Positions 1-64,000 are shown, counted from the first letter of the stretch. The stretch is DNA of 64,000 nucleotides from an uncultured bacterium (GCA_963720265.1 CAVRET010000002.1:136704-200703); one strand, 5' to 3'. Translations and numbers: made by a program. Notes: generated by a model from the sequence alone, not told the origin.

Positions 1-325
1 TGTAAGCTTTTGCAAGCTCTACAACATCTCGATATATAGGTTGAAGACCTGGATGTTTCACCCGATATTCCCCGTTGAGCTGCTTGCATACGAGCTCTGA
101 GTCCATAAACGAATGTACACGTTGAGGCTGATATTTCTGTATGGCCTGAAGGGCTAACTTCACCGCCGTCCATTCAGCAACATTGTTGGTGCCGATACCC
201 AAATACTGGCCAAAATGCTCGATAACTGTGTCATCCATTGTCAAAATAACAACACCTGAAGCACTGGGCCCAGGATTCCCCCTCGATCCCCCATCTGTAA
301 AAAATTTTAGTTCATCAATTTGCAT
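1..325 (-). CDS. rnhA: Ribonuclease HI (RNase H), N-terminal part; the 3' end runs off the window start
   Basis: Minus-strand translation from the ATG at 325 reads MQIDELKFFTDGGSRGNPGPSASGVVIL...TNNVAEWTAVKLAL, the typical RnhA N-terminus (TDGxxxGNPGP, TNNxAE). A GAGG RBS lies upstream. Confidence 0.6.
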   Translation of the reverse strand, partial: MQIDELKFFTDGGSRGNPGPSASGVVILTMDDTVIEHFGQYLGIGTNNVAEWTAVKLALQAIQKYQPQRVHSFMDSELVCKQLNGEYRVKHPGLQPIYRDVVELAKAY

Positions 326-337
326 CGCAAATAAACC

Positions 338-895
338 TCACCTTGGTACGCTCTGCAGATCGCGCACCGACATAACTTTACCCACACAGGTCAAAAAAAA
401 CCTGACCGCGCTCGACTGGCCCAGCTCCCTGCTGGTATCACAGCAATCTTGCAGTACAAATACCTTGTATCCGAGCTGAGCAGCCGTGACACCGGTTTCA
501 CGCACACAGCAGTCGGTCTGCTGTCCCGTCAGATAAAGCTCTCGGACACCCGAGTCCGCCAGCACCTCCTCGAGCCCACTTTTCCAAAAGGCGTCATAAC
601 CGCGCTTGTGCAGCACCAGCTCACCGTCCAAAGGCGCCAGCTCAGCGATGACATTGGTATCTTTGCCTCCTTCCATCGCTTGTGGACGATGACCAATCAC
701 GTCGAGAATCGGATCATCGAGCCAAAACGCACAGTTAACATAGATTACTGGGATATCCCGCTTCCTTGCCCATGCTATCGCATGCTGAATATTTTCTATC
801 AGCCGGGGCCGCTTCTCCACGCGCACCAACGGCGTCTCGCCATATATGTAGAGATCGATCATGTCGAGCACCAGCAATGCTTTATCTGTCTTCAT
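338..895 (-). CDS. Isochorismatase/cysteine-hydrolase family protein (nicotinamidase-like)
   Basis: 185 aa ORF with a DIPVIYVN... core and a Cys-containing C-terminal block (VFVLQDCCDTS), typical of the isochorismatase family. Confidence 0.55.
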   Translation of the reverse strand: MKTDKALLVLDMIDLYIYGETPLVRVEKRPRLIENIQHAIAWARKRDIPVIYVNCAFWLDDPILDVIGHRPQAMEGGKDTNVIAELAPLDGELVLHKRGYDAFWKSGLEEVLADSGVRELYLTGQQTDCCVRETGVTAAQLGYKVFVLQDCCDTSRELGQSSAVRFFLTCVGKVMSVRDLQSVPR

Positions 896-914
896 TCCTA
901 AACCAATGATTACC

Positions 915-990
915 TGGTCGGGGTGACAGGACTTGAACCTGCGACCTCACGGCCCCCAGCCGCACGCGCTACCAACTGCGCCACACCCCG
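915..990 (-). tRNA. tRNA-Pro (anticodon GGG)
   Basis: Reverse complement CGGGGTG-T-GGCGCAGTTGGTAGCGC-G-TGCGG-CTGGGGG-CCGTG-AGGTC-GCAGG-TTCAAGT-CCTGT-CACCCCG-ACCA folds as a cloverleaf with anticodon GGG and an encoded CCA. Confidence 0.85.
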
Positions 991-1160
991 AAATGTACTC
1001 CGCACCACCGCCGGGCTTATCCAACTTTTCCCTGCGAATCGCAGGTGGGTGCCCTCAGTCACGCAGACCGCGGCCCCGGACAATCTTAGGCTCCCGTTGG
1101 TAATGGTACAGAGAAAAATTATGAGCCTTTAACGCGAGTGACGCAGAGTCAGACACTATT

Positions 1161-1790
1161 TTACGGCAAGGCAGCGCTTGGTACCAGTAATTGAACGATC
1201 GCTAGGACAATTTTACCCACAAACGGAGCTAAAAACTGGTAGCCGATGAGCATTACTGCCAGCAAAACGATAAATCCGGACTGCTCAATTCTGTCCATTA
1301 CGTCGCGTAGGGGCTCGGGTGCAACCGCGTACAGAAGCCTTGAGCCGTCCAGAGGCGGGAAAGGAATCATGTTAAACACGAATAAACTCACATTCACAAT
1401 AACCAATGCGCCCAAGAACAACGCAGCCACTGCATTGAACGGCACAATCCTAAACCATAGGGCAAAGAAAATTGCCAAAAACAGGTTGGTAAAGGGACCC
1501 GCCAGCGCCACCAAGGCCGCACCCCAGCGCCCGCCACGGACCGCCCAGGGATTAAATGGTACTGGCTTAGCCGCAGCAAATACCACCGGCGATCCAATTA
1601 GAATAAGCAACAGTGGTAGCGCTAGAGTTGCAAACGGATCGATGTGGGCCAAGGGGTTGAGGGTCAAACGCCCCTGATCCTTGGCAGTTGTATCGCCAAG
1701 ATAAAAGCCCATCAGCCCGTGAGCAAACTCGTGGAGTGTCAGTCCCAGCAGCAAAGCAATAAGTTGAGCAAAGATCTGCATACCCACCAT
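1161..1790 (-). CDS. Site-2 protease family (M50) zinc metalloprotease, membrane protein
   Basis: HEFAHGLMGFYLGD (HExxH) motif in a multi-TM 209 aa protein. Confidence 0.7.
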   Translation of the reverse strand: MVGMQIFAQLIALLLGLTLHEFAHGLMGFYLGDTTAKDQGRLTLNPLAHIDPFATLALPLLLILIGSPVVFAAAKPVPFNPWAVRGGRWGAALVALAGPFTNLFLAIFFALWFRIVPFNAVAALFLGALVIVNVSLFVFNMIPFPPLDGSRLLYAVAPEPLRDVMDRIEQSGFIVLLAVMLIGYQFLAPFVGKIVLAIVQLLVPSAALP

Positions 1791-1815
1791 TGTACATGAC
1801 GTTACGGTGAGGGCG

Positions 1816-1844
1816 TTGACTTATCAGATCATTTTCGCTAAACT
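1816..1844 (+). promoter_or_regulatory. Candidate sigma70-type promoter for rpmB (TTGACT-N17-TAAACT)
   Basis: TTGACT at 1816-1821, a 17 nt spacer and TAAACT at 1839-1844. An AGGA RBS follows before the ATG at 1872. Confidence 0.35.
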
Positions 1845-1871
1845 AGCCGAGTTATTTTAAGGATCACCGCC

Positions 1872-2111
1872 ATGGCATACGCGTGTGACATTACCGGCAA
1901 GGGCAAGCAATTCGGCAACTCTGTCCCGTTCTCTCAGAAAAAGACGCGCAAGGTCTGGAAGCCCAACCTACAGCCCAAGACAATCACGATTAACGGACAA
2001 AAAGTCCGGCTCAAGCTTGCTACTTCAACTATTCGTACGCTCAAAAAATGGGAGCGCGCTGAAACCGCAAAAAACGCCGCCGTAGATAATAAATCTGCGC
2101 CAAAGTCCTAG
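1872..2111 (+). CDS. rpmB: 50S ribosomal protein L28
   Basis: MAYACDITGKGKQFGNSVPFSQKKTRKVWKPNLQ... matches the L28 family pattern (CxxTGK...GNxxSHA/S..K..R...PNL). Confidence 0.8.
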   Translation: MAYACDITGKGKQFGNSVPFSQKKTRKVWKPNLQPKTITINGQKVRLKLATSTIRTLKKWERAETAKNAAVDNKSAPKS

Positions 2112-2138
2112 ACCCAGCGACCAATCGAGTCCGAGGGT

Positions 2139-2759
2139 TTACGAACTTCCAGCCCTATTGAGCAGGATTACTTGCGTCTCAGAAGGCGCTTCTTTTGATG
2201 TCAGTCTAAATTTTGATTGTGCTTCAGGCGTTGAGCCCATTTCTTTCAAAAAAGGGTCGGCATTATCCTGTGGCACTGGGTACTCAGTAACACCGTCATC
2301 GTAATGCACAGGAATAACGTAACTGGGCTCAAGCTGAGTCACGAGCGCCGCAGCTCCTTCGGCATCAAGTGTCAGCCCATGCCCGCCCACGGGCACAACC
2401 AGCACATCAATCTGCCCGAGATTTTCAACCTGATCGTCGTCCAGCTTGCCTGACAAATTGCCGGTTACAACTACGTTCACGCCGTCAATCACAACGCTGA
2501 AGGCTGTCCCGCGATGGCCTCCTTCGTCAATGTGCAAACGCGCCGGCACGCCCACAATCGTGGCACCCCTAACCTCATACTCACCCGGAGTATCAAACAG
2601 CATGGCATCTGCCGGCCGACCAAAAGCCTCTTCACCGCCGGTCGCTGACCAAGTTACAACATCACCTTTTGTCTTAACCCCGACAATCGGGTCACACACG
2701 ACTTCAACGTCCCGTCCGACCAGGCGCACGCCACCCCCTCCAAGGTATGTAATATCCAC
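2139..2759 (-). CDS. MBL-fold metallo-hydrolase
   Basis: 206 aa with a beta-lactamase-fold-like Gly/Asp/His-rich core (VVPVGGHGLTLDAEGAA...IPVHYDD). Confidence 0.5.
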   Translation of the reverse strand: MDITYLGGGGVRLVGRDVEVVCDPIVGVKTKGDVVTWSATGGEEAFGRPADAMLFDTPGEYEVRGATIVGVPARLHIDEGGHRGTAFSVVIDGVNVVVTGNLSGKLDDDQVENLGQIDVLVVPVGGHGLTLDAEGAAALVTQLEPSYVIPVHYDDGVTEYPVPQDNADPFLKEMGSTPEAQSKFRLTSKEAPSETQVILLNRAGSS

Positions 2760-3469
2760 TAGCGCCCCCGTCCTGGTCGCGGCATGAGCCGTACCGCTAC
2801 GGACTGAATTGGCTGTTGTCCGGCCAAATACTCACCAAAGCTGACGTCACTATGAGCCAGCGGCTTTTCCTGTCCATCAATAATCACGATTTTCTTTGCC
2901 TCAAGCACAGTTGTAATAAACCGATCGTTCAAGCTCAAACGATACTGATACTCCTCTGGAGACAACGCCGAATAATTCAGTTCGCGACCCATTTCCTTCT
3001 CCAAATCAGCCACTACTTTAGCCAAACGAGCTTTATTAATGTCGCCGACAACGAAAATATCAACGTTGGTACGATCATCGCGCGTAAATGTACCGGTCAA
3101 AAAAGCAAACGTTATGGACCCAGTGGACCGCAGTCGCTTAATAATCTTGTCCTCTTCTCGAGTCTCTTTCACCACCGGATCATGTGATTTAACGTGCATC
3201 GTTGTAAAAATTGCCCTGAGCTGCTCGTAATACTCGTATCTTGGGTTAACCTCGTAATATAGCCGGTTGTTTGAACCATCGGAACTAACAAGTCCGATCG
3301 AAAGTAAATTCGCCAGTTCCCGCCTAACCGAGTTGATCTGTTCATCAATCTTGCGAGTTATCTCACGGACATAAAATGGCCGACCGGGGTTGTTGAAGAA
3401 CAAGCTCAGTAGCTTAACACGAGTTTTCGATCCAAATAGTTGTTCGACCATAAAACCTCTCTCAGCCAC
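2759..3469 (-). CDS. Hypothetical protein, probable winged-helix DNA-binding N-terminus
   Basis: 236 aa ORF beginning KTRVKLLSLFFNNPGRPFYVREITRKI, which looks HTH-like. No enzymatic motif recognised. The start could be the internal MVEQ at 3451. Confidence 0.3.
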   Translation of the reverse strand: MAERGFMVEQLFGSKTRVKLLSLFFNNPGRPFYVREITRKIDEQINSVRRELANLLSIGLVSSDGSNNRLYYEVNPRYEYYEQLRAIFTTMHVKSHDPVVKETREEDKIIKRLRSTGSITFAFLTGTFTRDDRTNVDIFVVGDINKARLAKVVADLEKEMGRELNYSALSPEEYQYRLSLNDRFITTVLEAKKIVIIDGQEKPLAHSDVSFGEYLAGQQPIQSVAVRLMPRPGRGR

Positions 3470-3520
3470 ACATTCCGTCGCTAGGCAAAGTATACAAGAT
3501 GCCCACAGGTATGAAAAGCT

Positions 3521-4240
3521 CTATTGCGGCCTATTTACAGCCGTTTGTGCCGCCTCAAACTCAAGTGAATCATCGAGCGGCTCAAGCTCAGTAACCTTCC
3601 AACGCCGCTTGAGCGCTGCAAGTATCAAAAAATCCGCCAATTTCGGATTCTTAGGTAAAACCGGACCATGTAAGTAGGTTCCAATGGCATTCCGATACCT
3701 GGCGCCTTCAAGCCGGCTTTCACTATTGTTCCCAAAGCCTTTCCTGACCTTACCCAGCGGCTGCTGGCCGGATTCAAGCTCGGTCTGGCCAGAGTGGTTC
3801 TCGAACCCAACGAGTCTGCCAAACTCGCTTTCTATCGTAACGTTGCCGATCATTCGTTTAGTACTACCGGTTGTTGCAGCCCTAAATACCGAGATTCCTG
3901 GTATATCCTGCCCCTCCAACGTAGTGAAACCCCGGCCAAACAGCTGGTATAACCCGCAGACAACCAAGGCGGGCGCATCATCATCAATCAGCGCATTCAG
4001 ATGCTCGCCCCGTACTACTAGATCCGAACCAATCAAAAGTTGGCCAGAATCTTGACCACCGCCGCCAAAAATAATGTCAACCTCGTCCCAGTCGATTTTC
4101 CGCCCCAGCTCGACAGGTCTAACGAGGGCCTCGTAGCCACGCCATTCAATGCGCTTCTGAAGAGCAATGATGTTACCCAAATCGCCATAAATATTCATTT
4201 CGCCGGGATACAGATGGGCAATTACTAATCGTTTAGTCAT
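3521..4240 (-). CDS. gatD: Lipid II isoglutaminyl synthase, glutamine amidotransferase subunit (CobQ/CobB-type GATase)
   Basis: 239 aa with a GATase-3-like core (VVCGLYQLFGRGF, conserved Cys). It overlaps the upstream Mur-ligase-like gene by 4 nt, as in murT-gatD operons. Confidence 0.65.
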   Translation of the reverse strand: MTKRLVIAHLYPGEMNIYGDLGNIIALQKRIEWRGYEALVRPVELGRKIDWDEVDIIFGGGGQDSGQLLIGSDLVVRGEHLNALIDDDAPALVVCGLYQLFGRGFTTLEGQDIPGISVFRAATTGSTKRMIGNVTIESEFGRLVGFENHSGQTELESGQQPLGKVRKGFGNNSESRLEGARYRNAIGTYLHGPVLPKNPKLADFLILAALKRRWKVTELEPLDDSLEFEAAQTAVNRPQ

Positions 4241-5613
4241 GAACCCATCTCCGGAATGTGTACTAATTTTGACAACAGTTTACGAACTTCCAGCATTGCC
4301 GTATAGGTTGGCAGTATATACAGTGACTCCCCCCTAGGAGTAAACTCAATAGCCCGATTCAGCGCTGGGCCAAGCTCCGACACCATTTCAGATTTAATAC
4401 CTGCGTAATGAAGCCTCAAACGCATGTCTGTCGCGCGCAAACCGCTCACAATAACATTTGGCTGTCCGCCGGCAAGCACCTCAATCGGCACATCCCAAAG
4501 CCAGCTGACATCGCGGCCATCGGCTGCCAGATCATTTATTGCGATTAGCACTCTTTGCTCTTTACTGCCAACAAGAAAAGTTTCTATAATTTGGCTAAAC
4601 CCAACTGGATTCTTAATGAGCAGCAAATAAATCAGGCGGCCTTTGTAGTCAATCCGCTCAACTCGGCCAAACGCTGGCGAAGTCTTGGTCAAAGTGCTAA
4701 CTGAATCGCTTAAACTAAATCCTAAGCCTTGGCTCAAGCTTAAGGCGGCCAGGGCGTTGTAAAGATTATAATTTCCCGGCAACGCCAAAGATACGCTATG
4801 ACGTTTACCGTCGATTGCTACAGTGAAATTAGTACCAAGATGATCCGACTTATCAACGGCAGTGACAACAACGCTCGGACGCGGCCGGGAAAAATGTCCC
4901 CGATTACAACGATAATGACCAAGGTGTGCATAAAACTGTCGGCTAAACGTCAGCTGCTCACCACAAATCGGGCAGCGATCCGAATCAACTACTGTATTGC
5001 CGGCATTCGCCCGGCTCACGGGCAAGCCCTCTATCCCAAAGTAGTGTACCGCTGCCGGATCGTGCGCATACTTCGCCAAACTCACAACCAAAGGGTCATC
5101 GGCGTTGAGGTAAACATCGCACTCAGTTGCAGAAATACCACGTCCTATCATCGCTGCCGTTGTATCAAGTTCACCATATCGGTCAAGCTGGTCCCGAAAC
5201 AGATTGAGTACCACAATAGCTCTCGGTTGCAATTCAGCCGCAACCTTTGGCAAACTTGCCTCATCAACCTCAAACAACGCCATGGTGTAGCCACGTAAAT
5301 GGCCCGACCAAGTTGTAGCTGAAACAAAGGCCGAGGTGATTCCCCGCTTGAGGTTTGAACCAGTATTATTGGTCAAGACCTCCTCGCCGCCGCGCTCAAA
5401 CATTGCGACAGCCATTTTGGTGGTTGTAGTCTTGCCATTTGTACCAGTAACCAAAACAATACCATGCGGTAATTTAGACCCATACTTAGCCGCCAAATGA
5501 GGATCGAGTCGGTCGGCCACCAACCCGGGAAGGGCCTGGCCACGACCGCGCCCAGTCAGTCGGCTGAGACCGGCGGCGGTCTTGCTGAAGGCAATTGTTA
5601 GACCAGCTTTCAT
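4237..5613 (-). CDS. murT: Lipid II isoglutaminyl synthase, Mur-ligase-family subunit
   Basis: 458 aa with a Mur-ligase P-loop (VTGTNGKTTTTKM) and a Cys-rich ribbon (DRCPICGEQL...HYRCNRGH) characteristic of MurT. Confidence 0.7.
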   Translation of the reverse strand: MKAGLTIAFSKTAAGLSRLTGRGRGQALPGLVADRLDPHLAAKYGSKLPHGIVLVTGTNGKTTTTKMAVAMFERGGEEVLTNNTGSNLKRGITSAFVSATTWSGHLRGYTMALFEVDEASLPKVAAELQPRAIVVLNLFRDQLDRYGELDTTAAMIGRGISATECDVYLNADDPLVVSLAKYAHDPAAVHYFGIEGLPVSRANAGNTVVDSDRCPICGEQLTFSRQFYAHLGHYRCNRGHFSRPRPSVVVTAVDKSDHLGTNFTVAIDGKRHSVSLALPGNYNLYNALAALSLSQGLGFSLSDSVSTLTKTSPAFGRVERIDYKGRLIYLLLIKNPVGFSQIIETFLVGSKEQRVLIAINDLAADGRDVSWLWDVPIEVLAGGQPNVIVSGLRATDMRLRLHYAGIKSEMVSELGPALNRAIEFTPRGESLYILPTYTAMLEVRKLLSKLVHIPEMGS

Positions 5614-5620
5614 ACGTTCA

Positions 5621-6550
5621 TTATAGCTGAGAACGTGCTAGAAAGCGTTTTGCAAGCTCATACGCCTGCCCGCCGCGTCCTTCCTCTGTATCTGCGTCGA
5701 GCCAAATGATATCAGGATTACGTTTAAACCAAGTTTGCTGACGTTTAACCAATTGCCTGGTGTGTAAGCAGATAAGATTGGCCGCTTCATCCAGACTAGT
5801 CTTACCCTGCAAATAATCTACTATTTCGATATAACCAGGGCTCTTAAGCGGCTCGATCTTGCTTCTATAGTGTTCCAACAGGCCGACGGTTTCGTCCACC
5901 AAGCCTTGTTGAATCATCATCCGCGTGCGCCGTTCAATTCTATTATTCAGCTCGGCCGATGGTACTCGTAATCCAAGCAGCAAGATATTACCCGGTAAGA
6001 CTGTCAGTTGCTGCCGCGGTTGACCCAAGGTTTCCAGCGCCCGGATGACCCTGCGTGGATTTTTCAAATCAATACTGCTAGCTCGCTCCGGATCCTCGCT
6101 CTCAAGCCGCGCTACCAGATTGGCTAACGGCTCGCTCTCCAACCGTACTCGTTCCGCAGTTCGGGGTCCGGCTGGAAAACTATAGTTGTAAATAACACTG
6201 TATAGATACAATCCAGTACCGCCTACCAACATCGGTATCCTTCCACGACTCCAGATCTGCTCGCAAGCCTCCTCAGCCAGAGTTTTAAACAATGCTGCAC
6301 TCATTGCCTCATCAGGATCAAGAATATCGAGCAAGTGATGTGGAATTTTTGATCTTTCAGCAACGGTTGGCTTAGCCGTGCCAATACTCATCTCTCGATA
6401 AACAGTCCGGGAATCGCAACAAACAACTTCACCGTTAAATCGCCGTGCAAGCTCAATGCCAAGCGCCGTCTTGCCTGAAGCTGTCGGTCCAACAAGAGCA
6501 ATAAGTTTTTGGTTAGAGTCGCGCATCGGTGCTAGTGTTGCGGCCACCAC
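5621..6550 (-). CDS. miaA: tRNA dimethylallyltransferase
   Basis: GPTASGKTALGIELARRFNGEVVCCDSRTVYREMSIGTAKPT is the canonical MiaA N-terminus. Confidence 0.85.
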   Translation of the reverse strand: MVAATLAPMRDSNQKLIALVGPTASGKTALGIELARRFNGEVVCCDSRTVYREMSIGTAKPTVAERSKIPHHLLDILDPDEAMSAALFKTLAEEACEQIWSRGRIPMLVGGTGLYLYSVIYNYSFPAGPRTAERVRLESEPLANLVARLESEDPERASSIDLKNPRRVIRALETLGQPRQQLTVLPGNILLLGLRVPSAELNNRIERRTRMMIQQGLVDETVGLLEHYRSKIEPLKSPGYIEIVDYLQGKTSLDEAANLICLHTRQLVKRQQTWFKRNPDIIWLDADTEEGRGGQAYELAKRFLARSQL

Positions 6551-6927
6551 AACAATTTTTGTATATCAACATAGTAATCACTGCTTATTGCAACACCCTC
6601 AAACTCGAGTCGCCGCGCCTGTTCAGCGCGACCTCCATGAAATCCCGAAGCCAAGCCGCCGCTCTTATTAACAACTCGGTGCCAAGGCAAATCCTCCGGC
6701 CCATAATGTGCGATACCACCGACAATTCGAGCGGCTCGTGCATTGCCGCACAACGCCGCAAGCTGGCCATACGTCATCACCCGCCCGGGCGGAATCTCCG
6801 CCACATACCCATATACCATTTCCCGAAACTTCGAATCCGAATCCACGCCTAGACCTCCTGCCTGAGACGCCAGACACCGTCGACCCAACCATTCACCCCC
6901 GGATGAAATAACGTACGCTGATCCCAA
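6532..6927 (-). CDS. Alkyltransferase-like protein (ATL): MGMT/Ogt DNA-binding domain with Trp in place of the active-site Cys
   Basis: 131 aa. PWHRVVN replaces the canonical PCHRV, and the HTH block YGQLAALCGNARAARIVG is present. Confidence 0.6.
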   Translation of the reverse strand: MGSAYVISSGGEWLGRRCLASQAGGLGVDSDSKFREMVYGYVAEIPPGRVMTYGQLAALCGNARAARIVGGIAHYGPEDLPWHRVVNKSGGLASGFHGGRAEQARRLEFEGVAISSDYYVDIQKLLWWPQH

Positions 6928-7619
6928 CTCTGCTCATGCAAATCCCCCTCCCATTGATTTATTTTGATGTCCCTTATGGACACCCCGTCGCCGGTCTCGT
7001 AAGCACTGTCAGCATAAATTATAGAATTTTCAGCGAGCTCAAGCACCAATCCGATGTGATCCGCACCACGCTTGTTCGTCATACCAATCATATCCCCTGG
7101 CTTTATTTGGCTCGCACGCCTTATCTCATCCACTAACCGACGATCGAGCAACCGCCGAACTCCAGTTCGGTAAACCGAATCAGTACCCCAGATCCTTGAG
7201 GCGTCTTGCAACGGCATGAACACCGGCAACGGGTACTTACCCCGGCTTCTGGCCAACTCCGGACGCCGGCGATTGCGCTCCTCAATCTCCGGCCGATCAA
7301 TAACGAGAAATTGGGCCAAACGCAAACCAGATTGCTGGAGCCATTGATCCAGCACATGGTAAACAAAGCCGGAGCAGTCAACGCCTAATCCCTGACTGGT
7401 CATGTAGTTCCTCACTTCAGCAGTACTGTTTGAAGGAACCTGGCCCAACTTCAAGTTGCGATTAACAATGTACTCAAGCTGCCCAGGAGTCGCCTTTCCC
7501 CGATACGGAGCATCAAGCCAAAATGGATCCTCAGCCGAATTAATCCAATATGGCGCCCAGACCTGCAGTTCACCTATTCGTAAGCGATATCGTTCTGCGA
7601 TTGAACGTAGGTTTTTCAT
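6849..7619 (-). CDS. Papain-like / NlpC-P60 superfamily cysteine peptidase-like protein
   Basis: GVDCSGFVYHV (Cys motif) and a later DHIGLVLE (His) are present. The spacing is atypical, so the family assignment is tentative. Confidence 0.4.
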   Translation of the reverse strand: MKNLRSIAERYRLRIGELQVWAPYWINSAEDPFWLDAPYRGKATPGQLEYIVNRNLKLGQVPSNSTAEVRNYMTSQGLGVDCSGFVYHVLDQWLQQSGLRLAQFLVIDRPEIEERNRRRPELARSRGKYPLPVFMPLQDASRIWGTDSVYRTGVRRLLDRRLVDEIRRASQIKPGDMIGMTNKRGADHIGLVLELAENSIIYADSAYETGDGVSIRDIKINQWEGDLHEQSWDQRTLFHPGVNGWVDGVWRLRQEV

Positions 7620-9482
7620 TTACATCAAACTTTTGAGTGAGCGCTCAGCGACTTCTTGTTTCAAGTTTGATGTAAATTTATCAACAGATATCTTTCCGGC
7701 AAACTCACTGTGCCCCTGGCGCAACCTTGGGCTAAACTCATCTGTTTTCAGCTCCTGCTCACCAATAACGATCGTGTAAGGCACTTTTGCCACGCCGGCT
7801 GCCCGAATCTTCTTACCCACACTCTCAACTGAGTTATCAATTGCCACCCGCAAACCGGCAGACTCCAATTTGCCTCGGACCTGGTTCGCATAATCTGACA
7901 ATTCAGCTGAGTCATTGACCGGCGCCAGTCTCACCTGCTCCGGCGCCAGCCAAAGCGGGAATGCTCCCATGGTCGACTCAATCACGAGCACCATAAACCG
8001 CTCAATCGAGCCCATAATGGCGGCGTGAACCATCACGATCCGCTCGCGTCCGCCGGCCTCATTAATGCATGTCAGGTCAAAGCCTTCCGGCTGGCCAAAA
8101 TCAATCTGAACCGTTCCGGCTTGAAACTCGCGGCCAATTGCATCGCGACCCATAAAATCAAGCTTCGGACCATAGAACGCTGATTCGCCGAGACCATCAA
8201 TATAATCAACGCCCTTGGCTTCAACCACATTTTTGAGCTGCTGCTCAGCATGTGCCCACATCGCAGGAGTACCGAGGTATTTGTCCATTTGCTCAGGGTC
8301 GTGCCGACTCAGGCGTACCTGCAACTCAATCCCGAAAGTCTTATTAAATGTCGTAATGATATCCCAGATCTTACTAACCTCACTCTCGACCTGACCGGCC
8401 CTGGCAAACACATGGGCATCGTCTTGCGTAATGGCCCGCACCCGCGACAAACCCGAGAGCTCGCCGGTTTGCTCATCCCGGTATGCCATCGTCGTCTCAC
8501 GGTAGCGAATGGGCAAATCACGATAACTACGGGGCTGGCTGGCATAAATCTGCGTGTGATGCGGACACTGCATCGGCTTCATTGCAAATTCATGACCTTC
8601 GCGAGTTTTAATTCTAAACAGCTGCTCGGAAAACTTTTTCCAATGCCCACTCTTTAAATAGAGATCCTTTTTCGTGATGTGAGGAACGGTCACCGCCTGG
8701 TAGCCACCACCAATGGTCTGGCGCAATTCCTGCACATATCTATCCAGCTCTTCACGAATTATCGTTCCGCGCGGCGTAAAGAGCGGCAAGCCCGCACCGA
8801 CCAAATCCGAGAACACAAAAAGATCGAGCTCTTTCCCCAGTTTGCGATGATCACGCATTTCGGCTTCAGCCAGCATCTCTAAGTAGTTATCTAATTCCTT
8901 TTTCGTTGTAAATCCTACACCGTAAATTCGCTGCAACTGCGGATTCTTTTCATCCCCTCGCCAGTAGGCGCCGGATACGCGCATTAATTTGAAGGCACCA
9001 ACCTCTCCTGTCGATGCCACATGCGGTCCGCGACACAAATCAGTAAAGGGTCCGTCGGTATAAATGCTAACTTCTTCGACTTGATTGCCTTCATTCAAGC
9101 CCAATTGCGAGCGATCGATATCTTTAGCTACAGTGGTTCCATACTTTTTTAGATCATTTAGTAGGTCAACCTTGTAGGTCTGGCCTTTGTCCGCGAAGAA
9201 TTTGATCGCATCATCAAGCTTCATCGTTGAGTGCTCGAACTTATAGTTAGCCTTAACAATTTCGGCCATCTTACTTTCAATCTTCGCCAAGTCATCATTG
9301 CCAAGGCTATGCAGCAAATCCACGTCGTAATAAAAGCCGTTCTCTGCCACTGGGCCGATCCCAAACTTGGCGGTTGGGTAAAGTTCCTGAATCGCAGTCG
9401 CCATAATGTGCGCCAGCGAATGCCTCATGGCAAACAATTCCTGCTCATTTTGTTCAGATTGTTGTTGTAATTTACTCATCAA
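7620..9482 (-). CDS. thrS: Threonine--tRNA ligase
   Basis: 620 aa with class II aaRS motifs (RDHRKLGKELDLF, HRDLPIRY..., FRIKTREGHEF), a TGS/editing N-domain and a C-terminal anticodon-binding domain. Confidence 0.9.
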   Translation of the reverse strand: MMSKLQQQSEQNEQELFAMRHSLAHIMATAIQELYPTAKFGIGPVAENGFYYDVDLLHSLGNDDLAKIESKMAEIVKANYKFEHSTMKLDDAIKFFADKGQTYKVDLLNDLKKYGTTVAKDIDRSQLGLNEGNQVEEVSIYTDGPFTDLCRGPHVASTGEVGAFKLMRVSGAYWRGDEKNPQLQRIYGVGFTTKKELDNYLEMLAEAEMRDHRKLGKELDLFVFSDLVGAGLPLFTPRGTIIREELDRYVQELRQTIGGGYQAVTVPHITKKDLYLKSGHWKKFSEQLFRIKTREGHEFAMKPMQCPHHTQIYASQPRSYRDLPIRYRETTMAYRDEQTGELSGLSRVRAITQDDAHVFARAGQVESEVSKIWDIITTFNKTFGIELQVRLSRHDPEQMDKYLGTPAMWAHAEQQLKNVVEAKGVDYIDGLGESAFYGPKLDFMGRDAIGREFQAGTVQIDFGQPEGFDLTCINEAGGRERIVMVHAAIMGSIERFMVLVIESTMGAFPLWLAPEQVRLAPVNDSAELSDYANQVRGKLESAGLRVAIDNSVESVGKKIRAAGVAKVPYTIVIGEQELKTDEFSPRLRQGHSEFAGKISVDKFTSNLKQEVAERSLKSLM

Positions 9483-9710
9483 ATCCTCTCTTCATTCAAA
9501 AAATAACGCGCTGTAGCGAAGCGCGTCTGGACCCATATTAGGGCGGTTCCACCAGACTTCCTGAATGGCTCAGGCTCTCATATTCGCCGATGTGCGCCAC
9601 CGGCAGCGGAGCTCACGGGTTGGTGAATCCCGGTCACAACTCTCTTTAATTATGACGATACTATCACGATTATTATGCATGCTCAAGGCTAGGTGGGTCG
9701 GCCACCCACC
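9483..9710 (-). promoter_or_regulatory. Putative T-box leader upstream of thrS
   Basis: The minus-strand leader contains a T-box-like sequence (CTGGTGGAACCGCC, compare AGGGTGGNACCGCG). It is followed by a 7 bp stem hairpin (ACGCGCT...AGCGCGT) and a U-run (TATTTTTT) just before the thrS RBS. Confidence 0.5.
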
Positions 9711-10252
9711 TAGCCTTGTTCTGCTGCATCATCCTGAGCGCGAATGATGGCTTCGCGCTCACTGGCAGGCCTCGGCCGTGGCAACCCGCGTCTCACAGTC
9801 TCCATCAAGAGATCGTCTTCTTCACGCCTCTTCCGCGCATCACGGATCCCGTCAAGCGCAGCGTCTGAGTGCTTGTCAACGAGCTCTCGAGGAAACTCTT
9901 CGTAGTGAAGATACCTCGCCTCCCGGCGCCCATCTCCGGCGTCGGATGCTGATTCGGCCGCACCTGCGCGTTGTGCTTCGGCGGCTGCCTGAGCAGCCTG
10001 GTGCCTCGCCGCCCTTGCTTGCTCGTCTATTACTTCCAAAGCAAATAGCGCATTGGCAGTAGTCTCGGAATCGACCAACTTCTCCGACGTCTGATCCGCT
10101 CTCTCCGGAGAAGTCGGCGGGAGCATCTGCTCATTGTGCCGAGCAACCCTCGCTTGAATAGCGAGGGCACGCTGCTTCACGAGGTCAGCTGCTACCTCAA
10201 GTCGCTCTCTGTCCGGATTCGAATCCGGTCCCATCTCGCTCATATGCAACAC
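9710..10252 (-). CDS. Hypothetical protein (Ala/Arg/Glu-rich, low complexity)
   Basis: 180 aa ORF with no recognisable motif. Coding status is uncertain. Confidence 0.3.
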   Translation of the reverse strand: MLHMSEMGPDSNPDRERLEVAADLVKQRALAIQARVARHNEQMLPPTSPERADQTSEKLVDSETTANALFALEVIDEQARAARHQAAQAAAEAQRAGAAESASDAGDGRREARYLHYEEFPRELVDKHSDAALDGIRDARKRREEDDLLMETVRRGLPRPRPASEREAIIRAQDDAAEQG

Positions 10253-10298
10253 CCACTTAAACGAAATCCTACATTCAGGATAGCAGATAAATAATTCC

Positions 10299-10375
10299 TG
10301 GTGGGTCCTAGAGGACTCGAACCTCTGACCTCTTCCACGTCAAGGAAGCGCTCTAACCAACTGAGCTAAGAACCC
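10299..10375 (-). tRNA. tRNA-Val (anticodon GAC)
   Basis: Reverse complement GGGTTCT-TA-GCTC-AGTTGGTTA-GAGC-G-CTTCC-TTGACGT-GGAAG-AGGTC-AGAGG-TTCGAGT-CCTCT-AGGACCC-A-CCA. Confidence 0.85.
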
Positions 10376-10511
10376 ACGTTTCAAGGCCCAACTATACGCG
10401 CAAAGTCGCAAAGTCGCAATCGTCATGGCATAGTCCACCCGGAACCGCCCGCCCCTTTCACAGCCGCTCGAAATGCGCTATCATCACATGGTTTAGCCCC
10501 ACCGAAAACAC

Positions 10512-10588
<77 letters not shown>

Positions 10589-10647
10589 AAGTCATTATTT
10601 GAACCTTAAGCATTATTCCTGTACCCTTAAATTTGAAATGAGGATGC

Positions 10648-10833
10648 ATGATGCCCGCCACTAAGTCCAAGCCCGACCACTTTCTCGCTGACGCCGTTAA
10701 AGCTAAGAAGCCGGTGGTCAGTTACAGCGACGGCTTTCGCTTCGGCTTTGGTTTCTTCGTCGCCGGCCTGCTTGTGAGTGTAATCTTAGGTGGCCTGTCG
10801 TGGGGAGCCTACGCTCTCATGCACTTGCATTAA
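10648..10833 (+). CDS. Small hypothetical membrane protein (61 aa, one TM helix)
   Basis: The ORF sits between tRNA genes and has a hydrophobic C-terminal half (FFVAGLLVSVILGGLSWGAYALM). An RBS-like GAGGA lies upstream. Confidence 0.3.
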   Translation: MMPATKSKPDHFLADAVKAKKPVVSYSDGFRFGFGFFVAGLLVSVILGGLSWGAYALMHLH

Positions 10834-10879
10834 TATTGCTAGTTTTAGGAAAATCTGTTAACGTTCCACTGGTAATCAC

Positions 10880-10956
10880 GGGGCTATAGCTCAGTTGGCC
10901 AGAGCGCCTGCATGGCATGCAGGAGGTCCAGGGTTCAAGTCCCTGTAGCTCCACCA
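10880..10956 (+). tRNA. tRNA-Ala (anticodon GGC)
   Basis: GGGGCTA...TAGCTCC-A-CCA with the G3:U70 identity pair. The anticodon loop is AT-GGC-AT. Confidence 0.85.
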
Positions 10957-11077
10957 AGGAATTATTGAGTTCAACAGCCACAACTCCAATCCGCTTGTGC
11001 TTGCTACGTAACCACTAAGCACGTTAGGCTTAAATCGAGCCGTTTGGTGGAAATACCAGCATAAGGGGTTTGGACGC

Positions 11078-12211
11078 ATGCTGTCTCAGCAAATCGCCGA
11101 CAAAATCCGGGCAAAAGTGAGTGCGTTGGTTAGCCAAGAGCTAAGAGTCACCGACGCCGATGGTGGACCTTTGGCCACGACTTCCGGCCTTAAGTCGGAG
11201 ACGCTTACTATTACTCAGCTCCCTTGGGCGATACCATTTGCATACGGCGGTAATACAGTTGGCTATATCGTGCTAGCTGAAGAAATGCCCAACCACGACG
11301 AAATAGCACCACTCATCCGCTCGATCGCCGAGCTCGTCATGCACCAGTCGCTCGTGCTTGAACAAATCCCTCGCCAAGACGAACGTCTCGATAAATTCAT
11401 TTATGATCTCCTAAACCAGCCGCAACCAGAGTGGGCCCTACTGACAGCCGAGGCCAGGCTGTTTGATATCGAACTTGATCGTCCCCGCATCGCCATTGTT
11501 ATCCATATTGATGACCCAGCCCTCACTACTCGTTTTCGCGACCCGGCCGGCGATCGTGAAATCCGCCTCACCCGCTACAAACTGGGGATTACCCGGGCAC
11601 TCGATTCGTTCTATACCTCAAGCCGCGAAAACGTCGTCAGCTACCTTGGGAGTACCTCATTTTGCATTCTTAAAGACCTTGTAACCGCCGATGACGGCGA
11701 CCTCACGGCCGGACTGGAAAGCTTCAAAAAGAGTCTTGGCGCCATTTACACCATTCTCAAGAGTGAACTCAAGCTCCCTGCAACCGTCGGCGTCGGCAAT
11801 TATCATCCCGGGCTCGCCGGCCTGCGCACCAGTTACCATGAAGCCACCTCTGCAATTGAGCTCGGCGCTCAAACCTGGGACGCCGACCGCGTCTATCACA
11901 TCGACGACTTTGGCGTAGTAGCTCCCCTGCTCTCCGGTGTTGATGAATCCAACATCTACTTCTCACGCGAACTACTGGATCGCCTAGGTGAAAACCACGA
12001 GATCATTCAAACCCTTGAAGCCTTCTTTAACCTCGACATGTCGCTCACTCGCACGGCCGAAACCCTAAAGATCCATCGCAACACTCTGGTCTACCGACTC
12101 GACCGCATCACCGAAACCCTAGGCCTCGACCCCCGTGTATTTGAGGATGCTGTTCAGATCAAGTTAGCAATTCTTTACAGCCGCTTTGTGGAGCCTGATC
12201 ATGCAACTTAA
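11078..12211 (+). CDS. CdaR/PucR-family transcriptional regulator (C-terminal PucR-type HTH)
   Basis: 377 aa. The C-terminus LKIHRNTLVYRLDRITETLGLDPRVFEDAVQIKLAILY is a PucR/CdaR HTH. Confidence 0.55.
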   Translation: MLSQQIADKIRAKVSALVSQELRVTDADGGPLATTSGLKSETLTITQLPWAIPFAYGGNTVGYIVLAEEMPNHDEIAPLIRSIAELVMHQSLVLEQIPRQDERLDKFIYDLLNQPQPEWALLTAEARLFDIELDRPRIAIVIHIDDPALTTRFRDPAGDREIRLTRYKLGITRALDSFYTSSRENVVSYLGSTSFCILKDLVTADDGDLTAGLESFKKSLGAIYTILKSELKLPATVGVGNYHPGLAGLRTSYHEATSAIELGAQTWDADRVYHIDDFGVVAPLLSGVDESNIYFSRELLDRLGENHEIIQTLEAFFNLDMSLTRTAETLKIHRNTLVYRLDRITETLGLDPRVFEDAVQIKLAILYSRFVEPDHAT

Positions 12212-13391
12212 TACTGCGCTGGCCCGCCAAATCGCCGATAAGGCCAACCAGGTACTGAAGCGCGACATTCTCATTGCAGATTTGTCCGGGCAACTCCTGG
12301 CCGGTGCAGCCGGCCGGCATGTCTTTGTGCCCGAAGCGTTAAGTGTTGCCCAAACCGGCCACTCGCTCACCAGCGAGTTCGAAGACCACGAAACCAAATG
12401 GTGGCCGTTCGTATACGAAGACCAAACCATTGCCGTACTGGGCCTGCCCATGACCGACGCCGGCCCCATCACCCAGGAGGCCGTCACCTTACTGCAGGGC
12501 CTGGCCGAGGTCATTATTTATCAGCACTTTCTGCTCGACAAAATCCAATCAGCGGAACGAGTGCGTGCCGACTTTATCAAACTCCTGCTCACTACTCAGT
12601 CAATCGACGCCGCCGATATTTATCGGCAAGCCGACATCTTGCAGCTCAACCTCCGCACCCCTCAAGCAGTTATGCTCGTTCGTTTAAATGGCATTGAGCA
12701 CGAAAGCAAAGCCAACCATGGTGACCTCTCGCCTGAAGAACAACAGCTCAAACTCGACGCTACCACGGAATCAATCGCCGGCCGGCTGCGAGCAACGCTC
12801 AAGAACACGCCGGACAACCTTGCAGCGTACCTCGGAGAAGATCAATTTGTACTGATCAAGGGACTGACCACTGACACTCCCACCACACTCAACACCATCC
12901 GCTTCATGATGGAAAAAGCCGACCAGATCCATCAAGGTCTTCGCCAACCGGGCTTAAATTATCAAGTCACAATCGGGATCGGTCAGTACTACCCCGACCT
13001 CAGCGGTCTGCGTAAGAGTTATCAGGACGCCAAACTGGCGCTGGAGGTCGGATCTAAAGTCTGGGGGCAGGGCCGGGTCTACCATATCAAGCATGTCGGT
13101 ATGTTTGTGACATTAGCTCCCACCAGCCAGGACCGGAAAGCTGAGTTGGCCCACCAAATTCTTTCACCACTCCTCCACGATGACCAACTTTTTAAAACCG
13201 TCCAGGTCTTCCTTGCTAATGGCCTGAACCTAACTACGGCTGCCGAAAAACTACACATTCATCGCAATACACTTATCTACCGTCTTGATAAAACCAAGAA
13301 ACTCATCCAGCTTGATCCACGTCATTTTGATGACGCCCTGCAAATAAAACTCGGCCTCATGTTCTATCAAAATCCGGCTGTCCCACGCTAG
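12186..13391 (+). CDS. CdaR/PucR-family transcriptional regulator, tandem paralogue
   Basis: 401 aa. The C-terminus LHIHRNTLIYRLDKTKKLIQLDPRHFDDALQIKLGLMFY matches the same family. It overlaps the upstream paralogue by 26 nt. Confidence 0.55.
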   Translation: MWSLIMQLNTALARQIADKANQVLKRDILIADLSGQLLAGAAGRHVFVPEALSVAQTGHSLTSEFEDHETKWWPFVYEDQTIAVLGLPMTDAGPITQEAVTLLQGLAEVIIYQHFLLDKIQSAERVRADFIKLLLTTQSIDAADIYRQADILQLNLRTPQAVMLVRLNGIEHESKANHGDLSPEEQQLKLDATTESIAGRLRATLKNTPDNLAAYLGEDQFVLIKGLTTDTPTTLNTIRFMMEKADQIHQGLRQPGLNYQVTIGIGQYYPDLSGLRKSYQDAKLALEVGSKVWGQGRVYHIKHVGMFVTLAPTSQDRKAELAHQILSPLLHDDQLFKTVQVFLANGLNLTTAAEKLHIHRNTLIYRLDKTKKLIQLDPRHFDDALQIKLGLMFYQNPAVPR

Positions 13392-13606
13392 TTCAAGCAG
13401 TTAGGGTTGGCTACAAAAAGTATTCAATTCTATCAGTTGTGTCGGTTTATATCACAAATCCAGAGGGTTTTTCGTTGTATTTTTTGTAACGGATTGCATT
13501 TGACTGAGACCCCCAAGAATACTAACCTAATACAGTCAACAGTGTGTGTAAGCAAAAGATCAATTCCGAGGACGACCGTCTCGAGGGTAACTAATTTCTG
13601 GTAGGG

Positions 13607-13861
13607 ATGAAGTCAGATCAATTCAGTGACGAACTCGATTACTTCTACATGGAGCTGCCGCAGGCGGACTACATAGGCGACCTAACCGACATTCCGATCC
13701 AGGATGAACATTATGATGATAATGAACTTCCATGCATGCGGGGTCTGAGCGATGAGCAGGTCTCAAAATTAGCCGATGACTCGCGTAAAGATTGTGGTAA
13801 TGCCCAGCTCACACATGATAGTGCGTCAGAGCAGGAGTTATTTGCAGACGACGGAGAATAA
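13607..13861 (+). CDS. Small highly acidic hypothetical protein (84 aa)
   Basis: Asp/Glu-rich ORF next to the IS200 remnant. No motif recognised. Confidence 0.25.
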   Translation: MKSDQFSDELDYFYMELPQADYIGDLTDIPIQDEHYDDNELPCMRGLSDEQVSKLADDSRKDCGNAQLTHDSASEQELFADDGE

Positions 13862-13934
13862 TTTTTTTAACTTGCCTGCTCAGTATATATTCGGTATCTT
13901 CCGATATAGAGGGCGCAATTAGCTAAATTAAGTG

Positions 13935-14515
13935 AACCACCTCGGGCTAAAGCCCGAGGCTTCCTTGGGGCGGCATGCTGGGTTTAGCTTTCCATTGATT
14001 TTCGATATACCGTTTAATCGCCTGCTCGGTGTTGCGGCCCACACTCTCGGCGAAGTAACCATCCGCCCAGAAGCTATCTCCCCATAACCATTCTTCCAGT
14101 TCAGGATGCGTCTGGCGGATAGCCCGACTTGAGCCACCTTTGAATATTTGTACTACCTGTGACACCGAGATGCTGGGAGGTAGTTCAATAAGCATATGAA
14201 TGTGGTCGGGCATCACTGCCAGCCGCTCAATCCACCAGTCGTTCATTTCTGCGCACTGAAAGAATAATCGCTTCAGGTCAGTGGCGACTTCGCCCCGCAG
14301 GATGCTCTTTTGCGGTACTTGGGTATCCAGACGATATGAAATTGCAGGCGATATAGCGTATGCGCACCGGAATAATATTTTTTACCTGACTTCACATACC
14401 CAGCATGCCAGACTGTCGGCGCCAGCGCCAAGGTTGACCGCCATCCGACTTAGCCTTGGTGCTACCGCCTTAAGCGGACCCATTCATCCCTGGCCTAAAG
14501 GCCCAGGGGTCTCTG
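13935..14515. mobile_element. IS200/IS605-family element, degenerate
   Basis: Subterminal hairpins CCTCGGGC-TAAA-GCCCGAGG (13940-13959) and CCCTGGCC-TAAA-GGCCCAGGG (14488-14508) share the same loop. They flank a tnpA (Y1, HUH) reading frame that lacks a start codon. Confidence 0.5.
13947..14327 (-). pseudogene. tnpA: IS200-family transposase TnpA (HUH tyrosine transposase), N-terminally truncated or decayed
   Basis: The frame reads ...YRLDTQVPQKSILRGEVATDLKRLFFQCAEMNDWWIERLAVMPDHIHMLIELPP.... The HUH motif HIHMLIE is present. The frame extends upstream of the annotated Met, then hits TAA with no start codon. Confidence 0.5.
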
Positions 14516-14537
14516 GGAGGGTTACTAGAGCAATCCC

Positions 14538-14780
14538 ATGGCCGAGTCAATTGAACAACTTAGAATATACAAGTCCGCCCGTAGCGCCGAGAATCAGATC
14601 TATGAGCTGGTCAAGCAATTCCCGGCCGATCAATTCTAGGGCCTAGCAAACGACCTGCGCCGCTCAAGTGCAGCCGTCTCGCACCATATGATGAGCGCTC
14701 ACAGCCTATTTAGCTACCAGCTTAAGCTTAATGAACTGGTGGCCGCCAAAGAAGAGGCTGCTAGCACAGCAGCATCGTAG
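14538..14780 (+). pseudogene. Four-helix-bundle protein (23S rRNA intervening-sequence protein family) with an in-frame TAG and internal decay
   Basis: MAESIEQLRIYKSARSAENQIYELVKQFPADQF*GLANDLRRSSAAVSHHM... follows the family pattern (K.A..L...IY.L...FPK.E.YGL..QLRRAAVSI). TAG at 14637-14639 occupies the conserved Tyr/Phe position, and the C-terminal part is shortened. Confidence 0.45.
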
Positions 14781-14801
14781 TAACAGTTACAACAATATTG
14801 T

Positions 14802-16094
14802 TTAATCGAAGTATCGTACCGACCCAAACGGGACCTTATCCGGCATGCGGTTAAGAGCCCTAGCCGCCAATGCGGGCGCGATCGTTAGCTCACCGAAGCG
14901 ATCGTTAATGGCGTGCATCGCTGCCTCCAATTGTTCCGGACGAGAATCTTCAAAACCCTCAAATTGTAACTGCCCTGAGTCGATCTTAAGTAGGCCATAG
15001 GTCGTAATCATGAGGGAAGTCAAGACCTGGTTAGGCGGGCTTAATGCAAATAATTCAAGTGCTCGTTGGTACAGCTGGTCGCCACGCGCCACTGCTACCG
15101 TATAGAGCTTACAGCCACGCCATGAAGGCCATCCATACCGCCGGCTTGCATACATTGAGCCGCTGGTCGGAGACGTTGCTATTGGCCGCTCATAGCCAAA
15201 CTGCAAACGGAGGCCCCGAGCCGCTAAACGATGTTTCCGCAGCCGTCTGGCGACCTTCAAACAAGCGCGCAGCAACAGGGCGTTGATCTCTTCTGGATCG
15301 GCAGTCCTGTGTTCAAGGATATAGTTGCGCCCTACAGTGCGAATACCGTATTGAGCCTCCGTCTCGTAGCCCCTAAGCTTCAGGTACCACTGACGGCCCA
15401 TGATACTGCGAAATACCTGGCGCCTGAGCACCGGCTCCGGAGCATGCAAAAATTCCAGCGGACAAGTAATCCCAGCTTGGCGCAAGCGCCAAGCATTACG
15501 CTGTTTAATGTAGGGCAGGTCAGTCAGTGCCAATAAGCCATAAACCATCTCAAGATTGTCGCGCCCAATCGCGTAAAGCCCATCCGGCTTCATGAATCCT
15601 GCGGCAACCTTAGCCAACCAATGGTTCTGACCAATGCCAACATTCACTCGCATATAGTCACCGACCTCGTCACGGACTCGCTGCTTAATCTCGCAACCGA
15701 TGTCCTCAAGACTGCGCCCGCGGAGCAAGTTGCGCATGCCACGAAAATCAATCACTCCCTCATCAACCGACTTCATATATGCCGTTGGAGAATAGCTCTC
15801 AAAGATTTCGCGCATCAAGTGGTTCACATAATGATACTTGGCCGGGTCACTCTCCACGATTACAAAGCCCGGAGCCTGTTCTCGGGCCTCTCGCAGCCTC
15901 GTCCCAATACCCACGCCGTACTGCCTGGCCTCATATGAAGTGGTAATACAGATCGCAAAATCATTCCGGCGATTGGTCACTCCTACCGGGCGCCCCCTGA
16001 GCAACGGATTCGCTTGCTGCTCGGCCGAGGCAAAGGCCGAATTGAGGTCAATATGCATCACCTCCGGTGGCTCGGAATTAATACTAAGGCCCAT
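14802..16094 (-). CDS. Y-family (DinB/UmuC-like) error-prone DNA polymerase
   Basis: 430 aa. HIDLNSAFASAEQ (compare DinB HVDMDCFFAAVE) and SVDEGVIDF (compare SIDEAYLD) give catalytic acidic residues. Little-finger-like C-terminus. Confidence 0.7.
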   Translation of the reverse strand: MGLSINSEPPEVMHIDLNSAFASAEQQANPLLRGRPVGVTNRRNDFAICITTSYEARQYGVGIGTRLREAREQAPGFVIVESDPAKYHYVNHLMREIFESYSPTAYMKSVDEGVIDFRGMRNLLRGRSLEDIGCEIKQRVRDEVGDYMRVNVGIGQNHWLAKVAAGFMKPDGLYAIGRDNLEMVYGLLALTDLPYIKQRNAWRLRQAGITCPLEFLHAPEPVLRRQVFRSIMGRQWYLKLRGYETEAQYGIRTVGRNYILEHRTADPEEINALLLRACLKVARRLRKHRLAARGLRLQFGYERPIATSPTSGSMYASRRYGWPSWRGCKLYTVAVARGDQLYQRALELFALSPPNQVLTSLMITTYGLLKIDSGQLQFEGFEDSRPEQLEAAMHAINDRFGELTIAPALAARALNRMPDKVPFGSVRYFD

Positions 16095-16347
16095 AGAACA
16101 CCTCGGTTAACCGCCACTCCAGCGTCTCCGAGTCCAGCTCCAGCCGGAAAGCTATCTCGCCCGAGGCAAATCCAAATACATGCACATGCCTGGCACCGCG
16201 CCGTTCGGGATGATGAAGCCCCATAGTAGTGAGCCGAAACCTCCGGCCACGCCAACTAAGAGCATGTGGCACAACCCGAACCGAACCTCTGGGCCCAGGT
16301 GCGAACGAAGCTAGCACGCTCACAACATCATTGCACTCTTCTCGCAT
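16084..16347 (-). CDS. Hypothetical 87 aa protein, translationally coupled upstream of the Y-family polymerase (possible accessory subunit)
   Basis: Overlaps the polymerase start by 11 nt. No motif recognised. Confidence 0.3.
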   Translation of the reverse strand: MREECNDVVSVLASFAPGPRGSVRVVPHALSWRGRRFRLTTMGLHHPERRGARHVHVFGFASGEIAFRLELDSETLEWRLTEVFYGP

Positions 16348-16407
16348 CTGGCAGCCCTCCTGCCATCGATGCTATTCCAAACAGAAACCGAACGCAAGCA
16401 CGAGCAA

Positions 16408-16989
16408 TTAGCGAACCGTAGCTTCTTCCAGCCACGCCTGAAAGTTATCGACAACCGAGTCCACTGCTTGCTCAATGTTATTAACTTTCGTATCGACTAC
16501 CAAATCGAAGTTATGCTTATCAAAGGGATCAACGCCATAGCTACGGTGGTAGCGACGAATTTCGCTATCCAGCCGCCGCTGCAAGACATGAGCGTACTCA
16601 GCAGGATCAGAAGGTATGTGCTCGCTCATGAGCCTCGCCTCACCCATACCGCCAATAATTCGTTCAGCCGCTTCTCGTAGTTCGAGATCCAGGAAAACCT
16701 TAAAAGAAGCCGGCATCCAGTGCCAAGCTAGCCGGGAGTCAACTACTTGACGGTCATCTTTCTCGCCAATGTCTCTCAGACGTTGATCAACCCGCCTATC
16801 GAGTTCAGCGTTCTCCTCAGCAGTTAGATTGGTCTGCAAAATATCAAGACCCATTTCCTTGCCAATTGAGCGCAACAAATCGCCCGCAGAAAAATGCTCA
16901 AACCTCAGCCTAGCGGCAACCATCTTGGCAGTAGTTGACTTACCGCTCCCAGGACGTCCGGCAATCGTGATGATATGTTTCTTTACCAC
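16408..16989 (-). CDS. Cytidylate-kinase-like family P-loop NMP kinase
   Basis: IITIAGRPGSGKSTTAKMVAARL...FSAGDLLR gives a P-loop plus an NMP-binding-like motif. 193 aa. Confidence 0.5.
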   Translation of the reverse strand: MVKKHIITIAGRPGSGKSTTAKMVAARLRFEHFSAGDLLRSIGKEMGLDILQTNLTAEENAELDRRVDQRLRDIGEKDDRQVVDSRLAWHWMPASFKVFLDLELREAAERIIGGMGEARLMSEHIPSDPAEYAHVLQRRLDSEIRRYHRSYGVDPFDKHNFDLVVDTKVNNIEQAVDSVVDNFQAWLEEATVR

Positions 16990-17049
16990 TTGTTTGAATA
17001 CGTTAATTAATTATGGGCATATTAAAGACCTATTATAAATACCGAACGG

Positions 17050-17640
17050 CTACTCAGCAACAATCAAGGAACGAAACTGCCGCCATAGCACTTCAGGATC
17101 ACTCCCTGCATTAAGCACTGCATCAGCATGCTCCGCAGCCTCGGCACCATAGTGCGCAAAGGCTTGAACCATCACTTGTTCAAAGTAATCTCGGTCAAAA
17201 TTTGGCTCCCTCGCAAGCCGCCGTTCCAGTTGAGCAGAAAGCGGGATATCTAGATAGACTTTGAGTTCAAATAGATCCCTGAGTCGTTGTTCATAAAACA
17301 ACAAAAAGCCTTCAACCAGAATGATTGAGGCAGGTTGGGCAATACGCGCGCCAAGCTGACGACCCTCCGGCTTTGAATAGTTGGGAACCCGCGCCGGCTG
17401 CCCGTCTTTAAGGGCAATAAGCGCCTCGTAAAGTCCACCAAAGTTAATATTCTCTGGTAGTTCCCAATTACTCCACGGCCCAACCCGCGGAAATTCGCTT
17501 GCATCCTTAAAAAACTTATCAAGCTTAATGACTTCCACGCCATGGGGATGTTCAGCCAGCAGCCGCCTTGCAAGAGTGCTTTTCCCAGACCCACTGGGTC
17601 CAGCCAACCCGACCAAACGCACATTCATGAAGGAACCCAA
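17050..17640 (-). CDS. Uridine-kinase/phosphoribulokinase-family nucleoside kinase-like protein
   Basis: VRLVGLAGPSGSGKSTLARRL P-loop. 196 aa. Confidence 0.45.
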   Translation of the reverse strand: MGSFMNVRLVGLAGPSGSGKSTLARRLLAEHPHGVEVIKLDKFFKDASEFPRVGPWSNWELPENINFGGLYEALIALKDGQPARVPNYSKPEGRQLGARIAQPASIILVEGFLLFYEQRLRDLFELKVYLDIPLSAQLERRLAREPNFDRDYFEQVMVQAFAHYGAEAAEHADAVLNAGSDPEVLWRQFRSLIVAE

Positions 17641-18203
17641 CGCTGAAGCAACTTACCCGACTGATAAAAACTCTCCACGCTCCCGGGCTGCCACCAGCCG
17701 ATCAACTCAGGCTGCCGAATCCACTCCGGCCGGTGAAACGGCACCCGGCCAGGAGAAAGCGTTAGACTCAGCGGATGCACCGGAGGCTTTGCGTCCTGAT
17801 CACGAATTTGAATGAGCCGGGACCCCGCAAACTCACGACCAAATCTAATCACGCAACGCCGTAGCGCGATGTCCTGCAAATGCGTACGGCTACCCTCCTG
17901 CTTTGAATAGTCCAACCCGCTCGTAAGATTGCTGCGCTCGTTGTCGTAAACGTCCGAGGCAGTGGCAACAAATTCCTCAAGAAGCGCCGGCCGCAATGCG
18001 AGATAGGCAAAATAAGCATCCTCATACAGCATCACCACACCGTCAAAGCCAAGAACGCTCTCGCCCCTTGCCCACGCTATCCGCCACCGGCCTCGACCAA
18101 ACTGCTGATCATATTCCGAAAACCGCTCGTCACGATGCCGGCCAAAGTACCCGAGTTGTGTTTCAATAGTCTGCCACCGCATGCCCTCAAGCCTAGCAGC
18201 CAT
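17625..18203 (-). CDS. Hypothetical protein (192 aa) co-operonic with the two kinases
   Basis: 16 nt overlap with the downstream kinase gene. No motif recognised. Confidence 0.3.
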   Translation of the reverse strand: MAARLEGMRWQTIETQLGYFGRHRDERFSEYDQQFGRGRWRIAWARGESVLGFDGVVMLYEDAYFAYLALRPALLEEFVATASDVYDNERSNLTSGLDYSKQEGSRTHLQDIALRRCVIRFGREFAGSRLIQIRDQDAKPPVHPLSLTLSPGRVPFHRPEWIRQPELIGWWQPGSVESFYQSGKLLQRWVPS

Positions 18204-18287
18204 GTCGCAAAATCATAGCACCATAGCTTGTGTAGTTGCAGGCCACCTTTCCCCAATTACAAACCAGTTTTCCACTGGGCAAATCTA

Positions 18288-18303
18288 TAGTCATATGACA
18301 ATA
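18288..18303. promoter_or_regulatory. Operator-like palindrome immediately upstream of nrdR
   Basis: Perfect 10 bp palindrome GTCATATGAC within ATAGTCATATGACAAT, followed by a repeated TATAGTCATG that overlaps the nrdR start. Confidence 0.3.
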
Positions 18304-18310
18304 TATAGTC

Positions 18311-18754
18311 ATGAAATGCCCGTACTGCCGACAACCAACGACCGAGGTCTATAATTCCCGCACCACCCGCTTTGGCACCCAGGTGTGGCGACGACGGCGC
18401 TGCCAAAGCTGCCACGAATCGTTCACAACCTATGAAGCGCCCGACCTCGGCTTCCTCAAAGTAATCAAGAAGTCCGGCCGGCGCGAACGCTATAGTCGGG
18501 CCAAGCTCTACTCAGGCATCTACGGCGCGTTCCTCTCCATTCCCCACAAAGAAACCACGGTCGACGCTGTCACCGACACAATTGAAGCTAGGTTGCTCGA
18601 CACCAAGAAGCGCACCATTCGCACGCAAGAAATTGCCGACATTGTGTTGTCAACATTAAAACACTTCAACACCGCGGCCTTCGTCCGCTTTCTCGCCTAT
18701 CACGCTGACCTTGCCTCCGACGCTCAGCTCGCCCGCGAACTCAAAAAATATTGA
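18311..18754 (+). CDS. nrdR: Transcriptional repressor NrdR (zinc ribbon + ATP-cone)
   Basis: MKCPYCRQPTTEVYNSRTTRFGTQVWRRRRCQSCHESFTTYE is the canonical NrdR N-terminal zinc ribbon. Confidence 0.8.
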   Translation: MKCPYCRQPTTEVYNSRTTRFGTQVWRRRRCQSCHESFTTYEAPDLGFLKVIKKSGRRERYSRAKLYSGIYGAFLSIPHKETTVDAVTDTIEARLLDTKKRTIRTQEIADIVLSTLKHFNTAAFVRFLAYHADLASDAQLARELKKY

Positions 18755-18868
18755 TGCCAGTTAGATGTCAGTTAGATTAGTTGACATTAAGTAGAATAAT
18801 GTTATTATTATATAGTTAGCGTCAAACTGTAACGAACCTAGAAAACGATATAAGGCAGGTGAAGCATA

Positions 18869-19792
18869 GTGACTGCCGCTACCGGCATCCTTGAAACAAG
18901 GTACCTGGGCGCAGGTCAGACCATTGGCCCCTTTACCTTGATTGAGGCACTCGCGGTCACAGGGCTTTCGCAGGTCTGGAAGGCCGCCGAAACTCAGCTC
19001 CTCCTCACAACTCCGGCCGAGCAGCTACAGCCGGAGGATCTTAGAGTCTGCAAGCTCCCGCTCGGAACCGACCTTGAACGGCGAGGTCTCGCGGCCGAAA
19101 TGATCATCCGTGAGGCCGAGCTCCTCGAGCGACTCAAACGCCCACACGGCCGAAGGACTCCGCAAGTAGTAGAACTCCTCGGGCGCGAAAGCCGCACGCC
19201 GATTATGGTCGCGACGTACCTACCAGGCCGCGACCTTATGGACATCATCACCGAGGACGGTCCGCTGCCGTGGGCCAACGCCCTCGACATAGCGCAGCAA
19301 CTGGCCAGCATTGTCAGCTTTGCTGAGTTCCAGCGCATAATCCATCACGACGTCCGCCCAAAGAATATGCGGGTTGATGCCAACAATTATACCTCGCTCC
19401 TGGACTGGGGTATCGCAACTAGCCCCTACCTGGGGGCGTGGAGTGGCACTGGGCTCACCTTTGGCTCATCACTTTACGCCGCGCCTGAACGAATACGGGG
19501 CAACCCGGGCACCCCCGCGTCGGATGTCTGGTCCGTCGGTGCCACGCTCTTCTGCATGCTTACAGGATACAGCCCTTGCCGCCATACCGGGAAGGATCCT
19601 GACCAGATTTTCGCGGAGCGGCAAAAATCCGACGAGACTTTGCCGCTCGAGGCGGACGTACCGGACGAGGTTGCCAAGATCGTGGACTTTGCTCTGGCCA
19701 AGGAGCCCCACGATCGCCCAAGTGCGTTCCAGCTCGGCTGCCTCATGCGGACGTTTCTCGAACTCGACCGCCGTGATTACTCGACGTCCTAA
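18869..19792 (+). CDS. Ser/Thr protein-kinase-like protein with an atypical catalytic loop
   Basis: HHDVRPKNMRV (compare HRDLKPxN) and DWGIA (compare DFGIA). GTG start. 307 aa. Confidence 0.6.
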   Translation: MTAATGILETRYLGAGQTIGPFTLIEALAVTGLSQVWKAAETQLLLTTPAEQLQPEDLRVCKLPLGTDLERRGLAAEMIIREAELLERLKRPHGRRTPQVVELLGRESRTPIMVATYLPGRDLMDIITEDGPLPWANALDIAQQLASIVSFAEFQRIIHHDVRPKNMRVDANNYTSLLDWGIATSPYLGAWSGTGLTFGSSLYAAPERIRGNPGTPASDVWSVGATLFCMLTGYSPCRHTGKDPDQIFAERQKSDETLPLEADVPDEVAKIVDFALAKEPHDRPSAFQLGCLMRTFLELDRRDYSTS

Positions 19793-19898
19793 CCGAGAAA
19801 CGGCATCGTACCCAGGTGACGGTTTGACGTTGAACGAAGGGAGCCGCCCTCACCGGCGGCCCCTTCTTCAACAGCAATCATATAAGCAGCCGATGCTG

Positions 19899-20633
19899 CT
19901 ATTTTTTGTCCCGGCGATCCTTGTCGCCTTCGTTCTCCTCACTCACTACTGCCGGCTCATCCTCTTTAGCGCCTTCAGGCAGCTCGGCTGACTCATCAAT
20001 CGCCTCATCGAGCTCAGCGATCTCTTCATCACTACGCGGCGGTTCAACCTTGGCCACGAGCACGTCGGTATCATCCGCCACTAATTTCACCCCAGCAGGC
20101 ACAGCCAGATCGGCCAGTGTGATCGTCTTGTCAAAATCGTCCAGGATCGAGATATCTACCTCAATTGCTTCCGGCAAATCAGCCGGCAGACATTCCACCT
20201 CGACCATTTCAACATTCTTTAGCAAGGTACCCTCATCTTGATACACAGCCGTCGACTCGCCGACAAATCTCAGCGGGATTTCGGTGCGCAAAACTTCATC
20301 CATACGTACGGCGTAGAAATCAACGTGGAGCAGCTGGCCCCGCAATGGTCCCAGCTGAACATCGTGGATCAACACGTTGCGTGTCCGTCCGTCCCCCACT
20401 TTCAATGCCACGATCTTGTTGCCGCCGGCATGGGCATATACCCGCTCAAGCAACCTGGCCTCAACCTCGAGGGGCTCAGATTTTACCCCGCGCCCGTAAA
20501 TGACAGCCGGAACCATACCCTGCGTGCGCAGGGCTTTAGTTTTATGCCCCAGCGTTGTGCGCTTGGACGCGAGCAGTTCAATTTTTTCCATTACTTCCCC
20601 TTCTTCACGAAATGCTTTGACTTCGAAATCCAA
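19899..20633 (-). CDS. rplY: 50S ribosomal protein L25 / general stress protein Ctc, with a long acidic C-terminal extension
   Basis: EKIELLASKRTTLGHKTKALRTQGMVPAVIYGRG... is an L25 N-domain. The Glu/Asp-rich tail is typical of the Ctc form. Confidence 0.8.
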   Translation of the reverse strand: MDFEVKAFREEGEVMEKIELLASKRTTLGHKTKALRTQGMVPAVIYGRGVKSEPLEVEARLLERVYAHAGGNKIVALKVGDGRTRNVLIHDVQLGPLRGQLLHVDFYAVRMDEVLRTEIPLRFVGESTAVYQDEGTLLKNVEMVEVECLPADLPEAIEVDISILDDFDKTITLADLAVPAGVKLVADDTDVLVAKVEPPRSDEEIAELDEAIDESAELPEGAKEDEPAVVSEENEGDKDRRDKK

Positions 20634-20920
20634 CGATGGAACTCCGCGATTTCACCGGCCGAAATCGCCCCTTTGGCTGCAAACTTTGCCTCCTCGCTTT
20701 GCCTGAGATCACTCTTGCGCTTGCCGCCGGTCTTGCCGTTAACACTCACCGTTGCCAATACCGGCAATGAACAATTGTGGCAAGACAATTGCACAAAGCA
20801 GTACAAGTCTATTTCTCCCAAGAAACGAATGTCGTCGAAATGGTAGTTTGTCTCGCACGACGGGCACTTATAGAACTCCTGCAGATTACGGATGAGCTCT
20901 TGAAGGTACTTTGGGTGCAT
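20591..20920 (-). CDS. Hypothetical zinc-ribbon-containing protein (109 aa)
   Basis: CPSCETN...CHNCS gives two CxxC pairs. It overlaps the rplY start by 43 nt, so the true start may be downstream. Confidence 0.3.
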   Translation of the reverse strand: MHPKYLQELIRNLQEFYKCPSCETNYHFDDIRFLGEIDLYCFVQLSCHNCSLPVLATVSVNGKTGGKRKSDLRQSEEAKFAAKGAISAGEIAEFHRWISKSKHFVKKGK

Positions 20921-20987
20921 GTTGGGGGCCTCCCCTTACAAGCCCATCTTAGCACCCGCAGGGTACCTGCAACAAACATATGAGGTT

Positions 20988-22049
20988 CTAGGACGCCGCT
21001 TTGCCCCGCCTAACCCAATCGCGCCACAGCAAAGCCGTAATTGCGCAGGCCATGAGCACAACCACCGCAATCAGGGCCAAAAGCTTATCAAACGAACCCA
21101 CTCTAAGCGCTACCACCCCAAACAATGCCGACACTGCATACAACAAAAGCACCGCCTGGCGCTGGGTCATGCCGGCGTCCAACAGCAAGTGATGAAAATG
21201 CCGACGGTCGGCCCGAAACGGCGAGGTTCCCCTAGCCAAGCGCCTGGTCGCCACCCACAACGCGTCGACAATCGGAAATCCCAGCACCAACACAGTGGTA
21301 GCAAGTTTAGCCCCAGAATAGATTGCCAGCATCGCCAGGCACAGACCCAAAAAATAGGCGCCTGAGTCTCCCATAAAAATTCGGGCCGGATAAAAATTGT
21401 AGGGCAAAAATCCCAATGCCGCTCCGGCCAAAATGATTGCCAGTAGCGCTACCTCAGGTTGGTTGACGTGCGGCCCCACGGCCACACCAAACATCACCAG
21501 TGCCGCGATCGCGGACACACCTGACGCCAAGCCATCAAGGCCGTCCAAGAAATTAATCGTGTTGGCCAACCCCACCATCCATAGCAGACTCAACGCGTTG
21601 GCAACCGGAGTAATGTGAAAGTGAACCGTTGCAACTTCAAAACTGGTCCGCCCCCAACTTAAATCAATGATCCCTCCAAACGGGTTCGTCAGCGTTGTAA
21701 TACCAATTCCGCCCGCCAGCGCCACGCCTGCTGCAACAAACTGGCCGACTAGCTTAACGCCCGGTGACAGTCCTCGGATGTCATCAATGACACCTATCAC
21801 GACCAAAATCGCGCATCCCGCAATCAGCGCGTCGAGCTGTCGACTACCCGGCAAAAACACCGCCACCCCAGCCAAAAAGCCTACAAAAATCGCCACTCCG
21901 CCAAGATAGGCAATGGGACGCTTATGAATCTTACGCCCCTCAGCATCCGGCTGGTCGACAATACCGTTTGCCAGAGCCATGCGCCTCACGGCCGGTGTTA
22001 AGGCCGCCGTCACCCCGGCCGCCACCGCAAACGCCAGCACATAGCTCAT
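20988..22049 (-). CDS. Glycosyltransferase family 4 (MraY/WecA/TagO-type) polyprenyl-phosphate sugar-1-phosphate transferase
   Basis: Multi-TM 353 aa protein with NTINFLDGLDGLASG and a VIDDIRGL motif. Confidence 0.7.
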   Translation of the reverse strand: MSYVLAFAVAAGVTAALTPAVRRMALANGIVDQPDAEGRKIHKRPIAYLGGVAIFVGFLAGVAVFLPGSRQLDALIAGCAILVVIGVIDDIRGLSPGVKLVGQFVAAGVALAGGIGITTLTNPFGGIIDLSWGRTSFEVATVHFHITPVANALSLLWMVGLANTINFLDGLDGLASGVSAIAALVMFGVAVGPHVNQPEVALLAIILAGAALGFLPYNFYPARIFMGDSGAYFLGLCLAMLAIYSGAKLATTVLVLGFPIVDALWVATRRLARGTSPFRADRRHFHHLLLDAGMTQRQAVLLLYAVSALFGVVALRVGSFDKLLALIAVVVLMACAITALLWRDWVRRGKAAS

Positions 22050-23743
22050 TTCTTGGTGGCTTTCTCAGTTACATAGAAACCAACGTATTTGCCAAACATC
22101 AACCTGGTCTGTGCATTGATCGCAGCAAAAGCCGAAAAAGCAATGCTGGTGACCGGCAGCAAAAACCATTGCAGCATCATGGGGATATACCTCCATCCCC
22201 GATAGCGCGCCGGCTTGGGCGGCAGCGATACGAGACTGACGAACATTGTAATAACAATCGTTATCGAAGCCAAAGTTAAAATCCGTGAGGTAATAATCGG
22301 CAAATTGTGCGCCAACGCCTGGTAGGAAAATTGCCGGTTCAAATACAACGGCAGCCAGGCCACAAACGTAAGCAAAAGCGGGGCCGTGGCCCACGAAAAG
22401 TGACCTTCAAACAGTCGACCGATCTGAGGCAACTTCTCCGACCACGGAATCCGGCGATTGGCGATGGAGTTACGTACCACGTACTGGAAGTCACCGATCC
22501 CCCACGCCCACCGCCTCAGTTGGTAAAACTGGGCTTTAAATGTCTTGAGATACGTGGCCGCCAGTACCGCATCCTGGTACACCGGTGTGTAGACCGGCAC
22601 GACTTCATGGTCGCCGTCAAACGTAAAATAGGTGCGCCAAAACTGAAAGCCGTCTTCCACAATTGAGGTAACGCTCCAATAATCGGTCGCAATTAGTGCT
22701 GCCAAGCTCTGAGCGTGCGCCGCGAAATTGCGCAACCGATGTGGCCGCATCGTCTCCATCAACAGCCAAAAGGTATTACCGGTGGCAATAACGCGCATTG
22801 GCGCCGGTGCATCCCAAATGTTGTTGTAAAACATCGGAATCGGCTGAAAACTCTTATGCACACGGTTTGGATCGGTGGCATAAAGATAGGTTAAGTAACT
22901 GAAGTAGTTTTTGCTTGCGCGATTGTCGGCGTCAAACGTTGTTATCACAATGCGTTCGGGATCAATCTTGCGCCGCCGTACCTCGGCTGTCAGCTCCCTG
23001 GCCGCATAACTAATGTTTGCCCCTTTCACGCGGCCCTCACCCGGTCGGCCGTCAGGGTGTTTAATCGCCATTGCCATCGCGAATTCGTCGCCGTAGCGGG
23101 CAACCAGCGTTTCGGCGTTAGCTTCGGTTTGCTCACCTCCGCGCGCTTCATAGGCGACCACCAGAATTATCTGCTTCAGATTAAAATCTGACTCAACTAA
23201 CGATCGCACCGAGGGTTCAAGAATATCGATCGACTCGTTTACTGTTGCAAAAATTACAGCGTTATATATATCATCCGGGTTCATGATTACGCGCTCATGC
23301 TGGCGCAAGACCGCTAGACGCTCACGTTCGTCAAGGAGAACCGCGTATCGCCTCCGAGCCTTGGTCCACCCAGTCCACCAGCGTTTAAGTACCTCCGGAT
23401 GCTTTGCTACCAGCTCTTCAAGTTCTTGCTCATTCTGAGCCTGTGCGCCGGCGATATCGTGAAGCTCTTCAAGTCGACCGTTCCAATCAACCGTTTGCGC
23501 CACATGTAAACGCCCATATCCCCGGATCAAATTAACCGCCAGCCTAAATGACTTAATCATCCAATACAGATCAAACGCGATAATAAAGTATGCCACCCAC
23601 ACGGGCTCAACCAAACTCAAGACCACGGGCAAGACCAAAACTGCCCACGTAGTAGCGCCGGGAACTATCTCAAGAAAACGAATAAACCAACGCTCGTCAA
23701 TAAACCGCGGCGGCACGCGTTCCGCTACAGCCACACCACTCAT
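22046..23743 (-). CDS. Processive family-2 glycosyltransferase (cellulose/chitin/hyaluronan-synthase-like) with a QxxRW motif
   Basis: TTFDADNR (DxD region) and QLRRWAWG (QxxRW) motifs, with N- and C-terminal TM segments. 565 aa. Confidence 0.65.
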   Translation of the reverse strand: MSGVAVAERVPPRFIDERWFIRFLEIVPGATTWAVLVLPVVLSLVEPVWVAYFIIAFDLYWMIKSFRLAVNLIRGYGRLHVAQTVDWNGRLEELHDIAGAQAQNEQELEELVAKHPEVLKRWWTGWTKARRRYAVLLDERERLAVLRQHERVIMNPDDIYNAVIFATVNESIDILEPSVRSLVESDFNLKQIILVVAYEARGGEQTEANAETLVARYGDEFAMAMAIKHPDGRPGEGRVKGANISYAARELTAEVRRRKIDPERIVITTFDADNRASKNYFSYLTYLYATDPNRVHKSFQPIPMFYNNIWDAPAPMRVIATGNTFWLLMETMRPHRLRNFAAHAQSLAALIATDYWSVTSIVEDGFQFWRTYFTFDGDHEVVPVYTPVYQDAVLAATYLKTFKAQFYQLRRWAWGIGDFQYVVRNSIANRRIPWSEKLPQIGRLFEGHFSWATAPLLLTFVAWLPLYLNRQFSYQALAHNLPIITSRILTLASITIVITMFVSLVSLPPKPARYRGWRYIPMMLQWFLLPVTSIAFSAFAAINAQTRLMFGKYVGFYVTEKATKK

Positions 23744-24147
23744 TTAATTGCCCCGAACGCCATAGAGATAATAAAGCTAAAGAACGCCACCACATTTGAG
23801 CCCGCCAGCAAGAAAAAACTACTTAACCGGCTGCGACCGAAACTGTGATATGCAATAAAGCCATTCAGCAATGTCAAAACAATCGCGAGCAGTGCAATCT
23901 CAAACGGAAAGTACCACGGCCCTAGATTTTCGAATCCGCCTCCGAGATTCGTGTAATGCGTCGGAACCTCGACACCGTTTGGACGCACCCGAAACGCCAA
24001 CGCCATAATATCGAGACCATTTACAATCAGGGCTACCACGAGAAGGGTCACTGACAAGCGATCATGAAAAAACCGCGCCTGGCGGGTAGTCGTCAGTATA
24101 TCCCCGATTTTGCGCCTAGCCGCCGTCGCGGCTTGGAGACCTTTCAT
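23740..24147 (-). CDS. Small polytopic membrane protein (135 aa) coupled to the GT2 gene
   Basis: Overlaps the GT2 gene start. Three or four TM helices. Confidence 0.35.
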   Translation of the reverse strand: MKGLQAATAARRKIGDILTTTRQARFFHDRLSVTLLVVALIVNGLDIMALAFRVRPNGVEVPTHYTNLGGGFENLGPWYFPFEIALLAIVLTLLNGFIAYHSFGRSRLSSFFLLAGSNVVAFFSFIISMAFGAIK

Positions 24148-24306
24148 GCCTGGGATTATACCACCCCGCCCTAAATGTAAGCGAGACCAGATGGCAAATA
24201 CTCATGGATAATCAATTTATTCATTCAAATATCAGCCAACCATCACCATCTATTTGGATGATTTACACAATATCGTTGACTTTATTACAACGACATTCAA
24301 TAGAAC

Positions 24307-25542
24307 TCAACGCGGCATGTAACTACTCCACATAAATAAATAGGTAGCATAAGCACTCAGCCCCACTGACAGCAACCACAGTCCAGCCTCCAACTTAGTA
24401 ATATGGTTGGGCAGGTATTCAACCATGAGAACCAAAAACCAAGGTAGCAAAATCATGGCATAGCGGTATGAGTACTGCCAGCCGCCCGGGTTCCCGTGAA
24501 TCCATAGTACAAATGTCAGGACAACAATACTCGCCCATGCCAATATTACGCGGAGCTTGTCGCCCGTTGGTTTGCGAAACAGCAGCAACAAAAATGGACT
24601 TGCAAGTAATATCGAGCCACCCCACCCTGTAGGCACGAGATATGGCCAGCCATGAGCCCTCTGCCATCCATCCCACAGCATTTGCCTAGCATTGCCGCCT
24701 ATCGCATATAGCGAAAAAATTCCATGCTGATACCACGGCTCACGCAGCACCCCTGGTATATGCGCATAACCAAAATCCGCCACTGAGCCAAAACGCGCCT
24801 CATTATATATGAGTGTGGCAATACCCAACACCACCGGCACTGCGCAAAACTTCAGGACCATCGGCCAAACGCGCACCACAAACGCTCGCCACGACCCTAA
24901 GCTGCTCCAATATGGCCGCAATAAAAACGCCAGCAGCACCGGTGCCGTCAACAGCACTTCGGTCCGGTTCCCAAATGCCACCGCGAGCGCGACACCGGCC
25001 AAAAACGGTCGCGGCCGTACCACGCTCCAATATAACGCCGCGAGCTCCCCCGCCACCGCTAACCCAAGCGCCAATTGCCAGGCTCCGGCAAACAACAAAT
25101 TCGTCATAAACCACGTCCCAACTACCAGCCAAAGCGCCAACATTACCCGCTTGGAAATACTCAATTCATGACGCACAAACGTATAAGCATAGGCCAGGCC
25201 CACGCTGCCCGCGGCCAACATCGCCACGAAAAAGTTCACCGGATACGTCGTTAGCAATCCAGCAGCCACCAGCGCCGACAACGGCAGTACCGACAGCACC
25301 GCCCCGAGCGGAAACACCGAATAATATAACCCGCGACCCGCGGGTACCAGTTCATTCAACCACGACGGCGCATAGTTCGTACCAAGCTGTCCATGCAAAA
25401 ACGCAGTCGCGATGACAAACGTATAATTTAACAATTGATAATACTGCTGCTGGGCCAGCAACCAAAAACCCAACCCGGTTACGGCCGTGAGGAGCAGTCC
25501 AATCCAGACATTTCTGCTCTTAAGTTTGCTCGCATGCAACAT
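24307..25542 (-). CDS. Polytopic membrane protein, putative GT-C-fold glycosyltransferase / polysaccharide-processing protein
   Basis: 411 aa with about 10 or more TM helices, Trp/Tyr-rich loops, and an acidic loop early in the sequence. Confidence 0.3.
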   Translation of the reverse strand: MLHASKLKSRNVWIGLLLTAVTGLGFWLLAQQQYYQLLNYTFVIATAFLHGQLGTNYAPSWLNELVPAGRGLYYSVFPLGAVLSVLPLSALVAAGLLTTYPVNFFVAMLAAGSVGLAYAYTFVRHELSISKRVMLALWLVVGTWFMTNLLFAGAWQLALGLAVAGELAALYWSVVRPRPFLAGVALAVAFGNRTEVLLTAPVLLAFLLRPYWSSLGSWRAFVVRVWPMVLKFCAVPVVLGIATLIYNEARFGSVADFGYAHIPGVLREPWYQHGIFSLYAIGGNARQMLWDGWQRAHGWPYLVPTGWGGSILLASPFLLLLFRKPTGDKLRVILAWASIVVLTFVLWIHGNPGGWQYSYRYAMILLPWFLVLMVEYLPNHITKLEAGLWLLSVGLSAYATYLFMWSSYMPR

Positions 25543-25762
25543 ACCCGAAGCATATCAAATTTCAACATGTCTGCGATGGGAAAAACTGCATAAGCGTTGT
25601 ACAGAAAACCACACATGTCATTATTTTTATCTTTATTTTGAATCACAATTCTGGTAAAAGTCATGATTAATGTGAGCTTGTGGACTGCTAGCTTTGAAAG
25701 GTCGTGTTCGCACGACGGCTGTCTAGAGAGCGCGGGCCACAACGGAACCCGCCACAGCCAAA

Positions 25763-26638
25763 ATGGAAGGGGCAGCAATGTCTCAGGACCGTAACCGGCA
25801 GGACGGGCGTCAGCCCCGTCAGCCTGGGGATCAGCTCACGTTGGGTCAAACCGGTCAGTCGAGCTTCTACTCGCCCGAGGCCATCCGCAAGCGCCCGGTC
25901 TTCCCGTGGCAGCCGGCCCAGAGCCAGGAGGTTATCGCGCATCTCGATGACTTCGCTGTCCGGCTCTTCCGCGGCGAGCTAGATCACCCGTACGAGGAGC
26001 GGACGCGCCCGGGAGGCGTGCTTGTGCTCTTCATCCCGACCTGCTTCCAGGGGCCGCACCACACGCTCGCCCTGAGCAAGATGGCCTACTACATGGCGGA
26101 GACACCGGTGAACCCCGGTATCGCCAGCGTATTCAGCCAGGCGGCCGACAACGCTGCCGAGACCGACATCGAGTCCTGGATGACAGACACGGTCCGGGCC
26201 ATCGAGTATGGCAGCCTCTTCTGCGTCTACCAACGCATCCAGGGCGTGCCGGCAAGCCGTCTCGCCACCACCGCACGCGCGATCCGGCGCAACATCAAGT
26301 CGGTGCGCCCGGTGCTCGAGGCGAAGGACAGCACCAGGCGCCTCGCCATCTGCGAGATCTGTGCCACCGCACTGCAGCTGATCAGCGCCGACTACGACGG
26401 CGTTCCGCCGCGCCTTCTGAGCATCATCCGTCTGCTCGGCGAGGAGTTCACCATGCCGGATGCCGCTCAGCAACTCACCCGCGGCCTCATGGGCGAGAGC
26501 GAGTGGGCACTGAAGTCCGCCCAGGCAGGCGCCACCTTCCAGCGCGGATCCGAACTCGAGCGGAGCGCCAATGCAGCCAACACCGGTGCCGGTATGCACC
26601 CGGCCACCATTCGCGCCGGCCAGCCCGCCCACGCCTGA
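25763..26638 (+). CDS. Hypothetical protein (291 aa) encoded in a GC-rich block
   Basis: Long ORF with consistent codon usage in a roughly 65% GC segment. No motif recognised. Confidence 0.35.
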   Translation: MEGAAMSQDRNRQDGRQPRQPGDQLTLGQTGQSSFYSPEAIRKRPVFPWQPAQSQEVIAHLDDFAVRLFRGELDHPYEERTRPGGVLVLFIPTCFQGPHHTLALSKMAYYMAETPVNPGIASVFSQAADNAAETDIESWMTDTVRAIEYGSLFCVYQRIQGVPASRLATTARAIRRNIKSVRPVLEAKDSTRRLAICEICATALQLISADYDGVPPRLLSIIRLLGEEFTMPDAAQQLTRGLMGESEWALKSAQAGATFQRGSELERSANAANTGAGMHPATIRAGQPAHA

Positions 26639-26766
26639 CCACTGGCAGGCACGGGCAACACGATCACGCCGCAGTAGTGCGGCCTAACAGCACAACTCCG
26701 GACCATCTGGTCCGGGGAGCCGTGCGATCGGGGGCCAGTTCCCCCGGCCGCACGGCCAACCCGTAA

Positions 26767-27465
26767 TCATATTCCTAAATATTGCCAATGCCAGGGCTCA
26801 GGGCGCATGCCAAACTCGTTACCCTCTTTCCAGCTCTCGAAAAATCCGTACTCTGCCGCGTGCACCTGCAGCCATGCATACTCGGCCGTATCCCGAAACC
26901 CATCGAGGTCGTCCGCCGCAGGCTGGCCGTCTACATTCACAACATCAATCGCCGTCTTACTCGCACTCGTGTGCTGCGAATACGCCGGCGGCGACGCATG
27001 CCGAACCGTCCGCGCAATATCGCCCTCATATGCGCTATTACACCAACTGATAAAGGTAACTATCTGGCTCGCCGGTGATCGATAACCCGACGAAACCAAC
27101 AGTTTGCGCCCTGAATGTGCCGCCTCAAACGCGCGATTCATTCGCTCAAATGCCATATATATCGGCCGCGGCATCAACTTTTCGCTAATGATATGGGCTT
27201 CACCATTGCGCCACACCCTCTGGCCCGTCACCCTTACCAAATCATTCGGCACCGCTTCCACGCCCAAATATGGTATTGTCACGCCGTAATCCTTAGGATC
27301 AAGCGTCAATATCCGCTCTACCACCTCACGCTGTCTTGGATTGAGCGCCCCTTCTAGCTCCCCGAGCGTCAGCGCCGGTGTCAGCCGCCCCTGTTCCTTT
27401 AGCCGGTCAAACACCGCCGCAAAGCTATCCAGTACCACCTTCGGTGCGAGTCTTCTAATATCCAT
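26767..27465 (-). CDS. Peptidase M15 family (VanY-like D-Ala-D-Ala carboxypeptidase)
   Basis: LLVSSGYRSPASQ and QHTSASKTAIDVVNVDG motifs, with a C-terminal EPWHWQY. Confidence 0.6.
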   Translation of the reverse strand: MDIRRLAPKVVLDSFAAVFDRLKEQGRLTPALTLGELEGALNPRQREVVERILTLDPKDYGVTIPYLGVEAVPNDLVRVTGQRVWRNGEAHIISEKLMPRPIYMAFERMNRAFEAAHSGRKLLVSSGYRSPASQIVTFISWCNSAYEGDIARTVRHASPPAYSQHTSASKTAIDVVNVDGQPAADDLDGFRDTAEYAWLQVHAAEYGFFESWKEGNEFGMRPEPWHWQYLGI

Positions 27466-27472
27466 ACCAGTA

Positions 27473-27979
27473 TTATAAATTCAATGACGATACTGCCGCG
27501 CGCAAATCTGCAAGCTTAAGCTCAACCCGAAAATCGCGAATAAAACTACTACCACGCCGTTCAATGTCGTTGGTCCAGACGCGCCTCGGCATGCCCTTAT
27601 AGACGCGGCGAACCGCCGGCCCCAGAAAGTGGCCTGGATCGGCGCGTACATCTTCATGTTTCAAGCGCCGAGCCTTAATTACCTCCGCGGTGTCAGTCAG
27701 CTCCACGGCACTTGCCTCGAAATACACTCCTACACCCTGTCCTTCCGGAACAGTTGAATCATAGATTACGAGAAAAACCTCGCCGTTATCTTTCACATTG
27801 CGCGAATGCCGGCCTTCCTTATCCGAAAACCAATACCAGTTAAGCTCGTCGTCAAACACTGCCTGCACAGGCGAATTCCAAGGCCGTGCATCAGGAGTTA
27901 CCGAGGCCACCGTTATGTACTGAATGCGCCGGATGATATCGGCCGCGCGCCAGGTATAAATTTGGGTTGATCGTTTCAT
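27473..27979 (-). CDS. Pyridoxamine-5'-phosphate-oxidase-like FMN-binding split-barrel protein
   Basis: The start was moved to MKRSTQ at 27979 to avoid overlapping the divergent gene. A YITVASVTPDARPWNSPVQAVFDDELNWYWFSD core is present. Confidence 0.45.
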   Translation of the reverse strand: MKRSTQIYTWRAADIIRRIQYITVASVTPDARPWNSPVQAVFDDELNWYWFSDKEGRHSRNVKDNGEVFLVIYDSTVPEGQGVGVYFEASAVELTDTAEVIKARRLKHEDVRADPGHFLGPAVRRVYKGMPRRVWTNDIERRGSSFIRDFRVELKLADLRAAVSSLNL

Positions 27980-28020
27980 CAGAGACAAACCTACACCAAG
28001 TCGATAAATTTCAAAAATTG

Positions 28021-28039
28021 TTGTGCAAAAAATGCACAA
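28021..28039. promoter_or_regulatory. Perfect 7 bp inverted repeat, operator candidate, in the divergent promoter region of the TrmB-like regulator
   Basis: TTGTGCA-AAAAA-TGCACAA lies 18 nt upstream of the ATG at 28057. TAGAAT is positioned as a -10 element. Confidence 0.35.
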
Positions 28040-28056
28040 CTACTAGAATAAGCGCT

Positions 28057-28839
28057 ATGACAAATACCCGTACTGCCATTCGCAGCTACTTCACGCGCCT
28101 CGGTCTCACCGCCGAAATCGCTGATCTCTATCTGACACTCCATACGAACGGCCCACAGACCATATCTGAACTGTCTCGCAATGCCGGCGTCGAGCGTACT
28201 CGCATCTATCGCCTGCTTAAACAACTGCGAGCTGTTGGTCTCATCGAAGTCGCATCACAATACAAGCGCAGCATCATTAGCGCTGCACCGGCGTCCAACC
28301 TGCAAATCCTCGTAGGCCAAAAACAAGATTCCGCAAAGCGTCTCGAAACCGAACTGCCCGCCGTCCAGCAATTGTTAACGGCGGGCGCCGCCAGCTCCCC
28401 CACTACCCCCATTCAGTACTATCAAGGCGCACAGGGTTTGCGCCAAATGCTCTGGAACGAGCTCTGCGCCAACACTGAAATCATGGCCTACTCGTACCAA
28501 ATATTTGACGAGGGCATGGGCCGCCCGTTCATGACCAAGTGGGTCGTTGAGTTCGAGCAGCGCAACCTGCATAAGAAAATCCTGTTTAACGACGCCTATG
28601 TTAAAAGCTGGCACGACCGCCCCGGCAATCGAATCAAAGGTATGGAGTACCACTACATCAACCCACACATCCTCACTGTCCAGCACACCTGCAACATCTA
28701 TGACGAGGTCACCTGCTACCTCAGCTGGAGAGACGGCGAAATTTTCGGCGTTGAGATTTACAACCGCGACATCGCAAACGTCCAGCGTCAGTTGCTCAGG
28801 CAAATCTGGCCGCTCTCACAACCGGAAACCAGATTTTAA
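28057..28839 (+). CDS. TrmB-family (sugar-specific) transcriptional regulator
   Basis: Start reassigned to MTNTRTA. The N-terminal wHTH is LTAEIADLYLTLHTNGPQTISELSRNAGVERTRIYRLLKQLRAVGLIEV. Confidence 0.5.
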   Translation: MTNTRTAIRSYFTRLGLTAEIADLYLTLHTNGPQTISELSRNAGVERTRIYRLLKQLRAVGLIEVASQYKRSIISAAPASNLQILVGQKQDSAKRLETELPAVQQLLTAGAASSPTTPIQYYQGAQGLRQMLWNELCANTEIMAYSYQIFDEGMGRPFMTKWVVEFEQRNLHKKILFNDAYVKSWHDRPGNRIKGMEYHYINPHILTVQHTCNIYDEVTCYLSWRDGEIFGVEIYNRDIANVQRQLLRQIWPLSQPETRF

Positions 28840-28848
28840 AATAAGTCC

Positions 28849-28946
28849 TTGGTGCTCCATCGTCAGGGATGTTAGAACCAGAGTCATGGAGCTGGGGCTA
28901 GAGTATCCCCTTCCCAACTATTCCGCACAGAGTCAGATTTAGTTTT
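28849..28946. repeat. Structured intergenic repeat, copy A (about 95 nt)
   Basis: About 85% identical to copy B at 30116-30208. It has a 7 bp stem GCTCCAT/ATGGAGC around a conserved 25 nt loop, then a second GGGG/CCCC hairpin and a conserved tail CCAACTAT..CGCACAGAG. The reverse complement ends in GGAGCACCA, which looks like a tRNA 3' end. Confidence 0.5.
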
Positions 28947-29603
28947 TTATTGATTCTTGAGGAGCTTAATTTGGTAGGCATGGTAAGTAAAACCAGACCG
29001 ACCGCTCTTTGAGCCAACATGTTTCATCTCGTAGTCGTATTGCCTTGCCAGTCCGGGCAGCAGTTCTTGGTTTGCAAAGTCCGACCAGGAGATGTAGGCT
29101 GCGCCACCAGGAACGAGATACTCTCTCAATTCTTTAAAGAACGTCTTTACTACCCGATTACCTTCATCCCAGAAACAAATCGCAGTTTTATCAGGGGCCG
29201 GATGGTCAGTATACGGTGGGTTGATGGTAATGGTATTGAACTTTGAGCCCATCCTTGGAAATAAATCCGTCTCTATGAAGTGAACGTTCGCAACGCCCAA
29301 CTGCTTAGCATTGAGTTGTGCGTTTTTAATCGCAGCCGGGTTTAAATCTGTCCCGATAACGTGACCCGCCCCATGTAACGCCGCGTAAAGCGCAACAATA
29401 CCGTTGCCGGTGCACAAATCCAACACCGAATCCCCTGTTTTAATTTCGATGCTTTCGCAAAGCATCTCGCTATCTGCTCCACCCGGGTAAACATGCGGCA
29501 ATACCGTAAAACGTACACCCGCTAGTTCGTTTTCGAACGAAGCATCAAGCTGCCTGTAATCATCTATTTTCCGGGCTTGAAGCTGAAGCGAGGTTTCACT
29601 CAT
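28947..29603 (-). CDS. Class I SAM-dependent methyltransferase (NPPY motif; HemK/RsmC-like)
   Basis: VLDLCTGNGIVALYAA (SAM motif I) and ITINPPYTDHPAPD (motif IV). Confidence 0.6.
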   Translation of the reverse strand: MSETSLQLQARKIDDYRQLDASFENELAGVRFTVLPHVYPGGADSEMLCESIEIKTGDSVLDLCTGNGIVALYAALHGAGHVIGTDLNPAAIKNAQLNAKQLGVANVHFIETDLFPRMGSKFNTITINPPYTDHPAPDKTAICFWDEGNRVVKTFFKELREYLVPGGAAYISWSDFANQELLPGLARQYDYEMKHVGSKSGRSGFTYHAYQIKLLKNQ

Positions 29604-30060
29604 AACTGCTAAAACGATGAATCAAAAAAATTCTGCCCTGTTTCAAGCGCAACAAGATAATTCTCGACCGGAGGGAAAAGCGGACTAGGCAAATCGTCGA
29701 GAGCAAACCACTGCCAATCCGTTGTCTCTTCGGGCGCGTTATTTTAGTGGGTTCACCCGAAACCCAGTCAGCCACAAAGCTAATATCGACATAGTGTTTC
29801 GGCTTCAATTGGGTAAAATTCATAACACCCAAAAATCTCACATTGCCCACAACAAGCGCATCTCCAGCTTCTTCTGTCAGCTCCCTCAGAGCGCCAGCTT
29901 CAAATGATTCTCCGAGCTCAAGATGACCACCACCGCTGCCCCAATAGTCTTTTCCAAGACCATGCATGCCCTTGCGCTTATGGAGCATTACATATGATTT
30001 GCCATTCTCTTTTTTAAAAACGATAATGCCGACGCCGGCCTTTGGGTACGTTTTATCCAT
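29596..30060 (-). CDS. NUDIX hydrolase
   Basis: Nudix box GGGHLELGESFEAGALRELTEEAG. Confidence 0.75.
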   Translation of the reverse strand: MDKTYPKAGVGIIVFKKENGKSYVMLHKRKGMHGLGKDYWGSGGGHLELGESFEAGALRELTEEAGDALVVGNVRFLGVMNFTQLKPKHYVDISFVADWVSGEPTKITRPKRQRIGSGLLSTICLVRFSLRSRIILLRLKQGRIFLIHRFSSYE

Positions 30061-30075
30061 TGCGTTAATATAACA

Positions 30076-30100
30076 GAAAAGAGCCCCATCGGCTCTTTTG
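30076..30100. terminator. Bidirectional terminator-like perfect 9 bp palindrome
   Basis: AAAAGAGCC-CCAT-GGCTCTTTT, flanked by T-runs on both strands. It lies between repeat copy B and the NUDIX gene. Confidence 0.4.
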
Positions 30101-30115
30101 TAATACTTATGCTTA

Positions 30116-30208
30116 TTGGTGCTCCATCGTCAGAGATGTTAGAACCAGAATTGTGGAGCTGGGACTGGAGTACTCGTTGCCCAACTATACTACCGCACAG
30201 AGACAAAT
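30116..30208. repeat. Structured intergenic repeat, copy B
   Basis: See copy A. The 5' flank of copy B (CTCTTTTGTAATACTTATGCTTATTGGTGC) is about 85% identical to the 3' flank of tRNA-Gly at 30746-30775. Confidence 0.5.
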
Positions 30209-30254
30209 TTAGTTTATTGTTTGGTCACTGTTTAGCCTATAACCCAAAAAAAAA

Positions 30255-30710
30255 TTACTTAATGTGCTTCATTATTTCTTGCGCCAAAGCTCGCATTACA
30301 TCATCAGATAATACTACTGAGTGATGCGTGTCATAATGATGTCCAAATTCGGGGTCAGTGAACTCATCCCCCATAAAGTTAACCGGTCTGCTATAGCGTG
30401 GAGCCACACTCCAATGGACATGAGGTATGGCAGGACTAGACTGAAAGGCGTTGTTCATTAAGCATGTCCAGTTAAATAACTCGGGCTGGAACGCTTCTAT
30501 AATTGCCGACTCAAGCTTCTTCACAACACTTGAAAAGTCTAGCCATTCAGTATTCGAAAGCTCACTTAAGTTGCTCTTATGCTGTTTGAGATTTATGAAG
30601 CACTGACCTAGGTAGCCTTGGCTCGGTTCTAAGACCACATCCCATTGCTGCGTTTCCAGAATACTTCGATGACTTCCAAAGAGGAATTTGCAGGTCTTGC
30701 ATCCGTCCAT
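30255..30710 (-). CDS. HIT-like (histidine triad superfamily) protein
   Basis: A degenerate histidine-triad-like HVHWSV is embedded in a 151 aa alpha/beta protein. The third His is replaced by Ser, so the assignment is tentative. Confidence 0.4.
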   Translation of the reverse strand: MDGCKTCKFLFGSHRSILETQQWDVVLEPSQGYLGQCFINLKQHKSNLSELSNTEWLDFSSVVKKLESAIIEAFQPELFNWTCLMNNAFQSSPAIPHVHWSVAPRYSRPVNFMGDEFTDPEFGHHYDTHHSVVLSDDVMRALAQEIMKHIK

Positions 30711-30768
30711 AATACTGCAATTTTACCAAAAAAGACCCGAGATAGCTCTTTCATAATACTTATGCTTA

Positions 30769-30842
30769 CTGGTGCGGGTAGCGGGAATCGAACCCACCAC
30801 TCAACCTTGGGAAGGTCGCATATTACCGATGTACTATACCCG
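30769..30842 (-). tRNA. tRNA-Gly (anticodon CCC)
   Basis: Reverse complement GCGGGTA...CGACC-TTCCCAA-GGTTG...GTGGG-TTCGATT-CCCGC-TACCCGC-A-CCA. Confidence 0.8.
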
Positions 30843-30858
30843 CACGTTTAAATAAATC

Positions 30859-30934
30859 CTGGAGCCGATGAGCGGGCTCGAACCGCTGACCTTTGCTTTA
30901 CGAAAGCACTGCTCTACCAACTGAGCTACATCGG
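30859..30934 (-). tRNA. tRNA-Thr (anticodon CGT)
   Basis: Reverse complement GCCGATG-TA-GCTC-AGTTGGTA-GAGC-A-GTGCT-TTCGTAA-AGCAA-AGGTC-AGCGG-TTCGAGC-CCGCT-CATCGGC-T-CCA. Confidence 0.85.
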
Positions 30935-31053
30935 CGCGACGGACCGGCCTGGAGCCAGATTAGCAAAAATACAAAAAAACACCAATAGCCAGCCCGCAAG
31001 CGGCTATCAGTGCCCTTAGAACAAAACCGCGAGGTCCTACCTCGCGCTAGCTC

Positions 31054-31245
31054 TTAGCTGATTCCTTTATATTTGGGGAACCTCTGCTCATAGCGGTCGG
31101 CCAGAAATTCATACTTCTGCTCCAGCGCCCGCCTGGCTTCGTCCGGACTCATGTAGAACACGTCATACAAGTCCTGTTGCTGTGCTTGGATGTTAGAGCT
31201 TTTTATTTTCCGGATCCTGGAACGCCCCACTGTTGTTGCCCTCAT
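31054..31245 (-). CDS. Small hypothetical protein (63 aa)
   Basis: The ORF is followed on the minus strand by hairpin CGCGAGGT/ACCTCGCG plus a T-run (31026-31046), consistent with a terminated small gene. Confidence 0.25.
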   Translation of the reverse strand: MRATTVGRSRIRKIKSSNIQAQQQDLYDVFYMSPDEARRALEQKYEFLADRYEQRFPKYKGIS

Positions 31246-31361
31246 TAATTATCTTGGACTCACAGTATGCCTGTACCCATGCATGCAGGCATTGGCACAG
31301 TTTCCAAAACCGACCCAGCTGAGTCTCAAGTTATTTTGGCGAGACAGCTAAAGCCGCTTGC

Positions 31362-31772
31362 TTAATAGCTCAAATATGAGGTAAAGATATACCCGGTAAG
31401 TCCGTGGTACTCAACTTCCTGCCAATCGGCGTTGCCGCCCGAAAGCAATTGCACCACCGTGTCACCGTTGAGACTGACGAGAATCTGACTCGACGTCGAG
31501 GGCTGGGCGCGCAGGTGCACGAAAGCATTGGTCGTAGCAGTCGGCGCCGAGCTGGCGCTCGGGCTGGGGGTCGGAGTTGGGCTAGGAGTCGCACTTGGCG
31601 TAACCCGCGGCGTTGGCTGGTGTGACGGGCTGGCCATACCTGCGATCGGCTGCGAATCGGTATCATTACTCAAGCTGCCGCGCTGACCCACTGCAAGCGT
31701 TACTTCGGCCAGTCCCGCCGCCATTATCGCCAGGATAAGCGCCCCCACCAAGCTCGCAGCCCACCGGCTCAT
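31362..31772 (-). CDS. Membrane-anchored SH3b-domain protein with a Pro/Thr/Ser-rich linker
   Basis: N-terminal TM, a PTPSPSASSAPTATT linker, and a C-terminal SH3_3-like block (VHLRAQPSTSSQILVSLNGDTVVQLL...WQEVEYHGLTGYIFTSYLSY). Confidence 0.5.
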   Translation of the reverse strand: MSRWAASLVGALILAIMAAGLAEVTLAVGQRGSLSNDTDSQPIAGMASPSHQPTPRVTPSATPSPTPTPSPSASSAPTATTNAFVHLRAQPSTSSQILVSLNGDTVVQLLSGGNADWQEVEYHGLTGYIFTSYLSY

Positions 31773-31781
31773 GGTTATTCC

Positions 31782-32165
31782 CTACCCGTAAAAGTGGCCA
31801 TACAACCACACAATGGTACCCGCCACCACCACGATGATAACGAGGCCAAGCACAAATTGCAGCACAACCTTCCAGCCACCCCGCTTGGGCGAGGCAGCCG
31901 ACTTAGCCGCTCGCCGTTTTGGTTGAGTGGCGGCCAACTGTTGCTCGGTTGGCGCCTCATAGTTAGCCGCCGACGGGCGCGGTCCCGCCGGGCGCGGACC
32001 CACTGGGCGGGCCCCAACCGGCCTACCCACCGGCCTCGGCTGAGTTGTTGCTGCCCCGGCCTGGCCTGTCGGCCTTGTACCCGCCGGCGCGGCCGTCCGG
32101 CCAAAACTGTCCATACGCCTCGGCCCCATATCGTTCACCCTTCGAGCCGGCTTTTGCTGATCCAC
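31782..32165 (-). CDS. Pro/Arg-rich hypothetical protein with a C-terminal TM anchor
   Basis: RPVGARPVGPRPAGPRP repeats and a C-terminal hydrophobic helix. GC-rich. The coding call is tentative. Confidence 0.3.
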   Translation of the reverse strand: MDQQKPARRVNDMGPRRMDSFGRTAAPAGTRPTGQAGAATTQPRPVGRPVGARPVGPRPAGPRPSAANYEAPTEQQLAATQPKRRAAKSAASPKRGGWKVVLQFVLGLVIIVVVAGTIVWLYGHFYG

Positions 32166-32304
32166 GCTGATCCACCCAGGTTATTTACCCAAAATCATAA
32201 CACAAAACGCTAGGCTTGCTTACAAGTCGCTGGTGGGTAGCACCCGAACATGGCCAAAAATCTCACCCACTGCGAGACTATTTAACCATATTTTATCAAC
32301 CCAC

Positions 32305-33006
32305 CTAGCGGTATTCAGGATTTGCAAAGTCAAAATGCGAGCCGGCGTCCCATTTGCTCCGCTGGTTGCCATAGGCCGGCACACCACCGGCCGCTTTGAG
32401 CATTTTCGCCAGATGCATCAGGTTCCATGTCATGAACGTCGTATTGCGATTCGTAAAATCATTCGCAAAGCCCACCTTGCCACCGTGCCCATCGTCGTCA
32501 CCATAACTCGGCCCCGGACCGGCCTCACCAATCCAGCCGGCATCGGCTTGAGGCGGAATCGTATAGCCCAAGTGTTGCAGACTATACAACACATTCATCG
32601 CACAATGCTTAATTCCATCCTCATTTCCGGTAATCAAACACCCACCAACTTTCCCATAGTAGGCATACTGGCCGGCCTCATCGAGCAGGCTCGAACACGC
32701 GTACAGTCGCTCAATCACCTTTTTCATCTGCGAGCTATTGTCACCCAGCCAAATCGGGCCGGCCAGCACCAAAACATCAGCTGCCATCACCTGCTTGTAC
32801 AGCTCCGGCCACTCGTCTCGCTCCCAGCCGTGCTCGCGCATATCCGGGTAAATGCCTGTCGCAATATCCGGATGATCAATCGTCCGGATCACTTCCACGG
32901 TAACACCGTGCTTGCGCATAATCGCCGCACTCACCTCAATCAGCCGCTCGGTATGGCTCTGAGCCGGCGACTTTGTCAGCGTCCCATTAAAATATAGTGC
33001 CTTCAT
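32305..33006 (-). CDS. Flavodoxin-like-fold NAD(P)H-dependent FMN reductase family protein
   Basis: Start set at MKALYFNGTL (33006). An AADVLVLAGPIWLGDNSSQMKKVIERL core is typical of the NADPH-dependent FMN reductase / WrbA-like fold. Confidence 0.5.
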   Translation of the reverse strand: MKALYFNGTLTKSPAQSHTERLIEVSAAIMRKHGVTVEVIRTIDHPDIATGIYPDMREHGWERDEWPELYKQVMAADVLVLAGPIWLGDNSSQMKKVIERLYACSSLLDEAGQYAYYGKVGGCLITGNEDGIKHCAMNVLYSLQHLGYTIPPQADAGWIGEAGPGPSYGDDDGHGGKVGFANDFTNRNTTFMTWNLMHLAKMLKAAGGVPAYGNQRSKWDAGSHFDFANPEYR

Positions 33007-33119
33007 ACCGCTAAAATCATATGTTTCTGCCACCACCACGTTCCTTTTATAGGAGAACCATATCACGAAGAAGGCCCCTAAAGAGGCACCGTGTCACTAA
33101 AGATGCAATAAACGTGCAT

Positions 33120-34361
33120 TCAGAAATTGTTCGAGTCCCGCTCCCCCGGCCGGCTGGGGCGGTGAGACCGGCGCCAAACCGCCGAACCCAGAACCAGCAT
33201 GATCCCAATCACAACAACGGAACCCGCAATAACCGCTCCTTTGTGAGCGCTGTACGCCGCAGTCAGCGAATTGCGGCTTGTGCGCGGCTGGCCCGATCCG
33301 TTCTGTCCATTGCCGGAACTGCTGCCCGCGGGACCATAGCCGCCGGTGCTATCGCTGCCCACACCCGCACCAGTGCCGGCGGCGGAGCTCGCACTAGGCA
33401 TTGGCGTGGCCGCGCTAGATGTAGTCGAGCTTGACGCAGTAGCGGACGCCCCGGCACCGCTCGCCGATCCACTCGTACCAACCGAAGATGAACGTATAGT
33501 CGGAACCGAAGTTGACGCAGACCCACTATGCACGGGGGCTGGCGTTGGGGTATTCGCGCCCGCGTAACTCCACGCGCGCACGTAGTCTACCTGAACGTTC
33601 GCCGGCGCTACCGTAGAGCTGCCGCTTGAGGTTGTGTTTTGTAAAACCAAATACATTGGTGCGCTGGTAATTCCCGACGCAATCGTGCCAACCTTTACGC
33701 CGTCGTAATAATACGTCACGATTCCCGGCTCCCAATCCGCGCCAAATGTGTGCCACCCAGAGTAATTGCCGCTCGCACAGCCGCCCGGGCCGCCGGACGG
33801 ATCATGAAAATGCCAGCACGCCTGGCCCCCCAACCCCTCCAAAACATCCATCTCCCCGTCAGTCGGCCAATTTTGACCGTCGGTCCACCAGGCCGGCCAG
33901 TTGGCCACACTGCCGTTGCCCGGCAAATACATCCGGGCCTCGACGAATCCGTAGGTGAAGCTAAACAAGCCGTCCGAACGGACCAGCGAGCCGGTATACG
34001 GCTCATTGTGCCCGGCGCAGCTCGACGACTGATGGACGAGGTTAAGGTTGAGCACCCCACCACTCTCCGAAACGTTCGACGAGCTGTAGCACGCATCTTC
34101 GCTCGTATTCACCGGCCCGGTTGTACCAGTTCCAAACCAGCCAGGGATCCACTTGGTAGTATCAAGGCTGCTTCCGTTGAATTCATCGTCAAACACCAAG
34201 TTCCAGTTGCCCGCCGGCCCAATCGGCTGTACCGCAGCCAAGCTGTGCAGCACCACCAACCACCCAGTAGCCACGGATACTACAACGAGCGACACAAGGG
34301 CTGCACCGGTAAACTCCCGGCGTTTCCATATTCTCGCGGGCCTCTTGCGGCGTTTAACCAT
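33120..34361 (-). CDS. Glycoside hydrolase family 16 (beta-glucanase/laminarinase-like), membrane-anchored
   Basis: GEMDVLEG matches the GH16 catalytic ExDxxE. N-terminal TM anchor, C-terminal Ser/Thr/Gly/Ala-rich region and a second hydrophobic segment. Confidence 0.6.
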   Translation of the reverse strand: MVKRRKRPARIWKRREFTGAALVSLVVVSVATGWLVVLHSLAAVQPIGPAGNWNLVFDDEFNGSSLDTTKWIPGWFGTGTTGPVNTSEDACYSSSNVSESGGVLNLNLVHQSSSCAGHNEPYTGSLVRSDGLFSFTYGFVEARMYLPGNGSVANWPAWWTDGQNWPTDGEMDVLEGLGGQACWHFHDPSGGPGGCASGNYSGWHTFGADWEPGIVTYYYDGVKVGTIASGITSAPMYLVLQNTTSSGSSTVAPANVQVDYVRAWSYAGANTPTPAPVHSGSASTSVPTIRSSSVGTSGSASGAGASATASSSTTSSAATPMPSASSAAGTGAGVGSDSTGGYGPAGSSSGNGQNGSGQPRTSRNSLTAAYSAHKGAVIAGSVVVIGIMLVLGSAVWRRSHRPSRPGERDSNNF

Positions 34362-34419
34362 AACCGTATTATAACCGAGGTCACTGGGTAAAGTTCAACA
34401 ACTTCGGTTACACGTTAAA

Positions 34420-34444
34420 GATTGTTGTAATTTAATCAACAATC
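34420..34444. promoter_or_regulatory. 8 bp perfect inverted repeat, operator- or terminator-like, between tag and the GH16 gene
   Basis: GATTGTTG-TAATTTAAT-CAACAATC. Confidence 0.3.
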
Positions 34445-34468
34445 CTTAACAGGCCAACAGATACGTCC

Positions 34469-34936
34469 CTAGCGCCGGTCGTGCCATTCCTTGACAGTCC
34501 GCGGCAACTCCACGCCCACCGAAAACAAAAAGATCACCGTCGTCCCCTTACCCATAAACGCAAACTGCTTGCTAATATCAGCCTTCAGCGCATCTTCGCC
34601 TCCAACCGCCAGCTTGCCCAGATACTGCCCAAAGCTGCCGTGCTCGCGTGCGATCTCCTGCATTTTGGCCGCATTACCCACCACCGCCCGGATCTTGAGC
34701 AAATTACGGATCACTGCCGGGTCCGCCATTAACGCATCAATCTTTTGCTCGTCGTAATCGGTCACGGTAGCAATATCAAACCCATCAAACGCCTGGCGAA
34801 TGCCCGGCCATTTCTTCTCCAATGTCGCCCAATTCAGCCCGGCCGCAAAGACGACCTTGCTCATGCGCTCAAAGTATTCATTGTCATCTTTCGGCTTTTC
34901 AACCGGATGATTATGCCACTCAGAAGGCTTCGGCAT
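34469..34936 (-). CDS. tag: DNA-3-methyladenine glycosylase I
   Basis: FERMSKVVFAAGLNWATLEKKWPGIRQAFDGFD matches the Tag family pattern (F.AGLSW.T.L.K...FR.AF..FD). Confidence 0.7.
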   Translation of the reverse strand: MPKPSEWHNHPVEKPKDDNEYFERMSKVVFAAGLNWATLEKKWPGIRQAFDGFDIATVTDYDEQKIDALMADPAVIRNLLKIRAVVGNAAKMQEIAREHGSFGQYLGKLAVGGEDALKADISKQFAFMGKGTTVIFLFSVGVELPRTVKEWHDRR

Positions 34937-34984
34937 CTCGCACCTCCTTCTTATTTGCAGCCATCATAGCACGGGCGCTCACAA

Positions 34985-35032
34985 GTAAAGCGGCCTTGAT
35001 TACTCAAGGCCGCCGGGCTTGGCGGCTCCACA
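34985..35032. repeat. Direct repeat, copy 1 (about 48 nt, contains perfect hairpin GCGGCCTTGA-TTAC-TCAAGGCCGC); left boundary of the TA/IS island
   Basis: AAAGCGGCCTTGATTACTCAAGGCCGCCGGGCTTGGCGGCTCCACAAG is about 81% identical to copy 2 at 38066-38113. The hairpin is identical in both. Confidence 0.45.
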
Positions 35033-35152
35033 AGGCCCGCCTTGCCCACATCGTCGTCGTGACTACGTAGTAGTAGGCACTTGTACCTCTGCACCCACGT
35101 AGCCGGTTTCGTCACAGCTCGATACCGAGAATCTTATGAGTTGCCCCCAGAG

Positions 35153-35599
35153 TCAGGATGTGTCCCAACGCTTCGCCTCGTCCTCAAGCACCCTAAGCAA
35201 ATCAGCGACCACCACCTCAAGGCCCTCCTGTTGCTCTGCATCGCGCATTGCTTCGTCCAAACCGTCCCAGTACCCCTCAAAGTTGCCTCCGTCTCGGCGG
35301 ACGAGTGCCATTTGTACCATGAGACCAATCTGCGTTCGTGCAGAATCACCGCCGGATCTCTGACTCTCAAGAACCACTTGCTCACCTAGCAGCTGGTAGC
35401 GCGTAAGAAGCTCAGTTACTCCGGCTCCAGAAAGCATGGCATCGACCACCTGACGGCGCAGCTCGGCCAGTTCTTTGGTCTCCGCATAACCAAGCGCCTC
35501 AGGAAGCCTATCGATCTCAGGCTTTGGTTCCATCTCAACACTCCAATCAAGGCGCGATGCCTCTGAAGATCCTAGGTCTGGAGAAGGTTCAGACTCCAT
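35153..35599 (-). CDS. Acidic hypothetical protein (148 aa)
   Basis: Glu/Asp/Leu-rich helical ORF inside the island. No motif recognised. Confidence 0.3.
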   Translation of the reverse strand: MESEPSPDLGSSEASRLDWSVEMEPKPEIDRLPEALGYAETKELAELRRQVVDAMLSGAGVTELLTRYQLLGEQVVLESQRSGGDSARTQIGLMVQMALVRRDGGNFEGYWDGLDEAMRDAEQQEGLEVVVADLLRVLEDEAKRWDTS

Positions 35600-35701
35600 G
35601 GCCTAATAATACGTTATCCGTACAACGGCGCCAGTCGACTCCATCAACGGTTGGCAATCTCTCAAAAAATGCCTCGTAAAGGCTATAAATAGATCCTTGA
35701 C

Positions 35702-35752
35702 GGGAGCTAGCGAACGATTTTCGAATTATTTTGACTTAATGAAAGTCAAATC
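35702..35752 (+). repeat. Island repeat R1 (conserved core GAACGATTTTCGAAyTrTTTTGrCTTA plus a copy-specific hairpin)
   Basis: GGGAGCTAGCGAACGATTTTCGAATTATTTTGACTTAATGAAAGTCAA. The hairpin is TTGACTT/AAGTCAA. It abuts the IS982 left inverted repeat. Confidence 0.45.
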
Positions 35753-36671
35753 GTACCCCCTGAATCTAAAAACCTAGCCAACTAGAAAACGAGCGGGCGC
35801 ATACTGTTTCTTGTAAGAGAAAACAAACATGCAACCACTCGCTCTCGAATCACATCATATCGTGGATTTATTTGTCGTCATAGACGACGCCGTAGCAGAA
35901 CCGACCCGGCCGCAGGGTGGCCGGCCAAAACTTGTTCGTGATTCAGAAATCATTACCCTTTTAATCTGGAATTGTATATCGGATACGCGTCAGCGTACCC
36001 TTAAATCCATCTTTCATTGGGCCTTGTTGTACCACCGTCGTGACGTGCCCAGGCTCGGTACATATGGGGCTTTTGTGGCCCATTGCCACCGTCTTTTGCC
36101 TCAACTTCTCGAGCTTTTGGGGCAGATGCTGGTTCCAGCCGAGATCCAGCTAGTAGATTCAACCAGGCTGCCGGTGTGCCGTAACCACCGGGCCGACAGT
36201 TACAAAGTGGCAGCCGGTCTGGCGGGCTGGGGTAAAAACTGGCAGGGCTTTTGGTTTGGATTTAAGTTGCACGCGGCGGTGGACGTGGAAGGGTGGCTTT
36301 CGGCCGTGACCTTTACTCCAGCTGACGTCTACGACGGTCATGTGACGCCCGGGCTGGTACGGCCCGAAACTAAAATTGTAGTGGGCGACAGCCATTACGG
36401 CGACAAAATCGCCCGGGAAAAGCTTTGGCGCGAGCATGGTGTAGTGGTTGTAGCACCGGTTCATTACCGGCAAGTTTCTCGAATTATGGCTTCGTGGCAA
36501 CAAAAACTTCTTGCTGCACGAGTCAAAGTCGAATGCACATTTGACTACTTAAAAGAACATCTGAACTTAGTTAGTTCATTCCCGCGGAGCAAAAACGGCT
36601 ATCTGCTCCATTACGTCAGGATTTTGCTGGGCTACCAGATGGGACGGGGTTTTTAGATTCAGGGGTACCAA
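35753..36671 (+). mobile_element. IS982-family (IS4/IS5 superfamily) insertion sequence, apparently intact
   Basis: 21-22 bp terminal inverted repeats GTACCCCCTGAATCTAAAAACC (35753-35775) and GGTTTTTAGATTCAGGGGTACC (36650-36671) flank one DDE transposase ORF. Confidence 0.65.
35829..36656 (+). CDS. IS982-family DDE transposase
   Basis: 275 aa with a candidate DDE triad (DSTRLPVC ... VGDSHY ... ECTFDYLKEH) and an N-terminal FVVIDDAV. Confidence 0.7.
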   Translation: MQPLALESHHIVDLFVVIDDAVAEPTRPQGGRPKLVRDSEIITLLIWNCISDTRQRTLKSIFHWALLYHRRDVPRLGTYGAFVAHCHRLLPQLLELLGQMLVPAEIQLVDSTRLPVCRNHRADSYKVAAGLAGWGKNWQGFWFGFKLHAAVDVEGWLSAVTFTPADVYDGHVTPGLVRPETKIVVGDSHYGDKIAREKLWREHGVVVVAPVHYRQVSRIMASWQQKLLAARVKVECTFDYLKEHLNLVSSFPRSKNGYLLHYVRILLGYQMGRGF

Positions 36672-36710
36672 GTTGACATCGATTAGAAATGTGACTACAA
36701 TGTAATCACT

Positions 36711-36941
36711 ATGAAGGCATCGATTGTCACAATTGGTAATTCCAAAGGAATTCGAATACCTAAGCCACTACTGGAAGAGAGCGGACTTAAAGATAAAGTC
36801 GAAATCACCGCAGTTAAAGGCGAGATAAAAATCGTACCCCTCAAGGAACCAGTCGATCTTAGTTCAGCATTACTCGCCGAAGCAGCTTTAGGTGATTGGA
36901 ACAAGCCAGAAGAGAATGACGCGTGGGCGAATTTGCGGTAA
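36711..36941 (+). CDS. mazE: MazE/PemI (AbrB/SpoVT-fold) antitoxin
   Basis: ASIVTIGNSKGIRIPKPLLEESGL is a swapped-hairpin barrel DNA-binding motif. 76 aa. It overlaps the downstream toxin gene by 19 nt. Confidence 0.65.
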   Translation: MKASIVTIGNSKGIRIPKPLLEESGLKDKVEITAVKGEIKIVPLKEPVDLSSALLAEAALGDWNKPEENDAWANLR

Positions 36942-37252
36942 ACGAAGTCGTTTTAGTAATGTTCTCCTTCTCGAATCTCAAGGGACAAAAACTCAGACCC
37001 GCTCTTGTCGTTGCAAAAGCAGAATTTGGCGACTTGATTCTTTGCCAAATAACTTCGAAACCGTACTCAAGCAAAATCGCCATAGAATTGAACGCGAACG
37101 ATTTCGGCGATGGCCAATTGCCAATTACAAGTTATATCAGACCAGACAAACTATTCACTGCAGACCGAACCATTATTGCCAGCAAGGCAGGAACGGTTTC
37201 GGACGACAAATCAGCGAGGGTCACAGAAGCAATCCTCAATCTCTTTGCCTAG
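36923..37252 (+). CDS. mazF: MazF/PemK-family endoribonuclease toxin
   Basis: VVLVMFSFSNLKGQKLRPALVVAK ... ITSK matches the PemK/MazF signature. 109 aa. Confidence 0.7.
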   Translation: MGEFAVNEVVLVMFSFSNLKGQKLRPALVVAKAEFGDLILCQITSKPYSSKIAIELNANDFGDGQLPITSYIRPDKLFTADRTIIASKAGTVSDDKSARVTEAILNLFA

Positions 37253-37295
37253 AACGATTTTCGAACTATTTTGGCTTAAAGTAGACCAAACTGAC
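37243..37295 (+). repeat. Island repeat R2 (overlaps the mazF stop)
   Basis: TTGCCTAGAACGATTTTCGAACTATTTTGGCTTAAAGTAGACCAAA. The hairpin is TTTGG/CCAAA. Confidence 0.45.
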
Positions 37296-37304
37296 GCCAG
37301 TCGC

Positions 37305-37694
37305 TTATTTCGTAGAATCTAAAGTCGTCACTAAGCCAGATGCCAGACTAAGCAAAGGCTGATCTGACGTCATAACCTGCCATTTCTTTAGTTTAGCCAA
37401 GCCTACCAAAGCACAATCAAACGGATCAGAGTGATCAATCTCTACGCTCATCATGCTTGTAAGTTCATCCGCAAAGGGCCTATAGGCCTCTACCCCAAAA
37501 CGATCCAAAAATTCGCTTACCGGAGCATTAATCTCTAATTTTCGAATACGACGCTTAAGTTCAATTTCGAAAAGGGTCAACAAGCTGACAACTAATTCTT
37601 CATCTGCCGAGGCTAGGGTTTGCCTTGATTTTGGACCAAGGCGAGAATCCCCTACCATCCACCAAATCAACACATTGGCGTCAATTAGAATCAA
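37305..37694 (-). CDS. vapC: VapC PIN-domain toxin
   Basis: MILIDANVLIWW ... DPFD. 129 aa. Confidence 0.75.
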   Translation of the reverse strand: MILIDANVLIWWMVGDSRLGPKSRQTLASADEELVVSLLTLFEIELKRRIRKLEINAPVSEFLDRFGVEAYRPFADELTSMMSVEIDHSDPFDCALVGLAKLKKWQVMTSDQPLLSLASGLVTTLDSTK

Positions 37695-37700
37695 TTAAAC

Positions 37701-37949
37701 CTAGCTCTCACCTAACAACGCTTTGGCGACTAACTCATCCGTAGCTTTGCTAAATGCATCATTAGCAACTGATACTTTATCGCTCCAAGCTCCAAAAGCA
37801 TGAGCGCGATCAATTCTCTTCTCGGGCACTTTTGTTATCTTGTACTGCGCCTTCCCACGTGCACCAAAAACGACCTGCTCACCCTGATCGACTTTATTGA
37901 GCAGTTTAGACATATGTGTCTTCGTCTCGTGGATTGACAGAACTTTCAT
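37701..37949 (-). CDS. Phd/YefM-family antitoxin (VapB-like) partner of VapC
   Basis: MKVLSIHETKTHMSKLLNKVDQGEQVVFGARGKAQYKI matches the Phd/YefM N-terminal pattern. It ends 6 nt before the vapC start. Confidence 0.6.
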   Translation of the reverse strand: MKVLSIHETKTHMSKLLNKVDQGEQVVFGARGKAQYKITKVPEKRIDRAHAFGAWSDKVSVANDAFSKATDELVAKALLGES

Positions 37950-38029
37950 ATTTCTTAGTCTAATAGGCTAAGAATCCGCAGTCAATCGTTGTCACGCCCG
38001 CGCATCTCATAAAACACTCAGGGCTTCAC

Positions 38030-38082
38030 AGAAGTGAACAATTTTCGAACTGTTTTGGCTTAATTAAAGCAAAAGCGGCCTT
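38030..38082 (+). repeat. Island repeat R3
   Basis: CAGAAGTGAACAATTTTCGAACTGTTTTGGCTTAATTAAAGCAAAAGC. The hairpin is TTTTGGCTT/AAGCAAAA. It shares the upstream CACAGAAG with R2. Confidence 0.45.
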
Positions 38083-38113
38083 GATAACTCAAGGCCGCTG
38101 GGGCTATCAGCTC
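38066..38113. repeat. Direct repeat, copy 2 (hairpin GCGGCCTTGA-TAAC-TCAAGGCCGC); right boundary of the TA/IS island
   Basis: AAAGCGGCCTTGATAACTCAAGGCCGCTGGGGCTATCAGCTCCACCAG. See copy 1. Confidence 0.45.
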
Positions 38114-38169
38114 CACCAGACTGACTCACCCAATCTTCCAGTACAGCCCGAGCACTGACTGCTCACGCC

Positions 38170-38448
38170 TCTAATTGAGATCGGCGCGCAGCGTGTAATG
38201 AAAGACTACTCGATGCGTTCCCTCTCCGGCAGGCTCGATCGTGGGTGGATCGAAGTGCATGTGCTTCAAGATCTTAGCGTCCCCATCTATGAAGCCTTGG
38301 CCACCAGTCCCACTCGCGTCGGGCTATCGGCGGGCTCGTAGAGGGGCTTGAGATCTCCCATGCCAGCAAACTCGTCCACGATAAAGATAAAAGTGATCGA
38401 CGTGGGAGTCTCCTCGATGGAGGCGCTCAAAATGTTCATTGCCACTCC
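38170..38448 (-). pseudogene. Frameshifted remnant of an unknown gene
   Basis: Two adjacent minus-strand frames each contain a short stop-free stretch: MNILSASIEETPTSITFIFIVDEFAGMGDLKPLYEPADSPT... and ...GGQGFIDGDAKILKHMHFDPPTIEPAGEGTHRVVFHYTLRADLN. They overlap out of frame, and no ORF of 60 aa or more is present. Confidence 0.3.
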
Positions 38449-38517
38449 TGGTCCACTGAAAGACGCATCACCTGATACGCCCTTAAAATTATAACATAAA
38501 TTTTAGTATAAGTCCAA

Positions 38518-38575
38518 TGGCGGGAACTAGCGAACGATTTTCGAACTGTTTTGGCTTGAGAAAAGCCATATTCGC
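38518..38575 (+). repeat. Island repeat R4
   Basis: GGGAACTAGCGAACGATTTTCGAACTGTTTTGGCTTGAGAAAAGCCA. The hairpin is TGGCTT/AAGCCA. Its 5' part is nearly identical to R1. Confidence 0.45.
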
Positions 38576-38682
38576 ACAAATTCCCAAATAAGCCCTGACG
38601 GGGGCTACGCTCGTGCTTTAATTATGGCCCCCCAGATGGTATAAAGCTATAGTCCTCGCAACTTCAACAACCAGGAGGTACC

Positions 38683-39378
38683 GTGCGAAGGCCTGGCCTA
38701 GCAGTGGCAACCGCACTTCTTGCAGCCTCGCTGCTCGCCGTCGGCTGTAGTAGTCCCAGCAGTTCAACAGCAGACGCTCACAGCACCAGCAATACGAACT
38801 CAACGAGCACTGGCATAACGGTCAACAACGGGCCGACAGTCTCAACCATGAAGCCGGGTAAGCGGTTTACGGCCGTACCCGACTTCAGCGACTTTCAGGG
38901 TTGCGGGCGGCCATGCTGGCTGCCACTTTACGCTCAGCCGTGGGAGACGCCGCCGGCCGTAACCCACGGCTGGCCCTGTGAGTACTATGACCCGACGAGC
39001 TCAGACAACGGGCCGTACTGCCTGCACCCGCCAGCAAACCGGTCCAGGAACCAGATGGGCGACTCATCAGACCCCAACTCTGGCGACCGCGTGCTAGTGC
39101 TCTGCCAGACTACGACCCTGCCCAACGGGAGGCCAGCGCAAACGATTCGCAACGAAGCCGGCCAAGAGTCCGATGTCTGGGACAAGATAGCAGTGCCTAC
39201 GACTTTTATCGCGCCACTGAATCCGCCTATGGCGCTCATGCAAGTACCGGGCACCGAAGGTTACTTCTACGAAGCCTACGCGCCGGATATCTGGCTATTG
39301 AACAGCAGCATGAACACAAGCACCGGTCGGGCAAGTCTGCGGGTGCATAACATCCCCTGCAGCCAAGATGGTAGCTGA
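38683..39378 (+). CDS. Lipoprotein (hypothetical, Pro/Trp-rich)
   Basis: GTG start after AGGAGG. The signal peptide has a lipobox (LLAASLLAVGC-SS). Upstream TATAAA is a -10-like element. Confidence 0.5.
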   Translation: MRRPGLAVATALLAASLLAVGCSSPSSSTADAHSTSNTNSTSTGITVNNGPTVSTMKPGKRFTAVPDFSDFQGCGRPCWLPLYAQPWETPPAVTHGWPCEYYDPTSSDNGPYCLHPPANRSRNQMGDSSDPNSGDRVLVLCQTTTLPNGRPAQTIRNEAGQESDVWDKIAVPTTFIAPLNPPMALMQVPGTEGYFYEAYAPDIWLLNSSMNTSTGRASLRVHNIPCSQDGS

Positions 39379-39428
39379 ATGACTCCGTCTAGCAGAACGT
39401 CTTAACAATACGCCACGCACACTGGCGC

Positions 39429-39478
39429 TACCCCTGATGAATAAGGCAACAGACCTCCGTTCATCGGGGGCTGTTGTT
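39429..39478 (+). terminator. Rho-independent-terminator-like long hairpin after the lipoprotein gene
   Basis: CCCCTGATGAA...TTCATCGGGGG (11 bp stem with 1 mismatch) followed by CTGTTGTTTGTTCT. Confidence 0.35.
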
Positions 39479-39614
39479 TGTTCTACTTCGAGTAAACATT
39501 CATAAACCATACCGGGTGCCAAGGTTACCTTACAGCTTAACAACAGCTTTTTTATATGTCTCGTTCGGTCGGCGATTTACGAAAAATAGCTTTACCAAGC
39601 TATAAATAAGTACT

Positions 39615-39691
39615 TGGCGGGCTCGACCGGATTCGAACCGGCGATCTCCTCCGTGACAGGGAGGCGTGTTAGGCCTCTACACTACGAGCCC
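39615..39691 (-). tRNA. tRNA-Asp (anticodon GTC)
   Basis: Reverse complement GGGCTCG-TA-GTGTAGAGG...CCTCC-CTGTCAC-GGAGG...CCGG-TTCGAAT-CCGG-TCGAGCCC-G-CCA. Confidence 0.85.
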
Positions 39692-39852
39692 AAATAACCG
39701 TCAAATCGTAGCAGGTTTGAGGCTACGAAGCAACAACCTAGCGCGGAGGTAACGTTTGGAAGCCGAAGCGAGCGTGGTAGACATAGCGTAAGAGAATTAG
39801 CACCAAGCGCACGACCGTGAGCGAAGCTTCCGAGCGTTACCGCAGCGCTCAT

Positions 39853-40419
39853 CTAGTGATACCGGCTCTTCAGGTTCTCTCTCCCCCACTTGAGCGCCTT
39901 GGCCATCCAAATCAGCTCCTCGTACGAAGTCTCGATGTACTTCCGATACGCCGGGTCCGTTAGGTTGCCGTCAGCATCAAACAACTGCTCAATTTGCGGA
40001 AAATGCATATCAGTAAAGGTCGCCGCCAGCCCCAGCTCGCGCGTTGTCAGCGTCAGCGCCTCGATCGCCCGCACCCCTCCCCAGCGCTGGCTAGAGCACC
40101 CGGCAAATGCCACCGGTTTGTGAATGTAGTATTCAAGCTCCGAGTCGAGCATGCGCTTGAGCGAGCCCGGAAAGCTGTGGTTGTACTCCGGCGTCACAAT
40201 GAAGAACGCTTCCGAGCGCTTCACAATCTCGCCGTACCGCGGATCTTTACCCTCGGGATCATTGCCGTCACCCGGAAAGTTGAAATCCACCGGGTCCACA
40301 AACGTGATCTCCACTCCCGGCTGTTCCCGTCCGATCTCTGCTACTAACTTCGCAGCGTGAATCGACACCCGCTGGACCCGGGTTGTTCCGGCCAGTACGG
40401 CGATCTTAAGAGGCTGCAT
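39853..40419 (-). CDS. NADPH-dependent FMN reductase (flavodoxin-like fold)
   Basis: MQPLKIAVLAGTTR...FIVTPEYNHSFPGSLKRMLD is the typical FMN_red signature. Confidence 0.7.
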   Translation of the reverse strand: MQPLKIAVLAGTTRVQRVSIHAAKLVAEIGREQPGVEITFVDPVDFNFPGDGNDPEGKDPRYGEIVKRSEAFFIVTPEYNHSFPGSLKRMLDSELEYYIHKPVAFAGCSSQRWGGVRAIEALTLTTRELGLAATFTDMHFPQIEQLFDADGNLTDPAYRKYIETSYEELIWMAKALKWGRENLKSRYH

Positions 40420-40429
40420 ATTCCCTCCG

Positions 40430-41434
40430 TTATTGCTTAATGAAGACGTGAACCTTGGCCCTCTTGATCTGCCCTTGCATATAAGTGTTGAAGTCAGTCG
40501 TCTTCACCAGGATTTCCTGCGCATGAATTGAGCCGTCGGGGTTTTTGGCTATCACTTTGTAAACCGCATACCCGCCCGATACTTTCACCACGTCTGACAC
40601 CTGCCCCGGCTGCAGTGCATTCACTGCCGTCCACACATCACTCGGCACCTGGCTCTTGGTGAAGTTGCCCATGTCGCCGCCGTTTGCCGCATCAGTCGCT
40701 TGCGACTCCTTTTTTGCCAGTGTGGCAAAATCCGACCCACCCTTAATCTCGCTCAAAATGCTTTGCGCCTTAGCCTTGGCCGCTGCTGCCGCCGGTCCAT
40801 TCGTGACCGCGTTTTGCACATCTTGTTGCAACAGTTGCTCCCGGATTACTTTCTTGAGGTCATTCAGATTCCAGCCATAAACCTGATTAAGCATCTTGAG
40901 CAGTGTCGCCTGACCACCATACCGCTCATAAAACTGGCTCAACAGATTGTTAACGTCCTTGTCGCTCAGCTTCACGTGCTCCTGCCCAGCGAGTTGTGCC
41001 ACCAGCGCCTGCAGCTCCAACGTATTGAGCGACTGCTTCTTCATCGATGCCACCAGTTTTTTGCCACTCGCCGAGTTAAAGTTTACCGCCGCCTGGTTGT
41101 TGAGCTTGGAATTATACTGATACGCCCGCTCGTTCAGATTGAGCTGGAACAAATAATCGCTGTAACGTACCCAATGCCCGTTTACCGTCTCCACCGGATA
41201 TGGCACCACCTCTGCGGCTGCGTTAACGGCTGGATTATCACTCTGGTAGGCGTAAATCATGACCCCAAACAGCACCACGAGTATTACTGCCAGACCCACC
41301 ACTATACCTGCTACGATCATGGCTGGACGCTTCCAGCCGCGGTGCGCCTTGGACTCACTCGATGATTCAGTTGTCTCGCTTGGCATAAACTCCTTTATGG
41401 CCGCAGGCAGCTCACCGCCGGGCTCCGGCTTCAC
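40430..41434 (-). CDS. Membrane-anchored parvulin-type peptidyl-prolyl isomerase (PrsA/SurA-like foldase)
   Basis: N-terminal TM, a chaperone-like middle region, and a C-terminal PpiC domain (DFATLAKKESQATDAANGGDMGNFTKSQVPSDVWTAVNALQPGQVSDVVKVSGGYAVYKV). Confidence 0.6.
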   Translation of the reverse strand: MKPEPGGELPAAIKEFMPSETTESSSESKAHRGWKRPAMIVAGIVVGLAVILVVLFGVMIYAYQSDNPAVNAAAEVVPYPVETVNGHWVRYSDYLFQLNLNERAYQYNSKLNNQAAVNFNSASGKKLVASMKKQSLNTLELQALVAQLAGQEHVKLSDKDVNNLLSQFYERYGGQATLLKMLNQVYGWNLNDLKKVIREQLLQQDVQNAVTNGPAAAAAKAKAQSILSEIKGGSDFATLAKKESQATDAANGGDMGNFTKSQVPSDVWTAVNALQPGQVSDVVKVSGGYAVYKVIAKNPDGSIHAQEILVKTTDFNTYMQGQIKRAKVHVFIKQ

Positions 41435-41571
41435 ATGTGATTACAATGCTAACGTATGTATCTCGCGCTGTCGACCCAGGCTGTCCGACGATTTGCACCT
41501 TGCGGTCCGCTTGGTAGTTGGGTTTATAGTAGCCACATTGACAACTCCCTCAACCCGAGAGGCAGGCTCCA

Positions 41572-41970
41572 GTGTGGGTCCTACTATGGCGATGGTTCCG
41601 ACTGCTCGTACCAGTCCTGGGCGCGCAGTTCGCGATCCAGGCCGGCATCGAGTACCTCTGGCTCGACCGCACCTGGCACATGGGACGAATGTGGTTCAAC
41701 CTCGCGCTCGTGTCGTTCGTCATGATGCTGATAGTGATCTGGGTTAGTCGCATCAAGCGCGGATGGGTCTACATCCTGACGTTCATTATCCTCTTCTACG
41801 TCCTGCAAATTCAGCGGCAACTCCTCGAACCGATCATTACCAACGCGGCGATCCGCTGGCCCATCAACCAGCAACTGGCCTACTGCGGCGTAGTGATGGT
41901 AATGGCGCTCATCATCGCGACCCGCGTCGAGAGCCTATACCAGGACACCGAGGAAGTAATCTTCGGCTAG
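41572..41970 (+). CDS. Hypothetical membrane protein (132 aa, 3-4 TM)
   Basis: Hydrophobic ORF next to tRNA-Arg. No motif recognised. Confidence 0.3.
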   Translation: MWVLLWRWFRLLVPVLGAQFAIQAGIEYLWLDRTWHMGRMWFNLALVSFVMMLIVIWVSRIKRGWVYILTFIILFYVLQIQRQLLEPIITNAAIRWPINQQLAYCGVVMVMALIIATRVESLYQDTEEVIFG

Positions 41971-42072
41971 GACCCGCTCCGCGGTGCCGGAGACTATCAA
42001 GAGGGAGTGCCAATCACAAGCCGGTCGCGCGAATGCGGCCGGCTCCCTCTTTGCTATAATCGCTGTTAGCGT

Positions 42073-42148
42073 GCCCCGGTAGCTCAGCGGATAGAGCGTC
42101 TCCGTCCTAAGGAGAGCGTCGGGGGTTCGATTCCCTCCCGGGGCACCA
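42073..42148 (+). tRNA. tRNA-Arg (anticodon CCT)
   Basis: GCCCCGG-TA-GCTC-AGCGGATA-GAGC-G-TCTCC-GTCCTAA-GGAGA-GCGTC-GGGGG-TTCGATT-CCCTC-CCGGGGC-A-CCA. Confidence 0.85.
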
Positions 42149-43739
42149 ATGAAGCTTCTTCAGAACTACCGTCTAATAAAATAGGCTTAAGAGAAGCATT
42201 CCCATTGCCCGCACCGGCCGCCACCAGTTGGCGGCTTTTGGTTCGCATCACCGTAATCGTCTTAAACGGCTCCATGAGTACTGCTTCAGTAACGCCGCTT
42301 GGCACGTCCACCAGTACCCGCTCAAACAGGGCCTGGTTCATGCGCCGCCTTAGCATATCCGGAGCTAGCCGGTAGAAGCGGTCACAATCCTTCAACAGAT
42401 CGAGGGCCACTTGCAGTAAGCCTTCAACATCGGAAAACTGCTTCCGGGCACCTGCTAGTAGCCCTTCCGCTTGCTCTGACTCATGGTTAATACGCGACTG
42501 CTCTTCGGCTAACACATCTAGCTCAAGAGCGCCTGCATAATACGCCTGGAGCAATTTGGAGCGCTCCAGTTTGAGTTTACGCAACTTCTCGGCCTGGATA
42601 CGTTCGTCACGCTCATTTACTTCCTGGCGGCTTGTGAGCTGAACACGGATCTGTTCCTTTATCGCGCTAGCCTCGTCTTCGCTCAGCTTTAGCGTCCGGT
42701 AGTGCTCAACCAAGCTTTGTTCCGCATCTTCGGCCGCCACATATGGCAAGTCACACTCATGGCGATGCGGTCTAGCTGCGCAGAAGTAGTACAGGTACGT
42801 TTCCTTCTTTGCACTCGCTATACACATTCGTGACCCACACCGACCGCAATACAGAGTGCTTTTCAGATAGTGATTATGTCTGCGCTGCTTCTCGCCAGCC
42901 GACCGCGATTGCAATACCTGCTGCACTCGATTGAACAGCTCTTTCGGTACCAGCGGTTCATGCCGACCTTCGTACTCAACACCGCGATAGGTAATGACTC
43001 CGCAATAGTAGGCATTGTGCAGCAACTTTGCCAACACCTGGTGCCGTAGCACACGTCCATCAGTGCGCTTGCTACTGCGAGGTAATAGTCCTCGCGCGGT
43101 CATAATCTCGGCTAACTGTATTAATGAGTACTCGCCAGTGGCATACATCTCAAAGGCCAACTTCACCAATGGCGCCCTATGAGGGTCCACCACTACTGTG
43201 CGCACATCATGACCATCCACGGTAGCACTGGTATTAATATAGCCAACTGGCGCCAAAGTGAGTGTGCCACCGCTCTTGGCCTTTTGTGTCATGCCCTTTA
43301 TCACTTCGGTGGCCAAGTTCCCGGAGTAGAATTCGGCTATGGTCGCCATTATCCCATGGAGCAATCTTCCTGAGGGAGTGGCATCGATGTTCTCGGTCGC
43401 CGAAACTAACTGCGCCCCTGCTGCTCGAATGGCTAGGTTGATCGAAAAATCGTCATCCCGGTTCCGGGCCAGTCGATCCACCTTGTGAACCAGAACGTAG
43501 TCGATATCCTTATCTGCTTTGAGTTTGGCCAACATATCTTTGAGCCGTGGCCGGTCTGCAGATCGCGCCGATTCGCCACGGTCAATGTATTCGGCCACCA
43601 CCTCTGCACCAAGGCTATCAGCCTTGCGTCGGCAAGCCTCGCGTTGGGCCGGAATTGAATAGCCTTCCGGATCTTGATCTTTTTGAGCTTGTTCGAGCGT
43701 CGAAACGCGTAAGTAAATAACAGCTTTCTTCATAGGCAT
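42084..43739 (-). CDS. Large serine recombinase (resolvase catalytic domain + recombinase domain + zinc ribbon); the C-terminal ORF tail overlaps tRNA-Arg antisense
   Basis: The N-terminus AVIYLRVSTLEQAQKD...SIPAQREA...DRLARN is a serine-recombinase catalytic domain. A recombinase middle domain and LYCGRCGSRMC zinc ribbon follow. The last ~20 codons (REGIEPPTLSLGRRRSIR) are an antisense translation of the tRNA. Confidence 0.8.
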   Translation of the reverse strand: MPMKKAVIYLRVSTLEQAQKDQDPEGYSIPAQREACRRKADSLGAEVVAEYIDRGESARSADRPRLKDMLAKLKADKDIDYVLVHKVDRLARNRDDDFSINLAIRAAGAQLVSATENIDATPSGRLLHGIMATIAEFYSGNLATEVIKGMTQKAKSGGTLTLAPVGYINTSATVDGHDVRTVVVDPHRAPLVKLAFEMYATGEYSLIQLAEIMTARGLLPRSSKRTDGRVLRHQVLAKLLHNAYYCGVITYRGVEYEGRHEPLVPKELFNRVQQVLQSRSAGEKQRRHNHYLKSTLYCGRCGSRMCIASAKKETYLYYFCAARPHRHECDLPYVAAEDAEQSLVEHYRTLKLSEDEASAIKEQIRVQLTSRQEVNERDERIQAEKLRKLKLERSKLLQAYYAGALELDVLAEEQSRINHESEQAEGLLAGARKQFSDVEGLLQVALDLLKDCDRFYRLAPDMLRRRMNQALFERVLVDVPSGVTEAVLMEPFKTITVMRTKSRQLVAAGAGNGNASLKPILLDGSSEEASLVPREGIEPPTLSLGRRRSIR

Positions 43740-43826
43740 GTCCTCCCGATTAATGGATCAGGAGAGGATACCAGATCTGAAGCCGATGGAAAGAGGCGTT
43801 CTACAGATATAGCCTATAATGGAACC

Positions 43827-44078
43827 ATGAATTCTATCGATATTAGAATCTGGCCATCAGTGAGCCGTTACCCCAAGGGAGGTTGGGAACACGCCTATAC
43901 ACTGCCAGATGGCGGCAAAGGAGGTGGCGGTCATAGGAACGTAACTTTAGATCAGGCCAAATCACTTATCTCGACTACGCTCGCAGAAATGGGCTACGCG
44001 GACTATCAGCTCAACTTTATCGTTGGCGACATGGTATTTACGCCTCTAGGCGAGCACGATGATTCAGACTCTGCTTAA
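43827..44078 (+). CDS. Hypothetical protein (83 aa)
   Basis: TATAAT-like -10 at 43819-43824 and an ATG at 43827. No motif recognised. Confidence 0.3.
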   Translation: MNSIDIRIWPSVSRYPKGGWEHAYTLPDGGKGGGGHRNVTLDQAKSLISTTLAEMGYADYQLNFIVGDMVFTPLGEHDDSDSA

Positions 44079-44849
44079 CACCTCCATTACATGCTCAATC
44101 AGCTCAACCTGGAAGATACGCCGATGGTGAATTGGCAGGCGCTGGACGAGCTGGTCGATTACTGCCTTGCGGCTGTCATCTGGAACAAGAAATAGTACCT
44201 TCGGAAATACCCCGGTCTGATGCTGTTCGCGGCCTCTAGCCCAATACTTTGTGTAAGCATCAAGCTTTTGCCTCAGTTGTGGCCTGCGCTCGGTGCCCAA
44301 GTCCATCTCGATAAACCAGTAATAGGCATATTGACCAATATGCGTCTTCACATTAGCGTCCGGCCGCAGGAGCTGGCGCCCATAGACACCAACGTCCCGC
44401 CGAGGCTCAACTTGAAACGATTTAACGGTTAGCTTGTCTTCGCGCTCCAGCTCCTTTAGCCCCACGTATAACTCGGTAACGGCCAAAGCGTGACCGATAT
44501 ACTGCTCACCTGGGAGTTTCGGCGTCCTCACGGGTGATGTCCCACGACTCAGCAAGGCAATTGCCGGACGTGCCAGGGTAAGCACCATGCTAGCTGACCC
44601 GGCTCGTACACCCCCAACTTGTCGTGGTAAGCGAGTGATTATCCGTTGATCTGCCAATCGTTTAAGGATTCGAGCTGCCACACGTGTGTTACCAAGAGGG
44701 GTACCATCATATACATGAACTCGTTGTATCTGTCGGCTTGTAGCAAATCGTACTCGTAGTAGCGTCTTCAAAACTGCCAAATCACGTTCACTGAGCTCAT
44801 ATGCGTGCCTGTCTACGTAGGCGGTTATAGTACAGGATGTCATATACAT
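44064..44849 (-). CDS. Replication-relaxation family protein (plasmid/ICE-type)
   Basis: 261 aa. The N-terminal winged-helix LSERDLAVLKTLLRVRFATSRQIQRV and overall pattern resemble the Replic_Relax family of actinomycete integrative elements. The assignment is from pattern memory and is tentative. Confidence 0.45.
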   Translation of the reverse strand: MYMTSCTITAYVDRHAYELSERDLAVLKTLLRVRFATSRQIQRVHVYDGTPLGNTRVAARILKRLADQRIITRLPRQVGGVRAGSASMVLTLARPAIALLSRGTSPVRTPKLPGEQYIGHALAVTELYVGLKELEREDKLTVKSFQVEPRRDVGVYGRQLLRPDANVKTHIGQYAYYWFIEMDLGTERRPQLRQKLDAYTKYWARGREQHQTGVFPKVLFLVPDDSRKAVIDQLVQRLPIHHRRIFQVELIEHVMEVLSRV

Positions 44850-45341
44850 TCCTGTATATAAGTCACACGCGTACCTTTGCGTCCGGCACGTCCCCCAAGC
44901 GATTCAGCTTGTCTTGTGGACCACACGATTTGAATAGCGGTGCGAGCACTAATTCTTACTGCATTTATCTTCATATTCTGGGTCCTCCGCTTACTGAACT
45001 GGAGAGGATACCAGATGTGGGCACAAAAAATACAAAATCGCCGCCGGTAAACACTAAATAATGGCTGTACGTACAGGCATTAGGTTCATCCGAGAACAAT
45101 TAATTAGATAATGGTACATTTTGAAGAAATCACCGGTGAGGCTATAATGACATTACGCAATGAAAGTGCTTATGGTACATCATAAGCAGAGTAAGTTACG
45201 ACAGAAGGGAAATAGAACGAACATTATGTCTAGTTCTGACTAGTATTACCCGAAGGTAAAGGGGCTGCGAACGCAGCCCCTTTAAATTGCTCACGGAATT
45301 TTATTGCTTTAGGCTATGGTATAGGAAAAGAGAGACAACGG

Positions 45342-46244
45342 ATGATGATGCCAGACTGGGAAGACGTGCTCAAGTTCTTTCGAGATGTTTTCACTACCGC
45401 GATAGTCGAAAAAATTCTTGGTGTGGCAATTGGTGCGCTTATTGGAGCAGCCCTAGGTGGAGCAACAGAACGTGGAATTGCCCCAGAAATCGGCGGCGCC
45501 ATAGGTGCGATAGTAGGCTTCGTAACCGCCATGCTTGTCGTTCGTTCAAGAATAAAGAACGCAAAAAAGCCACCACAGATCACACTCTATCAACATATTA
45601 TTCACAGCTATGATAGTGAGCACAAACTCCGACGTGTGCGTGAGAAAAGACGCGTTAAAAACATGACCTCCGACAACATGGAATCGGTACGCGTAGGAAT
45701 TGGACCAGTCGGCCCAGATCTTCCTATTTACGTATCTACCGACACGCAGAAAATAGATGCAGCAAGGCAAGCTAAGCGCCCATATGGCGTGATCATGGCG
45801 ATTGATAGCGGCACTATTAACTATCGCGAGCAAGACCGGGATCCCATGACGCACGATATCCTGTTCGATTTTAACTTCGACTACCCATTACCAGGTCACA
45901 AGCGCCAAGAGGAGCATTTCATTTTCGAAACAACTTACTACGGAGAGTCGCATTACTACAAGCGAAATTATGTAAGCATACGACCACGAACAACTAGAAA
46001 AAAGGCGAGATTTACACTTGAGTTCACGGCTGATTCTCGCCCTCGTGGAGGGGTAGTCTACCCAACCAAATGGCCGTCAGGCCATGACGCGGAGGCCAAT
46101 GGAGATCGTATTGCTCACAAAAAGAAGATGGTGGATAGTGATAACCGATTGCACTATCGTTGGCCAGGCTGGCTTCTTGGAAGCCCAAATAAGAAGATAA
46201 CGTACGGTTTGTCTTGGGATCCTCCAACATCTCGGTCAACCTAA
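45342..46244 (+). CDS. Hypothetical membrane-anchored protein (glycine-zipper TM region, 300 aa)
   Basis: GVAIGALIGAALGGATERGIAPEIGGAIGAIVGFVTAML is followed by a basic soluble domain. No motif recognised. Confidence 0.35.
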   Translation: MMMPDWEDVLKFFRDVFTTAIVEKILGVAIGALIGAALGGATERGIAPEIGGAIGAIVGFVTAMLVVRSRIKNAKKPPQITLYQHIIHSYDSEHKLRRVREKRRVKNMTSDNMESVRVGIGPVGPDLPIYVSTDTQKIDAARQAKRPYGVIMAIDSGTINYREQDRDPMTHDILFDFNFDYPLPGHKRQEEHFIFETTYYGESHYYKRNYVSIRPRTTRKKARFTLEFTADSRPRGGVVYPTKWPSGHDAEANGDRIAHKKKMVDSDNRLHYRWPGWLLGSPNKKITYGLSWDPPTSRST

Positions 46245-46251
46245 GATTGCA

Positions 46252-47745
46252 CTAGAAAACTTTGTAAGAGGCGGCGGCACGTTTGTTCTGGAGCCGAATG
46301 CTCACTTGATAGCCGTGTTTGTTAAACAGATACATCAATTGCTCGCCATTAATGAGTGTTAACGGCTTGTCTTTGGCAAAGTCTCGGGCTTCGGGACCGT
46401 AGTAGCTGGTCGTCACCAAGATTCCCTTAACCGCACCCTCATTGAGCACCGTACCGTATAAATCGCGCACTGCGCTAACTGGAACGAGGTTATTGTAGCG
46501 CTTAGCCTGAATAACGAACTTGCCACCACGTATTGGGTCTGGGTCGTAGGCAATAGCGTCGACGCCTTCGTCGCGCGACGCTTGCGTTACTTCGACTTTA
46601 GCCCCGTCATTTCCAAACTCGCGCTGGAACAAATCGCGCACTAAGATCTCAAACTGTTGCCAGTCCATACTGGCTAGGTTCTGCGAGTCATCCACCGAGT
46701 CAAGCACCGCACTGGCCTCAATAATCCGCTTATCACTGGTGTTCATCTGAAGGATAGGCTTAACCGGAGCCAAGTTCACCAGGTTGCCAGCCGATACTCC
46801 TTTGAGGTGCCGGAAACAGTCTCTCGGACTAATGTGATCAAGTTGGAGCTCTTCAAACTCACGCCTATTAACCTGCAAGCTCAGTACACAATTTCGGAAT
46901 GCCTTTCCGGTCTGCGGGTCGAATCCTGAAACGTAGCCATTGAAACCGACCGTCACGACCGCGTTGGCGTAATCGGCACTAAACACTTCATGTAATGTCC
47001 GTAAGGCTATTTGATATAAGGTCGAATTATAGAACTCCTCGAATTCGCGCTGCTTCATCTCTTTCGCAACAGAGGCATCCTTGCTCGGGGAGTAAGCGTA
47101 CTCAGTCACCCGTGGTACCCGATCGGTATTGGGTAGCTCCACCTCCACAAGCATGAGCTTACTTTGCGGCTCGTACTGCACTTGAGGAGCCAGACTTAGT
47201 GAAGACGGGTATTTTGACAGCACCAAGACGCGCTGGATGTACTTCAGGACTGCCGCAGGCGTCTTGCTCTCATAAGCGGCTTTCATCCTGTCGACTTTCT
47301 TGTTGTGCTCAACTTGCTCAGCGAGGTAAAGCTCCTTGTCTTTCTCGTAGGCCCTCTGAGCTTGGTCAAAGGCTTTCTTTGCTTCTTCTTCTGCAATCTG
47401 GTGCTTTGCTTTCATGCCAGGCACCAATCCCGAGAGCTTGGAAAAATGTGGCGCAAATTCGTCCCATTGAGGCGGCTTCTTGAACGATTCCTTATCGTAC
47501 AATTCATCCCAATTGAGCTTATTCTCGTGCAATAGCGCTGTGGCCAACAACTGCTGAAAGGCCGAGATGTCAGCTTGAGCATGCGTCGACATATTCTGGG
47601 ATTTTGCTCGACTTAGATCCTTTTCCCAACGCTTCTGCAACACCAAAAGCTTATTGGCAACCACCGCCTGGGTACTCCCAGTTACGGTTACCGTTTCACC
47701 AGTTACTGGATGAGTGACTGTTTTGTAGTAAGACATACGACTCAT
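46252..47745 (-). CDS. Fusion protein: about 330 aa domain of unknown function (coiled-coil-rich) + C-terminal Mrr-cat (PD-(D/E)xK) restriction-endonuclease-like domain
   Basis: C-terminus WQQFEILVRDLFQREFG...KVEVTQASRDEGVDAIAYDP...KFVIQAKRYNNLVPVSAVRDLYGTVLNEGAVKGILVTTSYYGPEAR follows the Mrr N-terminal catalytic-domain pattern (D...E.K in ..D..A....V.QAKRY). Confidence 0.55.
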   Translation of the reverse strand: MSRMSYYKTVTHPVTGETVTVTGSTQAVVANKLLVLQKRWEKDLSRAKSQNMSTHAQADISAFQQLLATALLHENKLNWDELYDKESFKKPPQWDEFAPHFSKLSGLVPGMKAKHQIAEEEAKKAFDQAQRAYEKDKELYLAEQVEHNKKVDRMKAAYESKTPAAVLKYIQRVLVLSKYPSSLSLAPQVQYEPQSKLMLVEVELPNTDRVPRVTEYAYSPSKDASVAKEMKQREFEEFYNSTLYQIALRTLHEVFSADYANAVVTVGFNGYVSGFDPQTGKAFRNCVLSLQVNRREFEELQLDHISPRDCFRHLKGVSAGNLVNLAPVKPILQMNTSDKRIIEASAVLDSVDDSQNLASMDWQQFEILVRDLFQREFGNDGAKVEVTQASRDEGVDAIAYDPDPIRGGKFVIQAKRYNNLVPVSAVRDLYGTVLNEGAVKGILVTTSYYGPEARDFAKDKPLTLINGEQLMYLFNKHGYQVSIRLQNKRAAASYKVF

Positions 47746-47801
47746 ATGATTACCTCACGGCTCATCATAGCAAAAATCATGCAAACGACCATAAGACCGA
47801 T

Positions 47802-48665
47802 CTACTTCACGAGCTTAATCTGTCTCGCATAATGATCAATCCAAGCAGGCATCTTGGGCTCGGCCTCGTGAAAGATGTAGTGTTTGACCTGCCTGGTTAT
47901 CTCCCACTGGTAGGCAAATACTGCCCGGCACGACCGGACCATGCCTTCAACGTCAGTTGAGCCGTCTATTGATACGTCAATCCGTTCTGGCGATTCCTTA
48001 ATTACTGAAGCCAATTCGATGGGATCAGCATGGCTGCCGCCAGAGAAGAACGGGTATAACCGATCGTATAGCCGCACCATCGTCATAGTTTTCTTGCCGA
48101 TCCGATGATACTTCTGATTATAAAAATCAATAATCTCGCAACGTTGCTTCAGGCTGAAGCCTTTAGTGCGTGTGACCGGTGTCGTCTTGGCGGGGTTTAT
48201 CACTTCCGGGATTGCATCCGGCCACTTTGGGTAATCGAGAGCCACGGTACTCTCGATGTCTAGTAGCCGATTCTTGTGTTTAGCAAAATCCTCATCGGAC
48301 ACGTGTCCGTCACTATGGAGGACGGCCAACATCTCGATTCGCTTCCGCTCGCTGGTCATAATCATATATTTGGCATAGACCAATGACCTACAGCAGTAGA
48401 TTAATCGGACATTGATCCAGATCTCGAACAACGTTCGCGCTAAGGTGTAGCTAACACGAAATTGCTTGCTGTCGGCTAAACTGGTTATCCCTTGGACTTG
48501 GGCAATCGCCGAGATAAATAGTGTTAGTAAATAGCCATCTCGACCTAGCGAGTAGACATCGATCTTGGCCTGTTCCATCTCTTTGAGGAGTACAAACCCG
48601 TAGCCATGAAGTTCCTTGAGGGCGTGGATAGCTTCAACAAGTTCACGCTCAGCATCGGTTTGCAC
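47802..48665 (-). CDS. Hypothetical protein (287 aa), middle gene of the accessory operon
   Basis: No recognisable motif. 15 nt gap to the upstream gene and 56 nt gap to the downstream gene, all on the same strand. Confidence 0.3.
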   Translation of the reverse strand: MQTDAERELVEAIHALKELHGYGFVLLKEMEQAKIDVYSLGRDGYLLTLFISAIAQVQGITSLADSKQFRVSYTLARTLFEIWINVRLIYCCRSLVYAKYMIMTSERKRIEMLAVLHSDGHVSDEDFAKHKNRLLDIESTVALDYPKWPDAIPEVINPAKTTPVTRTKGFSLKQRCEIIDFYNQKYHRIGKKTMTMVRLYDRLYPFFSGGSHADPIELASVIKESPERIDVSIDGSTDVEGMVRSCRAVFAYQWEITRQVKHYIFHEAEPKMPAWIDHYARQIKLVK

Positions 48666-48680
48666 GGCTCTGTCCCATCG

Positions 48681-50240
48681 CTAGTCTTTGGCCTTGGCGT
48701 CGGAGTCTGCCATCTCAATCAGGCGATCTGCGAAATGATTCCAGCTAATGTTATCTTCACCGACAGCGGTCTTTATCTTATTCGCCGTCGCGCGCAGTTG
48801 CTCCGGATCATCAGAGATCCATCCTAGCTTCTTAAGGAGCGCCACGGTCTGATCTTCCTGAGCCGCAGTCTTTTCGGCATATTGCTTTTCTGCCTCCTGC
48901 TCAGACCCGACTGGTGTCCACTCGGCGCCCACGCGGCTCACATGGCCAAACAGCCGCCATCGGCCAAGACCTTCTTTAAACACGGCAAAGTTAGGATTGG
49001 GATCAGCCAAGTATCCAGAGTACACCCACAGGATCACAAACTTTGCAAATAAGATCGTCTCGACATCCGGAAATAAGTCCTCAACAGTGGCCTGAACGGC
49101 CTGTTCGTTGATCTCGTTAGCATAGGCCCACAAATCCCGCACCCAAAAGAGGAACAGGTTGGCTACCGTTTTGGTAATTACCGGCCTCTCGTCCACACTG
49201 GCAACGGTTACCCGCCACTCGGCGGGGATCGCGTCCTTCAGCACATAACTGCTATCACCAGCCTTAAAGAATAGTGCCCGCATACCAGGCATCAGCAATT
49301 GGCCGATGCGGCCATCCTGGACCTTAGATAGTGGTATGGCTAACAAAACCTCACGTACGGCTTCGTCGTAGTTGTCTTCGGTAGTAAACCGTTCAATCAC
49401 AACCCGGACTACTTGGGTGGCGTGTACAAGATTACCGCCGGCATAGAATCGCTTATCAGCAAACAGCTTCTTCAGTCCACCGTCGTTCCAGCTGGCCCAG
49501 AGCGTGATTGCGTCGCACTTGCGCAAGAAGTTATACAGGATAACCCAGAATGTGTGCCTGGCCACGCCCGACTTCTTGTCCTCAGTTAGCGCCGTCATTG
49601 CCCAAGATAAGAGCTGCTTAAGCGTAGAATCTTCATCTAGCTGCAATGTCCACGGTCTAGACTCGGCTACGGAAGTGCCGTCTGACTTGGCATCGGAACT
49701 GGCAATCGTAGCGGTTACAAGCTCGCCCATGATGTCCCGTTCCGGCAATGCCGTTCCCGCGGGGCGTAGAGCTTTAAGATCGTAAACGTATATCGGCTTC
49801 TTATAGAACGATACCCAGATCACATAACCAAGAAGCCACAGCCCAAATATCAGATCTGCGTAGAAGAGTGCCGTGTGACGGCTGAAGAGCGGCAGGATGC
49901 ATGTCCCAAACAGAAAGACCACCAGGTTGCCAACTGGCTCATGGAGATACCGAAGGCGGTTCTCTCGAACCCACTCGTCGTCGAGAGGCGTCCGTTTAGC
50001 CAAATTGTGGGTCGCAAATTGCTGTCTCCAGATCTCAATGGCGATTGGGATGAACACGGCCATCACTGCCGTCGCCAACGCCAAGTAATCCACGATCTGG
50101 TCGGTGCCGATCTCAAAATGGTAACAGCCAGCACTGCCACAAACGGCCCGCCCAAACTGAACCATTAATGTATACAGAGCTACATCTGCAATCAGGGCTA
50201 GGAGCCACAAATACGGCCGCCTTTCTGGTTTCCGTTTCAT
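48681..50240 (-). CDS. Hypothetical membrane protein: 4 N-terminal TM helices + about 370 aa soluble domain
   Basis: Hydrophobic segments within the first about 150 residues. No motif recognised in the remainder. Confidence 0.35.
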   Translation of the reverse strand: MKRKPERRPYLWLLALIADVALYTLMVQFGRAVCGSAGCYHFEIGTDQIVDYLALATAVMAVFIPIAIEIWRQQFATHNLAKRTPLDDEWVRENRLRYLHEPVGNLVVFLFGTCILPLFSRHTALFYADLIFGLWLLGYVIWVSFYKKPIYVYDLKALRPAGTALPERDIMGELVTATIASSDAKSDGTSVAESRPWTLQLDEDSTLKQLLSWAMTALTEDKKSGVARHTFWVILYNFLRKCDAITLWASWNDGGLKKLFADKRFYAGGNLVHATQVVRVVIERFTTEDNYDEAVREVLLAIPLSKVQDGRIGQLLMPGMRALFFKAGDSSYVLKDAIPAEWRVTVASVDERPVITKTVANLFLFWVRDLWAYANEINEQAVQATVEDLFPDVETILFAKFVILWVYSGYLADPNPNFAVFKEGLGRWRLFGHVSRVGAEWTPVGSEQEAEKQYAEKTAAQEDQTVALLKKLGWISDDPEQLRATANKIKTAVGEDNISWNHFADRLIEMADSDAKAKD

Positions 50241-50300
50241 GCTTCCAGACTAGCACAATGAATCCTATCTGGTAACAGATAGCGATTAATTCAAGAGGCT

Positions 50301-50573
50301 TTAGCCCATAAAGCCAGCATCACGCAACCGCTTCGCCACAGTTTCGCGGTCAATACCAAACTGAAGCGCCAGAGTGTACGGAGCAATGCCGGACCGATAT
50401 GCCGCGATCAACTTATCCATATCCAGGTTCAGCAGCGCTGGGGAGCGTAGTGGCTTGCGCTTCGTGCCCTGTGTGACACAGCTCGCCGCCGTCAGTGCTG
50501 AAAGATCGTGGTGTAAGTGCTGGAGGCTCTCAAGCCTTAAATCCTCCTGAAGCTGACAGATCAGGCGCACCAA
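50301..50573 (-). CDS. Small resolvase-type HTH (HTH_7-like) DNA-binding protein, 90 aa
   Basis: MDKLIAAYRSGIAPYTLALQFGIDRETVAKRLRDAG resembles the C-terminal HTH of Hin/resolvase proteins. No catalytic domain. Confidence 0.45.
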   Translation of the reverse strand: MVRLICQLQEDLRLESLQHLHHDLSALTAASCVTQGTKRKPLRSPALLNLDMDKLIAAYRSGIAPYTLALQFGIDRETVAKRLRDAGFMG

Positions 50574-50578
50574 AAATT

Positions 50579-51172
50579 ATGAAGACCAGATTTTTACTCC
50601 ACGGCGGCAGGGTCAAACTTTCCGACGAGCGCAACGACCGGTTCTTTCGCGAGCTGGTGAAAGATCTTGCCGACGGTGACCAGGTGTTGTCGATCGGCTT
50701 TGCCCAACGCGACGAGACCGTCCGGCAGAAATACTTCGAACGGGACAAGGGCTTTCTTTTAGCGCAAACCAAAGCCGACATTAATGTTATCAATGCCACG
50801 TACGACGACTTTATTGAGCAAATTGGAGCCTCCAAGTCCGTCTACATCACCGGAGGAGACTGCCCAGAACTCGTAAAAAACATCCAGCGCTACCAAGATT
50901 TCGATTCTCTCCTGCGCGGCAAGGTAATTGGCGGAACTTCGGCCGGGGCATGTTTATTCGCAGCCTATTACCTAAATCTTCCCGAGCCCGAGGTCATGTC
51001 GGGCTTAAGCGTATTCCCAATCCGACTCATGGTCCATTATGGCAACTCTGAATTCAACTCAACAGACAAGACATTACAGGTTTTGCAGCATGCCCACCCT
51101 GAGCTAGAACTGCTTCGCCTTCGTGAGTGCGAAAGACACCCCCACGGAGCAAGCTCCGTGGTTGTCACTTAG
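50579..51172 (+). CDS. Peptidase S51 (PepE/cyanophycinase-like, class I glutamine-amidotransferase-like fold)
   Basis: Start reassigned to MKTRFLLHGG. VYITGGDCPELV and VIGGTSAGACLF (the Ser nucleophile motif GxSAG) are present. The 3' end runs into the IS200 terminal hairpin. Confidence 0.5.
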   Translation: MKTRFLLHGGRVKLSDERNDRFFRELVKDLADGDQVLSIGFAQRDETVRQKYFERDKGFLLAQTKADINVINATYDDFIEQIGASKSVYITGGDCPELVKNIQRYQDFDSLLRGKVIGGTSAGACLFAAYYLNLPEPEVMSGLSVFPIRLMVHYGNSEFNSTDKTLQVLQHAHPELELLRLRECERHPHGASSVVVT

Positions 51173-51705
51173 GGCACCAGCTTCAGTTGGTACGATTTGG
51201 CCTGAGTGGGTCGGTGCTTACCTTGTTGCTCAACATACGTCTTTATAACTCCTTCCAACGGACCGTCAGAGACGGTCCTAATGTAATAGCCGACACTCCA
51301 CATCGCACCGCCCCACAAGAACTGTTTGACTTCGGGAAACTGGACAAACAAGGCCCGTGCGCTCTTGCTTTTTAAGATCTGTACCAACTTCTCTGGCGCG
51401 ATTTTTGGATGAGCACCTATAAATACATGGACATGGTCGTCATCGGTGCCAACAGCTTCCAGCTCCCAGTCGTAAGCCTGGGCTATCTCGACAAGCACCC
51501 GCTTTAAGTATTGGCTGCGGTTGGCTAGCAGTACCTTGCGTCGAAGTTTGACACCCCATACCAAATGGTACCGAATCTGATACCGACAGTGGGCACCGAT
51601 TTGAACGTCCATACCACCATTGTGCTAATGAAAGACTGCTGTGTCCACCAGAGGCGGACAGGTGCTCGCCGGCGCTATCCCTCCCCGGAGCAAGCTCCGG
51701 GGTTC
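51136..51705. mobile_element. IS200/IS605-family element, intact
   Basis: Subterminal hairpins CCACGGAG-CAAGC-TCCGTGG (51141-51161) and CCCCGGAG-CAAGC-TCCGGGG (51683-51702) share the same loop and flank a full-length tnpA. Confidence 0.6.
51169..51612 (-). CDS. tnpA: IS200-family transposase TnpA (Y1 HUH)
   Basis: 147 aa with YHLVWGVKLRRKVL, the HUH motif HVHVFI, and a C-terminal catalytic Tyr region (WSVGYYIRTVSDG). Confidence 0.8.
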   Translation of the reverse strand: MDVQIGAHCRYQIRYHLVWGVKLRRKVLLANRSQYLKRVLVEIAQAYDWELEAVGTDDDHVHVFIGAHPKIAPEKLVQILKSKSARALFVQFPEVKQFLWGGAMWSVGYYIRTVSDGPLEGVIKTYVEQQGKHRPTQAKSYQLKLVP

Positions 51706-51764
51706 CTCGCGGGGTTAATGGATCGAAAAAACCGCCGAGATATAAGACCAACTATCTTGATGAA

Positions 51765-52406
51765 CTATTGCTGTTGCTTGTGCTTCGGATACCAATTCTT
51801 GGTATATGCCACTTCGGTAATCGCGGTTTCGTAGTCCACGATCTCCTCCGGCTTAAACCAAAGCGCGATCTCGCGCTGGGCGTTTTCCGGGCTGTCGCTG
51901 CCGTGAATGATGTTCTTGACTGCCCAATCGCCGGCGTCTGACACTTCATACGATTCCAAGCTGTAATCAAATCCGAGCGTGCCCACCTCGGCCTGCAACG
52001 GGTTGGTAGTCCCACGCAATTTGCGCACCACTTCAATGACGTGCGCGCCCTCAAGCACCATCACCACTACCGGCCCAGCCGTCAGTGTCTCCATGAGCTT
52101 GCGCCTGGTATTAAGCGCCAAATCGCGCGGCTCCATGGGCGGCTCGATGCCACGGTCAACATAACCATCGTATGTCCGCTGGCCGGACGATTCCAGCCAT
52201 TCTTCGGTCACTACATAGTGTTCGCCAGCCAGCTCGTCGGACGGCCACACAAGCTTCAGCGCCGCAATTTTGAGCCCTTTGCGCTCAAACCGTGTCAGCA
52301 CCTCGCCCACGAGGTGTCTGGCAACCGCATCCGGCTTAATAATAACGAGACTCCGCTCGTGCTGCAGCTCCTGCAGCCGTCGTTCATCTGGTTCCATAAA
52401 TTTCAT
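51765..52406 (-). CDS. ndk: Nucleoside diphosphate kinase (with insertions)
   Basis: ERSLVIIKPDAVARHLVGEVLTRFERKGLKIAALK ... NIIHGSDSPENAQREIALWF are NDK signature blocks, including the catalytic His in NIIHGSD. Confidence 0.75.
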   Translation of the reverse strand: MKFMEPDERRLQELQHERSLVIIKPDAVARHLVGEVLTRFERKGLKIAALKLVWPSDELAGEHYVVTEEWLESSGQRTYDGYVDRGIEPPMEPRDLALNTRRKLMETLTAGPVVVMVLEGAHVIEVVRKLRGTTNPLQAEVGTLGFDYSLESYEVSDAGDWAVKNIIHGSDSPENAQREIALWFKPEEIVDYETAITEVAYTKNWYPKHKQQQ

Positions 52407-53671
52407 GAGTGTTCTTTCACCATTATTTTATCTTCAAAGTGATGTGCCAAACCGGCTGGATGGGGCGTAATCACCGCCAGTCGCAGACCCGCCGGCGCAA
52501 GCATATCCCCAGCCACGCGCTGGACGTCAGCCACGGTCACGGCTTCAATACCGGCGATGGTTTCATCAATCGGTTTGACTCGGCCAAGCAAAACCATTTG
52601 CGTACCGATCCGGTCCGCAATCGACGCGTTGCTCTCCAGGCTCATCTCAAGCCCGGCACGCAATTGTTGCTTGGCCTTATGGAGTTCCGCCTCACTCACC
52701 GGCTGGGTGCGGATAAGATCAAGCTCGTGTAGCAACGAATCCAGCGCCTGCTCGGTCTTGTCGAGGTTAACACCTGCGTACGTTTCAAACAAGCCGGTAT
52801 CCACATATGAGTTAACGTCGGCATATACCGAGTACGCCAAGCCTTGACGCTCCCGCACGTTAGTAAACAACCGTGAACTCATTCCGCGGCCCAGTATTGC
52901 TGCCACCACCCGCGATGCCGGCTCCTCGGCCGCTTCATAGGAATAACCCCGTGACGCCACCATAATATGAGCCTGAGCCGTGGCTTTTGCCTGTGCCATT
53001 ACTAGGTTATCACTCACATCAGCCGTCACTGCCGGCGGCGCAGACTGTTTCAGCGGCTTCATATCGCCCAATGCCTTTCGTACTTGCCGCACTACCTGCT
53101 CATGTTCAACTGCACCGGCCACCGCTACGACCATATTATTCGGCCGGTAGTGGGCCTGCATATAGTGCATGACGTCAGCTCGTGGCAAGCGCCGCACCAC
53201 CTCCTCATTACCAATGATGTCCTTTCCCAAAGGATTATTCGGAAAGATAAGTTCCGGTATAAACGTCCCGATGAACCTAGATGGGTCGTCACGAAAGACG
53301 TTCATTTCTTCCACGATCACTCCTCTCTCCCGGTCCAATTCCTCAGAGTCCAACAGCGGCGACTTCACCATGTCGCATAGGATATTGAGCGCCAACTCAC
53401 CGTGCCGTTCCGGCACCTTGATGTAAAACGAAGTTAAATCCTCGGCCGTGTAGGCATTATTGTAGCCACCGACCGCATCCACCGCCTCGGCGATGGCCTG
53501 GGCCGACGGGTATTTCTCTGAGCCCTTAAACAGCAGGTGCTCCAAAAAATGAGATACGCCGCCGTTGACATCAAAGTTCTCATACCGCGACCCACAACCG
53601 ATCACCACGTTGACTGTTAGGCTGCGCGCATCTGACAGGCTGGCAGTAACGATCCGCAAGCCGTTTTCCAA
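52403..53671 (-). CDS. Peptidase M16 family (insulinase-like) zinc protease
   Basis: Inverted zinc motif HFLEHLLFKGSEKY (HxxEH). 422 aa. Confidence 0.75.
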   Translation of the reverse strand: MENGLRIVTASLSDARSLTVNVVIGCGSRYENFDVNGGVSHFLEHLLFKGSEKYPSAQAIAEAVDAVGGYNNAYTAEDLTSFYIKVPERHGELALNILCDMVKSPLLDSEELDRERGVIVEEMNVFRDDPSRFIGTFIPELIFPNNPLGKDIIGNEEVVRRLPRADVMHYMQAHYRPNNMVVAVAGAVEHEQVVRQVRKALGDMKPLKQSAPPAVTADVSDNLVMAQAKATAQAHIMVASRGYSYEAAEEPASRVVAAILGRGMSSRLFTNVRERQGLAYSVYADVNSYVDTGLFETYAGVNLDKTEQALDSLLHELDLIRTQPVSEAELHKAKQQLRAGLEMSLESNASIADRIGTQMVLLGRVKPIDETIAGIEAVTVADVQRVAGDMLAPAGLRLAVITPHPAGLAHHFEDKIMVKEHS

Positions 53672-53678
53672 AGTTGTG

Positions 53679-54299
53679 TCACGTACTTTCAGTTCTATTC
53701 TCCCGGCGATGCCGAATAATGTGCCAGGCCAACAAGGCGGCTAGCCCCAATAATACTATCACGCCAATCTGCTTAATACTGTTATCAATGAGGTCCAGAT
53801 GGTCACCCAGTGCATAGCCCGCCGCAGTCAGCCCACCAATCCAAATCAGTTTACCAACCGCCGCCGATGCCACAAACCGCCCAAAATTCATGTCAGCTAG
53901 CCCTGCTGCATACCCAATAAACCCCTGAATCCCGGGTACAAACGCGCCCACCAGCACCAATGGGCCGCCGTATTTTTGCGACGCCCGGTGGGCTGATCGC
54001 AAATCGCGGGACGAAATCAATACGTACCGCCCATAGCGCTCCACCAGAGTGATACCACCGGAGCGGGCAATCACGTACGAAGCCACAGTACCGGCCATTT
54101 GCGCCACAAACACCACCGGCAGCAATACAAACGGACTGATCTTCCCTTCACGCACCGCTAGGCCGCCGATCGGCAGCAGCACTTCACCCAAGCCGGGCAC
54201 TCCAAGCCCATTCAAAAACACTCCGGCGGCGATGCCGACAACGTTAACATGACCGGCTACTGTGAGTGCAGTCGACGAAAAACTAGAGCCCTGCGACAT
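53679..54299 (-). CDS. DedA/TVP38-family membrane protein
   Basis: 206 aa polytopic protein with an LGVPGLGEVLLPIGG block and Gly-rich re-entrant motifs. Confidence 0.55.
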   Translation of the reverse strand: MSQGSSFSSTALTVAGHVNVVGIAAGVFLNGLGVPGLGEVLLPIGGLAVREGKISPFVLLPVVFVAQMAGTVASYVIARSGGITLVERYGRYVLISSRDLRSAHRASQKYGGPLVLVGAFVPGIQGFIGYAAGLADMNFGRFVASAAVGKLIWIGGLTAAGYALGDHLDLIDNSIKQIGVIVLLGLAALLAWHIIRHRRENRTEST

Positions 54300-54313
54300 G
54301 AATCTATACTATA

Positions 54314-56218
54314 CTAGCCGCCGGTCTTGCGCACTTGTTCCGCCAACGCCTGGCCATGCAGACTGGTTGGGTCAAGCTCGAGGGCTCGTTCGGCCGCTGT
54401 TTTTGCACCGCTCACATTCCCTTCTGCCAGCTCAATCGTCCCTGCAAACGCCTCCAGGTTGGCCAGATTTGGCCGGACCGTTGTATCGAGATTGCGATTT
54501 GCGACCACAGCCGGCGGATAGAGCTTGAGCATTCGCTGAGCCGTTGCAACTGCCGCCTGCGGCCGACCCTGCTCTAGTTGTGCTGTGGCTAAATCCAGAG
54601 CATACTCAGGGTGATTATAGGGATCGAGTTGCAACGCGGTAGCAAACGCCGCCGCCGCACCGTTCCAGTTACCAGTCAGAGCCAACACTCGGCCCTCCAG
54701 CTGATAATGCTGGCCGTCATGTGGATCGAGCACTTCAGCCTGCCGCGCACGCGCGAGCGCCACCTTTACATCAGGCGCCTGGCTTTTACCTCCGGCCGCC
54801 GCCATGGCATACCACTCAATGCCCTCCGCGTCGACGTAGTCGGGATTATAAGCCACGCCCCGATGTGCAGCCGCGTAATCAAAAGCCGCCGCCGTGTAAT
54901 TGTTGGCAGCCTCTGCCGCCTTTCCGCGCGTCGCCCACACATCACTCTCGTACAGACTAATAACCGGCACCAGCACCGCCACAGCCACGGCCGGCCACCG
55001 CCACGAAGCAGTACCCCGAACCGACCACCACTGCCGGTACATAATGGCAGCTAGCATAGCCGCCAGCGCCAGCAAGGCCGGATAGGACGCATCAATATCA
55101 AAGCCAAAGTGTACCAATAACGCTGCCAAACCCAAACCGACCGGCAGCAGTTCCGGACTGCGCACAATTCCCTGCAGGCACCCGACACCGACCGTCAGCA
55201 GCACAGCCGCCAGCGCCACGGCACCCACGAAACCCAGCTCGGCTAACGTTTGAATATATATATTGTGGGCGTCGGTTGACGCGCTCTGCACCCGCTGCTG
55301 ATACTGGGGATGAACATCACCATAGGTTCCGGCTCCCACACCAACAATCGGATGTGACCACCACATTGCGAATGCGCTCGTCACGTAGTTCACCCGGTCA
55401 CGAACGCTCGTCGGCTCACCGCTCGCCACCTGCGCCAACCGAGAGCCTGGTATTAAACTCCAGCTGTGATGAGCAGTTACAGTACTCAAAGCCGAAAAGC
55501 CGATACTCAGTCCAAAACCAAGTACCAAGCTGCATAAAATTTTTATCCAAACACGCTTTAAATTCGTTATCAACAGATACAGCGCGATAGTGAACACTAA
55601 TATTATGAGAGCTGCCCGCGAGTCGGTAAGAAGGAATGTTGCGACCAATCCAGCCGTTGCTGCCAGCCATCCAGCCTCTCGCTTGCCGTCCTCTGACTTA
55701 CGCAGCCGATCAAGGCTAATCAGGATGGCCGGCACAATATAAGCCGCTGCTGGATTGGGCCAATAGAATGTCCCTGTGAATCTCGGGTAGGCGCTCGTTA
55801 GATACAGCCACATGCCCGCCACACTAAAGAGTCCGGCGCTTATTAAATACGCCCGTATCAGCCACTCGCGCCCGCGTGGTTCATCCGCCACAGCATATGC
55901 CAATCGAAACGTCAGCCCGGCCAACACCCAGGCTATGAGCCACACCGCCGTTGAGTAACGAGCCGCGCTCCACCAAAAACTAAGCGTTGCCCAACCAATG
56001 AGCGCCAGCCAGCTGACCGATAGCGCGCCCCAATGCAGGAGCCGGCTCTGTGGTTGTCGCCACACGAGCAGTGCCCCCAGGAGCAGCGCTCCCACGCTAA
56101 TGAGCTGTGCCACCGGCTCCTGGCCGCCAGTCAACCACGGCGCCGTTGCCACTGCTACGCACACCACCAAAGTGCCGACAATCAACGGCCGCATTGGCAC
56201 CACCGCACGCTCATTCAT
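54314..56218 (-). CDS. O-antigen-ligase-family (Wzy_C) polytopic membrane protein with a C-terminal TPR domain
   Basis: About 12 TM helices with a large periplasmic loop typical of Wzy_C/WaaL/PglL-type proteins, followed by about 230 aa of TPR-like Ala-rich repeats. Confidence 0.55.
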   Translation of the reverse strand: MNERAVVPMRPLIVGTLVVCVAVATAPWLTGGQEPVAQLISVGALLLGALLVWRQPQSRLLHWGALSVSWLALIGWATLSFWWSAARYSTAVWLIAWVLAGLTFRLAYAVADEPRGREWLIRAYLISAGLFSVAGMWLYLTSAYPRFTGTFYWPNPAAAYIVPAILISLDRLRKSEDGKREAGWLAATAGLVATFLLTDSRAALIILVFTIALYLLITNLKRVWIKILCSLVLGFGLSIGFSALSTVTAHHSWSLIPGSRLAQVASGEPTSVRDRVNYVTSAFAMWWSHPIVGVGAGTYGDVHPQYQQRVQSASTDAHNIYIQTLAELGFVGAVALAAVLLTVGVGCLQGIVRSPELLPVGLGLAALLVHFGFDIDASYPALLALAAMLAAIMYRQWWSVRGTASWRWPAVAVAVLVPVISLYESDVWATRGKAAEAANNYTAAAFDYAAAHRGVAYNPDYVDAEGIEWYAMAAAGGKSQAPDVKVALARARQAEVLDPHDGQHYQLEGRVLALTGNWNGAAAAFATALQLDPYNHPEYALDLATAQLEQGRPQAAVATAQRMLKLYPPAVVANRNLDTTVRPNLANLEAFAGTIELAEGNVSGAKTAAERALELDPTSLHGQALAEQVRKTGG

Positions 56219-56235
56219 GGCTTTATCTTAACAGA

Positions 56236-57726
56236 CTAGCCAGTCCAGTGAGACAACAGGATAGACAGGTCGATAATATTGACCACTCCGTCGGCATTCA
56301 GATCACTTGAGTTGGCGCCAGTCTTCCCCCAGTTGCTCAGCAGTTGCGACAAGTCGTAGATGTTAACCTTGCCGTCGCCGTTTAAGTCCCCGGCCGTGCT
56401 CACCGTCACGTTCGTGGCCGTCGATTGCGATGAAACATTACCGGCCGCGTCCTCGGCCGCCACCATGTAAGCGTACGACCCTACAGTCACATTTGCATCA
56501 GTGAAGGCTGTGGTTGCAACAGTCGCGACCTGCGTACCACCGCGATACACCACATATCCAGTCACACCTACGTTATCAGTTGAGGCCGTCCACGAAAGTT
56601 GCACATTCTGGCCGCTCACCGTCGCGGTTACACCACTCGGCGTGCTCGGCGGCTGGGTGTCCGGCAACGTGCTAAGGCTTGCGGCACTCGATTGTGCCGA
56701 CACGTTGCCTGCCGCATCGTCCGCCGCCACCGTAAAGCTATAGTTCGTCCCCGGCACCAGCCCCGAACTGCTAAATGATGTGCTGGTGCTCGTACCCACC
56801 TGCGCGCCGTTGCGGTAAATCTTGTACCCGGCTACGCCTACGTTATCGGTTGAGGCCGTCCACCCAATGGTAATCGACGTCATCGTGCGCGATGTTAGCG
56901 TCGGCACTCCGGGCACGCTCGGCGCCGTTGTATCAGGCAGTGTAGTAAAGTTGGCCGATGTCGATTGCGCCGACACATTACCGGCCGCGTCATCAGCCGC
57001 CACCGCGTAAGTGTACGTCGTGGCGGGATTCAAGCCGGTATCGTGGTATGTCGTGCTGGTGCTCGTACCCACCTGCGCGCCGTTGCGGTAAATCTTGTAC
57101 CCGGCTACGCCTACGTTATCGGTTGAGGCCGTCCAGCTGAGGTCAATCGTGGTCACACTGTTGGTCGACATCGCAAGCCCAGTTGGTACGCTTGGGGGTG
57201 TCTGATCGGCCACAGTGAACGTTCCGGATGTCGTACCCACCAGCACGTTAGCCTGATCCGAAGCCCGCACCAAGGCCGAGCTTGAGGCAAACGCAATTGT
57301 CGCCTGCCCAATAGCAACCGTTTTGAACGTCAACACTGACACCACTTGGTCACCGGTCAGCGCCGTCTGGTTGCCGCGGCTAAGCGTCACCGTGCCGTTC
57401 CCGGCGGTATTAGCCGCCTGCACAGTAAACGGGCTGGTACTCGGATCAGAGCTGACGAACTGCAGCAAGTTGGACGGATACGTTAGATCAGCTTCAACCG
57501 CGTTCACAGCATCGGTACCGCTATTCTCATACACGGTTACCGTGAATGTCGAGCCCAGCGCGGTCGTCGAGCTCGACGGCGTCAAATACAGCGTGCCGCT
57601 GGCGGCAAAGATCCGCGATACCACATACGCGCCCACAGCCACGGTCAGCAATATGAGGGATGCGACCTGGTACGTCTGGATTGATGCTTTACGCTGTAAT
57701 AAGCCCAATCGTCTCTTTTTTGGCAC
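56236..57726 (-). CDS. Cell-surface protein: N-terminal TM/signal anchor, three fibronectin type III modules, C-terminal dockerin-type repeat pair
   Basis: Three about 91 aa repeats (...IDLSWTASTDNVGVAGYKIYRNGAQVGTSTSTTY...TYTYAVAADDAAGNVSAQS). The C-terminus GDLNGDGKVNIYDLSQLLSNW...DLNADGVVNIIDLSILLSHW is a dockerin-I-like pair of Ca-binding loops. Confidence 0.6.
   Translation of the reverse strand: MPKKRRLGLLQRKASIQTYQVASLILLTVAVGAYVVSRIFAASGTLYLTPSSSTTALGSTFTVTVYENSGTDAVNAVEADLTYPSNLLQFVSSDPSTSPFTVQAANTAGNGTVTLSRGNQTALTGDQVVSVLTFKTVAIGQATIAFASSSALVRASDQANVLVGTTSGTFTVADQTPPSVPTGLAMSTNSVTTIDLSWTASTDNVGVAGYKIYRNGAQVGTSTSTTYHDTGLNPATTYTYAVAADDAAGNVSAQSTSANFTTLPDTTAPSVPGVPTLTSRTMTSITIGWTASTDNVGVAGYKIYRNGAQVGTSTSTSFSSSGLVPGTNYSFTVAADDAAGNVSAQSSAASLSTLPDTQPPSTPSGVTATVSGQNVQLSWTASTDNVGVTGYVVYRGGTQVATVATTAFTDANVTVGSYAYMVAAEDAAGNVSSQSTATNVTVSTAGDLNGDGKVNIYDLSQLLSNWGKTGANSSDLNADGVVNIIDLSILLSHWTG
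56508..57143. repeat. Tandem about 273 bp DNA repeats encoding the FN3 modules
   Basis: An about 83 nt block (GTGCTGGTGCTCGTACCCACCTGCGCGCCGTTGCGGTAAATCTTGTACCCGGCTACGCCTACGTTATCGGTTGAGGCCGTCCA) occurs identically at 56781 and 57054. A diverged third copy sits near 56520. Confidence 0.6.
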
Positions 57727-57868
57727 CCAAAACGCCTATGCTTATGCACGAATATTACCACGAATAAGGCAAAACGTGCGAATTTCCGAGCACAATTTAC
57801 CCCTGCACAATACCGCTGGGCCAGCCGCGAAACATGCTATGGTGTAACCATAAAGTAAGCATGTAATC

Positions 57869-58789
57869 ATGGCCGAACTCCATCTCTCTGAACTTATCAC
57901 CGACTTTCTCGAGCACCTCGAGATCGAGCAAAATCGCTCGCAAAAAACCATTGCCAATTACGATCACTATCTCCAGCGCTTGGTTGAATTCACCGATGAT
58001 TGCGACATTGCGACACTCGATGCCGAAATGGTCCGCCAGTGGCGCCTCCACCTTAACCGCACCAAGGACGCCGCAGGCCGTGAGCTCACTAAGACCACCC
58101 AAAACTACCACCTCATAGCGCTCCGCAGCTTTCTCAAATACCTCACTAAGCGCGACATCAAAGCCCTCGACTCAGCCAAAATTGAGCTCGCTAAGGTGGC
58201 CAGGCCGCAAGTCACCTTTCTCACGTCCGAAGAAATCGACCGCCTGGTAGACGCCATCGACACATCCAACCCGATCGGCATGCGTGACCGCGCCCTCATC
58301 GAGCTGCTCTTTTCCGGTGGTCTGCGCGTCTCCGAACTCGTTGGCTTAAACCGCGACCACATCAACCTCGAGCGCCGCGAATTCGTGGTCCGCGGCAAAG
58401 GCCAGAAAGACCGCCCCATTTTCATTTCGCCCCGCGCCGCCGACTGGCTCGCCAGATATCTTGAAACCCGGCATGACACCGGGAGTCCGCTTTTCATCCA
58501 CTACTCCGGCACCAAAGACGAGCTCGAGGACGGCATGTACACTCGCCTCACCGCGAGAAGCGTCCAGCGCCTCGTCAATCGCTATGCCAAAGCCGCCGGC
58601 ATTACCAAAACCGTCACCCCCCACACCCTGCGCCACAGTTTTGCCACCGACCTACTCCAAAACGGCGCCGACCTCCGCAGTGTCCAGGGCCTCCTCGGCC
58701 ACGCCAACGTAGCGACTACGCAGATCTACACTCACGTCACCGACCCGCAGCTAAAAAGCGTTCATGAACGCTTCCACGCCAGCCACTAG
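57869..58789 (+). CDS. xerD: Tyrosine recombinase XerC/XerD family
   Basis: ARGKGQKDRPIF...HTLRHSFATDLLQNGADLRSVQGLLGHANVATTQIYTHV gives the catalytic R...HxxR...Y. Confidence 0.8.
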   Translation: MAELHLSELITDFLEHLEIEQNRSQKTIANYDHYLQRLVEFTDDCDIATLDAEMVRQWRLHLNRTKDAAGRELTKTTQNYHLIALRSFLKYLTKRDIKALDSAKIELAKVARPQVTFLTSEEIDRLVDAIDTSNPIGMRDRALIELLFSGGLRVSELVGLNRDHINLERREFVVRGKGQKDRPIFISPRAADWLARYLETRHDTGSPLFIHYSGTKDELEDGMYTRLTARSVQRLVNRYAKAAGITKTVTPHTLRHSFATDLLQNGADLRSVQGLLGHANVATTQIYTHVTDPQLKSVHERFHASH

Positions 58790-59805
58790 CACGGATACGG
58801 AGTCTGAGCTGTGTCGTTGATCACATTAAAGTCTTTGCAAACATTGGTATCTGAATAGATCACATAGTTAAGATAGCCCGACGCCTGATTTCCAATCGGC
58901 AACTCGGAAACCACCCGGCGATACTCGGTACCAACATGCGCCGTCACATCGATGAGCGCCGTGTTTGTCGGCACTTGCACCTCATTGCCGGTGCCGTCAT
59001 TTCCGGTCATAAAGGTCAGCTTGTAGGGCGTCGAGACATACCGCGACCGGAGACGAAAGAGATAGCCGTACGCGTTACTCGGCAGGCCCATGTACGTTAA
59101 GATCATCTCGCAGTTATACTGCTGCCCCGACCCTAGCGGCGTGCACTGGGCAGACACCGGGCTATTTGTTGTAAACGCCGGCACGTTGTATTCATCCTGT
59201 GTGCCGCCATGCGCGCCGCCGGGGTTAAGCACCGTATTCTCTAAGGTCAAACCGGCGCTTCCGGCAGTAAAGCCACCGGCCGGATATTGCACCACTGACA
59301 CTTCCAGCGGCGGCACCCCGGACGGCACGACGGTCGTATAACTTGCCGGCGGCGCCGGAAAGCTCGGCAGCGTGTAATCAGCCGCATTCGGATCGCTTGA
59401 TTGCCCCCACTGGATAATCACACTGTGAAAGGGCTGCGCCAGGGACGTGCCCGGATTAATCGTGGTTGCCACATCCGGCTGGCTCAAATTGCCAAACGGT
59501 GTGCCTGTGAATTCAACCTGCTGGCACGTCCAACCGGCCAGCGTGGGGTCAAACGGCAGAGTGCCGGCCTCACAGCCTTGATCAGCCGTAATTGTCCCAT
59601 CCAACACCTTGGCTGCTGCTGCCTCAATACCGGCCTCAGCCACGTAGTACGCCCGCACCGATTGCTCCGCATCCTCCGACTTCCTCAGCTGCACCGTCTC
59701 AATTGAGATGATTCCGAGCGAAATAATCGTCAGGAGGAGGCTTATAAAGACGCACGTTATCAGCGACACATAACCATCTTCATTGCGCACACGCAGGTAT
59801 TTCAT
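58786..59805 (-). CDS. Minor-pilin/pseudopilin-like protein (PilX/PilW-like), N-terminal hydrophobic helix
   Basis: GYVSLITCVFISLLLTIISLGIISIE resembles a class III signal peptide without the canonical G-F. It overlaps the upstream pilin-like gene by 4 nt. Confidence 0.4.
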   Translation of the reverse strand: MKYLRVRNEDGYVSLITCVFISLLLTIISLGIISIETVQLRKSEDAEQSVRAYYVAEAGIEAAAAKVLDGTITADQGCEAGTLPFDPTLAGWTCQQVEFTGTPFGNLSQPDVATTINPGTSLAQPFHSVIIQWGQSSDPNAADYTLPSFPAPPASYTTVVPSGVPPLEVSVVQYPAGGFTAGSAGLTLENTVLNPGGAHGGTQDEYNVPAFTTNSPVSAQCTPLGSGQQYNCEMILTYMGLPSNAYGYLFRLRSRYVSTPYKLTFMTGNDGTGNEVQVPTNTALIDVTAHVGTEYRRVVSELPIGNQASGYLNYVIYSDTNVCKDFNVINDTAQTPYPC

Positions 59806-60386
59806 CGCGGCTCAGCTCCTGAGGTTAACTTAACGACTGAACAAAATTGCAAATCGGCAGCCGAACCAGTACAGACAAAGTCGCTGCCGTTCCAGGTGGC
59901 AGTACCGTTATTCGGCGCCACTTCCAGTTTCAATTGCGTTTCCGGCTTCCACTGCGGGTCAGTCGGGTTTGCACTCTCAAGAGTTGCGTCAAAGTTGGCC
60001 TCCTCATTGCTGGCCGTTAGCGGCGTCGAAGTCGCATATGGCGGCGAACAATTGGTAGTCTCATACAGGACCTGTGACGACGAATCAACATAAAAACCAA
60101 CGTCCGGTCCGCCCGCACTAGTCAGACACAAGGTCGGGGAAGGTGCACCCTGCACCGTCGGTGTCACCACGCCGGACGAATCCCGCACCGCTGCCACCAT
60201 CGCATCCATGGCAGTCCTGGCGTTGTCTTGAGCGGCGTTTGATGTATAGGCCTCATTGTGTAGCCGCACCACGTTAATAAATCCGGTCACAATGATAAGC
60301 AAGAAAAAGCCAAAGATCGCCATGGCCAACACTAGCTCAATCATGGTAAAACCGTCAGCCTGCACTAATTCCCTGCTCATGGGCAT
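59802..60386 (-). CDS. Type IV minor pilin / pseudopilin (prepilin-type N-terminal cleavage/methylation domain)
   Basis: QADGFTMIELVLAMAIFGFFLLIIV has the G-F-T-x-x-E signature. Confidence 0.6.
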   Translation of the reverse strand: MPMSRELVQADGFTMIELVLAMAIFGFFLLIIVTGFINVVRLHNEAYTSNAAQDNARTAMDAMVAAVRDSSGVVTPTVQGAPSPTLCLTSAGGPDVGFYVDSSSQVLYETTNCSPPYATSTPLTASNEEANFDATLESANPTDPQWKPETQLKLEVAPNNGTATWNGSDFVCTGSAADLQFCSVVKLTSGAEPR

Positions 60387-60994
60387 GGACCCCCACCGGG
60401 CTGCAATCCTAAATTAACGAGTTGGGTTGGGATATCACTATAATCAACCGCACCGCTCCCACCGCGCGGGTTAAACTGGTAGGCCAAATCAAAGTCAAAC
60501 CCGCAGCCCTGATCAGCCAACGCGGTTGAACTGGTAATATCCATGATTGCGCTTGGTAGGGACAACAGATTATCAGTGTTCAGCGTTGAGGGCGTTAATT
60601 CGCCCACTACCGGCACCCATTGAGTAACACCAAACCCGGTATTTTGCAGCTCCATATGGAAGCAGCTAGTTGCACTATTGAGACAGGTGGTCGAGGCGGA
60701 CAGGGCTTGATCAACTCCGCAATACCCCCCGGCTCCACATCCGCTACCACTCTGGAACTCGGCCCAGGTATGATTGTCACGAAAATTCCGCAAGGCTTCC
60801 ATTTGCGACTGCGCCGCTTCCACGATCTGTGTGCGCTCGCTCGCATCCTGGCCGGTCCGGAGAGCCAGTGTCACGATTGAAATCGCACCCACCAGCACCG
60901 CGCCCAGGATCGTCAAAGCTAGCGTCACTTCAATCAAAGTGTCGCCACGCTCATTCCCCCGCCGGCGCGCCATCCTCAACTTAAGCATAACCAC
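60377..60994 (-). CDS. Type IV minor pilin / pseudopilin
   Basis: RGDTLIEVTLALTILGAVLVGAISIV is a prepilin-like leader with Glu at +5. Confidence 0.55.
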   Translation of the reverse strand: MVMLKLRMARRRGNERGDTLIEVTLALTILGAVLVGAISIVTLALRTGQDASERTQIVEAAQSQMEALRNFRDNHTWAEFQSGSGCGAGGYCGVDQALSASTTCLNSATSCFHMELQNTGFGVTQWVPVVGELTPSTLNTDNLLSLPSAIMDITSSTALADQGCGFDFDLAYQFNPRGGSGAVDYSDIPTQLVNLGLQPGGGPCP

Positions 60995-61040
60995 CTTTAC
61001 TATACCACGCGGCCATCAATTATTTCGCTCAAGGGGTGCA

Positions 61041-61802
61041 TCAATTGGCTCCGCTTAATCTCAGATACCAGCTCACGAGCTCAGACGTAAACCACATTGC
61101 CACAAACGTGCCGAGGACCAAGAACGGCCCAAACGGAATCTGGTCTTTCCGCCCGCGCCTGCGCAGCGCAATCAGGGTAAGCCCCACCAACGCCGCCGAG
61201 TTAAACGCCACCAGCATCGCCACCGCTGTCCCCTTCAGCCCCAACAACAAACCCATCGCTGCCGCCAGTTTAATATCGCCGCCGCCCATCGCCCGGCCCT
61301 GCGACAGCACCACCAAGGCATAGAAGCCTCCTCCGGCCAGCGCACCTGCTACCACCGGCCCAAGCACCATACGTGGCGCGTGCAGCATAAGCGCCAGCAC
61401 CACCTCGCCGGCAAGAGCCCAAGCCGTGAGCGGCAACGTCAGCTTGTCCGGCAACAGCATCCACCTTAGGTCATACACTGCCAGAGCTATGAGCATAGCC
61501 GCCGCCACCCACCACCACACCAATTGCACCCAGCCGATTGCGCCCATGGGCATCGCCACGTACGCGCTGACTGCAAACACCACGCCACACGCGAGCTCCA
61601 CTACTGGGCTGTCTTTAATGGGCTTGCGGCAATACCGGCACCGGCCGCGTAAAAGCAGCCAACTCACGACCGGCACCAAATCCTTGGCCGCCAGTTGGTG
61701 TCCGCATTCCGGGCATTCACTGCGGCCGTGCACCCAACTTTTACCCACATACAATCGCCACACCAAGGCGTTAATAGCCGAACCCACGATCAGGCCCAGC
61801 AC
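61041..61802 (-). CDS. pilD: Prepilin peptidase (A24 family)
   Basis: Zinc-binding CPECGHQL...CRYCRKPI followed by polytopic TM helices and the catalytic Asp regions. Confidence 0.8.
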   Translation of the reverse strand: MLGLIVGSAINALVWRLYVGKSWVHGRSECPECGHQLAAKDLVPVVSWLLLRGRCRYCRKPIKDSPVVELACGVVFAVSAYVAMPMGAIGWVQLVWWWVAAAMLIALAVYDLRWMLLPDKLTLPLTAWALAGEVVLALMLHAPRMVLGPVVAGALAGGGFYALVVLSQGRAMGGGDIKLAAAMGLLLGLKGTAVAMLVAFNSAALVGLTLIALRRRGRKDQIPFGPFLVLGTFVAMWFTSELVSWYLRLSGAN

Positions 61803-61830
61803 CGCCGCGTATACAATTAGCAGTATGGCG

Positions 61831-62295
61831 CTAATGGTTATCGATACAGGTCGTGCCGCCGCCCTGCTCCAACCGCATCTGCACCATAAACTCTTGGCTC
61901 GTCAGAGCCGTTACTCCATCACAAGCAGTACCGCCCAGCTCATACGATATACTGCCGGGCGTCGAACCCGGAGTCGCACCCGTCGTATAGCCAACGGTAA
62001 AGTAATCGGTATGCACAGATGGATCGTCAAAGTTCGCCGGTGTGTAGCTGCCGGTTGGGCCCCAATCAGCCGCACTGGTCAAATTAGCCGGATACATACC
62101 CTCGTTATTACCCGCATATAACTCAATCTGGGCTGCCAGCCGCTGAAGGTCACGCTTGCGCTGAGTGTCACGGCGGCTTTTCTGTGCTCCCCCAAGTGCC
62201 AAGAACACGATCAGCAGGATCAAGCCAGCAATCGCCAAGACTAAGGAAAGCTCGATCAGAGTGAAGCCATGTTCTCGTTTACTAGTCATACTCAC
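61831..62295 (-). CDS. Type IV major pilin (PilA-like)
   Basis: KREHGFTLIELSLVLAIAGLILLIV has a cleavage site after G, F at +1 and E at +5. The C-terminus has a Cys pair (CDG...CIDNH) forming a disulfide loop. Confidence 0.75.
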   Translation of the reverse strand: MSMTSKREHGFTLIELSLVLAIAGLILLIVFLALGGAQKSRRDTQRKRDLQRLAAQIELYAGNNEGMYPANLTSAADWGPTGSYTPANFDDPSVHTDYFTVGYTTGATPGSTPGSISYELGGTACDGVTALTSQEFMVQMRLEQGGGTTCIDNH

Positions 62296-62332
62296 CTGCT
62301 CTTACTCATATGTAACCATAAGTATTATATCC

Positions 62333-62359
62333 AAAAAGAGGCCCGAAGGCCTCTTTTTG
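62333..62359. terminator. Rho-independent terminator between the two pilin genes
   Basis: AAAAAGAGGCC-CGAA-GGCCTCTTTTT is a perfect 11 bp stem flanked by T-runs. Confidence 0.55.
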
Positions 62360-62375
62360 TTCAGTCAACTAACTC

Positions 62376-62813
62376 CTAATGGTTGTCGACACAGAAGCTA
62401 CCACCCTGCTCCTGATAGATAGTCACGGCATAGTTGTTGGCGCTTGGAGTGCCAGCAACATTCGGACAGAATGCACCGCCTTGGTATTCAATCTGGCCCG
62501 CCGTTGGAGCAGCGCCCACAATTGTGTAAGCACCACCGGTCGAAGGGTCCTTGCGGCTGAAGTACTGCGCGGTAATATCGGTCGCGGCCGCGGCAGCGTT
62601 CACCGGGTAAGTACCACCGTTATTGCTAGCCCACGATTCAACAGACGACACAAACGCGCTCGCATCATTCTTGCGCTGGTTGTCGCGCCGGGCCTTTTGT
62701 GCGCCGGACAGCGCCAGGAAGACGATCAGCAGGATCAAACCAGCAATCGCCAGCACTAAGACGATTTCAATGAGAGTGAATCCCCGCTCTCGCTTTATGA
62801 GACTTTTTGTCAT
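62376..62813 (-). CDS. Type IV major pilin paralogue
   Basis: Start set at MTKSLIKRERGFTLIEIVLVLAIAGLILLIV (62813, with an AAAGGTGAG RBS). The C-terminus CPN...CVDNH matches the paralogue at 61831-62295. Confidence 0.75.
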   Translation of the reverse strand: MTKSLIKRERGFTLIEIVLVLAIAGLILLIVFLALSGAQKARRDNQRKNDASAFVSSVESWASNNGGTYPVNAAAAATDITAQYFSRKDPSTGGAYTIVGAAPTAGQIEYQGGAFCPNVAGTPSANNYAVTIYQEQGGSFCVDNH

Positions 62814-62893
62814 GTAGCTCACCTTTCTTACGATATGATTTCTAAAACTTGTGCTCAGTATTACACTTATGCTTTTTCGCGTCAACTAACGGA

Positions 62894-64000
62894 TTAATGC
62901 AGGTTGCTGATACCGCCCGAGCCGACCAAACCGTAGACTGGCAACAAAATAGCCGCGATCACACCGCCCACCACCACGCCCAAAATCACCATCATCACGG
63001 GCTCAATCGTGGTCGACAGGTTCTTCACTTCTTCATCAAGCTCACCCTCAAAATACGTCGCCACCCGGTCGAGCATTGAGTCAATCGCGCCCGACTCTTC
63101 ACCGATCTTAATCATCTGTGGTACCAGGCGCGTAAACGTGGGCTGCTCTATGAGCATCGATGACAGCGCCTTACCGCCCTTCACACCATCCATGGCCTTC
63201 TCGATCGCCGCCTCCACGTGCACGTTGGAAACCGCTTCTTTCACAATGCGCAGCGCCTCCAGCATGGGGATACCGCTTTCGAGCATGGTGCCCAGTGTGC
63301 GCGCAAATCGCGCCATGTACATCTTGCGATAGAGCCGTCCAAAAACCGGCACATCTAATTTCAAGCTGTCAATCATGCTCCGGCCGGGCGGGGTGTGAAT
63401 GTAGCTGCGCAGTGCAAACACAGCACCCACCAGCGCGATCAGCACGAGTATCCACAAGTGCTGTACGATGTTCGAAATAGCCAGCAAAATGCGGGTCATG
63501 ATCGGCAATGTTTGGCCCAAGCTCTGGTACAGGTCCCCCACCTGGGGCAATACTGTGGTCAACATAAATATCAACACCGCGATGATCACAGCCAAGACAA
63601 TGATCGGATAAATCAGCGCGCTCCGGATCTTGCTCAAAATAGCCGCATCCTTTTCCTGCTGGTTGGCAATACGCTCCATCGTCTTATCAAGTGAGCCGGA
63701 CGCTTCGCCAGCGGCCACCAAGCTCACGTACACATTGCTAAACACCTTCGGAAACTGCGCGAATGACTGACTCAGTGAAACGCCGGATTCCACGCTCGTA
63801 ACAACTTCGGTGACCACCCTTTGCAGCGTCTGGCTCTGGAGCTGCTCACCGACAGTCCGCAAACTCTGGGTAAGGGGCAGGCCAGCGTTAATCAAGGTCG
63901 ACATCTGCCTCGTGAAGATCACCCGGTCCTTTGAACTGACATGCCCGCCAAAGCCGGTTTGGGCGAGCAGCCCGCTTTCGCTCTTTTGGTCGATTGAGAT
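62894..64000 (-). CDS. pilC: Type IV pilus assembly platform protein PilC (GspF/T2SS-F family); the 5' end runs off the window
   Basis: Two T2SSF-domain repeats (...AGLPLTQSLRTVGEQ... and ...SGIPMLEALRIVKEA...) with TM helices. The reading frame stays open to position 64000. Confidence 0.75.
   Translation of the reverse strand: MSIDQKSESGLLAQTGFGGHVSSKDRVIFTRQMSTLINAGLPLTQSLRTVGEQLQSQTLQRVVTEVVTSVESGVSLSQSFAQFPKVFSNVYVSLVAAGEASGSLDKTMERIANQQEKDAAILSKIRSALIYPIIVLAVIIAVLIFMLTTVLPQVGDLYQSLGQTLPIMTRILLAISNIVQHLWILVLIALVGAVFALRSYIHTPPGRSMIDSLKLDVPVFGRLYRKMYMARFARTLGTMLESGIPMLEALRIVKEAVSNVHVEAAIEKAMDGVKGGKALSSMLIEQPTFTRLVPQMIKIGEESGAIDSMLDRVATYFEGELDEEVKNLSTTIEPVMMVILGVVVGGVIAAILLPVYGLVGSGGISNLH

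What the first reader, a model, noticed from the sequence alone, without database searches (positions are those of the whole stretch)
42073..51720. Integrative element inserted at tRNA-Arg(CCT): serine recombinase overlapping the tRNA 3' half, replication-relaxation protein, AT-rich origin-like region, cargo, and an IS200 at the far side
The 551 aa large serine recombinase gene converges on tRNA-Arg, and its last codons are an antisense read-through of the tRNA 3' half. This is the geometry expected when an integrase-proximal attachment site reconstitutes a tRNA end. Downstream lie a Replic_Relax-type protein, a 490 bp AT-rich non-coding stretch (44850-45340) with a perfect hairpin (AAGGGGCTGCG-AAC-CGCAGCCCCTT at 45256-45286) and short repeated ATGGTACAT motifs, then membrane and unknown cargo genes.

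I could not identify a duplicated tRNA fragment marking the far boundary, so the right-hand end is uncertain.
Basis: partly seen in the sequence, partly recalled or inferred. Interest (0 to 1): 0.65.

Follow-up and report, generated by a model that had tools for sequence, protein, structure and literature searches.

The report
Self-splitting serine integrase at tRNA-Arg
An 8.4-kb mobile element sits at the very end of a tRNA-Arg gene in a tiny Saccharibacteria-type genome, and integration cuts its own serine-integrase gene in two, a design described for archaeal virus integrases but, as far as I could find, not for this enzyme family.

Summary

- **Empty site.** A public contig (L084) is 99.8-99.96% identical to the flanks. 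It joins window 42149 directly to 50564. The insert is therefore 8,424 bp, bounded by a 7-bp core GCACCAA at 42143-42149 and 50567-50573. This core is C72, the discriminator, CCA and one further base of tRNA-Arg(CCT).
- **Outside the element.** The S51 peptidase gene lies on the host side. So does the IS200, by position.
- **No tRNA fragment is duplicated.**
- **Split gene.** attP lies inside the recombinase gene. Joining the two element ends rebuilds a 620-aa ORF, which exists unsplit in relatives (P0002, P0030). When integrated, 532 element-encoded residues (catalytic, recombinase and zinc-ribbon domains included) read on into 19 antisense-tRNA codons. The last 88 codons (helix, basic linker, helix-turn-helix) are stranded at 50301-50566.
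- **att site.** A 52-nt block over it is 100% conserved against 69.6% identity for the whole gene.
- **Family.** In 72 of 80 related genome loci an antisense tRNA sits at the recombinase 3' end.

What the C-terminal swap does (a directionality or commitment switch) is inferred, not shown.

The parts
42073..42148 (+). tRNA-Arg(CCT), the integration target; intact both in the occupied and in the empty state
   Evidence: ARAGORN. Rfam tRNA, 60.9 bits. The flank that contains it aligns to the empty-site contig L084 at 99.96% over 2,274 nt.
42143..42149 (.). attL core GCACCAA (C72, discriminator A73, C74 C75 A76, plus 1 base). The predicted crossover dinucleotide is AC at 42145-42146.
   Evidence: It is the only sequence shared by attL, attR, attP and attB. 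The crossover position is inferred from the family-wide symmetry centre.
42150..42171 (-). P arm of attP, lying inside the recombinase coding sequence (codons ...SSEEAS). It carries the GTTCTGAAG motif.
   Evidence: It is part of the 52-nt exact-identity run with the unsplit gene on L003, which starts 22 nt before the core. Family members carry GGTTYGAA at the same place.
42084..43739 (-). Integrated form of the large serine recombinase gene (551 aa). Residues 1-532 are element-encoded. The last 19 residues and the stop codon are antisense tRNA read-through (42084-42143).
   Evidence: Pfam Resolvase 4e-33, Recombinase 4e-14, Zn_ribbon_recom 1e-9. PDB sequence matches to the TP901-1 integrase N-terminal domain and the A118 integrase C-terminal part. 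Translation. pN 0.047 against pS 0.668 versus L002.
44064..44849 (-). Replic_Relax protein (261 aa), the candidate replication or relaxase function of the excised circle
   Evidence: Pfam PF13814, 3e-31. The same family lies next to the recombinase in L088, L089 and several Actinomycetota loci.
44850..45341 (.). Lower-GC intergenic region between divergent genes. It holds a sigma-70-like promoter (45121-45148, + strand) and a 12-bp-arm palindrome (45258-45283). It may be a leader, a small RNA or an ori/oriT; this is untested.
   Evidence: Sequence. Promoter scan, 10 of 12 matches. RNA fold of 45150-45295 gives z = -3.98. No Rfam family matches.
45342..46244 (+). Cargo: 300-aa protein with two N-terminal transmembrane segments, function unknown
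   Evidence: Only weak Pfam hits. Hydropathy scan.
46252..47745 (-). Cargo: Mrr-type type IV methyl-directed restriction endonuclease (497 aa)
   Evidence: Pfam Mrr_cat 4.5e-30. PADLOC mREase_IV 2.1e-65.
47802..48665 (-). Cargo: DUF5677 protein (287 aa)
   Evidence: Pfam PF18928, 2.2e-9.
48681..50240 (-). Cargo: 519-aa protein with about four N-terminal transmembrane segments and no family match
   Evidence: No hit in Pfam, PADLOC or NCBIfam. Hydropathy scan.
50301..50566 (-). Detached C-terminal part of the recombinase gene (88 codons plus stop): long helix, basic linker, three-helix HTH. The P' arm of attP is 50543-50566.
   Evidence: It continues the unsplit proteins P0002 and P0030 exactly after '...LV'. 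The same stand-alone fragments occur at attR ends in relatives: P0121-P0126, L085, L087. AlphaFold2 model, HTH region pLDDT about 80. Pfam HTH_7 E 0.11. pN 0.20-0.31 against pS 0.68-0.83.
50567..50573 (.). attR core GCACCAA, the right-hand end of the element
   Evidence: L084 alignment breakpoints. Junction table.

Best explanation
**What it is.** Window 42143-50573 is an 8,424-bp integrative element in the roughly 1.1-Mb genome of a Saccharimonadia (candidate phyla radiation) bacterium. It has a recombinase and a Replic_Relax protein but no recognisable transfer genes, so it is at best mobilizable.

**How it got there (inferred from the junctions).** A large serine recombinase inserted it by recombining a roughly 50-bp attP with an attB formed by the 3' end of tRNA-Arg(CCT). 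Strand exchange falls inside the 7-bp core GCACCAA, most probably at the A73-C74 dinucleotide. The tRNA is therefore never interrupted and no tRNA fragment is duplicated.

**The unusual feature (shown by comparison of sequences).** attP lies inside the recombinase ORF.
- The circular form encodes a 620-aa enzyme: the recognised serine-integrase domains plus an 88-aa C-terminal helix, basic linker and HTH module.
- Integration separates the last 88 codons, which end up at attR (50301-50566).
- The remaining 532 codons are fused to 19 meaningless antisense-tRNA codons.

**What the split does (inferred).** The cell makes a different recombinase before and after integration, and excision restores the full gene. 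I think this remodelling acts as a built-in directionality or commitment switch: the HTH-bearing form serves the attP x attB reaction or auto-regulation, and the HTH-less form is what is available for attL x attR.

**Family context.** The element belongs to a large recombinase clade. In that clade the arm of attP that lies in the coding sequence mimics a tRNA T-arm, and members target the CCA end of many different tRNAs.
For: **Empty site.** Contig L084 matches window 39876-42149 (99.96%) and window 50564-51161 (99.83%), joined at ...GGGGCACCAA|AAATTATG.

**attP.**
- The unsplit homologue on L003 reads agttctgaagaagcttcaTTGGTGCgcctgatctgtcagcttcaggagg. That is the exact join of the window's two element ends.
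- The reconstructed circular-form gene is an open 1,863-nt frame.
- It is 69.6% identical to the L003 gene overall. The longest exact run is 52 nt and sits exactly over the att site; the next longest run is 14 nt.

**Protein continuity.** P0002 (79% identity, 624 aa) and P0030 (50% identity, 657 aa) continue after 'LV' into the same HTH module that the window encodes at 50301-50573.

**Stand-alone C-terminal fragments.** They occur at attR ends of related elements, all with the same P' arm.

**Selection.**
- N-terminal part: pN 0.047 against pS 0.668.
- C-terminal fragments: pN 0.20-0.31 against pS 0.68-0.83.

**Family survey.**
- 72 of 80 genome loci have an antisense tRNA at the recombinase 3' end, and 70 ORFs read into it.
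- Eleven tRNA identities are used.
- The attL logo over 64 loci shows GGTTYGAA at -19..-12, mirroring the T-arm.
- Mirror symmetry peaks only at GT (+3/+4): 10.2 of 24 positions against 3.9-7.3 at other centres.

**A second element of the same kind in the same organism.** It sits at tRNA-Val(TAC).
Against: - No circular junction of this exact element was found. attP comes from a 79%-identical relative, and that 3.5-kb contig could be an episome or the inner junction of a tandem array.
- The role of the C-terminal module is entirely inferred. Its HTH is generic: Pfam HTH_7 E 0.11 and no significant fold match.
- Some family members seem to end shortly after the core without an HTH (P0031, P0017, P0034). 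A large C-terminal swap is therefore not universal in the clade.
- I could not find far-end fragments in the 80 mostly Actinomycetota loci.
- The crossover dinucleotide is inferred from symmetry, not measured.
- No recombination directionality factor was identified.
Confidence: 0.85

Rival explanations
1. The element runs from the tRNA to the IS200 (42073-51720). The attachment site near the integrase rebuilds the tRNA 3' half, and a duplicated tRNA fragment should mark the far end.
For: The recombinase ORF does overlap the tRNA. GC returns to flank level only near 51.7 kb.
Against: - The empty-site contig carries the S51 peptidase gene up to window 51161, joined directly to the tRNA.
- Only 7 bp are shared between the junctions.
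- No tRNA-derived repeat exists in 41.9-54 kb.
- Independent contigs break at the IS200 palindromes, as expected for a separate multicopy insertion sequence.
Confidence: 0.02
2. 'Suicidal' integration, as in archaeal SSV-type integrases. Splitting the gene inactivates the recombinase, so the element is locked in and can leave only if an intact copy supplies the enzyme in trans or a tandem array rebuilds the gene.
For: - The topology is the same as in SSV-family integrases, where attP lies in the ORF and the target is a tRNA (Badel et al. 2020, PMC7253208, abstract read).
- Most family members in databases are in the split state.
- The N-terminal part and the C-terminal fragment show discordant divergence. 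The window's N part is 91% identical to P0001, but its C fragment is only about 62% identical to P0125 from the same sample.
- L088 carries an extra stand-alone C-terminal fragment next to an unsplit gene.
Against: - Unlike SSV integrases, the retained N fragment keeps every recognised serine-integrase domain.
- It is under strong purifying selection between two integrated copies: pN 0.047 against pS 0.668.
- A nearly identical strain has the empty site, so gain or loss was recent.
Confidence: 0.2
3. Incidental overlap. attP merely happens to overlap the 3' end of the gene because the element is compact. The C-terminal module is a dispensable appendage and the swap has no functional consequence.
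For: - Some clade members appear to end within 5-30 residues after the core without an HTH (P0031, P0017, P0034/P0048/P0055).
- The antisense-tRNA tails vary in length and are clearly meaningless.
Against: - The C-terminal fragments keep open frames and a conserved HTH in every integrated copy examined, with pN well below pS.
- The module is retained in two lineages only about 50% identical to each other.
- The coding-sequence arm GGTTYGAA is conserved at the DNA level across the clade.
Confidence: 0.25
4. A dead remnant. The element is no longer mobile, and the presence/absence difference arose by some other deletion.
For: No excised form of this exact element was recovered. No transfer genes are present on the element.
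Against: - The breakpoints coincide to the base with the core shared by attP in a relative.
- All element ORFs are intact.
- The rejoined recombinase frame is open.
Confidence: 0.04

Closest known systems
Large serine recombinases / serine integrases (phiC31, Bxb1, A118/LI, TP901-1)
   Same: - The same three domains: Resolvase, Recombinase and zinc ribbon.
- The RVS motif, which aligns to the start of the Resolvase profile where the catalytic serine lies.
- Short att sites (about 50 bp) with no long direct repeat.
- The integrase gene sits at the edge of the element.
   Different: - The target is the 3' (CCA) end of a tRNA gene. This was called rare or unreported for this enzyme class (PMC3218068; PMC7192596).
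- attP lies inside the integrase ORF.
- There is an extra C-terminal HTH module, which integration removes.
- No close relative exists among deposited phages or plasmids: best 23-34% identity.
SSV-family 'suicidal' tyrosine integrases of archaeal viruses and plasmids (SSV1, pT26-2; Badel et al. 2020, PMC7253208)
   Same: - attP lies within the integrase ORF.
- Integration partitions the gene into an N part and a C part at opposite ends of the element.
- tRNA genes are the targets.
- There are hints that the N and C parts have different evolutionary histories.
   Different: - An unrelated enzyme family (serine, not tyrosine recombinase) and bacterial hosts.
- The split falls after all catalytic and core DNA-binding domains, so the N fragment is probably still an enzyme rather than a pseudogene.
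- The crossover is at the extreme 3' end of the tRNA, so no tRNA sequence has to be supplied by the element.
Integration-dependent immunity of cluster G/N/P mycobacteriophages (Broussard et al. 2013; from my own knowledge, not checked here)
   Same: attP is placed inside a phage gene, so integration changes that protein's C-terminus and thereby its activity. This is a precedent for integration acting as a switch at the protein level.
   Different: There the remodelled gene is the repressor and the integrase is a tyrosine recombinase. Here the remodelled gene is the recombinase itself.
Actinomycete integrative and conjugative elements with serine recombinases in tRNA-Leu (Ghinet et al. 2011, PMC3218068)
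   Same: Serine-recombinase-driven elements at tRNA genes in Actinomycetota. They are probably the same recombinase clade, since tRNA-Leu targets occur among the 80 loci.
   Different: I did not test whether they belong to the same clade. The passages of that paper I retrieved do not mention an ORF-internal attP, a gene split or T-arm mimicry. The window element also lacks the FtsK/TraB-type transfer gene and the Rep families that define those elements.

Membership tests
Large serine recombinase (serine integrase) | N-terminal resolvase-type catalytic domain with the nucleophilic serine | tested here: met
   PF00239, 4.3e-33, residues 6-158. R11 and S13 of the RVS motif are near-invariant, and D88, R89 and R92 are conserved in alignment A1. 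Sequence match to the TP901-1 integrase N-terminal domain, 1.8e-11.
Large serine recombinase (serine integrase) | Recombinase domain followed by a zinc-ribbon domain | tested here: met
   PF07508, 4.1e-14, and PF13408, 1.1e-9. Cysteines C298, C301, C320 and C329 are invariant. Match to the A118 integrase C-terminal part, 2e-9.
Large serine recombinase (serine integrase) | Coiled-coil motif inserted in the zinc-ribbon domain, which governs directionality | not tested
   Residues of about 350-470 are conserved in the alignment, but I ran no coiled-coil prediction and no full-length structure model.
Large serine recombinase (serine integrase) | Short att sites (about 40-50 bp) with exchange at a 2-bp centre and no long duplication | tested here: met
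   7-bp shared core and 52-nt conserved attP block. The family symmetry centre falls at one dinucleotide. The 2-bp stagger itself cannot be measured in silico.
Large serine recombinase (serine integrase) | Catalyses attP x attB recombination | not testable with these tools
   Needs an in vitro or in vivo assay.
Integrative genetic element (genomic island) at a tRNA gene | Presence/absence polymorphism with base-precise junctions | tested here: met
   Empty site on L084 against the occupied window.
Integrative genetic element (genomic island) at a tRNA gene | A direct repeat of a tRNA 3' fragment at the distal end, as in tyrosine-integrase islands | tested here: not met
   No tRNA-derived repeat is present. 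Only GCACCAA is shared.
SSV-type 'suicidal' integrase | attP inside the integrase ORF, and the gene is partitioned by integration | tested here: met
SSV-type 'suicidal' integrase | Tyrosine recombinase fold and an archaeal host | tested here: not met
   The domains are those of a serine recombinase. The host is a Saccharimonadia bacterium.
SSV-type 'suicidal' integrase | Both gene fragments are inactive after integration | tested here: inconclusive
   The N fragment keeps all recognised domains and is under purifying selection. Its activity is unknown.
Integrative conjugative or mobilizable element (ICE / AICE / IME) | A conjugative transfer module (type IV secretion system or FtsK/TraB-type translocase) | tested here: not met
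   No such hit among the element's proteins in Pfam, PADLOC or NCBIfam. The sister elements L088 and L089 do carry a coupling-protein-like gene of 760-768 aa, matched only at 'faint' or 'weak' level.
Integrative conjugative or mobilizable element (ICE / AICE / IME) | A replication or relaxase function | tested here: met
   Replic_Relax PF13814, 3e-31. Its activity and its origin site are unknown.
IS200/IS605 element as part of this island | Lies between the att sites | tested here: not met
   tnpA at 51169-51612 is about 600 bp beyond attR. Host sequence up to 51161 is on the empty-site contig.

The most novel reading that the evidence does not exclude
A widespread bacterial clade of large serine recombinases is the serine-family counterpart of archaeal 'suicidal' integrases. 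At least 569 loci among species-representative genomes belong to it, mostly Actinomycetota, plus Saccharimonadia, which are known as epibionts of Actinomycetota.

- Each enzyme carries attP in its own ORF.
- The arm in the coding sequence mimics a tRNA T-arm (GGTTYGAA).
- Exchange occurs at the discriminator/CCA junction, which lets the clade hop between tRNA identities.
- In at least the Saccharimonadia-type lineages, integration swaps off a C-terminal HTH module. This swap works as an intrinsic, cofactor-independent directionality switch.
- It also allows the N and C parts to be shuffled between elements through tandem arrays.
Probability: 0.35. Interest if true: 0.85.

Novelty: new variant of a known kind. 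Interest (0 to 1): 0.7.

Why it matters
- **Directionality.** How serine integrases choose between integration and excision is a central question, both for their biology and for their use as genome-engineering tools. Known answers rely on separate directionality proteins. Here the act of integration itself changes the enzyme, giving a natural pair of proteins (620 aa and 551 aa) with defined 50-bp sites that can be tested directly.
- **Site recognition.** The clade shows how a serine integrase can use the most conserved parts of tRNA genes (T-arm and CCA end) without damaging them, and how specificity moves between tRNAs. That is relevant to mining integrases with predictable landing sites.
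- **Hosts.** It documents active, defence-carrying mobile elements in roughly 1-Mb Saccharimonadia genomes. Their recombinases have their closest relatives in Actinomycetota, the usual hosts of these epibionts, which hints at gene flow between partner and host.

Tried and rejected
- **Genome scan with the flanking PPIase**: no close relative among species representatives.
- **Exact-pattern scans:** the attB/attR right half and the attP junction against metagenome contigs, and attP against viral contigs. All gave zero hits. The collection does not even hold L003's sample, so this is uninformative.
- **Megablast of the element** against plasmids and phages: nothing.
- **tblastn of the rebuilt 620-aa protein**: only generic serine recombinases at 23-34% identity.
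- **Profiles of the C-terminal fragment** searched against six-frame translations of the 80 genome loci: no far-end fragments. Those elements probably exceed the 10-kb flank.
- **De novo search for 'YTGGTG + ORF' candidates**, clustered across loci: recovered only internal pieces of methyltransferase and Replic_Relax genes.
- **Symmetry analysis of the single attP and attB**: inconclusive. It became clear only with 64 family sites.
- **A suspected frameshift in the window's C-terminal linker:** rejected. The gaps are multiples of three and the heptad-like pattern is kept.
- **The 83-aa ORF at 43827-44078 as a directionality factor:** no family hit and not conserved in L002. Dropped.
- **Profile search of 1.84 billion representative proteins with the C-terminal fragment**: mostly returned tandem-HTH proteins, showing that the HTH is a generic type.
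- **Foldseek of the fragment model**: no significant match. The top weak hits are Sin, gamma-delta and Tn3 resolvases and Fis.
- **Rfam on 39-54 kb**: only the tRNAs.

Full report
**1. What is at the coordinates.**
- ARAGORN and Rfam both find tRNA-Arg(CCT) at 42073-42148 on the + strand.
- A 551-aa ORF at 42084-43739 on the - strand has the three domains of a large serine recombinase: Resolvase 4e-33, Recombinase 4e-14, Zn_ribbon_recom 1e-9. Its sequence matches the solved TP901-1 and A118 integrases.
- Behind it lie:
  - Replic_Relax (44064-44849);
  - a 490-bp lower-GC spacer;
  - a 300-aa protein with 2 predicted transmembrane segments;
  - an Mrr-type type IV restriction enzyme (PADLOC mREase_IV 2e-65);
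  - a DUF5677 protein;
  - a 519-aa membrane protein with no family match;
  - a small ORF at 50301-50573;
  - an S51 peptidase gene;
  - an IS200 transposase;
  - NDK.

**2. The boundaries.**
- Looking up the flanking PPIase by exact sequence returned a 2.9-kb contig from another sequencing run, L084 (ERR10755945).
- One part of L084 aligns to window 39876-42149 at 99.96%. The rest aligns to window 50564-51161 at 99.83%.
- The join reads ...GGTTCGATTCCCTCCCGGGGCACCAA|AAATTATGAAGACC. This is the empty site.
- The insert is 8,424 bp. The only sequence present at both junctions is GCACCAA, at 42143-42149 and 50567-50573: the last acceptor-stem base, the discriminator, CCA and one further base.
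- The tRNA is never broken and no tRNA fragment is duplicated.
- The S51 peptidase gene (ATG at 50579) belongs to the host.
- The IS200 is outside by position. Two independent short-read contigs end inside the palindromes that flank it (51161 and 51696), as expected of a separate multicopy insertion sequence.

**3. The recombinase gene is split by integration.**
- The protein ends '...SSEEASLV-PREGIEPPTLSLGRRRSIR'. The tail is simply antisense tRNA.
- A homologue with 79% identity (P0002, 624 aa, contig L003) is colinear up to 'SLV'. It then continues 'RLICQLQEGG...GIDRETVAKRLRDFG'. The window encodes that same continuation on the - strand at 50573-50301.
- At the DNA level L003 reads agttctgaagaagcttcaTTGGTGCgcctgatctgtcagcttcaggagg. 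This is exactly the window's left element end joined to its right element end through the core.
- Joining the window's two ends gives an uninterrupted 1,863-nt ORF of 620 aa.
- Against L003 this gene is 69.6% identical overall. It contains one 52-nt exact run, placed from -22 to +30 around the core; the next longest run is 14 nt. That is the signature of a roughly 50-bp attP under DNA-level constraint.
- A second unsplit relative (P0030, 50% identity, 657 aa) has the same arrangement and the same kind of C-terminal HTH.
- Stand-alone copies of the C-terminal fragment, each starting at the core, lie at the far (attR) ends of related elements. Next to them are NDK and the same host genes as in the window (P0121-P0126, L085, L087). 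All share the arm GCGCCTGATCTGTCAGCTTCAGGAGG.

**4. Nature of the detached module.**
- AlphaFold2, with a shallow alignment and mean pLDDT 68, predicts three parts: a long helix (residues 2-29), a disordered basic linker, and a three-helix bundle (residues 51-84, pLDDT about 80).
- Pfam gives only a weak HTH_7 match (E 0.11).
- Foldseek finds nothing significant. The top weak hits are small serine recombinases (Sin, gamma-delta, Tn3) and Fis.
- A profile search of 1.84 billion representative proteins shows that the HTH is of a common type, often found in tandem arrays.
- The fragments are not decaying: frames are open, the HTH is conserved, and pN is 0.20-0.31 against pS 0.68-0.83.
- The N-terminal 532 codons are under strong constraint between two integrated copies (pN 0.047, pS 0.668).

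**5. The family.**
- A scan of one genome per species returned at least 569 relatives. Of the 80 best loci, most are Actinomycetota; there are also Thermomicrobiales, Fimbriimonadaceae and Saccharimonadales.
- In 72 of the 80 loci an antisense tRNA sits at the recombinase 3' end, and 70 ORFs read into it. The tRNAs are Arg 24, Val 14, Ala 10, Leu 6, Ser 5, Pro 4, Glu 4, Met 2, and Gln, Tyr and Lys 1 each.
- Aligning 64 distinct junctions on the CCA end gives this consensus: ...gGGTTtGAAtgaGaa.a.TT|TGGTGccCcCGGcgGGAcTCGAACC.
- The coding-sequence arm thus carries a conserved GGTTYGAA. It is the mirror image of the T-arm box, at equal distance from a centre.
- A mirror-symmetry score peaks only at the dinucleotide GT (A73-C74 on the tRNA strand): 10.2 of 24 positions against 3.9-7.3 at all other centres.
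- I infer that this is the crossover. I also infer that the clade recognises the T-arm and acceptor end of tRNAs, with a mimic of it built into its own gene.
- The conserved 'G-S/L-x...LV' residues near the C-terminus are probably shaped by this DNA constraint.

**6. Limits of the generalisation.**
- I could not find far-end fragments in the 80 loci within 10 kb.
- Some clade members appear to stop soon after the core.
- A large HTH swap is therefore shown only for the window's lineage and for the P0030 lineage.

**7. Host and context.**
- The window's ThrRS is identical to a protein on a 1,108,292-bp NCBI/ENA contig. Its nearest named relatives (75-77% identity) are Saccharimonadales, Saccharimonadia and 'Patescibacteria group'.
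- The same contig encodes the window's recombinase (P0128), the C-terminal fragment (P0121) and a second clade member, P0008.
- P0008 overlaps an antisense tRNA-Val(TAC). It is preceded by an HTH protein, an N6/N4 methyltransferase, Replic_Relax and a coupling-protein-like gene. This order is syntenic with the element that carries unsplit P0030.
- The recombinase plus Replic_Relax module is therefore shared. The window element is a small version with no transfer gene, carrying a restriction enzyme as cargo.

**8. How it most likely works.**
- *Shown by comparison:* the insertion, the core, the ORF-internal attP, the two protein forms, and the clade-wide tRNA-end targeting.
- *Inferred:*
  - The recombinase made from the circle (620 aa) carries out attP x attB at A73-C74.
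  - After integration the cell can only make the 551-aa form, without the HTH and with a junk tail.
  - Excision by that form, possibly with an unidentified cofactor, rebuilds the full gene.
- I favour the reading that this remodelling biases direction or commitment (about 0.4-0.5).
- The alternatives are that the truncated enzyme is dead, as in archaeal suicidal integrases (about 0.2), or that the appendage is dispensable (about 0.25).

**9. Comparison with the literature.**
- Full-text searches found serine-recombinase use of tRNA genes described as rare (Ghinet et al. 2011, PMC3218068) or as not reported previously (Mageeney et al. 2020, PMC7192596).
- ORF-internal attP with gene splitting turned up only for archaeal SSV-family tyrosine integrases (Badel et al. 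2020, PMC7253208).
- I found no description of this arrangement for a serine recombinase. The library is incomplete, so this is absence of evidence.

**10. Verdict.** This is a real and recently mobile element.

Noticed in passing
window 51130-51715: The IS200-type element (tnpA 51169-51612) is flanked by two similar palindromes in direct orientation: CCACGGAGCAAGCTCCGTGG at 51142-51161 and CCCCGGAGCAAGCTCCGGGG at 51683-51702. Two independent short-read contigs (L084, L001) end inside them, so the IS is probably multicopy. Its left end overlaps the last codons of the S51 peptidase gene.
   Followed up: partly
L089 10001-11698 (same organism, Logan ERR11523669): A second element of the same clade. 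Its recombinase P0008 reads into antisense tRNA-Val(TAC). It is preceded by an HTH_3 protein, an N6/N4 methyltransferase, Replic_Relax and a 768-aa coupling-protein-like gene. Its far end was not reached.
   Followed up: partly
L088 13644-14018: About 1.7 kb downstream of the unsplit recombinase P0030 lies a stand-alone second copy of the C-terminal module. It is 87% identical at the DNA level, and the similarity starts exactly at the core TGGTGCAC. This suggests tandem or nested elements and possible shuffling of the N and C parts.
   Followed up: partly
L002 / L087 (JGI sample 3300085340) versus the window: The recombinase N part is 91% identical to the window's. The C-terminal fragment from the same sample is only about 62% identical, and its core reads TTGGCGC instead of TTGGTGC. 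Either the two contigs come from different elements, or the two gene halves have different histories.
   Followed up: no
window 45121-45295: A good sigma-70-like promoter (TTGAAG-16-TATAAT) is followed by a roughly 130-nt region that folds unusually well (z = -3.98). It ends in a strong hairpin followed by TTTAAATT, just upstream of the 300-aa membrane-protein gene. It could be a small RNA or an attenuating leader. No Rfam family matches.
   Followed up: partly
L085 4186-9985: In a related organism the stretch between NDK and the element's attR end holds a Y1 transposase and two DDE transposases. The region downstream of this tRNA-Arg is therefore an insertion hotspot.
   Followed up: no
L004, L005, L006, L017, L018, L031, L032, L035, L038, L043, L048, L076-L078 (within about 0.4-8 kb upstream of the recombinase): N6/N4 DNA methyltransferase and Replic_Relax genes recur next to clade recombinases in Actinomycetota loci. 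The recombinase, methyltransferase and Replic_Relax module is thus shared across phyla.
   Followed up: partly
window 36500-38000: A low-GC patch (0.43-0.45 against about 0.55 around it) with short ORFs, about 1.6 kb from tRNA-Asp (39615-39691). It might be another piece of foreign DNA.
   Followed up: no
window 1-64000: There are eight tRNA genes in 64 kb, and the source contig is 1.1 Mb. Together with the closest ThrRS relatives this points to a reduced Saccharimonadia genome. NDK here is unusually long (213 aa) and matches the Pfam NDK profile in two stretches.
   Followed up: partly

Follow-up and report, generated by a model that had tools for sequence, protein, structure and literature searches.

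Four closely spaced genes on mobile DNA of an uncultured bacterium raise the question of whether they act together as one anti-phage system or share a locus without sharing a function. They lie at positions 46252-50573 of the window, by which we mean the whole 64,000 nt stretch of DNA that was analysed (GCA_963720265.1 CAVRET010000002.1:136704-200703). The initial annotation described them as an operon for a helix–turn–helix (HTH) protein, a membrane protein with four transmembrane (TM) helices, a 287 aa protein and an Mrr-type nuclease, and proposed a novel defence system. The reading that we favour, with a probability of about four in five, is that the stretch is a mosaic of independent island cargo, made up of a solo Mrr-family nuclease, a TM protein gene paired with a DUF5677 gene, and a locus-specific ORF.

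Gene content of the island

The four ORFs and the features around them are listed in Table 1. By their coordinates all four are on the minus strand with gaps of 60, 15 and 56 nt, as the initial annotation had it, and the same genes were called independently on a metagenome contig of identical sequence. The tRNA-anchored serine recombinase and the IS200 element that had been named as flanks are likewise both present. The final ~21 codons of the recombinase gene run antisense through the tRNA-Arg gene, the Replic_Relax gene is a replication or mobilisation function of the island, and the Y1 transposase gene, flanked by hairpin repeats at 51139-51163 and 51680-51704, is found close to the right-hand edge of the island, whose GC content is lower. 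The island, of ~9.5 kb, adjoins tRNA-Arg and encodes both a large serine recombinase and a Replic_Relax protein. The view that an integrative element carries the genes considered here as accessory cargo is supported. The gene for the 300 aa orphan protein is convergent on the nuclease gene and represents additional island cargo.

Table 1. Position, strand and supporting evidence for features of the island (positions are those of the window)
Feature	Position	Strand	Evidence
tRNA-Arg(CCT), left anchor of island	42073..42148	+	ARAGORN; Rfam 60.9 bits
Large serine recombinase, 551 aa	42084..43739	-	Pfam Resolvase, Recombinase, Zn_ribbon_recom
Replic_Relax (replication-relaxation) protein	44064..44849	-	Pfam E 3e-31; PHROG 'replication initiation by nicking' E 9e-23
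300 aa orphan protein, N-terminal glycine-zipper membrane segment	45342..46244	+	Weak Gly-zipper matches, hydropathy
Mrr-family nuclease, 497 aa	46252..47745	-	Pfam Mrr_cat, PADLOC mREase_IV
DUF5677 (PF18928) protein, 287 aa, GTG start	47802..48665	-	Pfam 38 bits
4-TM membrane protein, 519 aa	48681..50240	-	Hydropathy, AF2 model
Doubtful 90 aa ORF, TTG start	50301..50573	-	ORF only, sub-threshold HTH_7
IS200-type Y1 transposase	51169..51612	-	Pfam Y1_Tnp E 6.5e-33

The operon claim fared less well. Neither terminator nor promoter signals rose above chance across the four-gene stretch, and the comparative data described below divide the four genes into separate units, which makes them at most a putative operon. 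Given the 56-nt gap and the absence of a predicted terminator, the nuclease gene may be co-transcribed with the TM/DUF5677 pair in this genome.

The 90 aa ORF had been read as a resolvase-type HTH protein, a description that reduces to a sub-threshold similarity of its C-terminal part to HTH_7 (E 0.11; 13 bits against a cutoff of 23.8); no family matched at E 0.1. Its TTG start and the ATG of a divergent peptidase S51 gene are 6 nt apart, so that both its length and its status as a gene are uncertain, and use of an internal ATG would leave 39 aa. No counterpart was found in any related locus. The ORF is locus-specific and stands outside both of the units discussed below; it may be a regulator, or else a remnant.

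The nuclease is a member of a large solo family

The Mrr-type PD-(D/E)xK domain that had been proposed for the C-terminal part of the 497 aa protein is borne out. Pfam Mrr_cat (PF04471) matched residues 357-473 over profile positions 1-114 of 115 (E 4.5e-30; 104.6 bits against a cutoff of 21), and the motif VDAIA...IQAKRY is present. In an alignment of 23 nuclease homologues E366, D396 and Q413-x-K415 are invariant, and the domain was matched by hhalign to residues 154-293 of EcoKMrr with 97.4% probability and with the motifs aligned, the FE..., GxD and QAKR motifs being shared; the catalytic residues are therefore kept. The ~340 residues that precede this domain, a coiled-coil stretch at ~100-170 followed by a conserved domain, are unrelated to the N-terminal domain of EcoKMrr. 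Residues 1-350 gave no match to Mrr_N or to any other Pfam family, and a sequence-based comparison with solved structures found no relative of the N-terminal region. Since Mrr_N is absent and hhalign reaches the catalytic domain only, the protein represents a distinct subfamily and is not an Mrr orthologue. The initial annotation considered the N-terminal region unassignable, but it falls within a catalogued family: the PADLOC mREase_IV profile PDLC03663 matched residues 113-477 (profile positions 165-526 of 544; E 2.1e-65), and there are 7,660 homologues which, among the matches listed, mostly have 97-100% query coverage. The N-terminal region is family-specific and kept across thousands of homologues.

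In four independent loci relatives of the nuclease, among them proteins 79% and 56% identical to it as well as plasmid homologues, occur solo. Their surroundings are unrelated, with genes for an amino-acid decarboxylase and HTH_20, rpsJ (directly upstream), LexA/Cro genes, or a DEAD helicase and an NYN gene as neighbours, and HMMs of the TM and DUF5677 families found nothing in these four loci at E≤10. As is the case for Type IV enzymes, the nuclease is encoded by a single gene, and neither in the window nor in the four homologous loci does a methyltransferase gene adjoin it. On these sequence comparisons the protein is an ordinary stand-alone Mrr-family, Type IV-like restriction endonuclease, and it is probably modification-dependent, to judge by its database label (PADLOC Type IV). 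It is a self-sufficient single-gene enzyme with an EcoKMrr-type core (E...D...QxK), in which target recognition, probably of modified foreign DNA as Type IV enzymes do, would fall to the N-terminal region and cleavage to the C-terminal domain.

The membrane protein and the DUF5677 protein form a pair

The 287 aa protein, in which no recognisable motif had been seen, matches Pfam DUF5677 (PF18928) over residues 45-225 and above the gathering threshold (38 bits against 27.1). It is predicted to be all-helical and cytoplasmic, S52, L63, R77, E81, D180, Y200, Y204 and H212 are invariant in the family alignment, and its structure model is poor (pLDDT 50). In the 519 aa protein hydropathy places four N-terminal hydrophobic helices at residues 9-30, 48-72, 101-121 and 123-146, as proposed, and the AF2 model agrees (pLDDT 80.9, pTM 0.72). 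A conserved Cys pair lies in the first loop, and the helices are followed by a helical-repeat domain of ~370 aa which positive-inside reasoning, rather than a prediction tool, predicts to be cytoplasmic. Structure prediction, suggested earlier as a check, yielded a good model of this protein with generic helical-repeat neighbours and no specific fold relative. Profile searches, suggested likewise, matched the nuclease with a Type IV model already catalogued, and the 287 aa protein with DUF5677; the TM protein matched none, being absent from Pfam, NCBIfam, PHROGs and PADLOC. Its apparent ORFan status is lifted by an exhaustive HMMER search, in which 18 relatives were found among 1.84 billion representatives.

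Gene neighbourhoods link the two proteins. In three other loci (L009, L014 and L015), whose TM homologues have 36-41% identity, a gene assigned to DUF5677 by Pfam lies immediately 3' of the TM gene, at distances from an 11-nt gap to an 8-nt overlap. In a further locus, L018, the TM gene is preceded at 40 nt by a gene whose DUF5677-like similarity is sub-threshold, and on a fourth contig the gene call gives a 239 aa candidate partner gene that overlaps the end of the TM gene. The remaining neighbours are unrelated from locus to locus, so that the adjacency of the pair is not due to shared ancestry of a larger block. No DUF5677 neighbour was detectable beside the more distant TM homologues (29-31% identity) of L012, L013 and L019/L020, and the closest relatives of the DUF5677 protein (44-49% identity) have different upstream partners, so that the pairing is not obligate. 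By this comparative evidence the TM and DUF5677 proteins are a rare, uncharacterised and genuinely linked conserved pair, the pairing not being universal.

The pair also has a recurrent setting. In the window, L014, L015 and L020 the TM gene has a large serine recombinase gene 1-6 kb away, the TM homologue of L020 being unpaired, and the gene for one distant TM homologue is directly followed by a complete Type I R-M system. DUF5677 itself has been reported as strongly enriched beside serine recombinases (P 1.98e-92, n=25; bioRxiv 10.1101/2025.10.07.681051).

One system or several

That all four genes constitute one novel defence system, with an HTH regulator, a membrane component, a sensor and a nuclease effector, is very improbable, and the neighbourhood data already go most of the way to refuting it. 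The genes do share a direction, short gaps without a convincing terminator between them, and a single mobile island. Co-occurrence fails in both directions, however: neither the TM nor the DUF5677 family appears in any of the four nuclease loci, and reciprocal HMM scans found an Mrr nuclease in none of the ten independent TM/DUF5677 loci, a census of ~10 that is mostly of short contigs. Moreover, the nuclease, which has an N-terminal domain of its own, belongs in full to a huge solo family, and the 90 aa ORF has a sub-threshold HTH signal and no homologue in related loci. Of the neighbourhood conservation that the initial annotation had looked to, the adjacency of TM and DUF5677 genes is kept, and the nuclease and the 90 aa ORF co-occur with them in none of the other loci compared. 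The catalogued Type IV match and the lack of co-occurrence were both named beforehand as grounds for giving up the idea, and both apply to the nuclease. A three-gene arrangement, in which the TM and DUF5677 proteins act as a sensor/scaffold core for a swappable downstream effector, is somewhat easier to defend but still quite unlikely. A co-directional gene does follow the pair at 56 nt in the window (the Mrr nuclease), at 5 nt by ORF coordinates in L009 (a 263 aa protein of unknown function), at 42 nt on the P0126 contig (229 and 91 aa proteins) and at 165 nt in L014 (a glyoxalase/VOC protein), and variable effectors are frequent in known defence families. Yet these third genes are mutually dissimilar, a PADLOC scan of them gave no match (the mREase_IV match of the window nuclease being separate), a glyoxalase hardly suggests itself as an effector, the gap to the third gene exceeds the tight TM–DUF5677 junction in two of four cases, and the nuclease family is autonomous elsewhere. 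We return to a mosaic of independent cargo, within which the TM/DUF5677 pair is a plausible candidate for a new defence or exclusion cassette.

For this pair our working hypothesis, which is tentative and carries odds somewhat against it, is that the TM/helical-repeat protein and DUF5677 make up an undescribed two-gene anti-phage system, acting by exclusion or abortive infection, of serine-recombinase islands and satellite-like elements. We read the genes of the 519 and 287 aa proteins as a translationally coupled cassette, one met again on other serine-recombinase islands. The helical-repeat domain of the TM protein would dock DUF5677 on the membrane's inner face, and the pair would then work as a membrane-associated phage-exclusion or abortive-infection module; DUF5677, with its conserved R, E, D, Y, Y and H residues, would be the partner for sensing or catalysis, and the membrane protein the anchor or effector. 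A role outside defence, in island maintenance or addiction of a toxin–antitoxin-like kind, in transfer or in host physiology, with the association with restriction genes coincidental, seems to us less likely than not, although several observations suit it. Known defence models match neither protein, restriction genes are adjacent in only two of ~10 loci, small-island genes for recombination or replication, or TerS-like ones, always lie near the pair, and a lone DUF5677 ORF from Bacillota expressed in E. faecalis was not listed as protective (bioRxiv 10.1101/2025.10.07.681051). Set against these are the cargo positions of serine-recombinase islands and satellites, whose role as reservoirs of defence genes is documented (bioRxiv 10.1101/2025.10.07.681051; PMC9122126), and the rarity, fast evolution and patchy distribution of the TM family. 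In addition, the DUF5677 partners diverge to 17-24% identity while the TM proteins keep 36-40%, a pattern that we take to be typical of conflict genes. If the two-gene anti-phage hypothesis is correct, the TM protein is the missing component, which would explain why DUF5677 has no reported protection alone despite its enrichment.

Comparison with known systems

The architecture of the pair recalls two described systems. Kiwa consists of KwaA, a multi-pass membrane protein, and KwaB, a soluble DUF4868 protein, and shares with the pair the form of a small-island cassette in which a 4-TM gene is directly followed by a gene for a soluble domain-of-unknown-function protein of ~250-300 aa. The likeness is an architectural analogy only: the TM protein carries an extra helical-repeat domain that KwaA is missing, and membership of Kiwa was rejected, since no PADLOC model, Kiwa included, matched any of 11 TM-family or six DUF5677 members at E≤1. 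Similarly, the RexA/RexB exclusion system of phage lambda combines a 4-TM membrane protein with a soluble partner of ~280 aa, its sensor, on a mobile element, in reversed gene order relative to the pair, and homology was rejected by hhalign (probability 0.2% for DUF5677 against RexA, 0.5% for the TM family against RexB). The RADS study (bioRxiv 10.1101/2025.10.07.681051) assayed the Bacillota ORF as a lone gene, the membrane partner not being part of that analysis; its contigs place DUF5677 beside serine recombinases, as is the case for the pair in the window, L014 and L015.

Results

Setting and layout of the four ORFs

The four minus-strand ORFs lie where the initial annotation had placed them, as our ORF coordinates and the agreeing gene calls of L006, a 9 kb metagenome contig of identical sequence, bear out, and they are separated by 60, 15 and 56 nt. 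The flanks proposed at that time, a tRNA-anchored serine recombinase and an IS200, were likewise recovered, as a tRNA-Arg(CCT) gene, a 551 aa recombinase and an IS200 Y1 transposase (see table). Between 42.1 and 51.7 kb GC content is ~0.51, lower than in the sequence to its left (0.53) or right (0.56). To delimit the island we searched, also further right, for a direct repeat of att type matching the end of the tRNA. None was found, as is to be expected where the integrase is a serine recombinase, and the right boundary is therefore inferred from GC content and the IS200 alone. When the island was scanned for Rfam families and tandem repeats, the tRNA alone came up, with no retron- or ToxI-like RNA. 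The final ~21 recombinase codons (ending in LVPREGIEPPTLSLGRRRSIR and the stop codon) run antisense through the tRNA-Arg(CCT) gene (window 42084–42148), so that the C-terminal tail of the enzyme is encoded by the attachment-site tRNA.

Features of the island and of related loci; percentages are identities to the corresponding window protein
Feature	Position	Strand	Start	Details
90 aa ORF	50573–50301	minus	TTG	
519 aa ORF (4-TM protein)	50240–48681	minus	ATG	
287 aa ORF (DUF5677)	48665–47802	minus	GTG	
497 aa ORF (nuclease)	47745–46252	minus	ATG	
tRNA-Arg(CCT)	42073–42148			
Large serine recombinase, 551 aa				Resolvase, Recombinase, Zn_ribbon_recom domains
Replic_Relax protein				island flank gene
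IS200 Y1 transposase				island flank gene
Nuclease homologue, 79%				flanked by pyridoxal-dependent decarboxylase and HTH_20 gene
Nuclease homologue, 56%	L003 7660–9524 (also L004)			preceded by rpsJ (ribosomal protein S10), gap 11 nt
Nuclease homologue, Pseudochrobactrum plasmid				adjoins LexA/Cro-type repressors
Nuclease homologue, Xanthomonas plasmid				flanked by DEAD-box helicase and NYN gene
TM homologue P0125, 41%	L009			530 aa TM gene, then 272/274 aa DUF5677 gene, gap 11 nt (5 nt by ORF coordinates)
TM homologue P0127, 39%	L014			527 aa TM gene; DUF5677 gene starts at its final base
TM homologue P0128, 38%	L015			526 aa TM gene; 8-nt overlap with DUF5677 gene
TM homologue P0126, 40%	P0126 contig			239 aa gene overlaps end of TM gene
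TM homologue P0137, 34%	L018			apparent partner upstream: 352 aa protein, 40 nt ahead of TM gene

The 90 aa ORF had been read as a resolvase-type helix–turn–helix protein. The HTH_7 match behind such a reading is sub-threshold (E 0.11), and the gene itself is uncertain, because its TTG start adjoins the start codon of a divergent peptidase S51 gene, standing 6 nt from that gene's ATG (50579). The ORF also overlaps a longer, GTG-start ORF of the peptidase gene by 79 nt (window 50495–50581), so that there is no intergenic promoter space, and an internal ATG at 50421 would open an HTH-like peptide of only 39 aa. A promoter/terminator scan gave signals no better than those of shuffled sequence.

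The nuclease

The 497 aa protein carries the C-terminal Mrr-type catalytic domain first proposed for it (Mrr_cat over residues 357–473, E 4.5e-30), and most of the N-terminal region once held to be unassignable is taken in by a PADLOC Type IV restriction model, PDLC03663, which spans residues 113–477 (E 2e-65). A homologue search returned 7,660 proteins, and the supposed novel fusion is an existing and widespread architecture. Among the matches listed, the homologues are of ~500 aa with mostly 97–100% query coverage and come from Patescibacteria, Bacilli, Anaerolineales and others, those with a name being called restriction endonucleases. Across 23 aligned homologues (39–79% identity) the catalytic residues E366, D396, Q413 and K415 never vary, nor do N148, Y169, P180, P205, Y239, R249, H252 and E253 of the N-terminal region. 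Profile comparison with E. coli EcoKMrr aligned the catalytic domain alone (Mrr 154–293, probability 97.4%), with the FE..., GxD and QAKR motifs in register; the N-terminal domains differ, and the nuclease is therefore not an EcoKMrr orthologue. Sequence searches of solved structures gave no relative of the N-terminal region, and we found nothing specific on this subfamily in the literature.

There is nothing exceptional about the nuclease: it belongs to a family of solo restriction-type enzymes that is very large and already catalogued, its EcoKMrr-type active site is intact, and its N-terminal region is conserved and specific to the family. Judged by its sequence, it belongs to the Mrr/Type IV restriction class and would work likewise: the N-terminal region would select the target, probably modified foreign DNA, which the Mrr-cat domain would then cleave. 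In L003, and also in L004, rpsJ and rplC stand ~6 kb apart with unrelated genes between them, and the 56% identical homologue thus lies within a split S10 ribosomal operon.

The TM and DUF5677 proteins

Kyte–Doolittle hydropathy agrees with the four N-terminal TM helices originally read in the 519 aa protein and places them at residues 9–30, 48–72, 101–121 and 123–146. A word-indexed search gave this protein itself alone, as for an ORFan, but 18 relatives at 31–57% identity emerged when 1.84 billion representatives were searched exhaustively with HMMER, and the ORFan reading was rejected. The family is nevertheless rare, with 19 representatives among 1.84 billion clusters, and is absent from Pfam, NCBIfam, PHROGs and PADLOC, against all of which the protein was scanned without a match. 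Its AF2 model, built on an 11-sequence alignment, is confident and all-helical (pLDDT 80.9, pTM 0.72), with the four TM helices followed by a helical-repeat domain of ~370 aa. The strongly basic character of the N-terminus (MKRKPERR) and of the second loop suggests, by the positive-inside rule, that the N-terminus lies on the cytoplasmic side together with the large domain; the first loop holds a Cys pair conserved in the family alignment (A1).

The 287 aa protein, formerly described as lacking any recognisable motif, matches Pfam DUF5677 (38 bits, cutoff 27.1), with S52, L63, R77, E81, D180, Y200, Y204 and H212 invariant. It is predicted to be all-helical, but its AF2 model, from three sequences, is unreliable (pLDDT 50.5). 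Profile searches of PDB sequences with the nuclease, TM and DUF5677 families gave nothing meaningful, scans of viral contigs found no relatives of the TM family or of DUF5677, and a plasmid collection held no match to this DUF5677 subfamily.

In related loci (L009, L014 and L015) the TM gene is repeatedly found beside a DUF5677 gene (see table). For the 352 aa protein of L018, DUF5677 was the best Pfam match, at a sub-threshold score (E 0.0018, 18.8 bits), and the protein aligns the invariant D...Y...Y...SH motif of the family. Among the TM-linked loci the DUF5677 partners fall to 17–24% identity while the TM proteins still share 36–41%. No DUF5677 neighbour was detected for TM homologues at 29–31% identity (L012, L013 and L019/L020), and in L013 and L019/L020 the neighbours are unrelated. 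In L012 (647–8283; MAG DBS1-1.bin53) the homologue (29%) is followed, on the same strand and after 118 nt, by a complete Type I restriction-modification system (hsdM, hsdS, hsdR).

DUF5677 is the more promiscuous half of the pair. Neither of the two nearest relatives of the window protein (49 and 44% identity) adjoins a TM-family gene, and one of them comes after an unrelated soluble protein. In L007 (944–3281) the 44% identical homologue, P0123, is extended N-terminally by ~160 aa and its gene follows that of a Macro-domain protein (E 2.4e-5), an arrangement suggesting that DUF5677 can pair with various partners.

Discussion

The region is composite island cargo with three parts: a solo nuclease of the restriction type, ordinary in kind; a small ORF of doubtful standing; and the TM+DUF5677 pair, which is rare, conserved and uncharacterised. 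The initial annotation had taken the four genes for one novel nuclease-based system, as their shared strand and close spacing might suggest, but the genes are not kept together elsewhere: none of ten independent loci with a TM or DUF5677 gene contains an Mrr-family nuclease, HMMs of either family gave no match even at E<=10 at the four nuclease homologue loci, and nothing in the TM/DUF5677-related loci corresponds to the 90 aa ORF. We therefore regard the four-gene system as very improbable. The nuclease homologues have differing neighbourhoods that lack both families and, in all four cases, an adjacent methyltransferase, which indicates that the nuclease is autonomous. We also consider improbable a three-gene arrangement, in which the pair would be joined by a swappable third gene. 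PADLOC scans of the neighbour genes in related loci yielded noise only, and an all-against-all comparison of the remaining neighbours showed no similarity save for the TerS-like (Terminase_2) proteins of L014 and L015 (71% mutual identity) and the serine recombinases (36.5% identity for L014 against L020, other pairs matching weakly). The TM–DUF5677 adjacency is therefore conserved while the other genes change, the signature of a functional pair.

The pair consists of a gene for a 4-TM protein whose helical-repeat domain is large and a gene for a soluble DUF5677 protein. The two are translationally coupled and recur on small serine-recombinase islands; in the window, L014, L015 and L020 a large serine recombinase lies within 1–6 kb of the TM gene. 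According to a 2025 preprint (bioRxiv 10.1101/2025.10.07.681051), in Bacillota DUF5677 ranks with the domains most enriched beside serine recombinases (P 1.98e-92, n=25), and of its nine ORFs the five reported as protective do not include the DUF5677 ORF, which was expressed alone, a result that is compatible with the need for a partner but does not prove it. We tentatively favour a defence role for the pair, with a probability of about 0.35–0.45: the helical domain of the TM protein may hold DUF5677 at the membrane, and the complex might act in phage exclusion or abortive infection. That the pair serves a non-defence function of the island is somewhat less probable, although its recurrence on islands would suit such a function too and PADLOC models matched neither family. 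The pair is like Kiwa and RexAB in layout alone (a 4-TM protein with a soluble partner), and PADLOC did not assign it to Kiwa. Homology of the TM and DUF5677 families to lambda RexA/RexB was tested and rejected.

The potential for novelty rests with the pair alone, in which a rare TM family is repeatedly coupled to a domain recently flagged beside serine recombinases. Should the pair be a defence cassette, DUF5677 would gain a function and a required partner, and a new membrane-associated system would join the repertoire of small integrative islands; otherwise, the region is routine island cargo.

Several further observations concern the islands themselves. In L014 (7–3638) and L015 (449–3403) a large serine recombinase occurs together with a small Terminase_2 (TerS-like) protein, a layout reminiscent of phage satellites. 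The ORF directly upstream of the pair in L015 (4204–4779) has an RNVLAH (Rx4H, HEPN-like) motif and no Pfam or PADLOC match, and could be another defence-type gene on that island. Within the window, a 300 aa protein (45342–46244, plus strand) is further orphan cargo of the island: a glycine-zipper membrane segment occupies its N-terminal part, and its soluble domain of ~230 aa has no family match. Its gene is convergent with that of the nuclease, 7 nt separating the stop codons. Two 25-nt GC-rich palindromic hairpins (51139–51163 and 51680–51704; 88% mutual identity) flank the IS200 transposase gene and look like IS200/IS605-type end structures.
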